From the NCBI GenBank assembly GCA_963805975.1, contig CAWDVR010000002.1, positions 992,001-1,056,000 of the forward strand: a stretch of 64,000 nucleotides of DNA, given 5' to 3'. A program made the translations under genes and the position numbers. Shown here one piece after another: positions 1 to 64,000 of the stretch. The DNA comes from an uncultured Acidobacteriota bacterium. Lineage in GTDB: Bacteria; Acidobacteriota; Thermoanaerobaculia; Multivoradales; SZUA-115. How positions within the stretch are numbered: the first letter of the stretch is position 1; each line of letters starts with the position of its first letter. The notes beneath the pieces are model-generated. The model made no database searches. It was not told where the DNA came from and was given only the letters and a program-made list of their open reading frames with translations.

Positions 1-156
1 AGCTCCGCGGGCCTCGCCGCCGCCCGCGACGCCGGCCTCTCCACCCTTGCCGTGGCGCACACCTACCCGGCGGCGGTGCTGGCTGCCGCGGACCTGGTGG
101 TGGAGAGCATCGGAGAGATCGACGTGGAGGCGCTCGCGGCTCGCTTCAGGGAGTGA
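1..156 (+). CDS. HAD-family phosphatase, C-terminal fragment (truncated by window edge)
   Basis: Frame 1 reads SSAGLAAARDAGLSTLAVAHTYPAAVLAAADLVVESIGEI..*, typical of the region after HAD motif IV. Confidence 0.7.
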   Translation, partial: SSAGLAAARDAGLSTLAVAHTYPAAVLAAADLVVESIGEIDVEALAARFRE

Positions 157-197
157 CCTCGGGACCTGCCCGAAGGATTCGGGGAGACCTGGGGGGA

Positions 198-551
198 CTA
201 CATGATCGGCATGCGGCTGGAGAACCCGTCCTCGTAGCCGTGGTAGTGGCCCACGATCTCCTCCGGGTAGCGCCAGCAGTAGTAGCCGTCGCCGCTGTCC
301 CAGTCCACCAGCCACAGGCCCTTGACCTCGCAGCCCACCGAGGTGATCTCCTCGGCCCAGGCCTGCACGATGCGGTCGTAGGCCGTGGTGAGCTCGTCCT
401 TGCGGGCCTCCATCTCGTCCCGGCTGTGGACGCCGTTCAAGAGCGCTTCGACCTGCCGCACTGCCGCGTGCGTCAGGTCACGAACCATGGGAAAGGTGTT
501 CACCGCTTCCTCGTACGAGAAGACTCTGCGCGACGCCCGCTGCTCCGCCAT
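198..551 (-). CDS. DUF2203 family protein
   Basis: FSYEEA N-terminus and GCEVKG-LVDW...YYCWRYPE...HYHGYEDGF..R C-terminus. Confidence 0.8.
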   Translation of the reverse strand: MAEQRASRRVFSYEEAVNTFPMVRDLTHAAVRQVEALLNGVHSRDEMEARKDELTTAYDRIVQAWAEEITSVGCEVKGLWLVDWDSGDGYYCWRYPEEIVGHYHGYEDGFSSRMPIM

Positions 552-608
552 GGATGCGGGATGGTAGCAGATGGCCTCTCGGCGCCGGGGCTTCGGCTTG
601 GCCCACGT

Positions 609-637
609 TTGACAAGCAGCGGTACGGGGCTTACCCT
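609..637 (+). promoter_or_regulatory. sigma70-type promoter for iscA-like gene
   Basis: TTGACA (609-614), 17-nt spacer, TACCCT (632-637). Confidence 0.6.
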
Positions 638-717
638 AGGAAATCGGCGCCGAGGCGAATCCTTGGATTCACTCGGCGCCGACCAAAATCCGACTTCTCG
701 AGCCCAGGAGCTTGCAC

Positions 718-1113
718 ATGGAGCATACGGAAACCACCCCTCCCACCGCTGCGGCGCCGGCCCCGAGCCAGGCGTCCGACGATCAGCCGGTCATCCTGAC
801 CAGCAAGGCCGTCGACATGGTGCGGATCACGCAGAAGCACGAAGGCATCGACGAGAGCTACGGCCTGCGCATCGCGGTGCGCGGCGGTGGCTGCAGCGGC
901 TTCGAGTACGCCCTCGACTTCGACAACGAGGCGCGGGAGAACGATCTCTCCTACGAACAGAACGGTTTGCGGATCTACGTCGACGGAGTGAGCGCGCGCT
1001 ACCTCTTCGGCACCACCATCGACTACGTGCTGGGATCGACCGGCGCCGGCTTCAAGTTCCAGAACCCCCGGGCGGTCGGCACCTGCGGCTGCGGCTCTTC
1101 CTTCGCCGTTTGA
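718..1113 (+). CDS. A-type Fe-S cluster assembly protein (HesB/IscA/ErpA family)
   Basis: GGGCSGFEY and C-terminal CGCGSSF motifs. Confidence 0.95.
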   Translation: MEHTETTPPTAAAPAPSQASDDQPVILTSKAVDMVRITQKHEGIDESYGLRIAVRGGGCSGFEYALDFDNEARENDLSYEQNGLRIYVDGVSARYLFGTTIDYVLGSTGAGFKFQNPRAVGTCGCGSSFAV

Positions 1114-1154
1114 GAGCCCACCCGGCGCCGCCCGGCCGGACGGCGCCAAGAACG

Positions 1155-1191
1155 GCCGGGCCGGAGCAACCTCGCTTCGGCCCGGCTTTTT
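1155..1191 (+). terminator. Rho-independent terminator
   Basis: Stem GCCGGGCCGGAGC / GCTTCGGCCCGGC, 6-nt loop, followed by TTTTT, between convergent genes. Confidence 0.8.
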
Positions 1192-1210
1192 AGTTTCTAC
1201 CCGTTGGTTT

Positions 1211-1858
1211 CTACCGCTCCGCCAGGAACCCGCGGTACAGCACCCCGGCCACCGCCGCGCCGACGATCGGCCCCAGGATGTAGAGCCAAGCCTGCGAGAG
1301 ATCGCCCAGCGCCACCGCCGGGCCCAGATAGCGGGCCGGGTTGAAGCCGGCCCCGGTGAGTGGGCCACCCATCAGGATGTTGAGCACCAAAGTCATGCCG
1401 ATCGCCACCCCGGCGAGGTTCCCGGCCTTGCCGCTCACCGCCGCGTTGAGCACCGTGTTGACCAGGAAGAAGGCGAGGATGGCCTCGACGAAGAAGCCCA
1501 CCGCGGGGGTGACGGTGGCCGCCAGCTTGAGCTCCCCGAGCCCGGTCGCCGTGCCGTTCACCACCCAGCGCAGGGTGAAGGCGCCGAGCACGCCGCCGAC
1601 GATCTGGGCGGCGATGTAGGCCACGGCGCGGACGGGCTCGATCTTGCCCGCGGCCAGCAAACCGCAGGTCACCGCCGGGTTCACGTGGGTGCCCGAGATG
1701 TGGCCGTAGGCGTAGACGAAGGCCAGCACCACCAGGCCGTGGGCGAAGGCGACGGCCACCAGGTCGCCGGACAGAGCGCCGGCGCCGGCACCGATGAAGA
1801 CCAGGGCGAAGGTGCCGATCGCTTCCGCGACCAGCGCTTTCGACAGGTTCCCTTGCAT
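1211..1858 (-). CDS. MIP family aquaporin
   Basis: Two NPA motifs (HVNPAVT, GFNPARY), six hydrophobic segments. Confidence 0.95.
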   Translation of the reverse strand: MQGNLSKALVAEAIGTFALVFIGAGAGALSGDLVAVAFAHGLVVLAFVYAYGHISGTHVNPAVTCGLLAAGKIEPVRAVAYIAAQIVGGVLGAFTLRWVVNGTATGLGELKLAATVTPAVGFFVEAILAFFLVNTVLNAAVSGKAGNLAGVAIGMTLVLNILMGGPLTGAGFNPARYLGPAVALGDLSQAWLYILGPIVGAAVAGVLYRGFLAER

Positions 1859-1928
1859 GGAGTTCCCCTCCTATTCCTCGCAGGGACGCCGGAAGGGCGC
1901 CCCCATTCATCCCGCCGCCCGCGCTCGG

Positions 1929-3035
1929 CTACTCCGGGAGCAGGCTCACCTCGGCCGAGCCGTAGCCCTCCACCGCGAGCACCATCCCCGGCTCGTAGGC
2001 CTTGCGATGGAGCACGGCGATGCCGACCGCGTTGCCTCCCGCGAGCGGCACGACCGCACTGCCTACCGCTCCTACCTCCTGCTCTTCGAAGAGCAGCCGC
2101 GTGCCAGCCGGTGGCGCCCCGGTACGGTCGAAGAGCAGCCGGCGCACCCCCCGGTTGGCCTTGCCGCGGTAGTGAATGCGAGCGATGACCTCCTGCCCCA
2201 GGTAGCAGCCTTTGGTGTAGCTCACCGCCTGCGCTTCGAGGCCGGATTCCTGCGGGAAATGATCGCTGCCGAAATCCTGGCCGAAGGCCGGCACCCCGGC
2301 CTCGACCCGCACCTGCTCCACCGCATCACGCCCCACGGCCAGGACCCCGGGTAGCGCGAGCAGCTCCTCGACCAGCGGCGGCGCCACGGAGGCCGAGACC
2401 CACAGGGTGAAGCCCGGCTGGCCGGCGAGCGCGGAACGCTCGATCGCGACCTCGATCCCCAGCACCATGGCGCGCAGGTTGCCGCGCGGTGGAGCCGGCA
2501 GCTCCGCTAGGTGCGTCAGGGTGGCCTCCGCCTGGGGGCCGAGGAGAGTCAGAGGCAACATGTCGGCGAGTGGCAGCACCTCGACGCGATCGGCGATCAG
2601 GAACTTCTTGAGGTGCGCCGAGATCCCCTCGCCCTGGCCAGCCGGAAGCGCCAGCCAAAGCCGGTCGGGAAGACTGAGCACGGTCACGTCCGCGAGGATC
2701 TTCCCCTGCTGCGAGGTGAAAAAGCCGTAGGCTCCCTCACCCGGCTCCAGCGCCTTGACGTCGCAGGACACGAGCCCGTGCAGGAACCGCTGGCGGTCCT
2801 TCCCCGTAAGCTCCAGCCGGCCGATCCAGCTCCGGTCGTAGAGCCCGGCACCGCTCGAGAGCGCCTCGGCCTCGCGGCCAAGCTCGCCATATCCCGCCAC
2901 CACCTGCTGGCCCGCCCAGGCACCGAACCGCGCCCCGAGCTGGCGGTGCAGCGAGGCTAGGGGCAGGCGGGCGAGGTGGCGCTCTGGAGCGCGTGATGCA
3001 GTTTCGATCACCCTGCGAAGTGTATCCCGCACCAC
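1929..3035 (-). CDS. ygfZ: YgfZ/GcvT-family folate-binding protein (start uncertain)
   Basis: KGCYLGQEVIAR YgfZ signature; GcvT-like GKDRQRFLHG. Confidence 0.85.
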   Translation of the reverse strand: MVRDTLRRVIETASRAPERHLARLPLASLHRQLGARFGAWAGQQVVAGYGELGREAEALSSGAGLYDRSWIGRLELTGKDRQRFLHGLVSCDVKALEPGEGAYGFFTSQQGKILADVTVLSLPDRLWLALPAGQGEGISAHLKKFLIADRVEVLPLADMLPLTLLGPQAEATLTHLAELPAPPRGNLRAMVLGIEVAIERSALAGQPGFTLWVSASVAPPLVEELLALPGVLAVGRDAVEQVRVEAGVPAFGQDFGSDHFPQESGLEAQAVSYTKGCYLGQEVIARIHYRGKANRGVRRLLFDRTGAPPAGTRLLFEEQEVGAVGSAVVPLAGGNAVGIAVLHRKAYEPGMVLAVEGYGSAEVSLLPE

Positions 3036-3049
3036 ACTACAATCCAGCC

Positions 3050-3889
3050 ATGGCTTCCGAGCCCTTCCACATCGTCCCTCCCACCGGCCGCCCGCTCCAC
3101 GGCTTGATCGATCTGCCGGACGCTCCCGGCCCGCGGCCGGTGGTGGTGGTCTGCCACGGGTTCAAGGGCTTCATGGAATGGGGCTTCTTCCCCTATCTCG
3201 CCGAGCTCTTGGCGGGCCGCGGCTTCACGCTGGTGCGGTTCAACCTCTCCGGCGCCGGCATGATGCCGGGTGACGAGCTGGTGACCTCGCCGGACGCCTT
3301 CCGGGCCAACACCTACGGCAAGGAGCTCGCGGACCTGCTCGCGGTGCTGGCGGCCCTCGGCGCCGAGATCGCTCCGGGGCGCGTCGACCTCGAGCGCATC
3401 GGCCTCTTCGGGCACAGCCGGGGCGGCGGCGCTGCGCTGCTGGCCGCGGCCTCGGAGCCTTGGCGGAGCCGGGTGCGCGCCCTCGTCACCTGGGCGGCGA
3501 TCAGCACCATCGACCGCTCCGATCCCGGGACGATGGCGGTCTGGCGCAAGGCCGGTGAGCTGCCGGTCGAGAACTCGCGCACCGGCCAGAAGCTCGCCCT
3601 GGGTCCGGAGATGCTGGCCGAGGTGGAGGCGAGCCCGGCCGAGCTCGACCTCCTGGCCGCCGCGGGCCGGCGCCAGGCGCCGTGGCTCATCGTTCACGGC
3701 GAGACGGACGAGAGCGTGCTTGCCTCCGAGGGCCGAACCCTCGCGGGCGCCGCGGCCGAGCCCAAGGAGCTGCGGCTGATCCCAGAGGGTAACCACACGT
3801 TCGGAGCCAGGCACCCGTTCTCCGGGCCGACGCCGCAGCTCATCGAGGCGCTCAACTCCACGCAGACCTGGTTCCGGCGCCACCTCTAG
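3050..3889 (+). CDS. alpha/beta hydrolase
   Basis: HGFKG oxyanion region, GHSRGG nucleophile elbow, HGETD and NHTF catalytic Asp/His. Confidence 0.9.
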   Translation: MASEPFHIVPPTGRPLHGLIDLPDAPGPRPVVVVCHGFKGFMEWGFFPYLAELLAGRGFTLVRFNLSGAGMMPGDELVTSPDAFRANTYGKELADLLAVLAALGAEIAPGRVDLERIGLFGHSRGGGAALLAAASEPWRSRVRALVTWAAISTIDRSDPGTMAVWRKAGELPVENSRTGQKLALGPEMLAEVEASPAELDLLAAAGRRQAPWLIVHGETDESVLASEGRTLAGAAAEPKELRLIPEGNHTFGARHPFSGPTPQLIEALNSTQTWFRRHL

Positions 3890-3926
3890 CCCGCGAGCCC
3901 ACGACCGCCGGACAAGGAGCTGCGAC

Positions 3927-4610
3927 ATGACCCCGCTTCTCTTCTGGGACGTAGACACCCAGATCGACTTCATGAAGGCCGACGGCAAGCTCTACGTGCC
4001 GGACGCCGAGAGCGTGATCCCCAATCTCGCCCGGCTGACCCGGGCGGCGCTCGAGCACCGCATTCCGGTCGTCTCCTCGGCCGACGATCACGAGCCGGGC
4101 GATCCCGAGCTTTCCGACACACCGGACTTCCGCGAGACCTATCCCCCCCACTGCCTGCGCGGCACCCCGGGCGTGCGGCGCATCCCCGAGACCGTGCGGG
4201 AAGGCGCGGTCGAGGTCGGCCACGAGCCGCTCTCCGACGACGAGATCGCCCGCCTTGCGGCGAGCAAGCCGCCGGTCATCCTGATCCACAAGAAGCGCTT
4301 CGACGTGTTCTCGAACCCGAACACCGAAAGGCTCGTGCGCGCCCTCGACCCGCGGCGCATCGTGGTCTACGGCGTGGCGCTCGACGTGTGCAATCGCTAC
4401 GCGATCGACGGCCTGCTGACGCGCGGCTTCGCTGGCATCGAGCTGGTCACCGACGCGACCAAGCCCATCCACGCCGAGGACGCGGCGGCGCTGCTCGCGG
4501 GTTGGGAGGCGCGGGGAGTGAAGCTCACGACCACGGAGATGGTGGTCCCCCGCCTGCAACCCTCGTCAGGCCGCCATGATGTTGCGCAAGAAGGCCGGAT
4601 AGGACTGTGA
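3927..4610 (+). CDS. cysteine hydrolase, nicotinamidase/isochorismatase family
   Basis: DVDTQIDF, DDH, PPHC, KKRFDVF, GVALDVC motifs. Confidence 0.9.
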   Translation: MTPLLFWDVDTQIDFMKADGKLYVPDAESVIPNLARLTRAALEHRIPVVSSADDHEPGDPELSDTPDFRETYPPHCLRGTPGVRRIPETVREGAVEVGHEPLSDDEIARLAASKPPVILIHKKRFDVFSNPNTERLVRALDPRRIVVYGVALDVCNRYAIDGLLTRGFAGIELVTDATKPIHAEDAAALLAGWEARGVKLTTTEMVVPRLQPSSGRHDVAQEGRIGL

Positions 4611-5255
4611 CCGGGCCGCGGCGAGGTCGAAGGCGGTCAACCCGTCCAGGAAAGCCTCGACAGTCGCGGTAAACACAGCGTCCATCGCGGAGTCATTGGG
4701 GAACGCTTCGAACGCCAGGGAGCAATAGGCCTTCCCGGCTACTTCCAGGTCCGTCAGCTCGAACCCGAGGCCGCGATCGACCAAGGTCTTCCCATCGACT
4801 TCTTGAGCCTTCCCCGTCAAAGTGTCCAGCCGCACCTTGCGCAGCGCACGAGTCTTCCGAACCGAGGCCGTCACCAGCCCCGTCTCCTCTCCCGCGCCGA
4901 AGAGTCCTTCATACGCAGCCGGGGTGTTCTTGTACGACCACTTGATCCAGCGTTCGACCTCCCCCTGATGTCGGCCGCAGAACACTTGCCTGCCGAGAGA
5001 AGAGACCAGGCCCTTGATTTGCAGCTCGCCTTCGCGCCATTTGATGCCCATGTCGTCGCTACCGGGTACGAGCAGATAGACGTCGGGCCGGTCCCCGAGC
5101 CGGCCCTTCCATTCCGGCGGCCCGACCTCAGGACTCTTGGAGATCGTCACCGGAGCCATGGTCTCGAACCAGCGAGTCAATGATTCGTGCTGGTTGGACT
5201 TCCCTTCAAAAAACCACCGGACCTCGTGACTGGCCAGCGGGATGGTCTTTGCCAT
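4566..5255 (-). CDS. hypothetical protein, CYTH-like fold suspected
   Basis: N-terminal HEVRWF, DVY, GIKWREG, WIKW and C-terminal SYP pattern; less GC-biased codons. Confidence 0.6.
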   Translation of the reverse strand: MAKTIPLASHEVRWFFEGKSNQHESLTRWFETMAPVTISKSPEVGPPEWKGRLGDRPDVYLLVPGSDDMGIKWREGELQIKGLVSSLGRQVFCGRHQGEVERWIKWSYKNTPAAYEGLFGAGEETGLVTASVRKTRALRKVRLDTLTGKAQEVDGKTLVDRGLGFELTDLEVAGKAYCSLAFEAFPNDSAMDAVFTATVEAFLDGLTAFDLAAARSQSYPAFLRNIMAA

Positions 5256-5281
5256 CGTACGATCCTCCCTCGTTCGCCGAG

Positions 5282-5971
5282 CTACCCCGTCAGCTCCGGC
5301 AGCATCGTCGCCGCCTCGATCAAGTCCGCTGCCACCCAGTCCGCGCCCGCTTCGGCCAACCGCTCGACCGGGGTGCGGCCGGTGGCGACGGCCAGGACCG
5401 GAACGCCGTGCGCCTTGGCGCAGGCCACGTCGTGCACCGTGTCGCCGATGATCAGCGCCTCCTCCGGTGCGAAGCGCCGGCCGGTCGCGGCCTCGGCCCG
5501 TGCCAGGGCCGCCGGCACCAGCTCCGGACGCTCGATGCCGTCGTCGCCGAAGCTGCCGAACGGGAAGTGGCGGTTCAGGTCGAACCGGTCGAGCTTGGCC
5601 CGCGCGCCGGGCTCCCAGTTGCCGGTCAGGAGCGCGAGCGTGTGCTCGCCGCGCTCCGCGAGGCCGGTCAGCGTCTGCTCGACCCCGGGCATCAGGCGCA
5701 TGGAGTCGCGACAGAGCCCCGCCTCGAGCCGGCCGAGGTAGAGCTCGCGCATGCGCGGCAGACGGGAGCGCACCTCGTCCGCATCGAGCCCTGCCGTGGC
5801 CATCAGCTCGAGCACGATCTGGCCATCCGTCTTGCCCCCGAAGTCGTAGCCCGCGATCTCACCCGCAGTGCCGAAGACCTCCACCAGGCAGGCGGCGAAA
5901 ATCTCTCCCGCCTGCCGGCCGCAGGTGAGGAGCGTGCCGTCGATGTCGAAGAGGAGAAGGCGCGTCTTCAC
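5282..5971 (-). CDS. HAD-family hydrolase
   Basis: FDIDGTLL motif I, LLTGN, IIGDTVHD; GTG start overlaps upstream stop (GTGA). Confidence 0.9.
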   Translation of the reverse strand: MKTRLLLFDIDGTLLTCGRQAGEIFAACLVEVFGTAGEIAGYDFGGKTDGQIVLELMATAGLDADEVRSRLPRMRELYLGRLEAGLCRDSMRLMPGVEQTLTGLAERGEHTLALLTGNWEPGARAKLDRFDLNRHFPFGSFGDDGIERPELVPAALARAEAATGRRFAPEEALIIGDTVHDVACAKAHGVPVLAVATGRTPVERLAEAGADWVAADLIEAATMLPELTG

Positions 5972-6774
5972 CGCCACGCCACGGGCTTCTTGGTCTCGAG
6001 AAACGTCGAGATCCCGTGCCGGCAATCCGCGGTGGCGCGGGCGGCGGCGTTGGCCGCCACGGCGCGTTCCAGGGCGTCCTCGAGCGGCCGGCCGAAGACC
6101 TCGAGCAGCAACCTCTTGGTGCGCGCGATGGACTCCGAGCTCGCCCGGCCCAGCACCTCGGCGGCGAGCGCCTCGCCGGCCGCCGCCAGCTCCTCGCGCG
6201 GCACCACGCGGTTGGCGAGGCCGATGGCCAAGGCCTTCTCGGCGCCGACCGGCTCCGGGTTGAGCAGCATCTCGCGCAGGTCCGAGCCCCGGAGGCGCAG
6301 CGGCAGGTAGGTCGCCACCAGCGCCGCCACGAAACCGATCCGCACCTCGCTGTAGAGGAACTTGGCGTCGTCCCCGGCGAGCACGAAGTCGTGCGCCGTG
6401 GCGAGGCCGCAGCCGCCCGCCACGCAGGAGCCGTGCACCAGGGCAATGGTGAGCGCCTCTTGCCGCAGCACGGCCTCGAAGAGCCCGCGCAGGCGCTCGG
6501 AGTCCTCGCGGTTGTCTTCGGGGCTCGCGTCGAGCAGCGAGCGCAGGTGCTCCAGATCGGCACCGGCCGAGAAGTGCCGGCCGGCGCCGGCGAGCAGGAT
6601 GGCCCGCACGCCTTCGTCGCGCCACGGCCGGCGGTAGAGCGCGGTCAGCTCGGCGAGGAGCGGCGGCGAGAGCGCGTTGGCGCGCTCGGTGTTGGCGAGC
6701 GTCACCCACAGCAGGTCGTCCTGCCGGCGGACCTCGAGATACCGGTGCTCGCTCGGAGTGGGGTCGCCGGCCAA
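5968..6774 (-). CDS. enoyl-CoA hydratase/isomerase (methylglutaconyl-CoA hydratase-like)
   Basis: FSAGADL, AGGCGL, SEVRIG crotonase motifs. Confidence 0.9.
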   Translation of the reverse strand: MAGDPTPSEHRYLEVRRQDDLLWVTLANTERANALSPPLLAELTALYRRPWRDEGVRAILLAGAGRHFSAGADLEHLRSLLDASPEDNREDSERLRGLFEAVLRQEALTIALVHGSCVAGGCGLATAHDFVLAGDDAKFLYSEVRIGFVAALVATYLPLRLRGSDLREMLLNPEPVGAEKALAIGLANRVVPREELAAAGEALAAEVLGRASSESIARTKRLLLEVFGRPLEDALERAVAANAAARATADCRHGISTFLETKKPVAWR

Positions 6775-6777
6775 CCT

Positions 6778-7128
6778 CTAACCCTTTTCCAGCCCCAGCT
6801 CGCCGGCCAGCTCGTCCGGCACGTCGAGCTCCAGCGTCAGCAGGCCCTGGCCGTGGGTCTTGCCCTGGGCGTCCGTCTTCAGGCTCTCGGTGCCGCCGCC
6901 GCCCAGGGAATCGTGGAGGATGAAGTTCAGGGCCAGCAGGTTCGGCACTTCGTAGCGGTCCACCCGGCCGCGGCAGACTTCGCGGAAGTGCTGCTTCACC
7001 CGCTCCGACGTCAGCTCGCGGCGCAGCAGCTCGTAGGCCGCGGGCGTGTAGGCGACGAGGCCGACGTTCGAGGCGTCGCCCTTGTCTCCCGAGCGGGCGT
7101 GGGCGATGGCGCCCAAGGCCACTTTCAC
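6778..7128 (-). CDS. AtuA-related small protein (stand-alone C-terminal domain)
   Basis: AHARSGDKGD...LGGGG...DAQGK; GTG start overlaps upstream stop. Confidence 0.85.
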   Translation of the reverse strand: MKVALGAIAHARSGDKGDASNVGLVAYTPAAYELLRRELTSERVKQHFREVCRGRVDRYEVPNLLALNFILHDSLGGGGTESLKTDAQGKTHGQGLLTLELDVPDELAGELGLEKG

Positions 7129-7445
7129 GGCGCGGCCTCGGCCGGCATCAGGGCCGCGATCCCCAGTCCCAAGGCCTCGCGGTGGCGGACGACGAGCACC
7201 CCGAGCACCACCCACCCCGCGGCGAGGACGGCGAGTGCCAGCGCCGGGCGGGCCGTGAAGCTCCGGTGGAGGGCGAAAGCGTAGGCGGCACCGGCGGCGA
7301 GCGCCCAGGCGAGGAAGGCCGGCCGGTCCGCCACGGCGCTCGCGAGAAAGCCGACGACGAGCGTGGGCCCGAGGCCGACCAGGAGCCAGCGGCGCCAGCG
7401 CGTGTTCATCGGGGCCGTGAGTGAGAGATCCAGGCGGCTGCTCAC
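7125..7445 (-). CDS. small membrane protein
   Basis: Three hydrophobic segments; GTGA overlaps at both ends within the operon. Confidence 0.6.
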   Translation of the reverse strand: MSSRLDLSLTAPMNTRWRRWLLVGLGPTLVVGFLASAVADRPAFLAWALAAGAAYAFALHRSFTARPALALAVLAAGWVVLGVLVVRHREALGLGIAALMPAEAAP

Positions 7446-8821
7446 ACTTCCTCCACGGTGACCACGACATGGTCCTCCACCACCTCGCGCGCCAGGAGCG
7501 CCGGCCAGTAGGCGACGATGCGCTGCGGCTTGGGACGGCCCCCGGCGAAACCGGTCACCCCCGGCGGCCCCGCGGTGACGAGCGGCGCGATCTCCTTGCC
7601 GAAACGCTCGACCCGCGCCGGATCGGCATCGCGCACCCCGAGGCGGAGCACCACCTCCGGCGGCTCCGTGGGCACCGGCTGGAGGCCGGGCAGGCAGGCG
7701 CCCAGGCCCAGGTACTCTTCGGAGCGGTGCTCGGGGTCGAACGAGCAGCCGGCGCGCTCCAGGCGCTTCCACACGATCTCGGCCGCCAGCCGTGCCTTCT
7801 CGACCGCCCGCGGGCCGGCGAGCGTGATCTCGCCGCTCGCCTTGTAGCCCGCGAGATAGGAGGCCGAGACCTTGAGAAACGGCGTGTGGGGCCGCCCGCG
7901 AACTCCGGAGACGCGCACCCGGTCCGGGCCTTCCTGCGCGAGCCGGATCGAGGTGAAGTCGGCGATCACGTCCGGGGTGATGTAGTGGGCCGGGTCGCCC
8001 ATCTCGTAAACCAACTGCTCGGAAACCGTGTCTATGGTGACCATACCGCCGGTGCCCGAATGCTTGGTGACCACAAACGAACCGTCCGCCGAAGCCTCCG
8101 CGATGGGGTAGCCCGCGTTCCACAGCTCCGGAACCTCCCAGAAGCGGCTGAAGTTGCCGCCCGTGGCCTGGGCACCGCACTCGAGAATGTGGCCCGCAAT
8201 AGTGCCCGCCGCCAGGCGATCCCAGTCGTCCCCCGCCCAGCCGAACTCATACGCCAGTGGTGCCAGGGCGAGGGCGGTGTCGGTCACGCGACCGCAGAGC
8301 ACGATGAGCGCTCCCTGCTCCAGGGCCTGGCACACTGGCTGCGCGCCCAGGTAGGCGTTGGCGGAGGTCACGCGGTCGAGGAGGGGGGCCAGGGGCGCGC
8401 CGCTGTCCATGTTCTCGAACGGGTGGCCGGCCGCGATCAGGCCGGGGAGGCGCGGCAGCAGGTCGTCGCCCTCCACCACCCCCACCCGGACGCCCGAAAC
8501 GCCCAGCTCGCGCGCCACTTCGAAGATCTTCGCGCGGCAGGCCCGCGGGTTGAGGCCGCCGGCGTTGGTGAGCACGCGAACGTTCTGCTCTTTGAGCCGG
8601 GGAAGAACGCGGCGAATGAAGTCGATGAAGTCGGTGGCGTAGCCCAGCGCGGGGTCGCGGAGCTTCTGGCGCATCATGATCGAGAGGGTCACCTCGGCGA
8701 GGTAGTCCATCCCGATGTAGTCGATCGGACCGCCGGAGAGCAGCTCTACCGGCGCGTCGACGTTGTCGCCCCAGAAGCCCTGCCCATTGCCCACCCGCAC
8801 CGTTCGCTTGAGCGCCGTCAT
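7442..8821 (-). CDS. acyclic terpene utilization AtuA family protein (DUF1446)
   Basis: GFWGD, DYLAEVT, TNAGGLNP, GHILECGAQATGGN, EQLVYE motifs. Confidence 0.9.
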   Translation of the reverse strand: MTALKRTVRVGNGQGFWGDNVDAPVELLSGGPIDYIGMDYLAEVTLSIMMRQKLRDPALGYATDFIDFIRRVLPRLKEQNVRVLTNAGGLNPRACRAKIFEVARELGVSGVRVGVVEGDDLLPRLPGLIAAGHPFENMDSGAPLAPLLDRVTSANAYLGAQPVCQALEQGALIVLCGRVTDTALALAPLAYEFGWAGDDWDRLAAGTIAGHILECGAQATGGNFSRFWEVPELWNAGYPIAEASADGSFVVTKHSGTGGMVTIDTVSEQLVYEMGDPAHYITPDVIADFTSIRLAQEGPDRVRVSGVRGRPHTPFLKVSASYLAGYKASGEITLAGPRAVEKARLAAEIVWKRLERAGCSFDPEHRSEEYLGLGACLPGLQPVPTEPPEVVLRLGVRDADPARVERFGKEIAPLVTAGPPGVTGFAGGRPKPQRIVAYWPALLAREVVEDHVVVTVEEV

Positions 8822-8848
8822 GTTCTTTGCAAGGTTAGCATGCCAAGT

Positions 8849-9226
8849 ATGGCCAGCAAGGGCAGGGGATATCGCACGGTGGAGGTGGAGGGTTTCGCCA
8901 TCCTCATCGGGAAGGGCGACACCGAAAATGACGCGTTAACTTTCCAGGTGGCCGATCCGGCGGACTTCTGGCTGCACGTGGCCGGCTACCAGGGGAGTCA
9001 CGTGGTGGTCCGCAACCCGGATCGCCTGGCCGAGCTGCCGCGGCCGGTGCTGGAGCGCGCCGCGGAGCTCGCCGCCTGGCACTCCAAGGCGCGCAATGCC
9101 AGAGGAAAGGTCGAGGTGCACCTGTGCCGGGTGTCGGACGTAGGCAAGCCCAGGGGGTTCGCCCCGGGAAAGGTGGAGCTCTCGCGCTGGACCTCGCTCA
9201 AGGTGTACGTGAGGGACTCGGCATGA
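8849..9226 (+). CDS. stand-alone NFACT RNA-binding domain (DUF814) protein
   Basis: IGK..END.LT, WLHVAGYQGSHVV, AAELAAWHSK, KPRG..PG.V. Confidence 0.85.
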   Translation: MASKGRGYRTVEVEGFAILIGKGDTENDALTFQVADPADFWLHVAGYQGSHVVVRNPDRLAELPRPVLERAAELAAWHSKARNARGKVEVHLCRVSDVGKPRGFAPGKVELSRWTSLKVYVRDSA

Positions 9227-9242
9227 GCTGTCCGTCTAAGGA

Positions 9243-9587
9243 GTGTCGTTCTCTGCGCAAGCGCAAGGGAGGCCATCAGTGATTTACGAGAGGCTCAATA
9301 CCGAGATGCGCCGTACCGTGGACGTGTACGTACTTCGTCTGCTGCCGCTGTCCTGGCAGGGCCGAACCTCCCTGCTGGCCGAGGCCTCGACACCGTTCGA
9401 GGAGCAGTTCGAGGGCAACGCCGCCGAGCTCGCCGCCCGCGGCTTCATCACCGCCGTGCTCGAGCGCCTCGACGACGTGGCCGAGGTCGACGACCCGCAT
9501 CAGGCGCTGCTGCTCTCGCGCTCCCTCCTCCCCGAGCACCGCAGCCGGGCGGAGGCCTACATCGAGGAGTCCTGGACGGTCCACTGA
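9243..9587 (+). CDS. hypothetical protein (start uncertain, possibly 9279 or 9306)
   Basis: Fills the gap between neighbours with high-GC codon usage; no motif recognised. Confidence 0.55.
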   Translation: MSFSAQAQGRPSVIYERLNTEMRRTVDVYVLRLLPLSWQGRTSLLAEASTPFEEQFEGNAAELAARGFITAVLERLDDVAEVDDPHQALLLSRSLLPEHRSRAEAYIEESWTVH

Positions 9588-9607
9588 GCGCCGGCAGGCG
9601 GTGCTCC

Positions 9608-9649
9608 TTGAGGAGCGCGGGAAAAACCACGTATACTCCACACCGTGGA
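9608..9649 (+). promoter_or_regulatory. sigma70 promoter with palindromic operator for TA operon
   Basis: TTGAGG (9608)-N18-TATACT (9632); TCCAC-acc-GTGGA palindrome at 9637-9649. Confidence 0.5.
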
Positions 9650-9673
9650 ATTTCCGCAATCCGGAGAATCGTC

Positions 9674-9970
9674 GTGAGAAAGCAGGCTCAGCTCATCCGC
9701 CCCGTGCGGCGCGGACAGGTGACCCTCCCCCGAGAGTTCCGGCGCTCGCTGGGCATCGAAGACGACTCTCTCCTCGAGATCCGTCTTGCTGGTGACCGCA
9801 TCGAGCTCCGGCCGATGGTGGTCCGGCCCGCGACCGGCTCGGAGTGGGCGCGCGACCTGCACAGGCTCTTCGAACCTGTACGCAAGGCGGCTCGGAAGAT
9901 GACCGAGCCGGAGGTCGACGAGCTGATCGACCAGAGCGTGAGCGAGGTGCGCCGAGGACGCGATGGCTAG
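9674..9970 (+). CDS. AbrB/MazE/SpoVT-family antitoxin
   Basis: RGQVTLPREFRRSLGI motif; GGAG upstream of GTG; overlaps PIN gene. Confidence 0.9.
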   Translation: MRKQAQLIRPVRRGQVTLPREFRRSLGIEDDSLLEIRLAGDRIELRPMVVRPATGSEWARDLHRLFEPVRKAARKMTEPEVDELIDQSVSEVRRGRDG

Positions 9971-10382
9971 GGCTGTACTCGACACCAACGTCTTCCTGCG
10001 CGCCCTGCTCAACCCCCACTCCCGCTGCGGACGCCTCCTCGGGGAGCTGGCCCACCGCTACGAGCTGATCGTCTCTCCGGACGTCGTCCGCGAGATCATC
10101 GAGGTTCTCCAGCGCCCGCGCCTACGAACCAAGTTCCCGCAGCTCGCCGCCGTCGATCCTCGGCAGATCCTCGAGCTCTTCGAGAAAGCCGACGTGGTCG
10201 AGCCTGTGGAGGTCCCGACCGTTTGCCGGGATCCGGACGACGACAAGTTCCTTGCGTGCGCGGTCGAAGGCCGGGCCGACTTCATCGTCACCGAAGACCG
10301 AGATCTGCTGGATCTCGGGGCTCACCAGGGAACGCGGATCTGTAGGCCAGCCGAGTTCATTGCAGAGCTAGAAGCAGTGTGA
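9963..10382 (+). CDS. PIN-domain (VapC-like) toxin
   Basis: VLDTNVF, CRDPDDDKFL, IVTEDRDLL. Confidence 0.9.
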   Translation: MARAVLDTNVFLRALLNPHSRCGRLLGELAHRYELIVSPDVVREIIEVLQRPRLRTKFPQLAAVDPRQILELFEKADVVEPVEVPTVCRDPDDDKFLACAVEGRADFIVTEDRDLLDLGAHQGTRICRPAEFIAELEAV

Positions 10383-10386
10383 GCCC

Positions 10387-12051
10387 CTACGTCTGCAGCA
10401 CCCCGGTCTTGAACTCCGGGAGGTCTGGGTTCTCGGCCGCGGCTGCCAGGGAGCGGGCGAGCACCTCGCGAGTCTCGGCCGGGTCGATGATGGCGTCGAC
10501 CCACAGCCGGGCGGCGGCGTAGCGCGGGTCCATGGCCGCCGCGTACCGCGCTTCGATCTCCGAGAGGCGCTGTTTCTTCTCCTCCTCCGACACCTCGTCG
10601 CCCCGGTTCTTGAGCTGGATGGCAAGGAGCGTCTTCGAAGCCTGGGAGCCTCCCATCACCGCGATCGCCGCCGAGGGCCAGGCGTAGAGGAAGCGCGCGC
10701 CGTAGGCTTTGCCGCACATCGCGTAGTTGCCGGCGCCGTAGGAGTTGCCCATGAAGAGGGTGATCTTGGGCACGGTCGAGTTGGCGACCGCGTTCACCAT
10801 CTTGGCCCCGTCCTTGATGATGCCGCCGCGCTCGGCGCGGCTCCCCACCATGAAGCCGGTGACGTCTTGCAGGAAGAGGAGCGGGATCTTCTTCTGGTTG
10901 CAGAGCTCGACGAAGCGGGCGCCCTTGTCCGCCGAGTCCGAGTAGATGACGCCGCCGATTTGCAGCTCCTTGTCCTTGGCGCCGGTGCCAGTCTGGCGGC
11001 CGACGATCGAGCGCTGGTTGGCTACCACCCCCACCACCCGCCCGCCGATCCAGCCCGTGCCGCAGACCAACGTGCGGCCGTAGGTGGCTTTGTACTCGTC
11101 GAAGTCGCTGGCGTCGAGCAGCCGGGCGAGGATCTCGTAGGTGTCGTAGGGCCGCGCGCGGTCGACCGGCATCACGCCGTAGAGCTCCTCGACCGGGTAG
11201 AGAGGTGGTCGCGCCTCTCGCCGCGCGAAGGGCGCCGCCTCGCCACGGGCGAGCTGGGCGAGCTGGCTCCGCATCTTGACCAGGCAGGCGGCGTCGCTCT
11301 CGTGGCGGTGATCCACCACGCCCGAGACGTCGCACTGGACCAGCGCGCCGCCCAGCTCCTCGTTGTCGATCTGCTCGCCGATCGCCGCCCTCACCAGGTG
11401 GGCGCCGGCGAGGAAGATCGAGCCGGTGCCGGAGACGATGTGGCACTCGTCGCTCATCACGGGCAGGTAGGCGCCGCCCGCCACGCACGAGCCCATGATC
11501 GCCGCCATCTGGAAGACGCCCGCCGCCGACAGCCGCGCGTTGTTGTAGAAGGCGCGGCCGAAGTGATCGCGGTCGGCGAAGATCTCGTCCTGCATCGGCA
11601 GGTAGACGCCGGCGGAATCCACCAGGTAGACGATCGGCAGCCGGTTCTCGAGCGCCATCTCCTGGGCGCGGAGCACCTTCTTCGCAGTGAGCGGGAACCA
11701 GGCACCGGCCTTGACGGTGGCGTCGTTGGCCACCACCAGCATGTCGCGGCCCTCGATGCGGCCGACGCCCACCACCACTCCCGCGGCCGGCGCTCCGCCG
11801 TGCTCGGCATAGAAGCCGTGCGCGGTCCACAGGCCCAGCTCCAGGAACGGCGTGCCGGGGTCGCAGAGCGCCGCCACCCGCTCGCGCGCCGTCATCTTGC
11901 CCAGGGCGCGCTGCTTCTCCTGCGCTTTCTCGCCGCCACCCCGGCGGATCACGGTCTCTTCCTGCCGCAGCCGCTCGACCTCGGCGCGCCAGTGCTCCGC
12001 CTGCCGCGTGAAGGCGTCGTTCTTCTGGAGCTTGGACTCGATCACCGCCAC
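10387..12051 (-). CDS. acyl-CoA carboxylase carboxyltransferase subunit (methylcrotonyl-CoA carboxylase beta-like)
   Basis: GKMTARER, ANDATVKAG, GSCVAGGAY, GNSYGAGNYAMCG; GTG start after GGAG. Confidence 0.92.
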   Translation of the reverse strand: MAVIESKLQKNDAFTRQAEHWRAEVERLRQEETVIRRGGGEKAQEKQRALGKMTARERVAALCDPGTPFLELGLWTAHGFYAEHGGAPAAGVVVGVGRIEGRDMLVVANDATVKAGAWFPLTAKKVLRAQEMALENRLPIVYLVDSAGVYLPMQDEIFADRDHFGRAFYNNARLSAAGVFQMAAIMGSCVAGGAYLPVMSDECHIVSGTGSIFLAGAHLVRAAIGEQIDNEELGGALVQCDVSGVVDHRHESDAACLVKMRSQLAQLARGEAAPFARREARPPLYPVEELYGVMPVDRARPYDTYEILARLLDASDFDEYKATYGRTLVCGTGWIGGRVVGVVANQRSIVGRQTGTGAKDKELQIGGVIYSDSADKGARFVELCNQKKIPLLFLQDVTGFMVGSRAERGGIIKDGAKMVNAVANSTVPKITLFMGNSYGAGNYAMCGKAYGARFLYAWPSAAIAVMGGSQASKTLLAIQLKNRGDEVSEEEKKQRLSEIEARYAAAMDPRYAAARLWVDAIIDPAETREVLARSLAAAAENPDLPEFKTGVLQT

Positions 12052-12185
12052 GCAGTTCTCTCCCTTTGAAGGCGCGCGCATTATAGAAGCGTGGGCATTG
12101 CTTGGAACGGGCCCGACCGGGAACGAGCGCAAGAGCGGGCGCCCGCAGCCCAAGATGTCTCTTCAAGGGTCTACGCCAAAGGCGC

Positions 12186-12212
12186 GAACCCGCCCCCACT
12201 CTCATCCGTATC
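12186..12212 (+). promoter_or_regulatory. ECF-sigma-like promoter
   Basis: GAAC-N17-CGTATC upstream of permease; same spacing recurs at 41754 and 51763. Confidence 0.45.
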
Positions 12213-12284
12213 AAGCACAGACTCTCTCGACCCGCTGACCCCCACGGCCGCGAGCGGCGGCCACGGCTCTCAGGAGCGCGAACG

Positions 12285-14723
12285 ATGAACGCACTACCCC
12301 TCCTCCTTCGCCAGTCACTGCGCAGCTTTCTTCGCACCCCGGGTTTCTCGGCCGCGGTGGTCGGCACTCTGGCGCTGGGATTGGGGGTGAATGCGGCCCT
12401 CTTCGCCCTGGCTTACAGCCTGCTCCTCGCGCCGCTGCCCTACCGCGAGCCGGGGCGGCTGGTTGCCGTGTGGGAGACGGTGCAGCGCGAGACCTCCGAG
12501 CTGCGGGAGCTCTCCTACCCCAATTTCCGTGACCTGGAAGCCGCGGCCGAGAGCTTCGAGAGCCTCGCGGCCTGGACCGGCAACGGCTTCACCGTGACCG
12601 GCCCTGACCGCGCCCAGCACGTAGAGGGCGAGCTGGTGTCGAGCGCCTACTTCCACACGCTGGGGATCGAGCCGGTGGCCGGCCGCTCGTTCGTCCGCGA
12701 GCCGAGCACCGGGGCTCCGGCGGCGCCCGAGGTGGTGATCGGTCACGGGCTGTGGCGGCGCCTGTTCGGCGGCGACCCTCGGGCGGCCGGCCAGAGCCTG
12801 ACGGTCGACGGCCGGCCGATGACCATCGTCGGCGTGGCGCCGGCGGGCTTTACCGGCCTCTCCGAACGCGCCGAGCTCTGGATGCCGATCGCCGCTCTGA
12901 CGGAGAATTTCGTCAACTCGCGCGGCAGCCGCTGGCTGGCGGCGGTCGGGCGGCTCGCGGACGGCGTGCACCTCGAGGCCGCCCGGGGCGAGACCAAGCG
13001 CATCCTGGACCACCTGGCCGAGGCCAACCCCGACGACAGCCGGGCCTACAGCGGCACGATCGTGGCGCTGCGCGAGGATCTGGTGGGCGGCCTGCGCCGG
13101 CCGGTGCTGATTCTCGCCGCGGCCGTGGGGATGGTGCTGCTCATCGCCTGCGCGAACGTCGCCAACCTGCTGCTGATCCGCGCCACCGGGCGCCGCCGCG
13201 AGTCGGCGGTGCGTGCCGCCCTGGGAGCGAGCCGCCGCGATCGCCTGCGGGAGACCCTGGCCGAGTCGCTGGTGCCGGCGCTCGCCGCCGGCGCGCTGGG
13301 CCTGCTGCTCGCCGGCTGGTGCCTGTCCGCGTTCCGCACCCTGCGGCCGGTCACGCTGCCCCTCTTCGCGGCGCCGGAGCTGGGCTGGCCCACGCTCGCG
13401 TTCTCGTTCCTGCTGGCGGTGGCGACGGGCGTGGGCCTGGGGCTCCTGGCCGCGGCCGGTCGCGAGCGGGTGGCGCTCTCCGACGATCTGCGCGACGGCG
13501 GGCGGAGCGGCTCCGCCGGCAGGCGTGGCCGGCGCACCCGCCAGGCGCTGGTGGTCGTCGAGGTGGCCTGCGCGCTGGTGGTGTCGCTCGGTGCCGGCCT
13601 CCTCGCCAAGAGCCTGCAGCAGATGCGGGAGATCGATCCCGGCTTCGATCCGCGGGGCCTCCACGTGGTGCGCGTCGATCTGCCGGCCGGCGCCCAGCCG
13701 GGAGACCGCCGGGCGCTCGCCGAGTCCCTCCTCGAGCGGGTGGCGAGCCTGCCGGGCGTGTCGGCCGCGGCCCTGGGCAGCGATCTGCCGCTCGGCCGCT
13801 CGTCGAGCGCCACCCTGCTCGCGCCCGAGGGCTTCGTGCCGCGCTCCGACCAGCCCTATGACGGGCTGACCCGCGCCTACGTCCATCAGGTGAGCCCGGG
13901 CTTTCTGCCGGCGCTCGGCATCCGGCTCCTCGAGGGCCGCGGCTTCACGGACACGGATCTGGCCGATGGCCAACGGCCCCTGGTGGTGAGCCGCAAGCTC
14001 GCGGACCGGCTATGGCCGGGCGAGAGCGCGGTCGGCAAACGGCTGCGCCAGGGCCGGGACGGCGACACGCCGCCTTTCACCGTGGTCGGCGTGGTGGAGA
14101 ACGTGCGCTACCGGACCCTCGCTCCCGACCTGATCCGCCCCGAGGACCCGGACTTCTACCGGCCGCTCGACGCCGACCGGCGTGACGACCTCACCTTCGC
14201 CGTGCGCTCGACGCTGCCGGCCGAGACCCTGATGCCGGCCCTCTCCGCCGAGGTCGAGCGCATCTCCCGCGAGGTGCCGGTCTATGACGTGGCGACCATG
14301 GAGGCGCGCGTCGCCGATCAGCTCGCGACCGCCCGCCTGAACGCCTTCCTGCTCGGTCTCTTCGCCGGTCTGGCGCTGCTCCTGGCCGGGGTCGGCATCT
14401 TCAGCGTGCTGGCGCACCTGATCGGCCAGCGGACGCGCGAGATCGGCATCCGGCTGGCGCTCGGCGCCCAGCGGCGCCAGGTGGCACTGGCGGTCGCGGG
14501 GCAGGGCCTGGCCTGGGTGGGGGCCGGGCTGGTGGTCGGGTTCGCCCTGGCCCTGGCGCTCGGGCGCTTCCTCGCCTCGCAGCTCTACCAGGTCGAGACC
14601 ACCGACCCGCAGATCCTGGCAGGGGTGCTCGCCGTCTTCGCCGCCCTCGCGGTGGCGGCCTGCCTGCTCCCCGCCCGCCGCGCCCTCAGGGTCGACCCGG
14701 TGGTGTCGCTGCGCTCGGAGTAG
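12285..14723 (+). CDS. ADOP-family duplicated ABC permease (MacB/FtsX repeats)
   Basis: LRTPGFS..TLALGLG, LLIACANVANLLL, QRTREIGIRLALGA, RVDPVVSLRSE. Confidence 0.92.
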   Translation: MNALPLLLRQSLRSFLRTPGFSAAVVGTLALGLGVNAALFALAYSLLLAPLPYREPGRLVAVWETVQRETSELRELSYPNFRDLEAAAESFESLAAWTGNGFTVTGPDRAQHVEGELVSSAYFHTLGIEPVAGRSFVREPSTGAPAAPEVVIGHGLWRRLFGGDPRAAGQSLTVDGRPMTIVGVAPAGFTGLSERAELWMPIAALTENFVNSRGSRWLAAVGRLADGVHLEAARGETKRILDHLAEANPDDSRAYSGTIVALREDLVGGLRRPVLILAAAVGMVLLIACANVANLLLIRATGRRRESAVRAALGASRRDRLRETLAESLVPALAAGALGLLLAGWCLSAFRTLRPVTLPLFAAPELGWPTLAFSFLLAVATGVGLGLLAAAGRERVALSDDLRDGGRSGSAGRRGRRTRQALVVVEVACALVVSLGAGLLAKSLQQMREIDPGFDPRGLHVVRVDLPAGAQPGDRRALAESLLERVASLPGVSAAALGSDLPLGRSSSATLLAPEGFVPRSDQPYDGLTRAYVHQVSPGFLPALGIRLLEGRGFTDTDLADGQRPLVVSRKLADRLWPGESAVGKRLRQGRDGDTPPFTVVGVVENVRYRTLAPDLIRPEDPDFYRPLDADRRDDLTFAVRSTLPAETLMPALSAEVERISREVPVYDVATMEARVADQLATARLNAFLLGLFAGLALLLAGVGIFSVLAHLIGQRTREIGIRLALGAQRRQVALAVAGQGLAWVGAGLVVGFALALALGRFLASQLYQVETTDPQILAGVLAVFAALAVAACLLPARRALRVDPVVSLRSE

Positions 14724-14766
14724 GGGGATCCGGCGGGTCGGTGCCGCGCCTCGGCGTCGGAGCGGA

Positions 14767-15171
14767 TCAGTGATCGGAGGGAGGCTCGGGCTCGAGCCAC
14801 GGCCGCACGCGCACCTGGGCCTCGGCGATGAGGTCGTCCGCATGCTCCGGGTCGAGCTTGCGCAGCAAGCCCTGGTTCTCGACCGCCACCCAGGCCCGCA
14901 TCTCCAGGAACTCGTCCAGGAGGTAGCCGAGAGCGGTGACGTAGGTCTGGATCTCGGACAGCGACAGGTCGCGCTGGCCGCTCTCGATCTTCGAGATCGA
15001 GGCCGGCTCCTTGAGCCCCAGCCGCTTGGCGAGCTCTCTCTGCGTCAAACGAGGCTCGATCTTCTCGCGCAGCCGCCGGAGCGCCATGCCCTCGATCAGC
15101 CGCGAGCCCCGGTTGGCGACGAAGACCTTGCGGCGGCGTGGCGCCTCGGCACTCGGAGGCTTGGTCGGCAC
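14767..15171 (-). CDS. XRE-family HTH transcriptional regulator (start uncertain)
   Basis: LRRLRE..LTQRELAKRLG..ISKIESG. Confidence 0.8.
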   Translation of the reverse strand: MPTKPPSAEAPRRRKVFVANRGSRLIEGMALRRLREKIEPRLTQRELAKRLGLKEPASISKIESGQRDLSLSEIQTYVTALGYLLDEFLEMRAWVAVENQGLLRKLDPEHADDLIAEAQVRVRPWLEPEPPSDH

Positions 15172-15365
15172 GCCCGCAACCCTAGCGCAAGAGCATCCGA
15201 CGATCAACGATAAGTTCTTTGGAATCAGAACCTTAGACTGACACAGAGTTGATCCACGGAGATATTATTTTTCTCATTGAAACTTTTTGTGTCCTATGAG
15301 AGCAACCGCCGGCACGCATTCGAGAGACCTCCGGCACCACCCGCGGTTGATACTCTGCGCCCGAC

Positions 15366-15800
15366 ATGAAACGGCTTTCCCGCCTGCACGTGGGACTCTG
15401 GGCCCAGGGGGCTCTGCTCGTGGGCCTGGTAGTGGTGCTCGCCGTGCGCGCCTTCGGCCTGGCCCATCATCCTCTCCAACCCTCGGGGGAACGGGAAAAG
15501 CGGTATCTGGCCTGGGCCTGGCGAGAGCCGCAAGTGGGCCAGGTGCTGGCCGAGGTGGAGAGAGCGCTCACCCCTGGGGAACCGGTGATGCTCGCGCTCA
15601 CCGCTCAGGAGGCCGGCGACTCCAAGTGGTGGAGCTTCATGGCGAGCTACTACCTGACCCGCAACCCGGTGGTGGGCGTGATGGCGCGGCGCACTGCCAT
15701 CGCCTCGTCCCCTCCGGAAGCCGCCGTGGTGCTCATTTCTCCCAGGCCCGGCCGACAGATTCAAGTCCTCCGCCATGGACGGCGAGCCGAGTCTCCTTAG
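15366..15800 (+). CDS. membrane-anchored hypothetical protein
   Basis: N-terminal hydrophobic helix; overlaps downstream gene. Confidence 0.65.
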   Translation: MKRLSRLHVGLWAQGALLVGLVVVLAVRAFGLAHHPLQPSGEREKRYLAWAWREPQVGQVLAEVERALTPGEPVMLALTAQEAGDSKWWSFMASYYLTRNPVVGVMARRTAIASSPPEAAVVLISPRPGRQIQVLRHGRRAESP

Positions 15801-17190
15801 GCTCGCCCTGGGCGCGGCGTTCGTCCTCGCCGCGGGCGCGAGCATCGCTTTCGGTCTCGGTCTCGGTGCCCGGCGGAGGCTCCGCCGGCCGGCGTTTCTC
15901 GCCATCGCCTGGGTGCTCGGGCTGTCGATCCTCGTGCCGCTGCTCCTGCTGAGTGGGCTTGCCGGGCTCCCCGTCCGGGCCTGGGGCCTTGCGCTGCTGG
16001 CGGTGGGGGTCGCCGCGCTGGGTTGGTACTTCCGCTGGCGGAGGCCGGCCGCCCCGGAGTCGCCGGCGCCCGCGCCTTTCCCCACCGAGGCCGGCCCCCG
16101 CTGGCTCGCGCTCGCGAGCCGCGCGGTGCTCGTGGCAGCGGTCGCGGTCTTCGCGTGGAAGGTGGCGATCTGGCCGGTGTGGGGCTGGGACCATCACGCC
16201 ATGTGGGGCGTGAAGGCGCGACGGATGGTGGTCGACGGCCGGCTGGACCTCTCCTTTCTCGCGAGCGACGGGATGCGCGACGCGCGGCCGGACCGCCCCA
16301 TCGGCTTCTCCGCCATGCCGTTGCTCCTGACTCTGGGCGGTCTGCCGGATGACCGAACCTTCAAGCTCTTGCACTTGAGCCTGGGGCTCTCGCTCCTCGT
16401 TCTGCTGCGCGAGGGCTTGGCGCGGGTCGGGCTCCGAGGCTCGGCCGCCGATGCCCTCACCGCCTGGGCCGCGGCGCTGCCGCTCTTCTGGGATACCGAG
16501 GCCCTGGGCCAGGCGGAGATGCCGCTCGCGCTGTGGCTGGTGGCGGCGGCGGTGCTGCTCCTGCCCTCGCGCCGCGAGACCGGGGCGCCCCGTTTCGCCG
16601 GCTGGGCCGGTGGGATCGTGCTCGGCTTCCTGCCGTGGATCAAGCAGGAGGGATCGACGCTCGCGGCCGTGCTCGCCGTCGCTGCCATCGCCTGCCTGCC
16701 CCGCGAGGCCTGGGGCCGCGCGCTGCGCTCCATGCTGCCGCCGACATTGCTCTTGGGCGGCCTCAACCTCTGGTTCTACCAGACCCAGCTCGCGCCGGGC
16801 GTGGGCTTCACCTCCGGCGACCCGCTGGCACGGCTCGCGGAGCGGCTGCCCGCGGCGGCGAGCCTCGTCGCCTACATGGCCCGCTCGTTCCTGCTGCCCG
16901 ACGCGCTCGGCTTCTGGCTCGCCTTCGCTCTCGCCCTGGGAGTCGCCCTCTGGCAGCGACGTACGCTCGCGCTGGGGCTCGCCGGCGTGGTGACGGCACA
17001 GCTCCTGATCTACATGGCGGTCACCTTCATCGTCTTCCTGCCGCCGCGCGCGCACGTGGACGCCGCTTTCTCGCGCATCATCGCGGCGCTGATGCCGCTC
17101 GCCATGCTGGCGGTCGGAGCAGTGCTCGCGCCCAGGGAGAGCAGACGGCCGGTACGAGCCCGGCCGCTACGTCCTGAGGATGCGTTCTGA
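15775..17190 (+). CDS. polytopic membrane protein, GT-C glycosyltransferase-like
   Basis: Ten or more TM segments, WD..W..KA loop and W.KQEG motif. Confidence 0.6.
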   Translation: MDGEPSLLRLALGAAFVLAAGASIAFGLGLGARRRLRRPAFLAIAWVLGLSILVPLLLLSGLAGLPVRAWGLALLAVGVAALGWYFRWRRPAAPESPAPAPFPTEAGPRWLALASRAVLVAAVAVFAWKVAIWPVWGWDHHAMWGVKARRMVVDGRLDLSFLASDGMRDARPDRPIGFSAMPLLLTLGGLPDDRTFKLLHLSLGLSLLVLLREGLARVGLRGSAADALTAWAAALPLFWDTEALGQAEMPLALWLVAAAVLLLPSRRETGAPRFAGWAGGIVLGFLPWIKQEGSTLAAVLAVAAIACLPREAWGRALRSMLPPTLLLGGLNLWFYQTQLAPGVGFTSGDPLARLAERLPAAASLVAYMARSFLLPDALGFWLAFALALGVALWQRRTLALGLAGVVTAQLLIYMAVTFIVFLPPRAHVDAAFSRIIAALMPLAMLAVGAVLAPRESRRPVRARPLRPEDAF

Positions 17191-17225
17191 TTCCGAGCGT
17201 AGCGGCCGGACCTGTGCCGGCCGTC
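17144..17225. repeat. inverted doublet of GTAG-type REP palindromes
   Basis: 17198-17225 CGTAGCGGCCGGACCTGTGCCGGCCGTC, an inverted variant at 17144-17171, and an exact reverse-complement copy at 21029-21056. Confidence 0.8.
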
Positions 17226-17254
17226 CGTCTGACCCCGGGTGCTAGCATCCTCGC

Positions 17255-17941
17255 GTGAAGCTCTCCATCCTCGCTTTCGCGAGCGCCGCCGACGCCCTGG
17301 GGACCGATGCCCTGTCGATCGAGCTGCCTGCCGGCAGCTCGGTCGCCGACCTGCAGTCCGCTCTCGAATCGCGCCACCCGGCGCTCGCCGCGCTCTGGCC
17401 GCGGCTGGCGGTGGCGGTGGATGGCGAGGTCGTGGACCGGGACCACGGCCTTGCCGACGGCGCCGAGGTGGCGCTGCTGCCGCCGGTCTCGGGCGGCACG
17501 GGTGCACGCGTGAAGCTGGTGGAGGAACCGATCGACCTCGCCGGCGTCCTCGCTTCGGTGTCCGGCCCGGGCTGCGGCGCCGCCGTGCTCTTCGCCGGTA
17601 CCGTGCGCGATTCCACCGGCGGCCGGAGGGTCACCGGCCTCAGCTACAGCGCCTATCGCTCGATGGCCGTCGCGCGCCTGGCGGCGATCGTGGACGACCT
17701 CGAGCGCGAGCAGCCGGGCCTCGAGGCCGCCATCACCCACCGGCTGGGCGACCTCTCACCCGGCGAGGCGAGCGTCGCCATCGCCGTGGCCGCACCGCAC
17801 CGCGCGGCAGCCTACGAAGCGAGCCGCAAAGCGCTAGAGCGCCTCAAGGCCGAGGTGCCGATCTGGAAGCGCGAGCACTACGCGGATGGCGGGGTGGCAT
17901 GGCGAGAGGAAGAGCGCCTCACGGCCGCGGCTCGAGGCTGA
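17255..17941 (+). CDS. MoaD-MoaE fusion molybdopterin synthase
   Basis: MoaD ending LLPPVSGG followed by MoaE motifs FAGTVRD, HRLG, APHR, VPIWKRE. Confidence 0.92.
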   Translation: MKLSILAFASAADALGTDALSIELPAGSSVADLQSALESRHPALAALWPRLAVAVDGEVVDRDHGLADGAEVALLPPVSGGTGARVKLVEEPIDLAGVLASVSGPGCGAAVLFAGTVRDSTGGRRVTGLSYSAYRSMAVARLAAIVDDLEREQPGLEAAITHRLGDLSPGEASVAIAVAAPHRAAAYEASRKALERLKAEVPIWKREHYADGGVAWREEERLTAAARG

Positions 17942-19443
17942 GCGGGTCGCGCATCGGCAGGTGCCGGACGGCGCCGCCGAAGAAGTCCTTCATCGAGGCG
18001 CGGCGGGCGGGGTCGCCGTTCTCGATCTCGTGCCAGGGGCCCACCACCAGCATCACCGCGCGGTCCGGGTGCAGCACGCGTTCGGCGATCCGCCGCACGT
18101 CCTCCGGGGTCACCGCTTCGATCTTCGCGCGGTAGTCGCGCCAGAAGGTGTGCGGCCGGCCGAGGTACTCGTCCTCCGCGAAGTAGCCGGCGATCTCCTC
18201 GGCCGAGTCGAAGAGGTAGGGGAACGAGTCGACGATCGAGCGCTGGATCTGCCGCAGCTCCTCCGCCGCCGGCGGCCGGCTGCGCAGGCGCTCCACCTCC
18301 TCGAGCGCGAGCTTCGCGGCCAGCGCCACGGACTCGTTCTTCGATTCGAGGTGGATGCGGAACTCGCCGGGGAAGTAGTCGCCCACCCCGGCGCTGGCGC
18401 TGGCACGGTAGGCCAGGCCCTCGACGGTCCGCACCCGGCCGGTGATGCGCGACGACGGCCCGGACCCGCCGAGGAGCTCGCTCATCACCGTGGTGGCGAA
18501 GAAGTCCGGATCGTCCCAGCTCGTGCGCCGGAAGGTGAGGTGGCCGATCGCCACCTTGCCCTGCGGCAGCTCTCTCTCCAGGTGGTAGAGACCGGGCGTG
18601 ATGGTGTGGGTGGGCGCGGGTGGGGGCCAGGGCGCGGCCTCGCCCGTCTTCCAGCCGGCGAAGCGCCGCTCGAGGCCGGCGAGCAGGGCCTGGGTGTCCA
18701 CGTCGCCGGAGACCGCCAGCACCATGCCGGCCGGGTGCCAGTAGCGGCGGTGGAACTCCGTGAGCTGCTCGCGGCGGATGGCGACAGAGCGCCTCGGCGG
18801 TGAGCTGGCGCGAGAGGTAGTGGTCCGTGCCGTAGAGCAGGAAGCGCCACTCGCGGTTCAGCAGCGCGAGCGCGTCGTCGTTTCTCTGCTTGAAGCTCTC
18901 GCGGAGGTTGCCCTTGGCCACCTCGAGCCGCGCGGCGTCGAAGCGGGGCGTGCGCAGCATCTCGAAGTAGAGGTCCAGGGCCTCTTCGAGCACCCAGGCC
19001 GGGCAGCTCAGCGAAGCGCCGGCACGCAGGCCACCGGCCGAGGCCGAGAGCTGGGCGCCGAGGAAGTCCACGCGCTCGTCGAAGGCATCCGGCGCGAGCT
19101 TCTCCGTACCGCCGCGCAGCAGCATGGCCGCGGTCAGCCCGGCGATGCCGATCCTGTCGGCGGCATCGAGGTACTCGCCGGCGCGGAGCGCCACGGCCAC
19201 ATCGACCAGCGGCAACGCGTGGTCCTCGACCACGTAGACCACCACCCCGTTCGACAGCACGTGCCGGTAGGGTTCCGCCGCGGGGACCTCGAAGCGCTGG
19301 GGATCGAAGCGCAGCTCTCGCGGGTGCGCGGGAAGAGACTGGCTGGGCGGCGACTGGGCCGGCTTGGAGGCCGGGCCCGCGCCGAGCGACGCGAGCGCGA
19401 CGGCGGCGAGCAGGGCGGTGCCAGCCCACACACGGTGGCTCAC
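17919..19443 (-). CDS. M16 peptidase non-catalytic subunit, signal peptide, one frameshift near 18786
   Basis: LSNGVVVYVVEDHALP N-half and RVRTVEGLAY C-half lie in different frames; removing one base joins them; no HxxEH. Confidence 0.85.
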
Positions 19444-21095
19444 GGGACCGCTCCCGCCGGCTTGCGGTCGTAGAGCCCCACGGTGCGCCGGTTGGCGACG
19501 AGGTAGCGCTCGACCGCACGCTGGACGTCTGCCGCGGACACCGCGAGGGCCCGCGCGGGGCCCTTCTCGACCGCCTGCCAGTCGCCGAAGCCGTCGGCCA
19601 TCAGGAGCTGCAGGAGGAGCGCCGAGGGCTCCTTCAAGCGCCGGTAGGCGTCGGCGGCGATCTGGTTCTTGACCTTGGCCAGCTCGGCCTCCGGCACCGG
19701 CTCGCGGCGCAGGCGCTCGAGCTCGCGGTCCCAGGCGGCGAGGAGGTCGGCGGGCCTGGCACCGCCCTTGGCCTCGGCCGCGAAGCTGAACGTGCCGGAC
19801 CAGCGCTGCGCCGCCTGCAGCACGAACGCCGAGGAGGCGATGCCCTGTTCCAGGACCAGGGCGCGGAAGAGCCGGCCGGTACGGCCGTTGAGCAGGCCGG
19901 CCAGCACCTCGAGCGCGGCCGTGTCGCGGTGCACGAAGGGCACGCTCTGGTAGAGCGCCTGCACCTGGGGCCGGCAATCGCAGGCCGCTTCCAGGCGTTG
20001 CTCGGCGAGCTGGAGCGGCGGCAGCGAGACCATCTCCGGTGGCGCCGGCCGCGCCGGCAGACGGCCGAAGTAGCGCTCGGCGAGCCGTTTCACCTCGGCG
20101 GCATCGAAGTTTCCCACCAGCACGGCCGTCAGGTTGCCGGGGCCGTAGTAGGAGGCGAAATGCTGCTCGGCATCCGCGCGCGAGAGCACCTTCAGGTCCC
20201 AGGGCCAGCCGAGCACCGGCCAGCCGTAGGGGTGGGAGCGCCAGAACAGGCTCTTCAACTGCTCGTCGAGGCGGCCCGTGGGGGTCGACTCGGTGCGCTG
20301 GCGACGCTCTTCCACCACCACCGCGCGCTCGGTGTAGAAGTCGCGGAACACGGGGCTCGCCAGGCGGTCGGACTCCATCCAGAACCACAGCTCGGCCTTC
20401 TCGGCCGGCAGGGTCAGGAAGTAGAGCGTCATGTCCTGGAGAGTGAGGGCGTTCAGGCCCTTGCCGCCGGCCTCGGTGTAGATGCGCCAGAGCTCGCCCG
20501 GCGAGGTCAGCGCCCGGTGCCGCTCGAGCTCGCGAGCGTAGCTCTGCTCGAGGCCCGCGAGGGCCTCGGTCGAGGCATCGCGGCCGTAGGGATCGGCGAG
20601 CTCTCCGCGGCGGGCCTTCTCCCGCAGCTTCGAGTACTCGCCGCGGATCGCCTCCTGCAAGCGCTCCTGCTCGTCGAGCGACAGGCGCTCCTTCTCGTGG
20701 TCGCGGGCACCGATCGTCTGCGTGCCCTTGAACAGCATGTGCTCGAGGAAGTGCGTCAGCCCGGTGATCCCCGGCCGCTCGTCGACCGAGCCCACGTGCG
20801 CCACCCAGCCGGCGGCCACGCTCGGCAGCTCCGGCCGCCGGACGAGGAGGAACCGCATGCCGTTGGCGAGCTGGAACTGCTCGACGGCGAGGGCCGGGGG
20901 GAGACTGGGGGGTTGGGCGGCGGCCGGGGTGCTCACGCCGAACGCAAGCGCGGCGGCGAGAAGGAACCACCCGAGCCCCTCACCCTGGCCCTCTCCCCGC
21001 GTGCGGGGAGAGGGGGCCGGACGGAGCCGACGGCCGGCACAGGTCCGGCCGCTACGTCCGTAGACGAGAGGGCCGGGGTGAGGGCACTTCTCCAC
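19440..21095 (-). CDS. M16 (insulinase) metallopeptidase catalytic subunit
   Basis: GLTHFLEHMLFKGT HxxEH motif, signal peptide; GTG start overlaps upstream TAG. Confidence 0.9.
   Translation of the reverse strand: MEKCPHPGPLVYGRSGRTCAGRRLRPAPSPRTRGEGQGEGLGWFLLAAALAFGVSTPAAAQPPSLPPALAVEQFQLANGMRFLLVRRPELPSVAAGWVAHVGSVDERPGITGLTHFLEHMLFKGTQTIGARDHEKERLSLDEQERLQEAIRGEYSKLREKARRGELADPYGRDASTEALAGLEQSYARELERHRALTSPGELWRIYTEAGGKGLNALTLQDMTLYFLTLPAEKAELWFWMESDRLASPVFRDFYTERAVVVEERRQRTESTPTGRLDEQLKSLFWRSHPYGWPVLGWPWDLKVLSRADAEQHFASYYGPGNLTAVLVGNFDAAEVKRLAERYFGRLPARPAPPEMVSLPPLQLAEQRLEAACDCRPQVQALYQSVPFVHRDTAALEVLAGLLNGRTGRLFRALVLEQGIASSAFVLQAAQRWSGTFSFAAEAKGGARPADLLAAWDRELERLRREPVPEAELAKVKNQIAADAYRRLKEPSALLLQLLMADGFGDWQAVEKGPARALAVSAADVQRAVERYLVANRRTVGLYDRKPAGAVP
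20975..21085. repeat. composite palindromic element (CCCTCACCC family enclosing a GTAG REP)
   Basis: CCCTCACCCTGGCCCTCTCCCCGCGTGCGGGGAGAGGG ... GAGAGGGCCGGGGTGAGGGC arms around REP at 21029-21056. Confidence 0.8.
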
Positions 21096-22699
21096 TACCT
21101 CGCCTCCGCCACCTCGGGCGTGAGCGCCTGCGCCACGAACTCCGCCAGGTCCGCCCGCAGCTTCTCGAGCGACGGCTTGTGGACGTACATCATGTGGCCG
21201 GCCTCGTAGTAGCGCAGGGTCACGTTGTCTTCGAGCGACGGGTCGAGGCCGAGGTGGGAGAAGGTGTACTCGGTGGCGAAGAACGGCGTCGCGAGGTCGT
21301 AGTAGCCGTTGCCCACGAAGACCCGGAGCGCCGGGTTCCGGGTCATCGCCTGCCGCAGCCGCTCGGCAACGTTCACGTACTGGTTCTCCTGGGTGCCCCA
21401 GTCCCACGGCCGCACGCGGTCGGTGAGGATCTCGTAGGGCAGATCGGTCTCGTAGCCGAGCTCGCGCCGCACGTAGTCGTTGAACGCTCCCCCGTACGGG
21501 CCCCGGATCGCCTCCATGCTCGGGTCGTACTCGTACTCTTCGCCGGCGGCGTCCCGGTCGATGCCAGTGAAACGGCTGTCGAGCCGCCCGGTGGTACGCC
21601 GTTCGGCCCGGCGCAGCTCCTTGGTGAAACGGTCGATGTAGATGCGCAGGTTGGTCTGCTCCACATACTCCTGGGAGAGGCCGGTGTAGCGCGCGAGGCG
21701 TGCGGCGATCGCCTGGCGCTCGGCCGCCGGCAGGTCCTTGCCCTTCATCAACGCCAGGGTGTAGTCCGTCGAAGCGAACTTCCGCACCTCGGCGAGGGTG
21801 GCCGTGAGGTCGCGCTGGAGCTCCGGCGCGAGCTTGCCGTGGTACCAGGCCGTGGCGGTGTAGGTGGGGAGGAAGAGGACGTAGGGCAGGTCGTTGCCGA
21901 TAGCGAAGCGCGCCGTCTGGAAGTTGAGGATCGAGGAGATCAGCATCACCCCGTTGAAGTACATTCCGTACTCGTCCTGCAGGTGCTGTACCAGCGCCGC
22001 GGCACGGGTGGTGCCGTAGCTCTCGCCGGCCAAGAACTTGGGAGAGGCCCAGCGTTGGTTGCGGGTCGTCCACAGCCGGATCAGCTTGCCCACCACTTCC
22101 ACGTCCGGCTCCAGGCCGTGGAACTGCTTGTCGTCGACACCGGGCACGGAGCGGCTGAAACCCGTGGTCACAGGGTCGATGAACACCAGGTCGGCGAGGT
22201 CGAGGAGCGAATACTCGTTGTCGACCAGGCGGTAGGGCGGCGGCAGCGCGAAGCCATCGTCGGTCATCGGCACGCGCCGCGGGCCGAAGAGGCCCATGTG
22301 CAGCCAGATCGACGACGAGCCGGGCCCGCCGTTGAACGAGAACAGCACCGGCCGCTTGCCGGGATCGCTCTCGCCGTCCTTGCCCTGTCCGTCTTTGATA
22401 TAGGAGACGAAGAAGAGGTTGGCCTTGGGGGTGCCATCCTCCTCCTTGATCAGGTAGTTGCCCGCAGTGGCCGTGTAGCGCACCACCTTGCCGCCGATCC
22501 TGACCTCGTGCGAGGTCGAGGACAGCACCTCCTTGGGGACAGGGAGGTCTTTCTTTTCCTTGTCGTCGGCCTTCTCTCGCGGCTCGGAGCCCCTTCCGGG
22601 TTGCCCTTGAGCCGCGAGCGGGCTCCCATCGGCCGAGAAGAGCCAAGCCAGAGCCAAGACACCCGTGATCCACGAACGCACCCCTCGACTCGATCGCAT
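21095..22699 (-). CDS. S10-family serine carboxypeptidase, secreted
   Basis: FNGGPGSSS, GESYG, YYDLATP, AGHMMY; signal peptide. Confidence 0.93.
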   Translation of the reverse strand: MRSSRGVRSWITGVLALAWLFSADGSPLAAQGQPGRGSEPREKADDKEKKDLPVPKEVLSSTSHEVRIGGKVVRYTATAGNYLIKEEDGTPKANLFFVSYIKDGQGKDGESDPGKRPVLFSFNGGPGSSSIWLHMGLFGPRRVPMTDDGFALPPPYRLVDNEYSLLDLADLVFIDPVTTGFSRSVPGVDDKQFHGLEPDVEVVGKLIRLWTTRNQRWASPKFLAGESYGTTRAAALVQHLQDEYGMYFNGVMLISSILNFQTARFAIGNDLPYVLFLPTYTATAWYHGKLAPELQRDLTATLAEVRKFASTDYTLALMKGKDLPAAERQAIAARLARYTGLSQEYVEQTNLRIYIDRFTKELRRAERRTTGRLDSRFTGIDRDAAGEEYEYDPSMEAIRGPYGGAFNDYVRRELGYETDLPYEILTDRVRPWDWGTQENQYVNVAERLRQAMTRNPALRVFVGNGYYDLATPFFATEYTFSHLGLDPSLEDNVTLRYYEAGHMMYVHKPSLEKLRADLAEFVAQALTPEVAEAR

Positions 22700-22808
22700 A
22701 GTTCGCCCCCTTTAGTCCGTTCGATCCGGCCATCCGCCAGGAGACGAACCGCACGAACCCTATCGCCTACGAATGTAGGAGGTCAACGTCCATCACAAAA
22801 GGCCGGGC

Positions 22809-24029
22809 TCAGTACCGCGGCACACTGGGGTCGATCTCGAGGCTCCAGTCGTGAATGCCGCCGGCCAGGTTGACGGCGGAGTAGCCGCGCGAGCGCAGGA
22901 GCTGGGTGGCTTGCAGGGAGCGCGCGCCGTGGTGGCAGTGGGCGACGTAGAGCTCGCCAGGATCGAGCTCGTCCAGGCGCTGGGGCAGCTCGGGCAAGGG
23001 GATGAGCGTCGAGCCCTCGATGCGGCCGATCTGCCACTCGGGGGGGTTGCGCACGTCGAGGATGGTGAGCTTCTTGCCGGCGTCGAGCCAGGCCTTGAGC
23101 TCGCGCGTGGAGATCTCGAGCGGCAGGTCGCTGTCCTTCATGATTTCCTCCGTGGTCCCGGGCGATTCCTCCGCCACACCCCGGCCCAGGCCGCAGAACT
23201 GTTCGTAGTCGATGAGCTCGGTGAGCGTCGGATGGTCGGAGCATACCGGGCAGGCCGGGTCCTTGCGCAGCTTGAGCTCGCGGAAGCGGAGCTTCAGGGC
23301 GTCGAAGAGCACCAGCCGGCCGATGAGCGGCTCGCCCACGCCGACGATCAGCTTGATCGCCTCGTTGGCCTGGAGGGCGCCGATGATCCCCGGCAGCACG
23401 CCGAGCACGCCGCCCTCGGCGCAGGAGGGCACCAAGCCGGGCGGCGGCGGCTCCGGGAACAGGCAGCGGTAGCAGGGCCCGCGCGCGCCCCAGAACACCG
23501 ACACCTGGCCCTCGAAGCGGAAGATCGAGCCGTAGACGTTCGGCTTGCCGGTCATCACGCAGGCGTCGTTGACGAGATAACGGGTGGGGAAGTTGTCCGT
23601 GCCGTCGGCCACCAGGTCGTAGTCGCGGAAGAGCGCGAGCGCGTTCTCGGAGGACAGCCGCGTGGCGTGCGGCTCGAAACGGATCAGCGGGTTGATCTCG
23701 CGCAGGCGATCGACCGCCGCCTCGATCTTGGGCCGCCCGAGGTCTCTCTGGCCGTAGAGGAGCTGGCGCTGGAGGTTCGACTCGTCGACCACGTCGAACT
23801 CCACCAGGCCCAGCGTGCCCACACCGGCCGCGGCGAGATAGAGCCCGAGAGGCGAGCCCAGCCCGCCGGCGCCGATCATCAGCACGCGCGCCTGCTTGAG
23901 CCGCTTCTGCCCCTCGACCCCGACCTCCGGCATGATCAGGTGGCGGCTGTAGCGACGGATCTCCTCGGCCGAGAGCTCGACCTCCGGAGCACCGGCCAGG
24001 ACCGGGCTCTCGGTGGCGAGGGCGGTCAT
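22809..24029 (-). CDS. moeZ: MoeB/MoeZ adenylyltransferase with C-terminal rhodanese domain
   Basis: RYSRH, GAGGLG, SNLQRQ, CYRC, LDVRNPPEW, CHHGARS. Confidence 0.93.
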   Translation of the reverse strand: MTALATESPVLAGAPEVELSAEEIRRYSRHLIMPEVGVEGQKRLKQARVLMIGAGGLGSPLGLYLAAAGVGTLGLVEFDVVDESNLQRQLLYGQRDLGRPKIEAAVDRLREINPLIRFEPHATRLSSENALALFRDYDLVADGTDNFPTRYLVNDACVMTGKPNVYGSIFRFEGQVSVFWGARGPCYRCLFPEPPPPGLVPSCAEGGVLGVLPGIIGALQANEAIKLIVGVGEPLIGRLVLFDALKLRFRELKLRKDPACPVCSDHPTLTELIDYEQFCGLGRGVAEESPGTTEEIMKDSDLPLEISTRELKAWLDAGKKLTILDVRNPPEWQIGRIEGSTLIPLPELPQRLDELDPGELYVAHCHHGARSLQATQLLRSRGYSAVNLAGGIHDWSLEIDPSVPRY

Positions 24030-24310
24030 CGCGCGCCACCCCCGGCGATCGACGGAATGATGAGCACCGTGTCGCCGGCCCGCACCGGGGTGGCATCGCC
24101 CTCCAGGTGACGGGCGTCCTCGTCGTTGACGAAGACGTTGACGAAGCTGCGCCGGACGCCGGCCTCGGTGAAAAGATGGCGGGTCAGCGCGGGGAAGCGG
24201 CCCACCATCGCCTGCAGGGCCTCGCCGACCGTCGCCGCCTCGACCTCGATCTCCCCCTGGCCGTCGGCGAAGCCGCGCAAGGGAGTGGGAATCTGGATCT
24301 TCACACTCAT
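24026..24310 (-). CDS. MoaD/ThiS/CysO ubiquitin-like sulfur carrier
   Basis: IPTPLR, FVNVFVNDED, IIPSIAGG followed by GAR extension. Confidence 0.9.
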   Translation of the reverse strand: MSVKIQIPTPLRGFADGQGEIEVEAATVGEALQAMVGRFPALTRHLFTEAGVRRSFVNVFVNDEDARHLEGDATPVRAGDTVLIIPSIAGGGAR

Positions 24311-24319
24311 CCGTCCATG

Positions 24320-24772
24320 CTACCGCGCGAGGGCCGCGGCCGGCTCGCTGACCGCTTCCTCCTCGAAGCGCTGGCGGTCATCGGCCAGGCGCCAGCTCCG
24401 CGCCGCCGCGGCGCTGCCCTTCTCGACCGACACGATCAAGTAGGAGAGCCCCGGCCAGGCGTGCTCGCGGTCGAACTCGCTCGGCTGCGCCGGGTGGTCC
24501 GGGTGCGAGTGGTAATAGCCCAGCACCTCCAGGTTCTTGGAGCGCGCCTGCTTGTGGGCCGCGAGCACCACCTCGGGTGAGATGACGAAACGGTTGTGGC
24601 GGCTCTCGGCGCGCTCGTTTCTCGCCGGCAGAACCTGTTCCACGAGCGCCCCCTCCTCACCGTCGGCGAGCAGCCGGCCGATCAGCACGCCGCAGCACTC
24701 CTCGGGGTAGGTGGCCTCGGCGTGGCGCTCGATGCCGGTCAGGTGTCTTGGAGTGAGGACCAATCGTTTCAT
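24320..24772 (-). CDS. JAMM/MPN+ (M67, Mec-like) metallopeptidase
   Basis: YPEECCG and YHSHPDHPAQPSEFD motifs. Confidence 0.93.
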   Translation of the reverse strand: MKRLVLTPRHLTGIERHAEATYPEECCGVLIGRLLADGEEGALVEQVLPARNERAESRHNRFVISPEVVLAAHKQARSKNLEVLGYYHSHPDHPAQPSEFDREHAWPGLSYLIVSVEKGSAAAARSWRLADDRQRFEEEAVSEPAAALAR

Positions 24773-24821
24773 GGCAGAAGAGGCTCCGCGGTGGATGGGT
24801 GTCGAGACAGAGGAAGGGTGG

Positions 24822-25814
24822 CTAGCTCGCGGTCCAGAACGGATCGGACAGGTACTTCTCGGCGCCGTCGCAGAGGATGGTCACGATCACTCCCTCCGCG
24901 AGCCGCTCCGCGAGGGCCAGCGCCGAGGCGACGTTGGCGCCCGAGGACACTCCCACCAGCAGGCCGTGCTCGCGGGCGAGGCGCCGCACCATGGCGTACG
25001 CATCTTCGGTGGCGATCGTCCACGCCTCGTCGGCCAAGCCGGCGTCGTAGATCGCCGGCACCAGGGCGGTCGCCATGTGCTTCATGCCCTCGAGCCCGTG
25101 GATCGGCGACTCGGGCTCGACCGAGATCAGCGCCACTTTCCGTGAGCCGGCTGAAGGCGCCACGCTCCGCAAGTAGCGGCCGACCCCGACAAAAGTGCCG
25201 CTGGTGCCCAATCCGGTGACGAAGTGCGTGATCCCGCCCGCCGTCTGGAGCCAGATCTCGGGGCCCGTGGTGCGGAAGTGGGCGCGCCAGTTCTCAGGGT
25301 TGCCGTACTGGTCGAGGTAGACGAAGCGGTCGGGGTGAGCCTCGGCCAACCGGCGCGCTTCGCGGATGGCGCCGTCGCTGCCCTCGAGCGGGTCCGTGGC
25401 CACGACCTCGGCGCCATAAGCGGCGAGGATCTGCCGGCGCTCGCGGCTCGCGTTGCCGGGCAGGCAGAGGGTGACCCCGAGGCCCCGCGCCGCGCCGATC
25501 ATGGCGAGCGCGATGCCGGTGTTGCCCGAGGTGGCGTCGAGGATGCGCCGGCCGCCGGTCAGGAGGCCGCGGGCGAGGGCGTCCTCCACCATGGCGAGGG
25601 CGGGCCGGTCCTTGACCGAGCCTCCGGGGTTGGCGAGCTCGGCCTTGGCGTAGAGCTTCACCCCGGCCCGACCGACGATTCCGGAGAGGTCGAGGAGCGG
25701 CGTCTCGCCGATCCTCTCGAGCTGCGTGAGCGCAAGGGGAACCGGGAGAGCAAGGGTCTCGGCGGGCGGGCTCATGGGCGGCGGCACACTAGCAAAGGTG
25801 ACTGGATGAGTCAT
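24822..25814 (-). CDS. PLP-dependent cysteine synthase (CysM-like)
   Basis: NPGGSVKDR, ATSGNTG, GLGTSGT, GVSSGA. Confidence 0.92.
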   Translation of the reverse strand: MTHPVTFASVPPPMSPPAETLALPVPLALTQLERIGETPLLDLSGIVGRAGVKLYAKAELANPGGSVKDRPALAMVEDALARGLLTGGRRILDATSGNTGIALAMIGAARGLGVTLCLPGNASRERRQILAAYGAEVVATDPLEGSDGAIREARRLAEAHPDRFVYLDQYGNPENWRAHFRTTGPEIWLQTAGGITHFVTGLGTSGTFVGVGRYLRSVAPSAGSRKVALISVEPESPIHGLEGMKHMATALVPAIYDAGLADEAWTIATEDAYAMVRRLAREHGLLVGVSSGANVASALALAERLAEGVIVTILCDGAEKYLSDPFWTAS

Positions 25815-25851
25815 CTTTAGGTCTGCCCCGGCGTTGCGTTAACCTGCCGCG

Positions 25852-26505
25852 ATGGACGACAGCATCCGCAGCGGCGAAACACGCATCCCCCCTGGTCAGT
25901 ACGTATCGAAGAAATGGCCGGTCCTGACCTACGGCGCCACCCCGGAAGTCGACCTCGCGGAATTCCGATTCAAGATCTCCGGGCTGGTGGCGGCAGAGCT
26001 GACGTGGAGCTGGGCGGAGCTCCAGGCCCTGCCCCGCTTCGCGGTGACGGCCGACTTCCACTGCGTCACCCGCTTCTCCACCCTCGACAACCCGTGGAGC
26101 GGGTTCGCGACGCGCGAGATCCTCCGCCACGTGCAGGTGGACCCCGAGGTAAGCCACGTTCTCGTCCACTGCTACGGCGGCTACACCACCAACCTGCCGC
26201 TCGAAGATTTCCTCTCCGACCGCGCCCTCCTGGCCGACCGTCACGACGGCAGGCCGCTCGCCGTGGAGCACGGCGGGCCGCTGCGCCTGGTGGTGCCGCA
26301 CCTCTATGCCTGGAAGAGCGCCAAGTGGGTGAAGGGCCTGGAGCTCCTGGCCGCCGACCAGCGCGGCTTCTGGGAGGAGAACGGCTACCACACCTACGGC
26401 GACCCCTGGCGCGAGGAGCGCTTCAGCTTCCAGGAGATCACCAAGGCCGCCGACGCCAGAAAGCGCGCCCGCGAGCTGGGCATCGTGCCGCGGGAGAAGG
26501 GGTAG
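25852..26505 (+). CDS. sulfite oxidase-like molybdopterin oxidoreductase
   Basis: PPGQ, DFHCVTRFS, EHGGPLRLVVPHLYAWKSAKW, GFWEENGYH. Confidence 0.92.
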   Translation: MDDSIRSGETRIPPGQYVSKKWPVLTYGATPEVDLAEFRFKISGLVAAELTWSWAELQALPRFAVTADFHCVTRFSTLDNPWSGFATREILRHVQVDPEVSHVLVHCYGGYTTNLPLEDFLSDRALLADRHDGRPLAVEHGGPLRLVVPHLYAWKSAKWVKGLELLAADQRGFWEENGYHTYGDPWREERFSFQEITKAADARKRARELGIVPREKG

Positions 26506-26509
26506 GCGC

Positions 26510-27367
26510 CTACACCGGCAGCGCCACCGGCTGCAGAACCGAGGCGAGGATCGCGGCCAGAGTGGCGACGATGCAGACGAGGGCGACGACGGTGTGGCCG
26601 ATCTTCTCGGGCTTGGCCGGGTCGAGGAGGCGGGCGGCGAGCCAGCCGCCGAGAAAGCCCCCCAGGTGGGCCCAGTTGTCGATGCCCTGGCCGCCGACCA
26701 TGCCCCACACGAAGAGGAACACGGCCCAGCCCAGAAGGTCGCGGGCGATGTGGGTGGCGCCGTGCCGGCGCCCGTAGTAGACGGCCGCGGCGAGCAGGCC
26801 GAAGATCGCCGCCGAGGCCCCTACCGAATAGCCGCCGCCCCCCATCAGGAAGCGGAGCCAGGAGAGGTACAGAGGCGCCACCGTGGTGAGCAGGAACCCG
26901 GCGGCCGTGGCCACGGTGTAGAGGATCACCGTGCGCGCGCCGCCGAAGGCGCTCACCACCAGCGGGCCCAGCGAGCGGATCCACATCACGTTGAAGAGGA
27001 TGTGGAGCGCGTCGCCGTGCAACCAGCCGGCCGAGAGCACGGTCCACCAGCGGCCGTACTCGAGCACCGGGTAGACGCCGCTCGCCCCAAAGCGGAACAG
27101 GCTCTCGGGCGATGGCCGCAGGAAGGAGAACCCGCGGTTGGTGATGCCGGGTGGGTCGGAAACCAGCGTCAGCAGGTAGAGGCCGACGCAGGCGGCGATC
27201 ACCACCTGGGTGAAGCCGATGTCGATCTCCAGCCGCCGCAGCGCCGGGGCGAAGCCGAAGAGCGAGGGGCTTCTCGCACCGCAGTGCGGGCAGCGCGCCT
27301 CGCCCACGCCGACCAGCCGGCCGCAGGAGCGGCAGACCACGGACCCCGTTCGCTTGCGACCCAGCAT
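26510..27367 (-). CDS. rhomboid intramembrane serine protease with N-terminal zinc ribbon
   Basis: CRSC..CPHC, H..FN, GASAA, AHLGG. Confidence 0.9.
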   Translation of the reverse strand: MLGRKRTGSVVCRSCGRLVGVGEARCPHCGARSPSLFGFAPALRRLEIDIGFTQVVIAACVGLYLLTLVSDPPGITNRGFSFLRPSPESLFRFGASGVYPVLEYGRWWTVLSAGWLHGDALHILFNVMWIRSLGPLVVSAFGGARTVILYTVATAAGFLLTTVAPLYLSWLRFLMGGGGYSVGASAAIFGLLAAAVYYGRRHGATHIARDLLGWAVFLFVWGMVGGQGIDNWAHLGGFLGGWLAARLLDPAKPEKIGHTVVALVCIVATLAAILASVLQPVALPV

Positions 27368-27402
27368 GAGGCCGGGAGCTTACAGGATAGGCGCCCGCCC
27401 CT

Positions 27403-27723
27403 TCACTTGACGAAGATACTGATCACGCCCGAGGCGGCGAAGAGCAGGATCACGACCAGGGTGACCCAGTGGTCCACATTGGCGACCGTACCGCCGAAGG
27501 AGAACTTCTTGGCCGGCGGCTCGAACTCGATCTTGGGCAGGCTGGTGGCGCCGTTGACCCAGGCAAGCACCGAGGCGACGATGGCGGAGATGCCGAAGGG
27601 GATGAGGGCGATCTTCTTCGTCACCGCACCGACGATGATCATCGTCAGGCCGGCGGCGATGATGAGCACGAAGCCCAGCCAATTAGGGATCCAGGAGAGG
27701 AGGGTGGCGATGGCCTGCCGCAT
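27403..27723 (-). CDS. small membrane protein
   Basis: Three hydrophobic helices; AAAGGA SD upstream. Confidence 0.7.
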   Translation of the reverse strand: MRQAIATLLSWIPNWLGFVLIIAAGLTMIIVGAVTKKIALIPFGISAIVASVLAWVNGATSLPKIEFEPPAKKFSFGGTVANVDHWVTLVVILLFAASGVISIFVK

Positions 27724-27798
27724 GAGAGATTTCCTTTCGTTGTCGATCGCTAGATCGGGGTTGGGTTCACCTGGGTTGGGTGAGCTGGCGCACCGCCT

Positions 27799-27827
27799 GT
27801 TACAAATCGCGCCCGGGACCGCCTAAG
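27799..27827 (+). promoter_or_regulatory. CIS-associated promoter-like motif, copy 1
   Basis: GTTAC-N17-GCCTAAG, 13 nt before ATG 27841. Confidence 0.55.
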
Positions 27828-27840
27828 ACCTCGAGCCTCG

Positions 27841-28620
27841 ATGGACAAGCTGCGCACGCCCTTCTTCGTCATCGCCCTGGTGCTCGCCGCGCTCGCCGTG
27901 GCGAGCGAGGTGGGCTCGTGCGCGGTGGTGAAGAAGTCGCCGGTCTCGGCGGCCGACCTGCAATCGATCGTCGACGGCGCCGACCTGCCCGACGACGCCG
28001 AGCTCGATGGCGGCGACCTCGCCAAGCTGCGCCGCGAGAAGCCCTCGCCGCCCGGCCTCGGCATCCCGGCGCTCTGGGTGCTGGACCTCCTGGTGCTGTT
28101 CACCATGGGACTGATCGGCTCGGCGCTGCTGCTGCCGGACCGGATGCAGGGGCGGGTCCAGGGTTGCGCGACCCTGATCGTGTCTTTCCTGCTGCTCCTC
28201 GCCGGGATCCGGATCCTCTTCCTCGCCCTGGGCAAGCTCCTGATCATGCTCGCCCTGCTGCTCGCGGTGCCGTTCGGCACCATCGCCTACATGGCGATCT
28301 ACGGCTTCTTCAACAAGGGCGGCGCGGCGGCCGTGCTCTCGCTGCTGATGCTCCTGAAGATCGTGCTCGTGGTGCTGCTGATCCTCGCCCACCAGCGCTT
28401 CCTGCAGAACAAGGGGCTGGTGCTGATCCTCCTCTTCTCGCTCCTCGCCACCTGGCTGACCGGCTTCCTGCATGCCTTCGTGCCGGGGGTCCTGGCCTCG
28501 ATCACCGACGCCGTGGCGGCGATCGTCAACGGCTGCCTCGGTGCGGTGTGGGCGCTCCTCTTCCTGATCGGCTCGCTGGTCTCGATCTACAAAGTGCTGC
28601 GCATCGACCGGGCGACGTAA
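27841..28620 (+). CDS. polytopic membrane protein, probably CIS-associated
   Basis: About 7 hydrophobic segments; converges on the CIS operon and shares its upstream motif. Confidence 0.8.
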   Translation: MDKLRTPFFVIALVLAALAVASEVGSCAVVKKSPVSAADLQSIVDGADLPDDAELDGGDLAKLRREKPSPPGLGIPALWVLDLLVLFTMGLIGSALLLPDRMQGRVQGCATLIVSFLLLLAGIRILFLALGKLLIMLALLLAVPFGTIAYMAIYGFFNKGGAAAVLSLLMLLKIVLVVLLILAHQRFLQNKGLVLILLFSLLATWLTGFLHAFVPGVLASITDAVAAIVNGCLGAVWALLFLIGSLVSIYKVLRIDRAT

Positions 28621-28641
28621 TCGCCCCCCACCGGAAGCCCT

Positions 28642-28662
28642 GCCGGGGGCTCGAGCCCCGGC
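28642..28662. terminator. GC-rich hairpin between convergent genes
   Basis: GCCGGGG...CCCCGGC inverted repeat; no U tract. Confidence 0.4.
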
Positions 28663-28666
28663 GGAG

Positions 28667-29143
28667 CTACTTCAGCGCCACCCCACAGCTCTTGGTGCTC
28701 ACGCAGACCAGCGTCAGCACCGCCGCTCTCTTGGGCTGGTCGTCGTCGCGGAAAAGGTCGAGGGTGAGGGGGCGGCCGGGGCGGAGCTTGTCCGCCACGG
28801 GCACGGAGGCCGGCTGGTCGAGCACGACTTGCACGAGGTCGCCTTGCACCAGCTCGAAGCGCGCGCGGCGCACGCGGGCCTTCGCGGGCGGGATGCGCAC
28901 CGTGCAGGCACCGCCGGCGGGCAGGGTGAAGGTGGAGCCGGAGAGGCAGGAAGCCTCGACCTCGCGCGCGGTGAGGGTCTTCTTCTGGATCAGCGAGCGG
29001 CCCGCGTTCTTCATCCAAGCCGGCACCTTGGGTGGAGAAGAACGGGGGCCGTCCTTCCTCGTCTGCCCCCAGACCAAGACGACGGCGAAGAGCACCGCCA
29101 CCAGGACGAGCACCACGATCGCGATCTTCTGGTTACGTTCCAT
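28667..29143 (-). CDS. membrane-anchored hypothetical protein, last gene of CIS operon
   Basis: N-terminal TM (IAIVVLVLVAVLFAVVLVW), four Cys in beta-rich C-terminal domain. Confidence 0.75.
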   Translation of the reverse strand: MERNQKIAIVVLVLVAVLFAVVLVWGQTRKDGPRSSPPKVPAWMKNAGRSLIQKKTLTAREVEASCLSGSTFTLPAGGACTVRIPPAKARVRRARFELVQGDLVQVVLDQPASVPVADKLRPGRPLTLDLFRDDDQPKRAAVLTLVCVSTKSCGVALK

Positions 29144-30272
29144 GGCCGGATCGAGCCGGTCTGCGCGCGACATCGGGGCCCGCGGGTCGCGAAAAGTCGC
29201 TCACGCCTCCCGGGCGCGCTTGCCGGCTCGGCTGTGCGAACTGGTTCAAGAGCCCGGAGTCGATCTGCCAGCGCGTCCACTGGCAGTTGCCCTGCCGGCA
29301 GACCATCCCGGTGGGGCAGGGACGAGCGTCGAGCGGCGGGCAGCGGATGGGGTCCTTGCACAGTCCGCCGTCGCAGATGCCGGAGGCGCACTGCGCCGCG
29401 AACAGGCACTGGGCGCCGATCGCCAGCGTGGCGCACTGGCCTCCGCGGCAGGTGAGCGTCAGGCACTCACCGGGCACGCGGCACGCCTGGCCGGCCTCGC
29501 GCAGGCAGAGCTTCTGCGCCCCGACGCTCACGCACTTCTGGCCGGGCACGCAGTCCTTTTCGGATTTGCATGCGGCGCCCAGGCTGTCTTCCTGACAGGT
29601 CTTGTTGAGACAGAACAGGCCCGCGGCGCACTCGCCGCTGCACGCCTCGCCGAGGCTGGGGAGCGGCGGCTCTGAGCACACGCCTTCGACGCACGCCAGG
29701 CCCTCTTTGCACTCCGCCGTCTCGTTGCAGCCGGCGAAGTCCAGGTCGCCGCGGCAGGTCTTGGGCTCGCCGGTGCAGACCAGGCCGCTCTTGCAGTCGT
29801 CCTCGCACGGGTCGCCGAGGCCGGGGCCCTGGTTCATCAGCACCACGGCCGCGACCACGCCGCCGACGATCACCAAGCCGAGGAGGACGAAGAGGATCCA
29901 CCACGGGAACTTCTTCTTCGGCTTCTCGGTGGCGGGCACCTTGACCACTACCGACGGTCCCTCGGTCGAGTCCTCGTCCGGGTTGGCGGTCGAGGTGGCG
30001 TCGAGGCGGAAGCGGTAGCTCCCCGGCGGGGTGCCGGCCGGCACGTTGATCTTGACCTTGTACTGCTCGGTCACCCCGGGGAGGACGTTGCGCTCGCCGT
30101 CGTCTGCGGGTGTGAACCAGCGCGCCTCGGCGGGTGGCTCGGCCGCGGCACGCACCCGCACCTGGGCGGCGGTGAGCAGTTGATTGGTCACCGTGAAGGT
30201 GACGGTGCCGGTGGCGCCGGGAGCGAGGTCCACGGCGTCGGGCGAGGCGGTGATGGCGAATGCACGGCTCAT
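29133..30272 (-). CDS. bitopic protein: Ig-like domain, TM helix, Cys-rich repeats (CIS adaptor candidate 2)
   Basis: N-terminal beta-rich domain, KKKFPWW + TM, repeated GxxC..C..GxxC..C modules. Confidence 0.85.
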   Translation of the reverse strand: MSRAFAITASPDAVDLAPGATGTVTFTVTNQLLTAAQVRVRAAAEPPAEARWFTPADDGERNVLPGVTEQYKVKINVPAGTPPGSYRFRLDATSTANPDEDSTEGPSVVVKVPATEKPKKKFPWWILFVLLGLVIVGGVVAAVVLMNQGPGLGDPCEDDCKSGLVCTGEPKTCRGDLDFAGCNETAECKEGLACVEGVCSEPPLPSLGEACSGECAAGLFCLNKTCQEDSLGAACKSEKDCVPGQKCVSVGAQKLCLREAGQACRVPGECLTLTCRGGQCATLAIGAQCLFAAQCASGICDGGLCKDPIRCPPLDARPCPTGMVCRQGNCQWTRWQIDSGLLNQFAQPSRQARPGGVSDFSRPAGPDVARRPARSGHGT

Positions 30273-30326
30273 GAGCGGACCCTCTCTCTATCAGAATGTT
30301 CAACCGCAGGCGCAGGCTGCCTGCGT

Positions 30327-31787
30327 CTATTGGATCGTTCCTCCCAGCGGCTCCCAGGCCGACCAGCCGCCCTCGTACCCGAGATGCCAGAGCTGGTTGT
30401 CCGTGCTGCGGGCGAAGACGTCGATGCGGCCCGGGCCCCAGGAGACGGCGGCCGGGTCCGAGGTCAGCACGCCGCCGAGCGACTCCCAGTTCGACCAGCC
30501 ACCCTCGTACCACTTGTGCCAGAGCGCGTTGTCGCTGCTGCGCACGAACACGTCCAACCGGCCGGCGCTCCACGAGCAGACGGCCGGCCCCGAGGTCAGC
30601 ACGCCGCCGAGCGGCGCCCAGTTCGACCACGAGCCGTCATACGCGCGGTGCCAGAGGCCGTTGTCGAGGCCGCGGGCGAAGACGTCGAGCCGGCCGGGGC
30701 CCCAGGCGACGACGGCCGGGGCCGAGGTGATGGGGCCGGCAAACGGTGTCCACCCGGACCAGTTGCCATCGAACGCCTTGTGCCAGAGCTGGGTGTCCGC
30801 GCCGCGTACCAGGATGTCGAGCCGCCCGGGCGCCCACGAGGTGACCGCCGGGGCCGAGCCCAGGTTGCCGTCCAGGACCTCCCAGTCGTGCCAGACCCGG
30901 TCGTAAGCCTTGTGCTCGAGCTGCCCGCCCTTGCCGCGGATGAAGAGGTCGATGCGGCCGGGGCCCCAGCTCTCGGCCGAGGGGCCCGCCGTCACGGTGC
31001 CGCCCAGGCTCTCCCAGCCGGACCAGCCGCCGTCGTACCATTTGTGCCATACGGCCCGGTCGGTGCTGCGCACGAAGACGTCCAGCCGGCCGAGCGCCCA
31101 GGAGGAGACCCCGATCCACGCCGGCGAGGGCGCCTCGAAGGCGATCTCGGTCACGACGGGAGGCGGGGGTGGGGGCGGCGGCGGGGCCTCCGCGCAAACA
31201 CCCTCCTTGCAGACCAGGCCGTCCTTGCACTCGCCGTCCTCGGCGCAACCCTCGAAGCCCACGTCGCCGCGGCAGGTCTTGGGCTCGCCCGTGCAGACCA
31301 GGCCCTCGGCACACTCCTCCTCGCACTCGTCGAGGAGACCGGGCGTCCGATCCCGGAGCAGGAGGAAGGCGGTCGTGCCTCCCACGATCAGCAGCGCCAG
31401 GACGAGGATCAGGATCCACCAGGGGAACTTCTTCGCCGGCGCCGCGCCCTTCACCTGGAAAGCGACGGACGGGCCCTCGGTGAACTCCTCGTCCGGGTTG
31501 GCCTCGGACACGGCGTCGAGCCGCAGGCGGTAGCTGCCGGCGGGCGAGCCCGGCGGCGCCTTCACCTCGACCACGAACTGTTCGGTGGCACCGGCCGGGA
31601 GCAGGCGCTCCGGCCGCTCCGGCGGCCTGACCCAGGAAGCGGCGGCCGAGGGCTCGCCCACCACGCGGGCGCGGACCTTCGCCGACTCGTTGCCGGTGTT
31701 GGTGACGGTGTAGGTGACCCGGCCCTCACCACTCGCGGAAAGCTCGAGGCGCTCGGGCGAAGCGGTGACGGCAAACAGACGTTTCAT
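30327..31787 (-). CDS. bitopic protein: Ig-like domain, TM helix, Cys module, Pro linker, lectin-like beta-propeller (CIS adaptor candidate 1)
   Basis: Six ~44-aa repeats PAVxSWxxGRLDVFxRxxDxxLWHxxYDGxWSxWxxLGG, DUF346/PLL-lectin-like. Confidence 0.88.
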   Translation of the reverse strand: MKRLFAVTASPERLELSASGEGRVTYTVTNTGNESAKVRARVVGEPSAAASWVRPPERPERLLPAGATEQFVVEVKAPPGSPAGSYRLRLDAVSEANPDEEFTEGPSVAFQVKGAAPAKKFPWWILILVLALLIVGGTTAFLLLRDRTPGLLDECEEECAEGLVCTGEPKTCRGDVGFEGCAEDGECKDGLVCKEGVCAEAPPPPPPPPPVVTEIAFEAPSPAWIGVSSWALGRLDVFVRSTDRAVWHKWYDGGWSGWESLGGTVTAGPSAESWGPGRIDLFIRGKGGQLEHKAYDRVWHDWEVLDGNLGSAPAVTSWAPGRLDILVRGADTQLWHKAFDGNWSGWTPFAGPITSAPAVVAWGPGRLDVFARGLDNGLWHRAYDGSWSNWAPLGGVLTSGPAVCSWSAGRLDVFVRSSDNALWHKWYEGGWSNWESLGGVLTSDPAAVSWGPGRIDVFARSTDNQLWHLGYEGGWSAWEPLGGTIQ

Positions 31788-31807
31788 GATTCATCCCTCG
31801 GGAAGAT

Positions 31808-32416
31808 CTAGGCCGATCCGTTCCGGCGTCTGGCCTGCTTAGGCGGAGAAAGGGCGATTTCCGTTTCAAACGTCTCGTAGGCCGGCTTTTCGAGCTCCAC
31901 AATGCGGCGCACCAGCGGAAGCTGGGGCGCCGCCGCCGCGGGCACCAGCACCTTGAGATGGAAGGGCCGCGGGCGGCCATCCTGGCCGAGCACCTGCTCG
32001 TCGATGCCGAAGCCCTGGACCCCGGTGGCGGTCTCCAGGAAGAGCTTCAGTCCCTTGGCCGTTCCTCGCCAGCGGGAGAGATAGGCGGCGGCAGCCGTGA
32101 GCTCGCGCAGGCGCCCGATCTCGATCGTGTCGGTGAGCCGGCCGGAGCGATCCCTCTGCCGGCGGCCGGTGCCGGTGTGAGCCATGCCGGGGCGCTCCTC
32201 GAGCAGGCGGTCGAGGTCCAGCCAGCGTGCGAGGAGCGGCACGAAGGCGTCCGGGGTGCGGCGCGGGTCGAAGATCTCGTCGAGCCCCGCGAGCCGGCTC
32301 TCGGCCGGCTGGTGCAATGCCTCCATCGCCGCCAGCACGGCGGCGAGCGGGCTCGCGGGCTGCGCGCCGGCGCGGAAGACCGCCGGCAGCAGCCGTTCAA
32401 TGGCCTCGGCTCTCAT
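31808..32416 (-). CDS. phage tail protein I-like baseplate component
   Basis: LLPAVF, FDPRRTPDAFVPLLARWL, WRGTAKGL, IVELEKPAY. Confidence 0.85.
   Translation of the reverse strand: MRAEAIERLLPAVFRAGAQPASPLAAVLAAMEALHQPAESRLAGLDEIFDPRRTPDAFVPLLARWLDLDRLLEERPGMAHTGTGRRQRDRSGRLTDTIEIGRLRELTAAAAYLSRWRGTAKGLKLFLETATGVQGFGIDEQVLGQDGRPRPFHLKVLVPAAAAPQLPLVRRIVELEKPAYETFETEIALSPPKQARRRNGSA
31838..31867 (-). promoter_or_regulatory. CIS-associated promoter-like motif, copy 2
   Basis: GAAAC-N18-GCCTAAG inside the 3' end of the tail-I gene, 50 nt upstream of ATG 31787. Confidence 0.5.
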
Positions 32417-35006
32417 CTTCGCTCACCACTTCGATCTCGTGTGCGCCGGGGCAGAAGAGCCAGGTCGCCGGCAGGGTCACCTTGTCCGTGAACTCGCGGC
32501 TCGAGGCCGGCTCGTAGAGCGTACCGCCATTGCCGCTCCGCACCACGCCGACCGGCGTGCCCGCGAGCACCAGGCTGCCCCCGGGGAGCGCCGCCAGCGC
32601 GCGCACCGGGTAGAAGCGCCCGCGGTCGCGCATCGGCAGGTTGGAGCCCACCTCCGGCGACCACCACTCGGCGTCGCTCTTCGAGCCGTCGAGCCGCAGC
32701 ACGCCTGCCTGGTGGGTGGCGGCGAGCACCTGGCCGCCCTGGAAGGCCAGGGCATGGCAGCTCCCGCCCTTCCAGCCCTTGCCCTGGGGGCGCCAGGCCT
32801 CCGCGGCCTCGGCCGAGCCGCGCAGCTCGCGCACGAAGCAGCCGCGGCCCGTCTCGCTGCCGCCCTCGGCCGCGAGGCCGGCCCACAGGAAGAGGCGGGG
32901 CCCGTCCTCCTGCACGGCGAGCACGCGCACGTCCTCCCCATCGAGACCGATCTTCTGGAAGCTCTCCGCCCGGCCGCCCTGGGCCGAGAGGTAGACGCCT
33001 CCCGTCCGCTGCGCCGCCACCGCCACCTGCACGCCACCCCGCAGATCGGTGGCGGCGGCCACGGCGTAGAAGCCGAGGTCCGGCGAGCCCGGCGCCACCA
33101 GCACCTGGAGCGGGCTCGCTCCGGGCTTCTGCGCCAGCTCGTAGAGGCCCTTCTCGGTCGCCATCAACAGCATCGACACGCCTTCGCGCGTCACCCAGGC
33201 CAGGTCCTCCACCTGGAAGGCGAGGCGGGCGGCCGGCTGCCAGGTCTCGCCGCAGTCGAGCGACAGGTGGAGGCGCGTGCCGCCCTCGCCCTCGACGCGG
33301 GTCAGGACCGCGAGATGGCCGGGCCGTTCGGGGTGGGCGGCCACCTGCTCGACGGCCTCGCCCGCGAAGCGGCCGGCCGGCTCCCAGCCGTCGCCGTCGT
33401 TTCCCGAACGGTAGAGGAGAGAGCCGCAGCCGGCATACCAGGTCGAGCGCTGGAAGGAGTCGGCGGCGAGCGCGGTGACGTTGCCGGCGGGCACCTCGTC
33501 GACCAGCAGGCGCACCGAGTCCGCGTAGGCGACGCCGGGCTCGGCGAGGATCGCCTCGTAGACGTGCGAAGCGCGCAGCGCCTGGCCGAACGGCCAGCCC
33601 GGCGTGGCCCTCTCGCCGCCCCGCGGCAGCGGGCTCAGGGTGGCGTCGAGGCGCGCCAGGACCCGGTCGCGGACCGCGGCCGGGTTCTCCTGCCGGTAGA
33701 CCACCACGCGGCCCGCCACCTTGACGGTCTTGTAGCGCGCCCAGCTCACCAGGCAGGTGGTGGCGAGCGGGCGCCGCTCGTCGAGGGTGGCGAGGATCAC
33801 GGCGCGCACCTCCTCGCGCTCGAGCGCGGCGAGCCGCGCGGCATCGACCGCTCCTGCCGCCTCTCCTTCCCCCGTCTCCGGACCGCGCGGCAGCTCGGGC
33901 ACCAGCAGCACCTCGACCGTTCCCGGCTGCGCGTGCGCCCACAGCTCGGCCTTGGTGAACGCCTTGGCGCGCGCCACCCCGCCGGTCGCCGCCAGGGCCA
34001 GCAGCTCGAAGTCCCGCGCGGTCACCGCCCGCTCCAGGGTGTGGAGCTGCTGCGGGCCGCGCACCAGGGCGTTGTCCACGCTCTCGGCGTCGCGACCGCC
34101 GGCGGCGGGCCCGGCGTTGACCACCGTCAGGCCGGGGATCGGGTCCTTGAGCGCGGTCAGCGCGCCGGCCGCCACGTTGCCGACCCGGCCGCCGCCATGG
34201 CGGTACCAGAGGCGGATCTGGCAGTCGGCCGCCGGCACCTCGGCCAACGCCTCCGGCCGCTCGGAGAGCACGCCGTCGCCGCTCATCTGCCGCGCCGCCG
34301 GCGCGAAGGTGACCCGTCCGGAGACCCGGTCGGCGATGAACACGAAGCGGTCCGCGCCCAGGTTGGTGAAGCTCTCGACCTCGCGCCACACGCGGAAGGT
34401 GCGGCCCTCGAAGACCACCGCGGCGAGGCCGGCCTCGAGGTCTCCCCCCGGCTCCTCGATCCCCACCACCAGGTCGAGGCCGTCGCCGGTGGGCGCCACG
34501 ATGGGCAGCCGGCGGGCGGCCACGGTCTGGCCGGGAAGGCCGGTGCCGAGGCCCGCGAGCTCGCCGTCGACCAGCTCGCAGCCCAGCGCCATGACCGAGA
34601 CCGAGGTGGCGCCGGCAGCGATGGTCTCGGCGCGGACAGTGGTGAAGATGGGGCCGCCTCCCACGCCGCCGGCGCCGGCCGTCACCCGCGTGCCGCGCGG
34701 GATCTCGATCGCCTGCGGCGACGGCTTGGGCCGGCTGAAGGTGAGCTCGGCGACGGCGGGGGTCGGTGGCCGGAGCGTCACCCCCAACAACCGCAACAGC
34801 TCGACGTAGACCTTCTCCGGCACCCGGTTCAGCCGGTAGATCATGGTCTCGGTCAGAAAGGCGAAGAGCTCCAGCAGGACGGTGCCGGGGTCCGAGGCGG
34901 AGAGGTCGGTCCACTCGCGGCAGGTGGCGCCCGCGCGACGCCGGGCCAGCTCCACGAGCTGGGCGAAGGTGCGATCGTCGAGATTGGGGCTGGGCAGCGA
35001 CATCAC
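32397..35006 (-). CDS. baseplate J/gp6-like assembly protein with inserted beta-propeller
   Basis: LPSPNLDDRTF, WTD..ASDPG..LLELFA, YRLNRVP, RAVTARDFE; Asp-box-like repeats in the C-terminal third. Confidence 0.9.
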   Translation of the reverse strand: MMSLPSPNLDDRTFAQLVELARRRAGATCREWTDLSASDPGTVLLELFAFLTETMIYRLNRVPEKVYVELLRLLGVTLRPPTPAVAELTFSRPKPSPQAIEIPRGTRVTAGAGGVGGGPIFTTVRAETIAAGATSVSVMALGCELVDGELAGLGTGLPGQTVAARRLPIVAPTGDGLDLVVGIEEPGGDLEAGLAAVVFEGRTFRVWREVESFTNLGADRFVFIADRVSGRVTFAPAARQMSGDGVLSERPEALAEVPAADCQIRLWYRHGGGRVGNVAAGALTALKDPIPGLTVVNAGPAAGGRDAESVDNALVRGPQQLHTLERAVTARDFELLALAATGGVARAKAFTKAELWAHAQPGTVEVLLVPELPRGPETGEGEAAGAVDAARLAALEREEVRAVILATLDERRPLATTCLVSWARYKTVKVAGRVVVYRQENPAAVRDRVLARLDATLSPLPRGGERATPGWPFGQALRASHVYEAILAEPGVAYADSVRLLVDEVPAGNVTALAADSFQRSTWYAGCGSLLYRSGNDGDGWEPAGRFAGEAVEQVAAHPERPGHLAVLTRVEGEGGTRLHLSLDCGETWQPAARLAFQVEDLAWVTREGVSMLLMATEKGLYELAQKPGASPLQVLVAPGSPDLGFYAVAAATDLRGGVQVAVAAQRTGGVYLSAQGGRAESFQKIGLDGEDVRVLAVQEDGPRLFLWAGLAAEGGSETGRGCFVRELRGSAEAAEAWRPQGKGWKGGSCHALAFQGGQVLAATHQAGVLRLDGSKSDAEWWSPEVGSNLPMRDRGRFYPVRALAALPGGSLVLAGTPVGVVRSGNGGTLYEPASSREFTDKVTLPATWLFCPGAHEIEVVSEDESRGH

Positions 35007-35440
35007 GGCCTCTCTGCGTAGAGCATCAACGGATAGGTGAGCGTTCCCACGGCCAAGAGGCTCTTCACCCGGTACTCGAGCGTGATGTCGAGCCGGCCGG
35101 GATGCGAGGGGTTGGGGTCGGCGTCGAGGTGCAGGATCTCGACCCGCGGCTCCCAGCGCTCGACGGCGCGGCGCACGTAGTGGATGGCGAGGCCCGCGGT
35201 GGTGGCGTCGTTGGGGGCGAAGACCAGGCGGTGGAGCTCGCAGCCGTAGGTGGGCCGCATCACGCGCTCCCCCGGCACCGTCGACAGGAGGAGCAGCAGC
35301 GCCTGGCGCACGGCCGGCTCGCCCTCGACCATCTCGACGCCGCGCGGCCCGATGTCGAGCCCGCTCTCCTCGGCGGGGGACTCGAGGTCCGGCAGCAGGA
35401 AGCGCCAGGCGCGCCAGCGGGGCGAAGAGGTGAGCCTCAC
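35003..35440 (-). CDS. GPW/gp25 baseplate wedge protein
   Basis: LLSTVPGERVMRPTYGC, RWEPRV; GTG start overlaps upstream stop. Confidence 0.92.
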   Translation of the reverse strand: MRLTSSPRWRAWRFLLPDLESPAEESGLDIGPRGVEMVEGEPAVRQALLLLLSTVPGERVMRPTYGCELHRLVFAPNDATTAGLAIHYVRRAVERWEPRVEILHLDADPNPSHPGRLDITLEYRVKSLLAVGTLTYPLMLYAERP

Positions 35441-35778
35441 GGCGACTCCCCCACCAGCTCCTGGCCGGGATGGCGCACCTTGTACTCGACGATGCCGGGC
35501 GGCGTGCCGTCGGTGAGGCCGCGCACCGTGTCCAGACAGATGCGCTTGCCCTCGATGCGCAGCAGGTCCGAGTAGCCCTCTTTCACCGGCAGCGTGGTGG
35601 TGCAGGGCTTGATCGCGATGCCGATGTTGGGGCAGCCGACGATCGGCCGGCCCTCGGGGTTGACCGACACCAGCACGCGGCGGCGCTCGACCGTCACCAG
35701 CTCCTGCGTAGGCTCGATCTGGATCACCCCCTGCTCGTGGGTGCAGACCAGCCGCGCGTCCTCGGTCAGCCAGCGCAT
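35437..35778 (-). CDS. PAAR-like spike tip protein
   Basis: 113 aa, CTH..GCP..PC pattern, position between VgrG and gp25. Confidence 0.7.
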   Translation of the reverse strand: MRWLTEDARLVCTHEQGVIQIEPTQELVTVERRRVLVSVNPEGRPIVGCPNIGIAIKPCTTTLPVKEGYSDLLRIEGKRICLDTVRGLTDGTPPGIVEYKVRHPGQELVGESP

Positions 35779-35781
35779 CGC

Positions 35782-37296
35782 TCAAGCCCGCTCGAAGTCG
35801 ATCGAGGCGCCGCGCACCACGATCGGCTGGCCCGGCGCCTCGAGGGTCAAGGGCGTCGCGGCGTGGAGGGTCAGCTTCTCGGGCCCCAGCTCGAGGAAGC
35901 TGCCGTTGGTGGTCTGGACCTTGACGCTCCGCGCCGCGTCGTCGAGGGAGAAGCGATGGCCGCCGGGAGTGCGCAGGACGAAGCGCCGCACGGCGCCCTC
36001 CTCCACCGCCGCCTCGGGCAGCCCCTGGGAGCCGTAGAGCCCGCCCACCACCACGCCGCGGGCGGGGTCGCCGTGGGTGAAGATCACCAGCACGCGGTCC
36101 CCCACCTCGGGGAGGGCCAGCAGACCCTTGCCGGCGCCGGCCGCCAGGCAGACGACGTTGATCCACTCGGTCTCGAGCTCGCCGTAGACCGGCAGCGAGA
36201 CCTTGACGCGGCCCCAGCCCTCGGGGTCGTCCACCCGCGTCACCACCGCCCAGGCGGCGACCCCCTCGCGCCGCCGTGGCGGCGGCAGGGGTGGGACGGT
36301 GGTGATCTCCGAGACGTAGCCGGCCTCGGCGTCGATGCGGTGCTCCACCCCGGTCAGCACGTAGCGGCCGGTGAAGGGTGCCGCCACGCCCGCCACCGTG
36401 ACCCGCGTGCCGGGCCGCAGCGCCGGGTTCCCCTCGGCGACGCCGGTGAGCACCACCTCCGCCGCGCTCAGGCGGTCGAGCTCGGCCTGCGCCAGGCCCT
36501 CGGCCTCGGCAGCGGACGTGGCGCGGCCGTCGGTCAGGCTGCGCTCGCCGCTCCCGCCGAGCGCGGCGGGCGGCGCCTCGGCCGCCACCGCGCGGCCCAC
36601 GCGCGGCGAGCGCGCCTCGCCCACCGCCGCCTCGGCCCGCCAGGGGTCCCAGCCCGCCGCCTTGACCGTGCGGCAGCAGGGGTCGCCGTTGGCCTCGAGG
36701 CGCGCTTCGAGGAGCGTCCGGCCCAGCTCCAGCGCCACGCTCTCGCCGATGCCCTCCAACGTCAGGAGGTGGAGCGCCCCGTCGCGCAGCACCGGGTAGA
36801 GGCCCGCCGCCGCCGTCTCCTCCACCAGCAGCTCGAGGTCCGACTGGCCGTGCTGCAGCACCCGCTCCTTCGCCGGGCCGTCTGCCGCGGCCTCGACCGC
36901 GAGGCCGAGGTCCGCCACCAGCTCGCGGGCCAGCTCCGCCGCGGTGGAGCGCACGTGGGCGCGCAGCGGCTGGCGCTTGCGGAGGCGATGCAGCAGGTCG
37001 TAGCCGCGCACCGAGAGCTCCACCCCGCGGTCGCCGCCGTAGGCCAGCTCCACCGCCGTCACCTCGCCATCGAAGAGCGGCGGCGCGACACCCGCGAGCG
37101 CCAGCCGCAGCCGAGATCCCGGCTTCACCGGCAGCTCGGCACCGGGCTCGGCGTCGAAGAACACCAGCTCGGCCTGCGCCGGCAAACCCAGCTTCTGCGC
37201 CACCCGCGCCTCGCCCAGGGCGCGGGCCAGCGGCTCGGCGAGCGGCGCGCCATCCACCTCGACGACCAGCGGCGGCAGGGCGCGCACCGGCCTCAC
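35782..37296 (-). CDS. VgrG-like hub/spike (late control D + baseplate V)
   Basis: QHGQSDLE, GNPALRPG, DPEGWGRVKV, LPEVGDRVLVIF.HGD; GTG start overlaps upstream stop. Confidence 0.92.
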   Translation of the reverse strand: MRPVRALPPLVVEVDGAPLAEPLARALGEARVAQKLGLPAQAELVFFDAEPGAELPVKPGSRLRLALAGVAPPLFDGEVTAVELAYGGDRGVELSVRGYDLLHRLRKRQPLRAHVRSTAAELARELVADLGLAVEAAADGPAKERVLQHGQSDLELLVEETAAAGLYPVLRDGALHLLTLEGIGESVALELGRTLLEARLEANGDPCCRTVKAAGWDPWRAEAAVGEARSPRVGRAVAAEAPPAALGGSGERSLTDGRATSAAEAEGLAQAELDRLSAAEVVLTGVAEGNPALRPGTRVTVAGVAAPFTGRYVLTGVEHRIDAEAGYVSEITTVPPLPPPRRREGVAAWAVVTRVDDPEGWGRVKVSLPVYGELETEWINVVCLAAGAGKGLLALPEVGDRVLVIFTHGDPARGVVVGGLYGSQGLPEAAVEEGAVRRFVLRTPGGHRFSLDDAARSVKVQTTNGSFLELGPEKLTLHAATPLTLEAPGQPIVVRGASIDFERA

Positions 37297-38054
37297 GAGC
37301 CGCTCCCGAGCCCGAGGCGAGAGGGCACTTCGAGCAGCCGGTGGGAGGCGAGGCGGAGCGGATCGGTCACCCGGTTGGCGATCGCCAGCAGGCGCCACCA
37401 GGCGGCGTCGCCGAAGAAGCGCTCGGCGAGCTGATCCAGCCGCTCGCCGGGGTCGTCCCCTGCTTCACCGATCACGTAGTGGAGGCGTGTCTCGGGGGCG
37501 GCGCCCACCGGGGCTCCCGCCTGGGTGCCCGCTGCGACCGCGGCCTCGGCAGCGGCCAGCACTTCCGGCGGTGGCGGGGGGGCCGGTGCGGGGGGGCGGT
37601 CCTCCACCCGCAGCAGGCGCAGCCGCAGCCAGGAGCGGCCGGGTGCGCCGCTCCCCGAGAAGCGTTCCAGCCGCTCGGCGACCGCCGCCACCACCCCCGG
37701 CACGTTCCACGCCTTGCCCCACACGAAGCGCACCTGCGGCGGACGGCCGTAGCCCTCGCCGTCGGTCGCGTTCTCCGCCAGCTCGACCAGCGGCCGGGTG
37801 AGCTGCCGGACGTCGTCGGTGGCGATCGAGGAGCCGGCGAGCGCGACGTCGAACAGCAGGTCGAGCGAGAGCTGGGTCCGGCCGCCGCCGGTGTAGAGCA
37901 GCGCGTCGTCGCCCATCCCGGCACCGGTCAGCCGGCCGACGGTGGAGCTCCGCGGGCGCACCCCGGCCTGGCGCTCGAGCACCAGGCTCTCCGGGTTGAG
38001 CAGGCAGGTGAGCCGCTCGCCGCTGCCTTCGAGGAGGAAGGCTACGCGCTCCAC
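37293..38054 (-). CDS. CIS tube initiator with LysM-like C-terminus (Afp7-like)
   Basis: LNPESL, LLFD, PPQVRFVWG, GERLDQLAERFFGDAAWWRLLAIAN.V.DP. Confidence 0.85.
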   Translation of the reverse strand: MERVAFLLEGSGERLTCLLNPESLVLERQAGVRPRSSTVGRLTGAGMGDDALLYTGGGRTQLSLDLLFDVALAGSSIATDDVRQLTRPLVELAENATDGEGYGRPPQVRFVWGKAWNVPGVVAAVAERLERFSGSGAPGRSWLRLRLLRVEDRPPAPAPPPPPEVLAAAEAAVAAGTQAGAPVGAAPETRLHYVIGEAGDDPGERLDQLAERFFGDAAWWRLLAIANRVTDPLRLASHRLLEVPSRLGLGSGS

Positions 38055-39249
38055 GGCAGGCCTCTCTGCTCGTGCTCGAGCCGGCGGCGGTGCTCCAGGC
38101 GGCGGGCTTCGAGGCGCAGGTTGACGGCCTCCGCCTCGGGCGCGGTGGGCAGAGAGGGCCAGAGCCCCTCACCCCAGCCCTCTCCCCCCTGCGGGGGGCG
38201 AGGGGGCCAGAGAGAGACCGTGGACTCCACCAGTGGCGCGCGCTCGAGCGTGGCGATGGGAAACGACGACTCTTGATCGGGCGACACCACCTCCTCCACC
38301 CCTGCACCCTCTGGCCCCCTCTCCCCGCGACGCGGGGAGAGGGTAGGGGTGAGGGGCGCTGCCGCCAGCGACTGTGCCCGAACCTCCTCACCCCGGCCCT
38401 CTTCCCCCCGCAGGGGGCGAGGGAGCCGGAATGGGAGGGGAGGCTCGGCACTGCGCCTCGCGCCGGCGGCCCGAATCGCCGAGGCCAGTTGGAAGCTCGG
38501 CAGAAGCCGCCTCGAGCCTCGGCGTCCTCCGTCCGCCTCACCCCGCGTGGCGGAGAAAGGGATGGGCTGAGGGGTGCCGCCTCACGCGGCTGCGCCCGCA
38601 ACCCCTCTCCCCGGCCTTCTCCTCCCTCCGCGGGGCGAGGGAGGCAGAGCGGGAGAGGTAGCTCCACCGTGGCCTCGCGCTCGAATGTCCTGGCGCGCCG
38701 AGGGAAGTCCTGGTTTCTGGAAGGCTCTTCTCTGGCCTCGACGCCCTGGGGCCGCTTCGCCCGAATCTCTCTACCCCAGCCCTCTTCCTCTTGCGGGGAC
38801 CGAGAGGGACGGAGCGGGAACGGAGCCTCCGCCTCGCTCTCAGACTGCACGGACCGCCGAGGGAGGTCGTGGTACCGGGAGAGCGGCGGGGAAGGGACTG
38901 GAGCGAGGGGCGGTGCCGCGGCCGCTCGCGCCCGAACCCCCTCACCCCGGTTCTCTCTCTGCGGCGGGCGAGGGGGCCGGAGGGGAAGCGGAGAGGAGAT
39001 GGGCGTCCGCGGTCGCGCGGTCGAGACCTGGCCGCCAGGAGACAGACCGTCCCGCCCCGGGACGAGGTCCGGCCGCGCGCGGCGCACGTCTTCCAGCCAG
39101 TGCGACGGCGGCCCACCGTGGGGCGGCGCGACGGTGGGCCGTTCTTCGGCGCCGCGCTCCGCGGCCTGGGGGCGCGCCTCTCCCTCGAGAGCGCGCGCCC
39201 AGCGGGCGAACAGGCGTGCGAGCCAGCGCCGGCGGGACCTGGCTGCCAT
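38042..39249 (-). CDS. low-complexity CIS hypothetical protein built from palindromic repeats; one frameshift near 38500-38540
   Basis: Recurring PRP..GEGxGEG peptide continues in a shifted frame to the 85-aa C-terminal ORF; span of 1208 nt is not a multiple of 3. Confidence 0.65.
38164..38980. repeat. cluster of about 8 degenerate CCCTCACCC..CCCTCTCCC..GGG palindromes, both orientations
   Basis: Copies near 38164, 38313, 38384, 38536, 38601, 38766, 38874, 38937; same family as 20975. Confidence 0.75.
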
Positions 39250-39255
39250 CTCGTC

Positions 39256-39741
39256 CTACCCGCGTTCCAGGTAGTTGAAGGTCAGCTCCATCTCCTCGAT
39301 GGCGGCCTTGTTGCCGAGCGCGTCGAGCGGCGTGCCGCGCCACGCGCAGGGCCAGGCCTCGTACAGGTTCCAGCGCGTCACCTCCTGGTCGCTGCCCTCG
39401 GTGTCGAGCAGCAGGATGGAGACGTTCTTGCGCTCGACCTTGCCCGCGGCGACCTCCATGAACCAGTCCCACAGCAGGCGCGAGGTGGTCATGCCCCAAC
39501 GCAGCGTCAGGTTGTCGTAGACGATCTTGCCCGGCAGGCGGTGGACGACGCGCCCGGCCCCGCCTTCGCGGAACTGGATCGCTTCGACGCGCGCGCCGAG
39601 CCCGGAGCACTCGGTGAAGTAACCCTCCACCTGGCCCTGGAACTCGAGGCGGAAGTTGTACGCGCGCCACGGGTCGACGTAGGTTCCCGGCTGCGCCGGG
39701 GACGGTTGACTCGCGGGCGGCTGAGCAGCGGCTTCCGGCAT
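39256..39741 (-). CDS. CIS tail tube protein (T4 gp19-like)
   Basis: DPWRAYNF, FTECSGL, FREGG, LPG, LTLRWG, RWNLYEAWP, AIEEMEL. Confidence 0.95.
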   Translation of the reverse strand: MPEAAAQPPASQPSPAQPGTYVDPWRAYNFRLEFQGQVEGYFTECSGLGARVEAIQFREGGAGRVVHRLPGKIVYDNLTLRWGMTTSRLLWDWFMEVAAGKVERKNVSILLLDTEGSDQEVTRWNLYEAWPCAWRGTPLDALGNKAAIEEMELTFNYLERG

Positions 39742-39744
39742 GGC

Positions 39745-40989
39745 TTACCCTCCTTCGCTTTCGATCGCGGCGCCGGCGGCGGTTTGACCGATCTGGAAAA
39801 TGACGAACTCGGCGGGCTTGACCGGGGCGAGGCCGATGCGCGTCACCACGCGCCCCTGGTCGATGGACTCGGGCGGATTGGTCTCTTCGTTGCACATCAC
39901 GAAGAAGGCCTGCTCGGGGCTCGAGCCCATCAGGGCACCGTCGCGCCAGAGCTGCAGCAGGAAGGCCCGCACGTCGCGCTCGATGCTCTTCCACAGCGAG
40001 CGGTCGTTGGGTTCGAACACCACCCAGCGGGTGCTCTTGGCGATCGACTCCTCCACCATGTTGAACAGGCGCCGCACGTTGAGATACCGCCACTCGCTCG
40101 ACGGGTCGGCCAGCGTGCGCGCACCCCAGACGCGGAAGCCCTCGCGCTGGAAGAAGCGCAGGCAGTTGACGCCGTTGTCGTTCAGCGCGCCCTGCTCGGC
40201 GTTGGTCAGCCGATAGGTGAGGTTGAGCGCGCCGTTGATCACCTCGTTGGCCGGCGCCTTGTGCACGCCGCGGTTGCCGTCCACCCGCGCGTAGATGCCG
40301 GCCAGATGGCCCGAGGGCGGGCAGTTGACCAGCCGCGTCGGGGCGAGCGGGTCCGCGACCGTGATCCACGGGAAGTAGAAGGCGCCGAAACCGCGGTCCG
40401 ACTGCCGGGGCCTGAGGCCCGCGGCGGGCGGCGCGGGTGCGGGCTCCGCAACGCCTTCCTCCGCACCTTCACGGCGCGTGCGCCGTGAAGTGGGGGCTGC
40501 CGGCGCCGCGCCCACCTCTTTCAGGCGGTCGATGTTCTCCACCTCCTCGGGCGCGTCGAGCACCGCCACGCGGTCCTCCATGCGCTCGCAGTGGGTGAGC
40601 ACCGCGTCGTAGGAAGCGGTGTCCGAGTAGCCCGGCGCGGCGACGATCGCCACCTCGTCGATCGCCTCGAGCAGGTCGAGCCCTTTCTTCTTGTTGCCGC
40701 TGCCGGTGAGCGCGCCGCCTTCGCCGACGTTGACCACGTAGCACCTTTGGCCGCCGTTCAAAAAGAAGCCGAAGACCGCGTGCGCGAGCGGCGTGGCCTC
40801 CGTGGCATCGCCGCAGAACTCGCGGCGGAACTGCTCGCGGTTGTTGATCGCGACCGCCTCGTCGAGATGCGCGCCGGAGAGCGGCGGCACCCCCACGAAG
40901 GCGGCCGTCGAGGTGCCTACGGCCTGGATCGGGCGCGCGCCGCTCGACACCTCCTGGATGTAGACGCCCGGGGTCGAGTAATTGGGCAT
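39745..40989 (-). CDS. CIS contractile tail sheath protein
   Basis: TPGVYIQEV, FFLNGG, YFPW, PPSGH, GVHKAPAN, WGARTL, VFEPN, APVKPAEFVIF. Confidence 0.95.
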   Translation of the reverse strand: MPNYSTPGVYIQEVSSGARPIQAVGTSTAAFVGVPPLSGAHLDEAVAINNREQFRREFCGDATEATPLAHAVFGFFLNGGQRCYVVNVGEGGALTGSGNKKKGLDLLEAIDEVAIVAAPGYSDTASYDAVLTHCERMEDRVAVLDAPEEVENIDRLKEVGAAPAAPTSRRTRREGAEEGVAEPAPAPPAAGLRPRQSDRGFGAFYFPWITVADPLAPTRLVNCPPSGHLAGIYARVDGNRGVHKAPANEVINGALNLTYRLTNAEQGALNDNGVNCLRFFQREGFRVWGARTLADPSSEWRYLNVRRLFNMVEESIAKSTRWVVFEPNDRSLWKSIERDVRAFLLQLWRDGALMGSSPEQAFFVMCNEETNPPESIDQGRVVTRIGLAPVKPAEFVIFQIGQTAAGAAIESEGG

Positions 40990-40991
40990 TG

Positions 40992-41663
40992 CTATTCCTC
41001 CTCGATCGGTTGAAAGTGAACGGTGAGCGGCTGTCGCTGGTTCCCGGCCGCGACGGCGAGCGTGCGGCCCTTGGCGTGGACGGTGAGCGGGCTCGGGCCC
41101 GCGGGCACGGCCGCGAAGTGGAAGCGGCCGTCGAGATCCGTGCGGGTGGCCTTGCCGCCGGCCGCGAGCTCGACCCTGGCGCCGGCGATCGGCACGCCGC
41201 CAGGCCCCAGCACCTGGCCCGAGAGCGAGGAGATCGGCTCGACGGAGATCTCGAGCGGCAGGCGAACCAGCGGCGCCAGCTTGAGCGGCCGCTCGCGGCG
41301 CGCCGGCAGCTTGAGCAGGAACGACGGCCGCGGCCGGGCCCCGAGCGCCCGCCACAGCTCGAGCGGCGGCGGCTCGAGCTCCACCTCGAGCCCCGGCGTC
41401 TCGAGCGCCGCGAAGGCGAGGTCGGCCAGCAGGCGGTGGGCCGAGGCCGGCTCGTCGCCCCAGGTGGAGACCAGGTATCGCAACAGGAGCTGAGAGAGCG
41501 GGCGGGCGGGATCGCGCGGCGGCGGGACCGGCGCGAGGTCCAGCAGATAGACGCTGACGCCGGCACCGGCCGCGTCGTCCGCGGGCGGCGCGAAGCTGAC
41601 CTCGACCTTGCCGGCGACGTTGCCGGCCCACTCGGCCAGGCGGGCATCGATCTGCTCGATCAC
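40992..41663 (-). CDS. Pvc16/DUF4255-like cap protein with C-terminal carboxypeptidase-regulatory-like domain
   Basis: VSFAPP..VSVYLLDL, LRYLVSTW, LWRALG...RPS; C-terminal GQVLGPGGVPIAGARV..TDLDGRFHF. Confidence 0.75.
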   Translation of the reverse strand: MIEQIDARLAEWAGNVAGKVEVSFAPPADDAAGAGVSVYLLDLAPVPPPRDPARPLSQLLLRYLVSTWGDEPASAHRLLADLAFAALETPGLEVELEPPPLELWRALGARPRPSFLLKLPARRERPLKLAPLVRLPLEISVEPISSLSGQVLGPGGVPIAGARVELAAGGKATRTDLDGRFHFAAVPAGPSPLTVHAKGRTLAVAAGNQRQPLTVHFQPIEEE

Positions 41664-41707
41664 GGCGACACCTGCGCCGCGCCCGAACGCGGATCTTTCT
41701 TGCTCAT
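41660..41707 (-). CDS. putative 15-aa leader peptide MSKKDPRSGAAQVSP
   Basis: ATG 41707 to TGA overlapping the GTG start of the first CIS gene (GTGA). Confidence 0.4.
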   Translation of the reverse strand: MSKKDPRSGAAQVSP

Positions 41708-41713
41708 GGGTGG

Positions 41714-41742
41714 CTTAGGCCCGGCCGGCCGGCCGGCGTTAC
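41714..41742 (-). promoter_or_regulatory. CIS-associated promoter-like motif, copy 3
   Basis: GTAAC-N17-GCCTAAG upstream of the CIS structural operon. Confidence 0.55.
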
Positions 41743-41753
41743 CGCCGCGCGGT

Positions 41754-41781
41754 CAAACAACGAGCGCGCGTCCTCCGTATC
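41754..41781 (+). promoter_or_regulatory. ECF-sigma-like promoter
   Basis: CAAAC-N17-CGTATC upstream of 41814. Confidence 0.45.
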
Positions 41782-41813
41782 CCTAGCGGGACGTCTCAGT
41801 GGAGGGCTGGAAC

Positions 41814-42374
41814 ATGATGCGAAAGATCGGCTGGACCGCCGTCGGGGCCGCGCTCGTACTCTGGCTCGCGCTCTCGGAAGCCGGCCGCGCCGTCACCGGC
41901 GAGGTGCAGGAGGTCTTCGTGCGCAACTTCCCCGAGCTGCAGGAGATCAAGGGCACCGTGAGCGTCGAGGGCCCCATCCGGCACTCCTCCTTCGAGCGCC
42001 GCGAGGGCGTCATCGTGCCGCCGGCCCGCCGCGGCGAGGTCGCCAACCTGACCTCCGCCGGGGTGATCGACACCGCCGGCTTCACCGGCGCGGTGCTCTC
42101 CCTCGAAGGCGAGGTGCGCGACAACCTCTTCGACTCCGGGCTGGTCGGCGCCCTGCTGATCCCGGACGAAGGGCCGGTGCTCCACGCCTTCCGCGAGGAC
42201 AGCCGCATCGAGTTCCCGCTCGAGGCCGCCGCCCAGGTCGATCCCCAGAAGGGCTCGCGCTTCAGCTCCGAGCCCACCGTCCGCCCCATCGCCTTCCCCC
42301 GCTACCGCGTCTTCCTCTACAACGGCAGCAACAAGAGCGTGGAGACGAACCTGTACGTGTATCTGACGAACTGA
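41814..42374 (+). CDS. secreted hypothetical protein
   Basis: GGAGG SD, signal peptide MMRKIGWTAVGAALVLWLALSEAGRA, beta-rich body. Confidence 0.75.
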   Translation: MMRKIGWTAVGAALVLWLALSEAGRAVTGEVQEVFVRNFPELQEIKGTVSVEGPIRHSSFERREGVIVPPARRGEVANLTSAGVIDTAGFTGAVLSLEGEVRDNLFDSGLVGALLIPDEGPVLHAFREDSRIEFPLEAAAQVDPQKGSRFSSEPTVRPIAFPRYRVFLYNGSNKSVETNLYVYLTN

Positions 42375-42405
42375 GGGGGCCCGGGCGCGGTAGAATTCTG
42401 AGCGC

Positions 42406-42603
42406 ATGCCCCGGAAGGTGCGCGACCTGATTCGAGACCTTCGGGCTGCGGGCTTCGTCGACCGGGGCGGCAAGGGGAGTCACCGGAACTTCGTTCATCC
42501 CAAGGTTTTGCGACCTGTGACCATCTCCGGCAAGAGCGGCGACGACGCGCGGCACTATCAGGAACGAGCCGTGGGGGCCGCCATCGAGGAGTCGAAGCAG
42601 TGA
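42406..42603 (+). CDS. hicA: HicA-family toxin
   Basis: L..AGF...GGKGSHRNFVHP...VTI. Confidence 0.9.
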   Translation: MPRKVRDLIRDLRAAGFVDRGGKGSHRNFVHPKVLRPVTISGKSGDDARHYQERAVGAAIEESKQ

Positions 42604-42839
42604 GAGACAGTGCGCGCTACGTGAAGATCGTCGAGTGGTCCAACGAGGACCAGTGCTACGTGGGAAGCTGTCCCGGCCTGCTTTACGGCGGTTGCCACGG
42701 TTCCGACGAGCAGGCGGTGTTCGCCGAGCTGTTGGAAATCGTGGAGGAAACGCTCGAGCTCTATCGTCGGGACGGTAAGTCCCTTCCTCCTCCGACCGCC
42801 GGCCGCGACTACGCCAACAGAATGCTCCAGGTGGCATAA
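42600..42839 (+). CDS. hicB: HicB-family antitoxin (short)
   Basis: EWSNEDQCYVGSCPGL..GCHG..LPPP; GTGA overlap with hicA. Confidence 0.85.
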   Translation: MRDSARYVKIVEWSNEDQCYVGSCPGLLYGGCHGSDEQAVFAELLEIVEETLELYRRDGKSLPPPTAGRDYANRMLQVA

Positions 42840-42938
42840 GCCAGACTAGAACCGGATTTCGCTTCCTTTAGGCTTCCACCGCCAGAGGACGCGGCTATTT
42901 GGCTGTGGGCTGCGCGACCGGGACGGCTGCCGAACTCC

Positions 42939-43757
42939 ATGCTTCACGCCGAAGTCAACGGCATCCGCCTCTGGTACGAGACCGCCGGCACGGGCGGCAC
43001 GCCCGTGGTGCTGGTGATGGGGCTCGGGTTTCCCGGCACCGCGTGGCGGCCGCAGGTGGCGGTGCTCGCCGAGCACCATCGCGTGGTGTTCTTCGACCAC
43101 CGTGGCATCGGCCGCTCCGGGCCGGCGCGTGGCATCCATCGCATGGAGACCCTGGCCGCCGACACGCTCGGCCTGATGGATCACCTCGGTTGGGAAAGGG
43201 CCCACCTCGCCGGCATCTCGATGGGCGGGCTGGTGGCGCTCGAGGCGGCGCTCACGGCTCGCGATCGGTTGCAGAGCCTCAGCCTGATCTCGAGCTACGC
43301 CGGCGGCGGCCTCAACTGGTTCCCCTGCCGGCAAGCGTGGCGCTGGATACCGCAGACGGTGCTGACTCGCGGCCGGCGGCGCATGGAGGCGCTCCAGAAC
43401 CAGCTCTTCTCCCGCGAGTACCTGGCGGGAGTCGATCGCGAGGTGCTCAGCCGCGAGATGGCCAAGAGCCTCGCGGCGATCGCTCCCCTCTCGACCCTCC
43501 TCGGCCAGATGGGCGGCCTGCTCCTCTACGACGCCCGCCCCAGGCTCTCCATGCTCCAAGACCTGCCGACGCTCATCGTCCAGGCCGGCCGCGACGTGAT
43601 GATCCCCTGCCGCAAGGGCGAAGAGCTGAAACGCCTGCTGCCCTGCGCGAGGCTCGTCACCTTCCCCGGCGCGGGGCATGGCGTAACGCTGGAAAAGACG
43701 GACGAGGTCAACCGGCTGCTTCTGGAGCACTTCCGGGAGGCGGAGACGCGGAAGTAG
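42939..43757 (+). CDS. alpha/beta hydrolase
   Basis: DHRGIGRS, GISMGG, GRD, GAGH. Confidence 0.9.
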   Translation: MLHAEVNGIRLWYETAGTGGTPVVLVMGLGFPGTAWRPQVAVLAEHHRVVFFDHRGIGRSGPARGIHRMETLAADTLGLMDHLGWERAHLAGISMGGLVALEAALTARDRLQSLSLISSYAGGGLNWFPCRQAWRWIPQTVLTRGRRRMEALQNQLFSREYLAGVDREVLSREMAKSLAAIAPLSTLLGQMGGLLLYDARPRLSMLQDLPTLIVQAGRDVMIPCRKGEELKRLLPCARLVTFPGAGHGVTLEKTDEVNRLLLEHFREAETRK

Positions 43758-43774
43758 GCGGCTACGTCGTGGCT

Positions 43775-46700
43775 CTACCCTCCGCTCTGGGCCGCCGCGG
43801 GCTTCGCGCTGAAGATCCAGCCCACTCGCGCCTTGAGCCCCTGCTGCACGTCGTCCAGCACCGCGTAGGCCACGGGCACGACGAGCAGGGTGAAGAAGGT
43901 GGCGGAGGACATGCCGCCGGTCAGGGTCAGGCCGAAGCTCCGGTAGGAGAGGCCGATCGAGCTGGCGCTGGCCCAGATCAGGGGCAGGGTGCCGAAGATG
44001 GTGGTGAGCGCCGTCATCATGATGGGCCGGAAGCGGTCGCGGGTGGCCTTGAGGATCGCTTCCGTGCGACTCCCAACCCTCCCGGCGCAGGCGGTTGACG
44101 TAGTCGATGAGCACGATGCCGTTGTTCACCACCACGCCGATCAAGAGCACCACCCCCACGAAGCCCAGCATGTCGATCGGCTTGCCCGCCGCGAGGTGGA
44201 GGCCCACGACGCCGATGAAGGCGAGCGGCAGCGTGACGAGGATCGAGAGCGGCAGCACGAGGCTCTCGAAGAGGAAGGCCATCAGTAGGTAGATGAAGAC
44301 GATCGACAGCAGGGCGGCGTAGGTGATGGCCTTGGCGTCCCGCGCCTCGGCCTGCTCGCGCGGGTTCTCCGTCTCGCCCTCGGTCCAGGTGACGCCTTCG
44401 GGCAGGTCCATGCGGCGGGCGAAGGCCCGCACCCGCTCGCGGGCGGCATCCTCCTCGCCCTCCGCGAGCTCCAGCGTCACGATGCGGGCCATTCGTTTGT
44501 TTCGGCGCTCGATGCGCTTGGCGCCGGGTACGATCTCGACGTCCGTCACCGAGGAGAGCGCGACCAGCGCGCCGCTCTCGCTCGGCACGTCGAAGTCCGC
44601 GAGCTGGGCCAGGCCCTCGCGGTCCTCCTCCGCGAAGCGCACGCGCACCGGGATGTCGCGGCCGTCCTGGTAGAAGCGCGGCAGGGCCTGGCCGCGCAGC
44701 GCATAGCCCACCACGCCGGCGATCGCCGTCGGGTTGATGCGCGCCCGCTCCGCGCGGTCGCGATCGACCACCAGGGCGAGCTCGTTTCTCGGCCGCTCGG
44801 CCGCGCGCTGGACCGCCACCACCCCGGGCACGCTCGCGAGGAGATCCTCGAGCTCGGTCCCCACCCGCTCGAGCGCGGCGGCGTCCTCGCCGTAGAGGGT
44901 GATGAGCGCCGTCGCGTCCTTCTCTTTCTCGTCTTCGTCGCCGCCGCTCGCGTAGAGCCGCACGCCCGGCTTCTCCGGCAGCAGGTCGAGGAGCTTCTCG
45001 GTGACCTGGCGCGGCGAGTACTTCGGCCTTCCGCCCTGCGGCGCCCAGCCCTGGATCTCGCCCCAGGTCTTGGTGTGGAAGAAGAAGTAGCCCTCGAGGC
45101 CGAGCTCCCCCTGGATGCGGGCCATCACCTGCTCGACGCTGCCGAAGTACTGCTCCGCGTCCTCCAGGGTGTAGCTCTGCGGCATCTCGACGTTGACCTC
45201 GAAAGTGCTGCGCTCGTCCTGATCCTGGAGCGCGACCTCGACGGTCTCGGTGGCGAGGAGGGCGATCGCACCGCCCAGCACCAGGAGCACGGCCACCCCG
45301 AGATCCACCCACCGCCGCCCGTGGAGGAAAAAGGCGAGCCAGCGCTCGTAGAGCCGCGCCAGACGGCCGAGCGTGGCGTCGTAGAGGCGCGAGAAGGTGG
45401 CCTCCATCCCCCGGTGGAGGCGCGTCCCGAGCGCCCGGTCCTCGTCCTCGACCCGCTCGGGCAGCGTCAGGTAGACGGCGAGCGGCACCACCACCAGGGC
45501 GACCAGCAGCGAGGCGAGGAGCGACACGGAGATGGGGATCGAGAGGCGCAGCAGGAAGAACTGCATCTCGCCCTCGACCAGCGACACGGGCAGGAAGACG
45601 GTGACCGAGGTCAGCGTGGCGAGAGTGATGGCGAGCGAGATCTCGCCCGCGCCGCGGATCGCCGCCTCGCGCCGCGAGAGGCCGGAGCGGTAGAAGCGGT
45701 AGATGTTCTCCGCCACCACGATCGAGTTGTCGACCAGCATGCCGACGCAGATCATCAGCCCCAGGAGCGACAGGATGTTGAAGGTCTCGCCCGCGAAGTA
45801 CATGACGGCGAGCGCCATGAAGAGCGAGATCGGGATCGAGAGCGTGATGATGATCGTCATCCGCGTGCGGCGCAGGAAGAAGAAGATCACCGCCACCGCC
45901 AGCCAGGCGCCTACCTTGCCGCTCTCGATCACCGTGTCGAGCGATTCCTTGATGACGCTGCCCTGGTCGAAGACCACCCGCAGGTCGACGCCGGAGAGGC
46001 GGGGGTTGGCCTCCAGCCGCGTGATCTCGGCATGGATCGCCTCGGAAACCGCCACGGAGTTGGCGTCCCCCTCCTTCAGCACCTCGATGAAGATCGACGG
46101 TCGGCCGTTGACCCGCGCCCGGTAGGTCTTCTCCGGCTCCTCGTACTTGACCTGGGCGATGTCTTTGAGGCGCACCGCGGGCGCCACCAGGCGGTTGGCG
46201 AGCGCCTCCACGCTGTCGTAGCGGGCCACGGAGCGCAGCAGGAGCTTCCGGTCGGCGGTGAGCACGCTGCCCGAGGCGAGCGAGAAGTTGTCGTTCGCCA
46301 GCCGCTCCGCGAGCTGGTAGATGTTGAGCCCGCTACCCTCGGTCGCGGCGCGGTCGAGCTCGATCAGGATCTCTTTCTCCTCGAGGCCGTGGGCGGTGAC
46401 CGAGGCGATGCCGTCGATGCGCTCGAGGCGCAGCAGAACCTCGTTCTGCAGCAGGTCGTAGGGATCGGCGAGGCCGGGATCGACGGTCGCCACGATGAAC
46501 GCGATGGGGAAGCCCGAGGTGTCCTCTTTGCGGATGAAGATGCGGTCGGCGTCCTCGGGCAGCCGGCCGCGGGCGCGCTCGATCCGGTCCCGCACCTCGC
46601 GGTAGGCCACCTTCATGTCCGTGCCCTGCTTGAAGAACAGGCGGCAGCTCCCGCGCCCGGTCGAGGCGAAGGAGTTGATGCGGTCGAGGCCGCGCACCGT

Positions 46701-46976
46701 CGCCAGCTCCTCTTCGAGCGGCAGCACCACCTTCTGCATCACCTCTTCCGCCGGCGCGTCGCGCCACGGCACGTCGACGCCGAGCGAGGGGCTGGTATAT
46801 CCCCGCGGGAACATCTCGAGCGGGATGCCGATCGTGGCCACCAGGCCGACCACCAGCACGGTCGCGGCCAGCATCAGCACGGTGATGCGCCGCTCGAGCG
46901 AGAAGCGCGGCAGGAAGAGCTCCGCCGCAGTGAGCGAGGGAAGCCTCGCGGGCTCGGGGACAGGGCCTTCGCTCAC
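43775..46976 (-). CDS. RND efflux permease (AcrB family), one frameshift at 44072-44074
   Basis: VGMLVDNSIVVAENI, GVVVNNGIVLIDY; one extra G in TGGGAG separates RFRPIMMTALTT C-terminus. Confidence 0.9.
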
Positions 46977-49900
46977 CGGGCCGGCTCCCGGACGGCGGCG
47001 GCGATCTCCGCCGGCGGCGGGCCGGCCGGGCCGGGCTCGAGGCTCGTCCGCCGGCCCAGCACCCGGGCCTTGGCACGCTCGACCAGGGCGTAGAGCGAGG
47101 GGATGATGAGCAGCGTCAGGGCGGTCGAGGAGACCATGCCGCTGATCACCGCGATCGCCATCGGTCGCCGGATCTCGGCGCCGTCGCCCAGCCCGAGCGC
47201 CATCGGCACCAGGCCGAGCACGGTGGTGAGCGTGGTCATCAGGATCGGCCGGAAGCGCACCGTGCCGGCGGTGACGATCGCCTCTTCGAGCGCGTAGCCG
47301 CGCTGGCGGAGCACGTTGATGTAGTCGACGAGCACGATGGCGTTGTCGACCACGATGCCGACCAGGAGGATCGCGCCCAGGAAGACGACGATCGACACCG
47401 AGAGCCCGAGGACCTGGAGCGTGAGCACGGTGCCGAAGAGCGCCAGCGGGATGGTGAACAGGATCACCAGCGGCTGGAGCAGGGACTCGAACTGCGCCGC
47501 CATGATGACGTAGACCAGGAAGATCGAGAGCGCCAGCGCCAGGATCAGGCTGCCGCGGCTCCTCTCCCACTCCTCGTTCTGGCCGGCGATCAGGAAGGTC
47601 ATGTCCGCCGGCCAGTCGATGCGCTGCGACACCTCCCGCTCGATCGCCGCGACGGCGCCGCCCAGCGAGCCGCCCGGCCCCAGCCCGTGCGAGAGGTTGG
47701 CTCCCACCACCGCGACCCGCCGGCCGTCGATGCGCCGCACCTCGCTCGGCCCCTCGGCGAGCTTCACCTCGGCCACGGCGGAGAGCGGGATCGGCCGTTC
47801 GGCACCGGGGTTGACGATCAGGTCTTCCACGTCGGCCACGGTCTCGCGGTCAGCCTCGCCCAGGCGCACCACCACCGGGATGCGGCGGTCCTTGAGATTG
47901 AAGCGGGTGGCCTCGGTACCCTTGACCTGGTTGCGAATCTCGAGCGCCACCTGCCGGATGTTCAAGCCGTAACGGGCCAGGAGATCGCGGTCGTAGACGA
48001 TCTCGACCTCCGGGGCGCCGGTCTTCAACGTGGACTCGACGTCCGCCAGCTCGGGGAGGCCCGCCATCACCTCCCGCACCTCGTCGGTGGTGCGCTTGAG
48101 GCGCGCGAGATCGTCGCCATAGATCTCGACCTCGATCGGCGTCTTGAAGGAGAAGAGCACCGGCCGCACCACCCGCACCGAGGCGTCCGGCACGGCCGCC
48201 AGCCGCCGCCGCACGCGCTCGACCACGGCCTGCTCGACCTGTGGCTCCGAGGAGTCGAGCAGCAGCTTGAAGCGCGCCGTGTGCTCGCCCTCGTCCGAGG
48301 TGCGCGAGGTCTCGGGATCGAAGCCCACGGTCAGGATCAGGGCGCGGATGTGCTGGCGCTCGGCGAGGATCGCCCGCTCGACCGGCGCCAGCGCGGCCTC
48401 GGTCTCCGCGAGCGGCGTGCCCACGGGCAGCGCCACCTCGAAGGTCAGCTCGCCCTGGTGGACCTCGGGGAGGAGCTCGCTGTCGAGCCCGGAGCCGATC
48501 GCGATCGACAGCGCGAACATCACCACCACCACGCCGGCCATCGCAGCCGGGTGCCCGACCGCCCAGCGCACGGAGCGCTCGTAGCCCTCCCGCAGGCGCG
48601 CCATCCCGGCTCGCTCCGCGCCGGCGGCGCTCTCCCCCGGCGTGCGCAGCGCCGCCACCCGCCGGCCCACCGCCAGTGCGGCGGCGCGCGCCAACCCGTA
48701 CGCCCCGCGCGCCAGCCACAGCAGGCCGAGCACCAGCGCCAGCGCGAGCTTGGCGAGGACCTCCAGCACCAGGCCGAGCACCAGCCGCAGGGCGAGATAG
48801 AGGCCGGCGAACGGCACGGCCAGGAGGCGTAGGGGCGCGAGACGCCGCCCGCCTCCCGCGCCGGCGGGTTTCACCCAGCGGCCGAGCCCTGCCATGTCCT
48901 GGCGCAGGGCCGCGACGCTGCCGAGCCGAAAGAGCGAGCGCCGCGCCAGCACCGGGCCCGGTCGCGCGCCGCCCGCCGGCAGCTCGAGGCCGCGGCGGCT
49001 CGCCAGCATGGGCACCAGGTAGATCGCCACCACCATCGAGGCCAGCAGCGACACGGTGACGGCCAGACCGAGGTCACCGAACGCCTGACCGGCGATGCCC
49101 TCGACGAAGACCATGGGGAAGAACACCGCGATGGTGGTCAGCACCGTCGAGATCACCGCGGCGCGCACCTCGCGGATGCCCCGCTCGGCCGCCGCCACCA
49201 CGTCGTCGCCCTCTTCACGGCAGCGGAAGATCGACTCGATGACCACGATCGAAGCGTCCACCAGCATGCCGACGCCGAGCGCCAGGCCGCCCAGCGACAT
49301 GATGTTGAGGCTGGTGCCGGCGAGCTGCAGCGGCGCGAAGCTGATCAGCAGCGAGACCGGGATCGACACCGCGACGATCAGCGTCGTCCAGGCGTTGCGG
49401 AGGAAGAGGATCAGCACCAGGACCGCGAGGATGGCGCCCTCGATCGCCGAGCTCTTGACCTCGTCGATCGAGCTCTCGATGAAAAGCGAGCGGTCCGCCA
49501 CCACCGCCAGCGTGGCACCTTCGCTGCGGTAGAGCTCGGTGGCGAGGCCGGCCGGCTCCTCGCCACCGGGACCGGAACCGCCCGGCCCCCATCCCCGCTT
49601 CGGGGCCGGGGCCGTGCCGGTATCGCGCGCCGCCTCGGCCGCCGGGTCGAGCTTGCCCAGCCGCTCCTTCACCCGCGACGCCAGGTCGACGATGTTGGCG
49701 TCCGCTTCCTTGAAGACGTCGACCTGCACGGAGACGCCGCCTTCCGTGCGGGTGAGCATCTGCTGCTCCTCGTGCGACCACGAGACTTGGGCGAGGTCGC
49801 GCAGCCGTACTTCCCGGCCGCCGGTGCTCGCCACCACGGTGTCGCGGATCTCTCCCAGGTCCATGTACTCGTTGAGCGTGCGCACCATGTACTCGGTGCG

Positions 49901-50596
49901 CCCTTCCTTGATCGTGCCGCCGGCGACGTTGACGTTCTCCTGCGCCAGCCGCGTGGCCACGGTCTCGACCGCGAGGCCGCTCCTGCGCAGCTTGTCCTCG
50001 TCGATCGCCACCAGGATCTCTTCCTCGAGGCCGCCGCGCACCCGTACCGCCGCCACTCCCTTGATCGGCTCGAGAGCGCGCTTCACCTCGCGATCGGCGA
50101 GGCGGCGCAGGCGCCGCAGGCCCTCCTCGCCCGCGAAACGGTCGCCGCTGCCGGCGAGCGACAGCTCCATCACCGGGTCGAGCGAGGGGTCGTAGCGCAG
50201 GATCAGCGGCCGCTCGGCCTCGTCGGGGAGAAAGACCAGGTCGAGCTTCTCGAGCGTGTCCTGCGCCGCCTCGGACATGTCCGTGTCCCAGGCCAGCTCG
50301 AGCACCACGTCCGAGACCCCGGCGCGGCTCACGCTCGAGATGCGGGAGAGGCCGCCGATCACCCCCAGGGCCTCTTCGAGCGGCCGGCTGATGTCGTTCT
50401 CGACCTCCTCGGGCGCGGCGCCGGGGTACTCCGTGCGGACGGTGAGCGTGGGGTAGGACAGCTCCGGCATCAGCGCCACCGGGAGCTGCTGCAGCGAGAA
50501 CCAGCCGAAGACGACGGTGGCGACGGTCACCACCAGCACCGCTACCGGCCGGCCGGTGACGAAGCTCGCGGGGCGGGGCGGCGCCGCCTCAGGCAC
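46973..50596 (-). CDS. RND efflux permease (AcrB family)
   Basis: YPGAAPEEVE, GMLVDASIVVIE, GIVVDNAIVLVD, RFRPILMTTLTT. Confidence 0.93.
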   Translation of the reverse strand: MPEAAPPRPASFVTGRPVAVLVVTVATVVFGWFSLQQLPVALMPELSYPTLTVRTEYPGAAPEEVENDISRPLEEALGVIGGLSRISSVSRAGVSDVVLELAWDTDMSEAAQDTLEKLDLVFLPDEAERPLILRYDPSLDPVMELSLAGSGDRFAGEEGLRRLRRLADREVKRALEPIKGVAAVRVRGGLEEEILVAIDEDKLRRSGLAVETVATRLAQENVNVAGGTIKEGRTEYMVRTLNEYMDLGEIRDTVVASTGGREVRLRDLAQVSWSHEEQQMLTRTEGGVSVQVDVFKEADANIVDLASRVKERLGKLDPAAEAARDTGTAPAPKRGWGPGGSGPGGEEPAGLATELYRSEGATLAVVADRSLFIESSIDEVKSSAIEGAILAVLVLILFLRNAWTTLIVAVSIPVSLLISFAPLQLAGTSLNIMSLGGLALGVGMLVDASIVVIESIFRCREEGDDVVAAAERGIREVRAAVISTVLTTIAVFFPMVFVEGIAGQAFGDLGLAVTVSLLASMVVAIYLVPMLASRRGLELPAGGARPGPVLARRSLFRLGSVAALRQDMAGLGRWVKPAGAGGGRRLAPLRLLAVPFAGLYLALRLVLGLVLEVLAKLALALVLGLLWLARGAYGLARAAALAVGRRVAALRTPGESAAGAERAGMARLREGYERSVRWAVGHPAAMAGVVVVMFALSIAIGSGLDSELLPEVHQGELTFEVALPVGTPLAETEAALAPVERAILAERQHIRALILTVGFDPETSRTSDEGEHTARFKLLLDSSEPQVEQAVVERVRRRLAAVPDASVRVVRPVLFSFKTPIEVEIYGDDLARLKRTTDEVREVMAGLPELADVESTLKTGAPEVEIVYDRDLLARYGLNIRQVALEIRNQVKGTEATRFNLKDRRIPVVVRLGEADRETVADVEDLIVNPGAERPIPLSAVAEVKLAEGPSEVRRIDGRRVAVVGANLSHGLGPGGSLGGAVAAIEREVSQRIDWPADMTFLIAGQNEEWERSRGSLILALALSIFLVYVIMAAQFESLLQPLVILFTIPLALFGTVLTLQVLGLSVSIVVFLGAILLVGIVVDNAIVLVDYINVLRQRGYALEEAIVTAGTVRFRPILMTTLTTVLGLVPMALGLGDGAEIRRPMAIAVISGMVSSTALTLLIIPSLYALVERAKARVLGRRTSLEPGPAGPPPAEIAAAVREPAR

Positions 50597-51697
50597 CGGC
50601 GCCTCGGGACTCGAGCACCCGCACCAGCGCGCCTTCCTTCAGGCCCGCCTGGCCGGCGGTGACCACCCGGTCGCCGGGGGAAAGGCCGGTGCCGGCGAGC
50701 CCGGGCGCCGGCTCCACGTGCTCCTTGTCCTCGAGCACCGGGCGCAGCAGCACGCGCTCGACGCGGCTCTCCTCGCCCAGCTTGTAGACGAAGACCTGAT
50801 CGTTGTCGTAGACCAGCGCCCGCTTGGGCACCAGCAGGGCGTCGCTGCGGGTGGCGGTGACCAGCTCCACGTCCACGAACATGCCGGGCTTCAGGCCCGC
50901 CGTGTCCGGCAGCGCCACCGTCACCTTCACCGTGCCGCTCTTGGGGTCGACGATCGGCGCCAGGCGCTCCACCCGCCCGCTGTAGACCGCCTCGCCCAGG
51001 GCCGCCGAGGAGAGGCGGGCGAGCTGGCCGTTCTTCAACCGCGGCAGCTCCTTTTCCGGCACGTAGACGCGGGCCACGATCGAGCCGAAGTCCACGATGT
51101 CGAACAGGTGCTGGTTGACCATCACGTGATCGCCCAGGCTCACCAGCCGCTCGGTCACGGTGCCGGAGATCGGCGCCCGCACCTCGGTGTAGGAGAGCTG
51201 GCGCACCCCCTCCTCCTGGGCGAGCTTCAACTGCTCCAGCTCGTAGGTCGCGTTGTTGAACGCCTGCTCGGAGATCATCTGGCCCTCGTAGAGGCGCTCT
51301 TGGCGCTCGTACTCGCGGGCCGCCCTGGCGAGCTGGCTCTCGGTCTTGGCGAGGGCGTTGCGCTGCTCCTCGTCCTGCAAGCGCAGGAGAAGCTGGCCCT
51401 TGCGCACGGCCTGGCCCTCCTCCACCATCAGGTCCCGTACCTGGCGCGCCGCCTGCGAGTAGACCGCCACCGACTCCTCGGCCTCGAGGTTGGTCGAGAA
51501 ACGCAGCACCGCTTCCATGGCGCCGCGCTCGAGGGCCGCCACCTCGACCGGCACCGCCTCCTCCACCTTCGGCTCGCCCGGCTTTCCGGCCTTACGTTCC
51601 TCGGCGTCGGTCGAGCCGGAGCAGCCGGAGCGACCAGGAGTAAGAGACCAGCCAGCGCGGCAAGCCCCCGAGCGATGTTTCTATGGACTCTGTTCAA
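50589..51697 (-). CDS. RND periplasmic adaptor (MFP) lipoprotein, one frameshift near 51630
   Basis: VEEGQAVRKGQLL, VRAPISGTV; TTG start after GGGAGA and LLLV..GC lipobox restored by adding one base. Confidence 0.85.
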
Positions 51698-51762
51698 GGG
51701 TTTTCTCCCAGCAAGGACTTGCGATACTCCCACCCTACAGGAACGATGGCCTCGGGGACTTC

Positions 51763-51789
51763 TTACGTCCCGGGCAGGGGGCATGTTGC
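51763..51789 (-). promoter_or_regulatory. ECF-sigma-like promoter
   Basis: GCAAC-N17-CGTAA upstream of the RND operon. Confidence 0.4.
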
Positions 51790-51795
51790 GTCGCG

Positions 51796-51981
51796 TCACC
51801 CCAGCCCGCGCACGAAGACCACCACCCCGGTCCCCAGGAGCACCAGCGCCACCAACGTCGCCGCCGCCGCCCACCAGCCTGCCTTCTCGCCTTGGACCTC
51901 GCGGGCCATCCAGTAGGCACAGCCGGCGGCCAGGGTGGTGAACAGCACGAAGAGGAAGACGGCGAAGACCGGGGATCTCAT
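51796..51981 (-). CDS. 61-aa two-TM membrane protein
   Basis: ATGA overlap with fadJ stop; two hydrophobic helices. Confidence 0.65.
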   Translation of the reverse strand: MRSPVFAVFLFVLFTTLAAGCAYWMAREVQGEKAGWWAAAATLVALVLLGTGVVVFVRGLG

Positions 51982-54125
51982 GTCTGCCGGTAGAAGGTGC
52001 TGCCGGAGGCGGCCATGCTCCGGAGCAGCTCCGTCGGCCGGAAGCGGGTGCCCAGCCGGTCGGCGTAACGCTCCAGGCGATCGACGATCCGCGACAGGCC
52101 CTGGCGCTCGGCCTCGCGCAGGATACCGCCGCGGAAGGCCGGAAAGCCGAAGCCGAAGAGCACCCCGATGTCCACGTCGATGGGGTTGCCGATAATCCCT
52201 TCCTCGAGGGTGCGCGCCGTCTCGTTGAGCATGGCGAGGAAGCAGCGGTCGGCGATCTCCTCGGCTGCGATCTCGGCCGGCTGCCAGCCGAGGAGCGGGT
52301 ACAGCGAGCGGTCGACCTTCTTCGCCTTGCCGCTGTAGAGGTAGAAGCCCCGGCCCGACTTCCGGCCCAGCCTGCCGGCGGCCACCAGCTTCTCGAGCAC
52401 GGCCGGCGCCTCGATACGCTCGCCGAAGGCGGCGCGCATCACGCCGCCCACGTGCAGGCCGATGTCGAGCCCCACCTCGTCCATCAGCGCCAGGCCGCCC
52501 GCCGGCCAGCCCCAACGGGTGAGGGCGGTGTCGATCTGCTCGACGCTGGCGCCCTCGGTGAGGCACCAGGCGGCCTCGTTCAGGAAGGGGGCGAGCACCC
52601 GCGTGGTGAAGAAGCCGGGGCCGTCGCCGACCACGATCACCGTCTTGCCGAGCTGGCGGCCGATCTCGACGGCGGTGGCCACGGTCATCGGCCCCGTCTT
52701 CGGCTGGCGGATCACCTCGAGGAGCGGCATCTTGTGGACCGGCGAGAAGAAGTGCATGCCGACCACGTTCTCCGGCCGGCGGCTGACGCGGGCGATGTCG
52801 GCGATCGGCAGCGTCGAGGTGTTGGAGGCGAAGATCATGCGCTCCGGGGCCACGGCCTCGACCTCGCGGAGCACCGCGTGCTTGAGGTCCAGGTCCTCGA
52901 ACACGGCCTCGATCACCAGGTCCACGCCGCGGAAGGCCGCGAGGTCGGTCGAGCCGTGGAGGCGGGCGATCGCGGTCGCGAGCTCGGCCCGGGGGAGCCT
53001 CCGGCGCTTGCCGAGGTCGGCGAAGAGGCCGGCCGCCTGCTTCATGCCGCGGCTGAGCGCCGGCAGGTCGCGGTCCTTGAGCACCACGGAGACGCCCTTT
53101 GCCGCCAGGGACTGGGCGATGCCGGCACCCATGAAGCCGGCGCCGAGCACACCCACGCGCGCCGTGCCCTTGCGGATCGCGGGCCGTGCCGTCTCCGCCA
53201 GCTTGGCCGCGCGCGCCTCGACGTCGTTCTTCATGAAGAAGATCGCCATCAGGTGCTTGGCGGCCGGGGTGACCACGAGGCGGGCGAAAGCCTCAGACTC
53301 CACCTCGAGCCCGCGGGGCAGGGGCTTGGGCAGGCCGCTCGCCATCACCGCCACGGCCGCCAGCGGCGCCGGGTAGTGGCCGCCGGTCTTGGCCTGGATC
53401 TCGCGGCGCGCCTTGGCGAAGACCAGCGCGCCCGCCACCGGCACCTTGGCGAGAAAGGTCACGGCGCGGGCCCCAAAACCCACCAGCCGCCGGCGCGGCG
53501 GGCGACGCCCCAGGAGCCCGACCGCGGCGCTCTCCAGGTTGGCGCGGTGACAGGTCTCGTCGACCAGGCCGAGGCTCCGGGCACGGCGGGCGTCGATCGC
53601 CCGGCCGGTGGCGATGAGGTCGAGGGCCGCGGGCACCCCGATCAGACGGGGCAGCCGCTGGGTGCCGCCGAGCCCGGGGATCAGTCCGAGCTGCACCTCG
53701 GGCAGGCCGAGGCGGGTCTCGGGGGCCTCGGTGGCCACCCGCCAGGTGCAGCCGAGGGCCAGCTCCAGGCCGCCGCCCAGGCAGGCGCCGTGGATCGCGG
53801 CCACGGTGGGAAAGGGCAGGCCCTCGAGACGCCCGAGGAGCGCGTGCCCGCGTTTCAGGAGACGAGTGACACCCTCCGGGTCGCTGAAGCCGGCGAGCTC
53901 TTCGAGGTCCGCACCGGCCACGAAGCCGGCCCGCTTGCCGGAGAGCAGCACCAGCCCGCGCGGCGGGTCGGCCTCCAGCTCGGCCAGATGGTTCTCGAGC
54001 CAGATCAAGGTGCGGCTCGACAGCGTGTTGACCTTCTTGCCCGGCTCGTCGAGCACCAGCCAGGCGATGCCCTCCTGGTACTGGAGGCTGCCGGCGGCGG
54101 GAACGCCCGAGGCGGTGGTGGTCAT
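51978..54125 (-). CDS. fadJ: fatty acid oxidation complex alpha subunit (FadJ/FadB)
   Basis: FVAGADL, GGGLELAL, PEVQLG; GAGFMGAG, SNTST, GMHFFSP. Confidence 0.9.
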   Translation of the reverse strand: MTTTASGVPAAGSLQYQEGIAWLVLDEPGKKVNTLSSRTLIWLENHLAELEADPPRGLVLLSGKRAGFVAGADLEELAGFSDPEGVTRLLKRGHALLGRLEGLPFPTVAAIHGACLGGGLELALGCTWRVATEAPETRLGLPEVQLGLIPGLGGTQRLPRLIGVPAALDLIATGRAIDARRARSLGLVDETCHRANLESAAVGLLGRRPPRRRLVGFGARAVTFLAKVPVAGALVFAKARREIQAKTGGHYPAPLAAVAVMASGLPKPLPRGLEVESEAFARLVVTPAAKHLMAIFFMKNDVEARAAKLAETARPAIRKGTARVGVLGAGFMGAGIAQSLAAKGVSVVLKDRDLPALSRGMKQAAGLFADLGKRRRLPRAELATAIARLHGSTDLAAFRGVDLVIEAVFEDLDLKHAVLREVEAVAPERMIFASNTSTLPIADIARVSRRPENVVGMHFFSPVHKMPLLEVIRQPKTGPMTVATAVEIGRQLGKTVIVVGDGPGFFTTRVLAPFLNEAAWCLTEGASVEQIDTALTRWGWPAGGLALMDEVGLDIGLHVGGVMRAAFGERIEAPAVLEKLVAAGRLGRKSGRGFYLYSGKAKKVDRSLYPLLGWQPAEIAAEEIADRCFLAMLNETARTLEEGIIGNPIDVDIGVLFGFGFPAFRGGILREAERQGLSRIVDRLERYADRLGTRFRPTELLRSMAASGSTFYRQT

Positions 54126-54135
54126 GAGTGGAGCC

Positions 54136-54552
54136 TCAGAGCTGGTACAGCATCCAGTAGACGACCACGCCCGTCACCGAGACGTAGAGCCAGATCGGCA
54201 ACGTCCAACGGGCCAGAGCGCGGTGGCGGTCGAAGCGGCCGCGCAAGGCCAGGCGCAGCGTGAGGATGGCCAGCACCGGCACCGCGGCCGCCAGCACGGT
54301 GTGGGTGAGAAGAATCGACAGATAGAGGGTCCGCACCCAACCGGTGCCCTGGAAGCGGACCGAGCCCACCTGCGAGTGGTAGAAGAGGTAGGAGGCCAGA
54401 AAGAGTACCGAGCAGCCGAAGGCGGAGAGCATCACGGCGCGGTGGGCCCGCACCCTGCCGCGGCGGATCAGCCCGTAGCCCACCACCAGCAGCGCCGCCG
54501 CCGTGGCGTTGAGCGCGGCGTTGACGGTGGGCAGGTCGCGGACCTCGAGCAG
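54136..54552 (-). CDS. DUF420 family membrane protein (apparent CTG start)
   Basis: LPTVNAALN, HRAVM, FLASYL.YH, WLYVSVTGVVVY. Confidence 0.85.
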   Translation of the reverse strand: MLEVRDLPTVNAALNATAAALLVVGYGLIRRGRVRAHRAVMLSAFGCSVLFLASYLFYHSQVGSVRFQGTGWVRTLYLSILLTHTVLAAAVPVLAILTLRLALRGRFDRHRALARWTLPIWLYVSVTGVVVYWMLYQL

Positions 54553-54563
54553 ACGTCCCCCCT

Positions 54564-55187
54564 CTAGCCGCCGGGCTCGGTCAGCAGCGCCTCGAGATCG
54601 GCCAGCAGCCGCTTGACCTGGGCCTTCTCGAAGGCGTCGTAGTAGCCCCGGATGCCGCCCTCGCGGTCGACGAGCACGAAACGCGTCGAGTGCACGATCG
54701 GCCCCTGCTCCTCCGGCGCTCCCTCCGTGGCCCGGGCCACGCCGAGCTTGAAGCCGTCGACCGACAGCTCCCAGATCGCCTCGCGCGTGCCGGCCAGGAA
54801 CAGCCAGTCGTCCCCCGCGCCGTAGCGCGCCGCGTACTCCGCCAGCACCTCGGGAGTGTCGTAGTCGGGATCGACGGTGAAAGAGACGCGGCGCACGCCT
54901 GGAGGAAGCTTGCTCCCCAGCGCGGCCATCTCCTGGCTCATCTTGAGGCAGGGTCCGGGACAGCGGGTGAAGATGAAGTCCGCCACCCAGGGGGCCGTGG
55001 AGAGACTGGCCAGCGTCACCTCGCGGCCGTCGCGGTTCACGAGCACGAAGCCCGGCAGATAGCTGAGCTTGGGCGGCGGGGAGGGGATGGGCTGGCCCCT
55101 CTTCCACAGCGCCAGTGCCGTCGCCGACCCCAAGGCCACGGCGAGCACCCCCCAGAGCAGGGCACGCGTCCATCCGCGGTTGGCCAT
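54564..55187 (-). CDS. SCO family copper chaperone
   Basis: FIFTRCPGPC, VDPDYDTP, HSTRFVLVD. Confidence 0.93.
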   Translation of the reverse strand: MANRGWTRALLWGVLAVALGSATALALWKRGQPIPSPPPKLSYLPGFVLVNRDGREVTLASLSTAPWVADFIFTRCPGPCLKMSQEMAALGSKLPPGVRRVSFTVDPDYDTPEVLAEYAARYGAGDDWLFLAGTREAIWELSVDGFKLGVARATEGAPEEQGPIVHSTRFVLVDREGGIRGYYDAFEKAQVKRLLADLEALLTEPGG

Positions 55188-55194
55188 CGGCGGC

Positions 55195-56106
55195 CTACGC
55201 CAGCAGCCGATCGACGACCATGGCGCCGAGGACCGCTGGCAGGTAGAGGACCGAGGCGAGGAGCAGCCGCCGCGCGGCCGGAACCGAGGTGTCGCGAGCG
55301 AAGAGGAGGGAGCACGCCAGGTAGCCGAGCCCCAGCGCCAGAGCGGCGAAGAAGTAGAGCGCTCCGGCCAGGTGGAGGGCCGTGGGCAGCAGGGAGACGG
55401 GGATCAGGGCCGCGCCCCAGAGGATCATCTGCTGGGCCGTGCGGCGGCCATCCGGGTCCTCGACGGTGAGCATGCGGAAGCCGCCGCGGGCGTAGTCGTC
55501 GCGGTACATCCAGGCGATGGCGAGGAAGTGCGGCATCTGCCAGAAAAAGAGCAGGCCGAAGAGCGCCCAGGCGCCCAGCTCGATCTCGCCCCGCGCCGCC
55601 GTCCAGCCCATCATCGGCGGGATGGCGCCGGGCACCGCGCCCACCACCGTCGAGAGCGAGGTCCAGCGCTTCATCGGGGTGTAGACGAACACGTAGCCCA
55701 CCACCGTCAGCGCCCCCAGGCCGGCGGTCACGCCATTGACCTGGGTGAGGAGTGTCACGAGACCGAGGATCACCAGGCCGACCCCGAAGGCGAGGGCGCC
55801 GTCCGGGTCGACACGCCCGGAGGGCACCGGCCGGCCGGCCGTGCGCCGCATGCGCGCGTCCCACTCCCGCTCCAGCACCTGGTTCAGGACCGAGGCTCCG
55901 GAAGCGAGGAGCGCCGTGCCGAGGAGAGCCCAGAAAAGGAGCGCTCCGGCGGCGCCCATCGGGGCCGCGGCACCACCGGCGAAGAGGAAGCCCGCCGCGG
56001 CGGTGATCGCCACCATGCTCGTGATGCGGGGCTTGGTCATCTCCAGCCAGTCGCCAAACCGCGCCCGGGCGGCGGGCCGCGCACCCGGCGCCGGAGGTCC
56101 GGTCAT
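55195..56106 (-). CDS. cyoE: protoheme IX farnesyltransferase (heme O synthase)
   Basis: TKPRI, NQVLERE.D..M.RT..RP, YTPMKR, WQMPHF. Confidence 0.93.
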   Translation of the reverse strand: MTGPPAPGARPAARARFGDWLEMTKPRITSMVAITAAAGFLFAGGAAAPMGAAGALLFWALLGTALLASGASVLNQVLEREWDARMRRTAGRPVPSGRVDPDGALAFGVGLVILGLVTLLTQVNGVTAGLGALTVVGYVFVYTPMKRWTSLSTVVGAVPGAIPPMMGWTAARGEIELGAWALFGLLFFWQMPHFLAIAWMYRDDYARGGFRMLTVEDPDGRRTAQQMILWGAALIPVSLLPTALHLAGALYFFAALALGLGYLACSLLFARDTSVPAARRLLLASVLYLPAVLGAMVVDRLLA

Positions 56107-56315
56107 GGCAGGCGCGCTCAGACGGCCTCCGCGAGGACGGAACGGAACGGGATGACGGCGAGGAAGGCGAGAGCCATGGTCGATGGGCGCGTGGGAGCTT
56201 CGGACAGGCGGCCCGCGCGTGCAAACGTGCAAGCGAGCAACTGGCGGGGCCGACCGCGAGAGTGTATCTCACGTAGGGCGCCCCGGCTGGCGCGGCGGCC
56301 GGCGCACGGGGGAGA

Positions 56316-57086
56316 ATGACGCCCGTGTTCGGCTTCGACGAATGGCTGGCGGCCCGGGGCGGCAGCGGCGCGCTGGCGCTGCTGGTTGCGGTCCTTCTCG
56401 GCCTGCGCCATGCCACCGACCCCGACCATCTGACCGCGGTCTCGACGCTGGTCCTCTCGGACGAGCGCGAGGGCACACGGCGCGCCGGCCGGCTCGGGCT
56501 CGCCTGGGGCCTGGGGCACGCGGTGACCCTCTTCCTCTTCGGGCTGCCGGTGATTCTGTTCCGACGCTTCCTGCCGCCCGTGGTCGAGACCGCGGCCGAG
56601 GTCGGTGTGGGGGTGCTGATCGTGGTTCTGGCGGCGCGGCTCCTGCTGCGCTGGCGCCGCGGCAGCTTCCACTCCCATCCGCACGCGCACGGTGACGTAG
56701 CGCACGCCCATCCGCACGCCCACGAGCTCGCCGCCGGAGCCAAGCACGGCGGGCAGCACCAGCACGCGCACGCCGAGAGCCTCGGGCGCTCGCCGCTCGC
56801 CGCCTTCGGCATCGGCCTGCTGCACGGCGCCGGCGGCTCGGCGGCGGTGGGGGTGCTGCTGGTGGGCGCCGTCTCCGGCCGCGCACGCGGCGCCCTCGCG
56901 CTGGTGCTGTTCGCCGTGGCGACCGCGGCGTCGATGGCGCTGGTGTCCTCGGCGGTGGGCTACGCGCTGGTACGCGGTCGCGCCACGCGTCGCCTGGAGA
57001 GCTGGGTCCCCGTGCTCAGCGTCGCCGGAATGCTCTTCGGCCTCTGGTATGCGGTCGATGCGCTGGGCGGTCTGCCGGGGCACTGA
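56316..57086 (+). CDS. NiCoT/UreH-like nickel-cobalt transporter with His-rich loop
   Basis: GLRHATDPDH, WGLGH, HSHPHAHGD..HAHPHAH, GLLHGAGGS. Confidence 0.85.
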   Translation: MTPVFGFDEWLAARGGSGALALLVAVLLGLRHATDPDHLTAVSTLVLSDEREGTRRAGRLGLAWGLGHAVTLFLFGLPVILFRRFLPPVVETAAEVGVGVLIVVLAARLLLRWRRGSFHSHPHAHGDVAHAHPHAHELAAGAKHGGQHQHAHAESLGRSPLAAFGIGLLHGAGGSAAVGVLLVGAVSGRARGALALVLFAVATAASMALVSSAVGYALVRGRATRRLESWVPVLSVAGMLFGLWYAVDALGGLPGH

Positions 57087-57146
57087 GTCCTGCTCGAGGT
57101 GCAGCCAAGCCAAGGTGGCTTGGGTCGGTATATCCTTCGACCCGCG

Positions 57147-57398
57147 ATGAGCGAAGACCAGCTTCTGGAGCGCATCACGGTCAACCCGGCGATCTTCGGC
57201 GGCAAGCCCATCGTGCGCGGGCGACGGCTCGCCGTCGAGCATGTTCTCGGCATGCTGGCGACCGGGGACAGCGTCGAGACCCTCCTCGAAGGCTATCCCT
57301 GGCTCGAGCGGGAAGACGTTCTCGCCTGCCTGGCCTACGCGCGGCGCCTTGTGGGCCACGAGCGAGTCGAGCCTCGCGTCCAAGTTCTCGCCTCGTGA
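57147..57398 (+). CDS. DUF433 antitoxin
   Basis: RITVNPAIFGGKPIVRGRR..YPWL..EDV.ACL.YA. Confidence 0.92.
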   Translation: MSEDQLLERITVNPAIFGGKPIVRGRRLAVEHVLGMLATGDSVETLLEGYPWLEREDVLACLAYARRLVGHERVEPRVQVLAS

Positions 57399-57742
57399 GA
57401 CTCCTCCTCGATTCCTGCGTCTGGGGGCGCACTTGTGAGCCGCTCGCGCAGGCGGGCCACGACGCGGTGTGGGTCGGCACCTGGGAACAGGACCCAGGGG
57501 ACGAAGAAATCCTGCAACACGCCTTGCGGGAGAACCGCGTTCTGGTGACGCTCGACAAAGACTTCGGCGAGCTGGCGGTGGTGAAGGGCCAAGCCCACGC
57601 CGGGATCATCCGGCTCGTCGGCTTTTCGGCTCGCGAGCAGGCCGAGGTCTGCCTCGAGCTCCTCGCTCGCTATGGCGAAGAGCTGGCGGCTGGGAGCCTG
57701 ATCACGGCCGACCCCGTGCGGGTGAGAATTCGCCCCGGCTGA
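57395..57742 (+). CDS. DUF5615 PIN-like toxin
   Basis: MRLLLD, DEEIL, VLVTLDKDFGEL; GTGA overlap. Confidence 0.9.
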   Translation: MRLLLDSCVWGRTCEPLAQAGHDAVWVGTWEQDPGDEEILQHALRENRVLVTLDKDFGELAVVKGQAHAGIIRLVGFSAREQAEVCLELLARYGEELAAGSLITADPVRVRIRPG

Positions 57743-57786
57743 GCGTCAATAAGGAGGGGGGCATGCTCCGATCGCACCCGCCCCCC

Positions 57787-59187
57787 TCACACCGTCCGCG
57801 AATACACCGGCCGGCCCCGTTCCCGCTGTGCTTCGAGGTAGCGGTCGAAGGCCATGCAGAGGTTGCGCACAAAGATCCGGCCGGGCTCGGTGACGCGCAG
57901 CGCACGTCCCTCGTCCACGACCAGGCCGGCGGCGCGCGCTCCGTCCGGCTGCGCCAGCTCGGCGAGCGGGCCGGCGAAGTAGTGGTCGAAGTCGATGCCG
58001 AAGCGCCGCTCGACCTCGTCCTTGTCGAGCACGAAATTGCACATCAACTGGCGGATCACGTGCTGGCGCAGGCGGTCGTCGTCGTCCAGCAGGTAGCCGC
58101 GCTCGATCGGCAGCCGGCCGGCGTCGAGCGCCCGGTAGTAGGCCGGAAGCTTGCGCTCGTTCTGGAAGTACGCCCCTTCCACCTCGCCGATGCCGGAGAC
58201 CCCGAGGGCGACCATCGCCGAGGCCGGCTGCACGGTGTAGCCCATGAAATTGCGGTCGAGCCGCGAGGCGTGGGCGGCGCGCGCCAGCTCGTCGCCGGGC
58301 AGGGCGAAATGGTCCATGCCGATCGACTCGTAGCCGGCGCCGAGCATTCGTTCGAGGGCCATCGAATAGAGCGCCAGCTTGACCTCGCCCGCCGGCAGGG
58401 CTGCCACGTCGATGCGCTTCTGGTGCGGCCGGGCCCACGGCACGTAGGCGAAGGAGTACATGGCCACACGATCGGGCTTGAGCTCCAGCAGGCGGTCGAG
58501 ATTGGTCTCGAAGGTCGCCTCGTCCTGGCGCGGCAATCCGTAGACGAGGTCGAAGTTGATGCCCTCGCAGAAGCCGAGATCGCGCGCCGCCTCGACGATG
58601 GTGCGGGTCTCCTCGAAGGTCTGGCCGCGCCCGATCGCCTCCTGGACCGCGGGGGTGAAGTCCTGGACTCCCAGCGACAGCCGGTTGAAGCCGAGACGGG
58701 CCAGGGTCTCGAGATGGTCGCGCGTCGTGAAGCGCGGATCGACCTCGATCGCTATCTCGGCGCCGGGCTCGAAGGCGAACCGTCCCGTCACGGCCGCGAA
58801 CAGCTCCTCGAGCTCGGTCGGCGAGAGGTAGGTCGGCGTGCCGCCGCCCCACTGCATCTGGGCGAGCGAGCGCCGCTGCGGCAGGCGCTCGGCCAGGAGA
58901 TCGATCTCGCGCCGGAGATAGTCGAGGTAGGTCCGAGCGACCTCGTGATGCGGCGTCGGGACGAAGTGACAGGCGCAGAAGGTGCAGGTTCTCTCGCAGA
59001 ACGGGATGTGCACGTAGAGGCTGAGCGCTTGCCGGTCCTGGTCGGCGCGGGCCAGGCGCTCGAGGTACGACGTTTCACCCACACCCTCGTGAAACTCGAC
59101 CGCGGTCGGGTACGAGGTGTAGCGCGGCCCGGAGCGATCGAAGCGGCGGACCAGCTCGGGGTCGACGCGGAGGCGCTCGCCGCTCAT
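57787..59187 (-). CDS. hemN: oxygen-independent coproporphyrinogen III oxidase
   Basis: GPRYTSYP, HIPFCERTCTFCAC, GGGTPT, RNFMGY. Confidence 0.95.
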   Translation of the reverse strand: MSGERLRVDPELVRRFDRSGPRYTSYPTAVEFHEGVGETSYLERLARADQDRQALSLYVHIPFCERTCTFCACHFVPTPHHEVARTYLDYLRREIDLLAERLPQRRSLAQMQWGGGTPTYLSPTELEELFAAVTGRFAFEPGAEIAIEVDPRFTTRDHLETLARLGFNRLSLGVQDFTPAVQEAIGRGQTFEETRTIVEAARDLGFCEGINFDLVYGLPRQDEATFETNLDRLLELKPDRVAMYSFAYVPWARPHQKRIDVAALPAGEVKLALYSMALERMLGAGYESIGMDHFALPGDELARAAHASRLDRNFMGYTVQPASAMVALGVSGIGEVEGAYFQNERKLPAYYRALDAGRLPIERGYLLDDDDRLRQHVIRQLMCNFVLDKDEVERRFGIDFDHYFAGPLAELAQPDGARAAGLVVDEGRALRVTEPGRIFVRNLCMAFDRYLEAQRERGRPVYSRTV

Positions 59188-60242
59188 ACGAAAGCGGAGC
59201 CTACCGAGGTCCGCTGGTGAACGTGGTCGACGAGGCGCGCCACCTTGTCGGGATCGGTCGTGGGCTCGATGCCGTGACCGAGGTTGAAGATGTGGCCCGG
59301 CGCCGGGCCCGCCGCGTCGAGCACGTGGTCGGCCTGCCGGTCGAGCTCTTCGTCCGGGGCGAAGAGCGCCGCCGGGTCCAGATTGCCCTGCACGGCGAGG
59401 CCGGGGCCGGCGATCTCGCGGGCCCGGGCGAGAGGCATGCGCCAGTCGACGCCGAGAACCTCGACGGGCAGCTTCGAGGCGCTTTCGAGCAGGGTCGCTC
59501 CCTGGTACGGGAAATAGATGCGCGGCAGGCCGAGCGGGCCCAGGGCCTCCAGAATCTTCCGCATCGGCGGCAGGGCGAAGCGCCGGAACTCCGCCGGCCC
59601 GAGCAACCCGGCCCAGGAATCGAACACCATCAGCGCCCGTGCACCGGCGCGCGCCTGGGCCGCGAGGTAGGCGATCGAGAGGTCGGCGAGCCAGTCGAGC
59701 AAACGCACCGCCGCTGCCGGCTCGGCGTAGAGAAACGACCGGGCGGTGATGAAGCTCTTCGAAGCCTTGCCCTCGACGAGGTAGCAGAAGAGCGTGAACG
59801 GCGCGCCCGCGAAGCCGATCAGCGGCACCTCGGGTGGAAGCTCGGTGGAGAGCGCACGGAGGGTCGCCGTCACGTAGGGAAAGCTCTCCTCGAGGTCGTG
59901 CCGCCGCAGTGCATCGACCGCCGCGGGAGTCCGTACCGGCCGTTCGAGCACCGGCCCAGGCGAGAAGGTGAGGCCCAGGCCGAGGCCGTCGAGCGGGGTC
60001 ATGATGTCGGCGAAGAGGATGGCGGCATCGAGCGCGAAGCGCCGGATCGGTTGCAGCGTGACCTCGGCCGCCAGCTCCGGCGTGCGCATCACGGTCAGGA
60101 AGTCGTGTTTCTCGCGCAGCGCCCGGTACTCGGGCAGGTAGCGGCCGGCCTGCCGCATGATCCAAATCGGCGTGTGCGCGGCCGGCAACCGGCGGCAGGC
60201 GGCGAGAAACGGCGGCAGCGGTGGCGAGGCGCCGTCGATCAC
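59184..60242 (-). CDS. hemE: uroporphyrinogen decarboxylase
   Basis: WIMRQAGRYLPEY, QGNLDP, FNLGHG. Confidence 0.95.
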   Translation of the reverse strand: MIDGASPPLPPFLAACRRLPAAHTPIWIMRQAGRYLPEYRALREKHDFLTVMRTPELAAEVTLQPIRRFALDAAILFADIMTPLDGLGLGLTFSPGPVLERPVRTPAAVDALRRHDLEESFPYVTATLRALSTELPPEVPLIGFAGAPFTLFCYLVEGKASKSFITARSFLYAEPAAAVRLLDWLADLSIAYLAAQARAGARALMVFDSWAGLLGPAEFRRFALPPMRKILEALGPLGLPRIYFPYQGATLLESASKLPVEVLGVDWRMPLARAREIAGPGLAVQGNLDPAALFAPDEELDRQADHVLDAAGPAPGHIFNLGHGIEPTTDPDKVARLVDHVHQRTSVGSAFV

Positions 60243-60252
60243 GCGGTTTCCA

Positions 60253-61242
60253 TCACCGTGGCTCCCGGAGCCAGCGGGCCACCTGGGGCGCGAAGTAGGT
60301 GAGGATGATGTCGGCGCCGGCCCGCTTGATGCCGGTCAGGCTCTCGAGCACCACGCGGCGCTCGTCGAGAAAGCCGCGTTCGGCGGCAGCCTTGATCAGG
60401 CTGTACTCCCCGGAAACCTGGTAGGCCGCGGTCGGCATGCCGAAGGCGTCCTTCACCCGCCGCACGACGTCGAGATACGGCCCCGCCGGCTTCACCATCA
60501 CGATGTCGGCGCCCTCCTCGATGTCGAGCGCCACCTCGCGCAGGGCCTCCAGGGCGTTGGCCGGGTCCATCTGATAGGCCTTGCGGTCGCCGAAGGCCGG
60601 AGTGGAGCCGGCCGCTTCGCGGAACGGCCCGTAGAAGGCCGAGGCGTACTTCGCGGCATAGGAGACGATCGGCAGATCGGGAAAGCCGCCCTCGTCGAGC
60701 GCCGCGCGCAGCGCTCCCACCCGGCCGTCCATCATGTCGGAAGGGGCCACGGCATCGGCGCCCGCCGCGGCATAGGCGAGCGCCGACCGGGCGAGAAGCG
60801 GCAGCGTCTCGTCGTTCTTCACACGGCCCTCGCCGTCGAGCACTCCGCAATGCCCGTGGCTGGTGTACTCACAGAGGCAGACGTCGGCCCAGACCAGGAG
60901 CTCCGGCAGCGCGGCCTTGAGGGCGCGGATGGCGCGCGGCACGATACCGTCCGCAGAGTAGCCTTCGCTGCCCAGGGGGTCCTTGTGCTCCGGGATGCCG
61001 AACAGGATCACCGCCGGCACACCCGGCTCGTGCGCGGCGCGGGCCTCGATCACCAACTGGTCGATCGAGAGCTGGCAGATGCCCGGCATGCTCCCCACCG
61101 GGTTGCGCACCCCCTCGCCGGGGACCACGAACATCGGGTACACCAGGTCCGCCGCCCGCAGGTGGGTCTCGGCCACCATGTCGCGCCAGGCGGCAGAAGC
61201 GCGCAGCCGGCGCGGGCGTTGTTGGGGGAAGGGCATCGTCAA
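60253..61242 (-). CDS. hemB: porphobilinogen synthase
   Basis: [33 protein letters not shown]. Confidence 0.96.
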
Positions 61243-63041
61243 GCTCCTGGCGCAAGGGCTGGTTGCGGGTCGAGCGCGTTCGTCAGCGCGGCCACCAGAC
61301 CGTCGAGTGTACTCGGCCGGGCTTCGGCGTCGGGTGCACGGCCATGGGAGAGCAAGGCCCGCGTCGTGGTCGGGCCGATCGAGACCACGAGCCGCCCACG
61401 GAGCGCGGCGGCGAAGTCTGCGGCTCCGAGAGCCTCTTCGAGTCCGGCGACGGCCGACGGGCTGGTGAAGGTGATCGCATCGACCTCTCCGGCGGCGAGA
61501 GCGGCGCGGCAGACTGCGGCATCGAGCCCGGCCGGCAAGGTCCGATAGGCCTCGACGCTCGTGACCTCCGCGCCGAGCTCGCTCAATCCATGGGCCAGCT
61601 CGGGCCGGGTCAGGGCGCTCGACGGCAGCAGGACACGGGCGCCGGGAGCGTCACCGGCGGCACGGAAGCTCTCGACCAGGCCTGCGGCGCGGAAGTCGGC
61701 AGGCATGCGCTCGACCCGCCAGCCGGCCCGCTCCGCCGCCGCCGCGGTCTCCGGCCCGACGGCCGCGACCCGGAGCCCCCGTGGAGCGGGCAGAGCCACC
61801 GCAGTCAGGGCGGCCACCGCGTGGGCGCTCGTGAAGACCACCCAGTCGTAGCGGTCGAGGCTCATCCCGGCCTCGGTCAGGGGCCCAGGGTCGGCCGGCG
61901 GAGCGATCGCGACCGCGTTCCAGCGCAGCGCGCGGGCGCCCAAATGGGCCAGGCGCCGTTCGAGCGGCCCGCCGGGCGGCTCCGCGCGGGTGATGGCGAC
62001 GACCCGCCCGGCGAGAGGCAGTAGGGGCGACCGGCGGTCGCCCTCCGAGCGCAGCCGGATCGCTGCCAGAATCTCCCCCGCCCCGCGAGCCAGGAGCTCC
62101 TCGGCGAGCGCCAGGCCCAGAGCCTCGGCGTCATCCGCCTCACCCTCGAGCCGGCCCTCCACGGCTTTGCGGCCGTCGAGCGAGCAGACGATGCCGGCGA
62201 TCGTGAGCCGGGTGCCCTCGATCTCGGCGAGCGCGCCCACGGGGACCTGGCAGCCGCCTTCGAGCCGGGCGAGGAACGCCCGTTCGGCAGCCGTCGCGGC
62301 GCGGGTAGCGGCATCGTCGAGCCGTTCCACCCAGGAACGGGTTTCGGTGTCAGCCTCCCGGACCTGGACCGCGATGGCACCTTGCCCCGGCGCGGGCAGC
62401 GCTCGTGCCGTGGGCAGGAAGGCGCTGATCCGGCCCGCAAGGCCCAGTCGCTTGACGCCGGCCGCGGCCAGCACGATGGCGTCCATGCAGCTCTTGTCCA
62501 GGGCCCCCTCGTCGAGATGTCGAATGCGGGTCGGCACGTTGCCGCGCAGGTCGACCAGCTCGAGGTCCGGCCGCCAGCGGGCGAGGAGCGCTCGCCGGCG
62601 CAGGCTGCAGGTGCCGACGCGGGCGCCGGCAGGAAGCGTGTCGAGCGTCCCGCCGTCGAGCGCTCTCGGCGCGGCACCCTGGCGGGCGATCAGCACGTCG
62701 CGTGGGTCCTCGCGCGCCAGCACGGCGCCGAGAGCCAGGCCGGGGGGCTCGCTGGTGGCGAGGTCCTTCAAGCTGTGGACGGCGAGGTCGATCTCGGCGC
62801 TCGACAAGGCGTGCTCGATCTCCCGGGTGAAGAAGTCCTTGCCGGCGACCTGCGACAGCGGCAGGTCGGTGACCCGGTCGCCCTGGGTGCGGATCACCAC
62901 CAGCTCGGTCGGCGGCGCACCGGGCAGGGCGGCGAGTTGCTCCGCGACGTGGCGAGCCTGCCAGAGGGCCAGCTCCGAGCCACGGGTACCGATGCGGAGC
63001 GAGCCTGACGAACGCGGCGGCGAGCCTTGGTGAGACATCAT
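61239..63041 (-). CDS. hemC: fused hydroxymethylbilane synthase / uroporphyrinogen-III synthase (HemC-HemD)
   Basis: [32 protein letters not shown], then VAITR, FTSAHAV, FTSPSAV, SIGPTT in one frame. Confidence 0.92.
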
Positions 63042-63661
63042 CCCGCGGCTTTGACGAGCGCTTCGAGGAGCGCGGAACGCGTCGCCGCCTGCTGCGCTTC
63101 GCGGCTGACGGTCGCTTCGCCGTCGAAGAGCTGATGACCGTAGTGGCCGAACTGAGAGTGATTGCCTCCCTCGATCTCCACCCACGTCGTGTGCTCCGGC
63201 AGCAGCCCCTTGTTGGACAGGACTCGATCCGGAGGAGCGATGCCGTCGTTCGAGGCGATCACGCTCCCTGCACGACCCATCGCGGTCCTCCTGTGCGATT
63301 CGAAGGGTGCGAAGCGATAGGGCAATTTCACCACGAAGACGGCGTAGCCGGCCTCGGCGATCGGCCGCAGCAGCGGGGCGTAAGCCTGGGCAGCAACACC
63401 GGGACCGCACAGGAAGACGAGCGCCGCCCGACTCTCGGACCTGGCGGGCAGGAATTCCAACGTGGCAGCCGAGTCCACCACGGAGACCTCGGGACTGCTC
63501 CGCAGAGTCTCCTCGTCGACTCCGCGGGTCCGAACGGAGTTGACCAGCCAGGAGGTCGACACGACGGCCCAGACCAGGAAACCACGTCGAGCCCAGCGGT
63601 GGATCCTGGACCGTCCTCGATCCTTCGTCGCTACCGCGCGGGTCATGACGTGCCCGCTCAT
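63038..63661 (-). pseudogene. alpha/beta hydrolase apparently lacking its nucleophile segment
   Basis: AYAPLLR.IAEAGY, ASNDG, IEGGNHSQFG.YG.Q present but no GxSxG; open frame. Confidence 0.6.
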
Positions 63662-64000
63662 CCGGCCTCGGCGAGCGCCAGGGCCAGATCGGCAGACAGG
63701 CGCCCGAGGTCGCCGCGAGTGTGCGCCACCGACAGGAAGCCGACCTCGTAGGCCGAAGGCGCCAGAGCGATGCCGCGGGCGAGCAGGGCGTGAAAGACCG
63801 CGCCGTAGCGGGCCGCCGCGCGCGGGTCGATGTGCTCGGCGCGCCGCGGGGCCTCGCCCGCCTGGAGCGACAGCCAGAAGAGCGAGCCCAGGCGCACCAG
63901 CCGCACGGGAAAGGGCGCCGCGGCGAGAACCGGCTCGAGGGCCTGCTCGAGCGCGGCACCCAGCTCTTCGAGGCGGGCCCATACCCCGTCGCGTTCGAGG
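63658..64000 (-). CDS. hemL: glutamate-1-semialdehyde 2,1-aminomutase, C-terminal fragment
   Basis: FHALLARGIALAPSAYEVGFLSVAH; position at head of hem operon. Confidence 0.8.
   Translation of the reverse strand, partial: LERDGVWARLEELGAALEQALEPVLAAAPFPVRLVRLGSLFWLSLQAGEAPRRAEHIDPRAAARYGAVFHALLARGIALAPSAYEVGFLSVAHTRGDLGRLSADLALALAEAG

Follow-up and report, generated by a model that had tools for sequence, protein, structure and literature searches.

A one-Ig, membrane-anchored protein family with variable outer domains beside a type IId-like contractile injection system

Introduction

How cytoplasmic contractile injection systems (CIS) without fibres are attached to a membrane and fired is an open question: CisA (SCO4242) is described as a bitopic N-in/C-out protein that is needed for firing and predicted to bind Cis11 (PMC12237407), and the Roseiflexus CIS is described as having no close CisA homologues (PMC12998442). 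In the window analysed here (the whole stretch of 64,000 nucleotides from an uncultured Acidobacteriota bacterium), two paralogous genes, A and B, come directly behind the wedge genes in a CIS locus that lacks fibres. A sequence-only reading had described their products as modular receptors feeding different signals to one machine. This account follows that description through the two proteins, their family, the known systems that they resemble, and the explanations that compete for them.

Results

Two paralogues with a common inner half

A and B are paralogues with a shared inner half and swapped outer domains, as had been proposed: residues 1–201, which span the Ig-like domain, the transmembrane (TM) helix and a Cys module, are identical at 110 of 201 positions (55%; BLASTP, E 3e-65), and beyond them the C-terminal ends differ, with Cys repeats in A and six PLL-homologous repeats in B. 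All motifs earlier listed as common to the two proteins are present in both translations, and the DNA match between 29745–29786 and 31263–31304 was reproduced at 41 of 42 nt. Over this 14-codon core A and B agree at 95% of nucleotides, whereas B and its orthologue in a Thermoanaerobaculia locus (L003) agree at 76%; over the Ig domain the order is reversed, with 93 of 112 residues common to B and the orthologue and 57 of 112 common to A and B. In this small sample, the reversal suggests a short gene-conversion tract between A and B at the core. The genome that carries A and B holds only these two copies of the domain.

Each protein has a single TM helix (19-residue Kyte-Doolittle peak of 3.09 at residue 126 in A and 2.77 at residue 125 in B), and neither has a hydrophobic N-terminal signal, in agreement with the sequence-only reading. 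Two of its other details held in part: KK does precede the TM in B, but two Arg follow it, leaving a weak positive-inside bias, and the Pro-rich transition is strong (poly-Pro) in B and weak in A. All 28 Cys residues of A are C-terminal of the TM; B has eight in the shared module and one in the repeats. Across the family a TM follows the Ig domain in 114 of 115 homologues in one set and in 145 of 145 in another, Cys residues number 14 per 14,717 residues before the TM versus 596 per 26,033 after it, and K/R are more frequent before the TM than after it in 75 of 114 proteins (equal in 27, fewer in 12), the bias being moderate in the second set (77 vs 31 of 145). These TM, Cys and K/R statistics constitute a membrane-protein signature, and from them we infer for A and B the N-in/C-out orientation that had been suggested.

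The N-domain is modelled as a single Ig-like beta-sandwich (AF2, pLDDT 88) in which N30, W52, R61 and the loop NPDE.F.EGP are conserved across related loci. Foldseek matches include 4kkp/RbmA, CsuC, SafB, DraB, SfaE and 7sqc; the top VIA match is 9i1y (Z 11.1, rmsd 2.5, 108 aligned), with many Ig folds tied, so the fold itself gives no function. A sequence search of the domain against the PDB returned 0 matches at E ≤ 1. The top ESM Atlas match, at 0.88, is a Myxococcota cluster, which is a lead only.

The six Trp-rich lectin-like repeats noticed in B (44 aa each from residue 220, with a DNA period of 132 nt) proved to be homologous to Photorhabdus PLL lectins, eight PLL/PHL sequences in the PDB being matched by phmmer at E 2.6e-92 to 9.6e-67. 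The PLL/PHL lectins are described as having seven blades and binding fucose and O-methylated sugars (PMC6943638). They share W-motif repeats with B, in which the Trp residues are kept, but are soluble and seven-bladed, whereas B has six repeats and a membrane tether; fucose or methylated sugars would be the likely ligands of B. The further Cys-rich repeats reported for A correspond to about seven 4-Cys modules holding its 28 Cys beyond the TM, a number also found in several myxobacterial homologues of A; in Pfam this C-terminal half matches DUF7107 only, below threshold (E 0.2).

The host CIS locus

Table 1. Features of the window: feature, coordinates, strand, description, basis or remark.
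106-aa protein	27403..27723	(-)	3 TM	found in 4/74 related loci
Accessory protein, 259 aa	27841..28620	(+)	multi-TM	homologues in 34/74 loci; no Pfam family
Accessory protein, 168 aa	28667..29173	(-)	single TM	homologues in 39/74 loci
ORF A (paralogue A)	29133..30272	(-)	379 aa; Ig domain, TM (~126-144), 28-Cys outer region (156-330), ~seven 4-Cys modules	
ORF B (paralogue B)	30327..31787	(-)	486 aa; Ig-like (1-112), TM (~125-143), 8-Cys module (155-198), poly-Pro hinge, six PLL-like repeats (220-483)	
Six 44-aa Trp-rich repeats of B	30339..31130	(-)	PLL/PHL beta-propeller lectin homologues (DUF346)	phmmer vs PDB, Pfam
Ig-like N-domain of B	31452..31787	(-)	NEW3/PapD-N/MSP-type	AF2, Foldseek, VIA, conservation
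Cis12/gpI-like wedge protein	31808..32416	(-)	Tail_P2_I, without fibre extension	family match
Cis11/Baseplate J	32397..35006	(-)	BNR/GH74-like beta-propeller in C-terminal part (residues ~506-835)	family match, model
gp25-like wedge protein	35003..35410	(-)		family match
113-aa conserved gene	35437..35778	(-)	PAAR/spike-tip position	PAAR-like by position alone; without family match
VgrG-like spike	35782..37398	(-)	one contiguous ORF	family match
Cis7-like	37293..38054	(-)	CIS_tube domain	Pfam
Conserved low-complexity gene	38057..39249	(-)	Pro/Arg-rich	N- and C-terminal motifs in different frames in this window
Tube	39256..39741	(-)	gp19-like	family match
Sheath	39745..40989	(-)		family match
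Cap	40992..41663	(-)	Cis16/Pvc16 fused to CarboxypepD_reg	Pfam

The CIS genes run on one strand in the order cap, sheath, tube, low-complexity gene, Cis7, VgrG, 113-aa gene, gp25, Cis11 and Cis12, followed by B and A (Table 1). The C-terminal propeller of Cis11 is modelled at pLDDT 89, and its top structural matches are GH74/BNR-type propellers. With a single Afp11, a contiguous VgrG and Tail_P2_I the locus is type IId-like by gene content, not by tree. Pfam gave no match to fibre or tape-measure families in the window's CIS locus, and an Afp15-type ATPase was absent from the window, the 74 related loci and eight extended regions under a query that did find it in a Streptomyces control locus. 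By its genes this CIS stands out as a distinctive variant of the IId-like kind: Cis11 bears a propeller, neither an ATPase nor CisA was found in the locus, and two further membrane genes are conserved. A candidate for the payload is the conserved low-complexity gene that lies between those for tube and Cis7. Cis12 fusions in GC-rich loci are apparent only, being overlaps in other frames.

Distribution of the family and its linkage to CIS

The observation is more general than the first reading conveyed, the family being large and spread over many phyla: a profile of the N-domain matches 2148 50%-cluster representatives at E ≤ 1e-10. A genome scan, of which the best 80 of 100 confirmed matches were listed, gave 74 related loci in Acidobacteriota, Myxococcota, Chloroflexota, Actinomycetota, Proteobacteria, Planctomycetota and others, and the nearest relative among those 80 is a Thermoanaerobaculia MAG. 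Cultured carriers among the matches listed are Archangium, Ktedonobacter and Caulobacter. In the window's own phylum, a single-protein query of 301 genomes found the domain only in the genome that carries A and B.

CIS core genes are visible, within the stretch of DNA covered per locus, in 44 of the 74 loci. Cis12 was matched in 43 loci, all 43 of which have the propeller, and a family gene starts no more than 300 bp after Cis12 in 35 and within 800 bp in 42 of them; these loci are related by kinship and not independent, and the linkage counts carry no statistic. Behind a further 31 loci (L055 and the 30 in which no core genes were seen) stand 26 genomes, 25 of which have a propeller-type Cis11. 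In a Chloroflexota sample of 201 genomes the domain and the propeller occur in the same three, one of them the centre genome, and among 301 Actinomycetes genomes only two have strong matches, both adjoining Cis12 and the propeller. The Myxococcia sample (201 genomes) is looser, with the domain in 33, the propeller in 25 and both in 21, so that 12 of the 33 domain genomes are without propeller-Cis11 and 4 of the 25 propeller genomes are without the domain. Two exceptions of each kind were inspected and look like CIS remnants, which keep either the domain gene next to a lone cap gene or else tube, Cis11 and Cis12 with neither sheath nor spike; some other Baseplate_J gene is present in four of five domain-only genomes tested. 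Thus, in the 74 loci and the genome samples, the domain was not found to occur mainly outside CIS loci, an outcome that would have counted against the sequence-only reading. Many family copies are orphans remote from the locus.

Exchange of outer domains

Most loci hold one family copy (45 of 74), and two, three, four and five copies occur in 21, 5, 2 and 1 loci. Where copies share a locus their C-regions are essentially unrelated in 40 of 52 complete pairs, and the median Ig identity is 68% within loci versus 37% between loci; for 22 of 64 the nearest Ig domain lies in the same locus. A Pfam family was matched by 72 of 113 C-regions from loci: PASTA in 34, LamG in 15, PD40 in 4, DUF346, tectonin, PAN and EB/DUF7107 in 3 each, Kelch and PKD in 2 each, and Big, PG_binding_1, FG-GAP and thioredoxin in one each, besides some weak matches. 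Of 148 new cluster representatives 131 were scanned, short or oversized ones being left out; 71 had a Pfam match, PASTA in 52, and CBM96 and B-lectin were also found among the outer domains of the family. The catalogue of C-terminal domains that had been suggested thus bears out the claimed modularity, with PASTA, LamG, lectin, Ig and Cys-rich outer domains on one N-domain. No toxin, nuclease or peptidase family was found by Pfam among 244 outer regions or proteins, of which 101 (41/113 + 60/131) are without a family match. A search for fusions among proteins of 665–2000 aa found none; the same search missed known long members, e.g. P0243, so this negative carries no weight.

Comparison with known systems

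The nearest precedent, which the earlier interpretation as modular receptors missed, is Sco4256–4258, tandem paralogues in the type IId CIS of S. coelicolor that are annotated as 'hydrolytic protein' (COG1470) and interpreted as lumen effectors (PMC10066040, PMC10020575). Toxicity in E. coli is reported for them, and ~85% of tubes are reported to be empty once the genes are deleted (PMC10066040); Sco4256 was recovered together with purified particles (PMC10020575). Like A and B they are CIS-linked paralogues with a constant PapD/RbmA-like Ig N-terminus, one TM and a variable lectin-type C-terminus, and their published HHpred list overlaps the Foldseek matches of the A/B N-domain. Unlike A and B they have two Ig domains (residues 1–215) with the TM at 219–250, where A and B have one Ig and the TM at ~125, and they lie upstream of the sheath in Streptomyces rather than after Cis12. 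A Sco4256-type set was picked by name ('hydrolytic protein'), position and architecture among weak profile matches, rather than through the sequence of Sco4256. Its Ig1 matches the A/B-family profile at HH 98.1% (E 6.5e-14) and its Ig2 at 37.7% only; a profile built as a control from generic Ig domains that were selected in the same way reaches 98.5%. On the Sco4256-type HMM the A and B domains reach 41.4 and 40.5 bits, against a maximum of 33.5 among 28 controls. Specific orthology to Sco4256 Ig1 is not borne out by these comparisons, because the control equals the score and the two groups stand separate and unjoined in the tree. What the sequences establish is a shared Ig superfamily, in which kinship and generic Ig similarity are not separable from scores; synteny adds weight to kinship, since two two-Ig Sco4256-type genes lie directly after Cis12 in a Chloroflexota IId locus without the propeller, and Roseiflexus has four such genes.

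CisA, like A and B, is bitopic, and its gene too comes right behind those for the wedge in a CIS without fibres; as described, though, its N-terminus is unstructured and its C-domain conserved, the reverse of A and B. In a Streptomyces CIS locus a CisA-like ORF of 469 aa, recognised from its slot, its length and the place of its TM, follows Cis12 with its TM at 297; it has no similarity in the window or the related loci. A and B are therefore not CisA homologues, the comparison proposed earlier having failed on both sequence and domain order. The eBAP1–5 tail fibres of eCIS, in turn, share with the family a constant N-anchor, variable binding domains, up to five copies per locus and the slot after Cis12, which fibres are reported to hold in ~90% of eCIS; they are soluble trimeric fibres, whereas A and B pair a 115-aa Ig with a TM and are set apart by the eBAP descriptions. 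'Transmembrane' and 'PASTA' have 0 occurrences in the main text of that catalogue, and Archangium, Hyalangium and Ktedonobacter gave no text match in four of its five supplements (PMC12923769). In Pfam, A and B have no match to DUF6519. The TssL/TagL anchors of T6SS combine a cytoplasmic baseplate-binding domain, a TM and an optional peptidoglycan-binding domain, and so resemble the plan proposed below for A and B (cytoplasmic domain, TM, outer domain), though their folds are unrelated; no T6SS membrane complex is present in this locus.

Discussion

A and B are put forward, at about even confidence, as adaptors inserted in the membrane, at which a cytoplasmic CIS would dock by a putative contact with the baseplate. 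Both proteins would span the inner membrane of the cell that makes the particle, their Ig domain facing the cytoplasm; this shared domain would dock the particle through a putative contact with the wedge, either Cis12 or the Cis11 propeller, and so take the role assigned to CisA. The outer domain would hold on to sugars of the envelope, with peptidoglycan as the ligand of PASTA and PG_binding domains and fucose or methylated sugars as the likely ligands of B; the outer region of A may form a disulfide-braced stalk, and duplication with domain swapping would provide several docking sites for one machine. The slot after Cis12, which is the fibre slot in eCIS and the CisA-like slot in Streptomyces, supports a docking role, as do the linkage to CIS genes across loci, the membrane-protein signature, outer domains free of recognised toxin families, the two further conserved membrane genes, and the lack of matches to an Afp15-type ATPase and to CisA in the loci covered; the Myxococcia exceptions, the moderate charge bias and the many orphan copies speak against it. 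Of the sequence-only reading, the modularity, the CIS linkage and the lectin homology of B are supported and the topology is probable, whereas baseplate binding, glycan binding and signalling are putative. Because the relative closest to the window is a Thermoanaerobaculia MAG the host is probably diderm; the outer domains would then face the periplasm, and the 'signals' would be envelope or periplasmic ligands, not the surfaces of other cells. The weakest step, that ligand binding also triggers contraction, is somewhat doubtful. The broadest version, which we rate as fairly unlikely, would make these loci a widespread, uncatalogued CIS subtype (propeller Cis11; no ATPase, fibres or CisA) that is docked and triggered by plug-in, envelope-reading membrane receptors whose glycan-binding domains can be exchanged; the 'effectors' of Sco4256 type in Streptomyces and Chloroflexota would likewise be receptors and not injected toxins.

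Disulfide-rich and PASTA domains imply normal export, and an Afp15-type ATPase has a role in loading; the occurrence of such outer domains and the absence of this ATPase from the locus both speak against A and B being cargo effectors like Sco4256–4258, with the Ig as loading signal, a TM inserted into a membrane after ejection, and a lectin for targeting. We consider this unlikely, but it is a real rival: architecture and paralogue pattern equal those of Sco4256–4258, whose published toxicity, empty tubes and co-purification fit a lumen cargo, the Ig1 profile match, the scores above all 28 controls and the two-Ig genes after Cis12 in a Chloroflexota locus point the same way, and the outer regions without a Pfam match could hide activities. 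Against this, the generic Ig control matches equally well, no toxic domain family turned up among the 244 regions or proteins, and toxicity in E. coli is reported also for CisA, a non-cargo membrane protein.

That A and B are co-inherited envelope proteins (adhesins, decoys, immunity proteins, or partners of the 168-aa and 259-aa proteins in a membrane complex) in no direct contact with the baseplate is quite unlikely in our judgement, given that the gene keeps its place right behind Cis12 in many phyla and that the surface-type loop NPDE.F.EGP is conserved, both of which suggest a conserved cytoplasmic partner; orphan copies are nonetheless common, the gene persists beside a cap gene in CIS remnants without a baseplate, and the accessory membrane genes are conserved. 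The tail-fibre slot, the one to five copies per locus and the lectin tips, as in eBAP fibres, would also fit fibre substitutes on released particles, with the Ig anchored to gpI and the lectin binding target cells. This is improbable, as essentially all members carry a strongly hydrophobic TM between anchor and tip, there is no shaft, the fold is unlike the eBAP1–5 descriptions, and Cys-rich tips would presumably not oxidise in the cytoplasm.

For the attachment and firing of cytoplasmic CIS without fibres, the family offers a concrete candidate in diderms and monoderms alike, a small folded domain with two or three plausible partners, and calls the effector label of Sco4256–4258 into question; a modular docking or trigger protein, if true, would offer a means of re-programming the moment of CIS firing. 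The family is a one-Ig variant of the CIS-linked plan of constant N-terminus, TM and variable C-terminus, for which Sco4256–4258 are the precedent, in a distinctive CIS subtype. A full-text literature search of CC-licensed papers and part of the supplements found no published description of this subtype, and none combining eCIS with PASTA and baseplate, Archangium with membrane, or contractile injection with PASTA. Archangium violaceum Cb vi76, which appears as eCIS-negative in the lists of Geller 2021 (PMC8213781), carries this type of CIS locus (L049).

The Cis11 propeller and accessory genes of the CIS locus

In all 43 of the related loci that have a match to the wedge protein Cis12, Cis11 (Baseplate J) carries a BNR/GH74-like beta-propeller, and the propeller-bearing Cis11 is a marker of a contractile injection system (CIS) subtype with no ATPase in the locus. 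The propeller could be a docking platform, or a glycan binder in its own right. Of the three small membrane genes beside paralogue A, which belong to no known family, those for the 168-aa and 259-aa proteins are conserved components of the CIS locus, and their products may form a joint membrane complex. The low-complexity gene between tube and Cis7 encodes 270-530 aa across loci, with the motif RRLxxEQRGxxW in 20 of 29 loci and PPxHWLxxV in 16; in the window copy the two lie in separate frames, and that copy contains palindromic repeats whose motif has 54 matches across the genome. Its product is a candidate tape-measure protein or lumen cargo.

Features and their coordinates
Feature	Location
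Three small membrane genes	window 27403-29173
Cis11 with BNR/GH74-like beta-propeller	window 32397-35006
Conserved low-complexity gene, tube/Cis7 interval	window 38057-39249
Two AcrB-family genes, one HlyD gene, haem-biosynthesis genes	window 42846-51566 and 57787-63959
Second, canonical eCIS	G000:C3:889665-919601
Myxobacterial CIS remnants	L124:7997-10666, L125:7140-9685, L126, L127
Two Sco4256-type two-Ig/TM genes, Chloroflexota IId locus	L128:4450-7730

Variants in other genomes and remaining genes

The myxobacterial remnants retain either cap and the Ig-TM gene only, or tube, Cis11 and Cis12 only; in the Chloroflexota locus Cis12 is followed immediately by the two Sco4256-type genes. In P0116, a homologue of the Ig-TM family, a TIR domain precedes the Ig domain and the TM lies at the extreme end, an arrangement consistent with a cytoplasmic Ig domain, although it may be a fusion artefact.

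The baseplate genes of the second eCIS in the window's genome are large, and this cluster also encodes an AAA ATPase and probably a fibre. It includes two DUF4157 genes, and another four are located at other sites of the same genome. The AcrB-family, HlyD and haem-biosynthesis genes (HemN-like, UroD, ALAD and HemC/D) are ordinary gene content.
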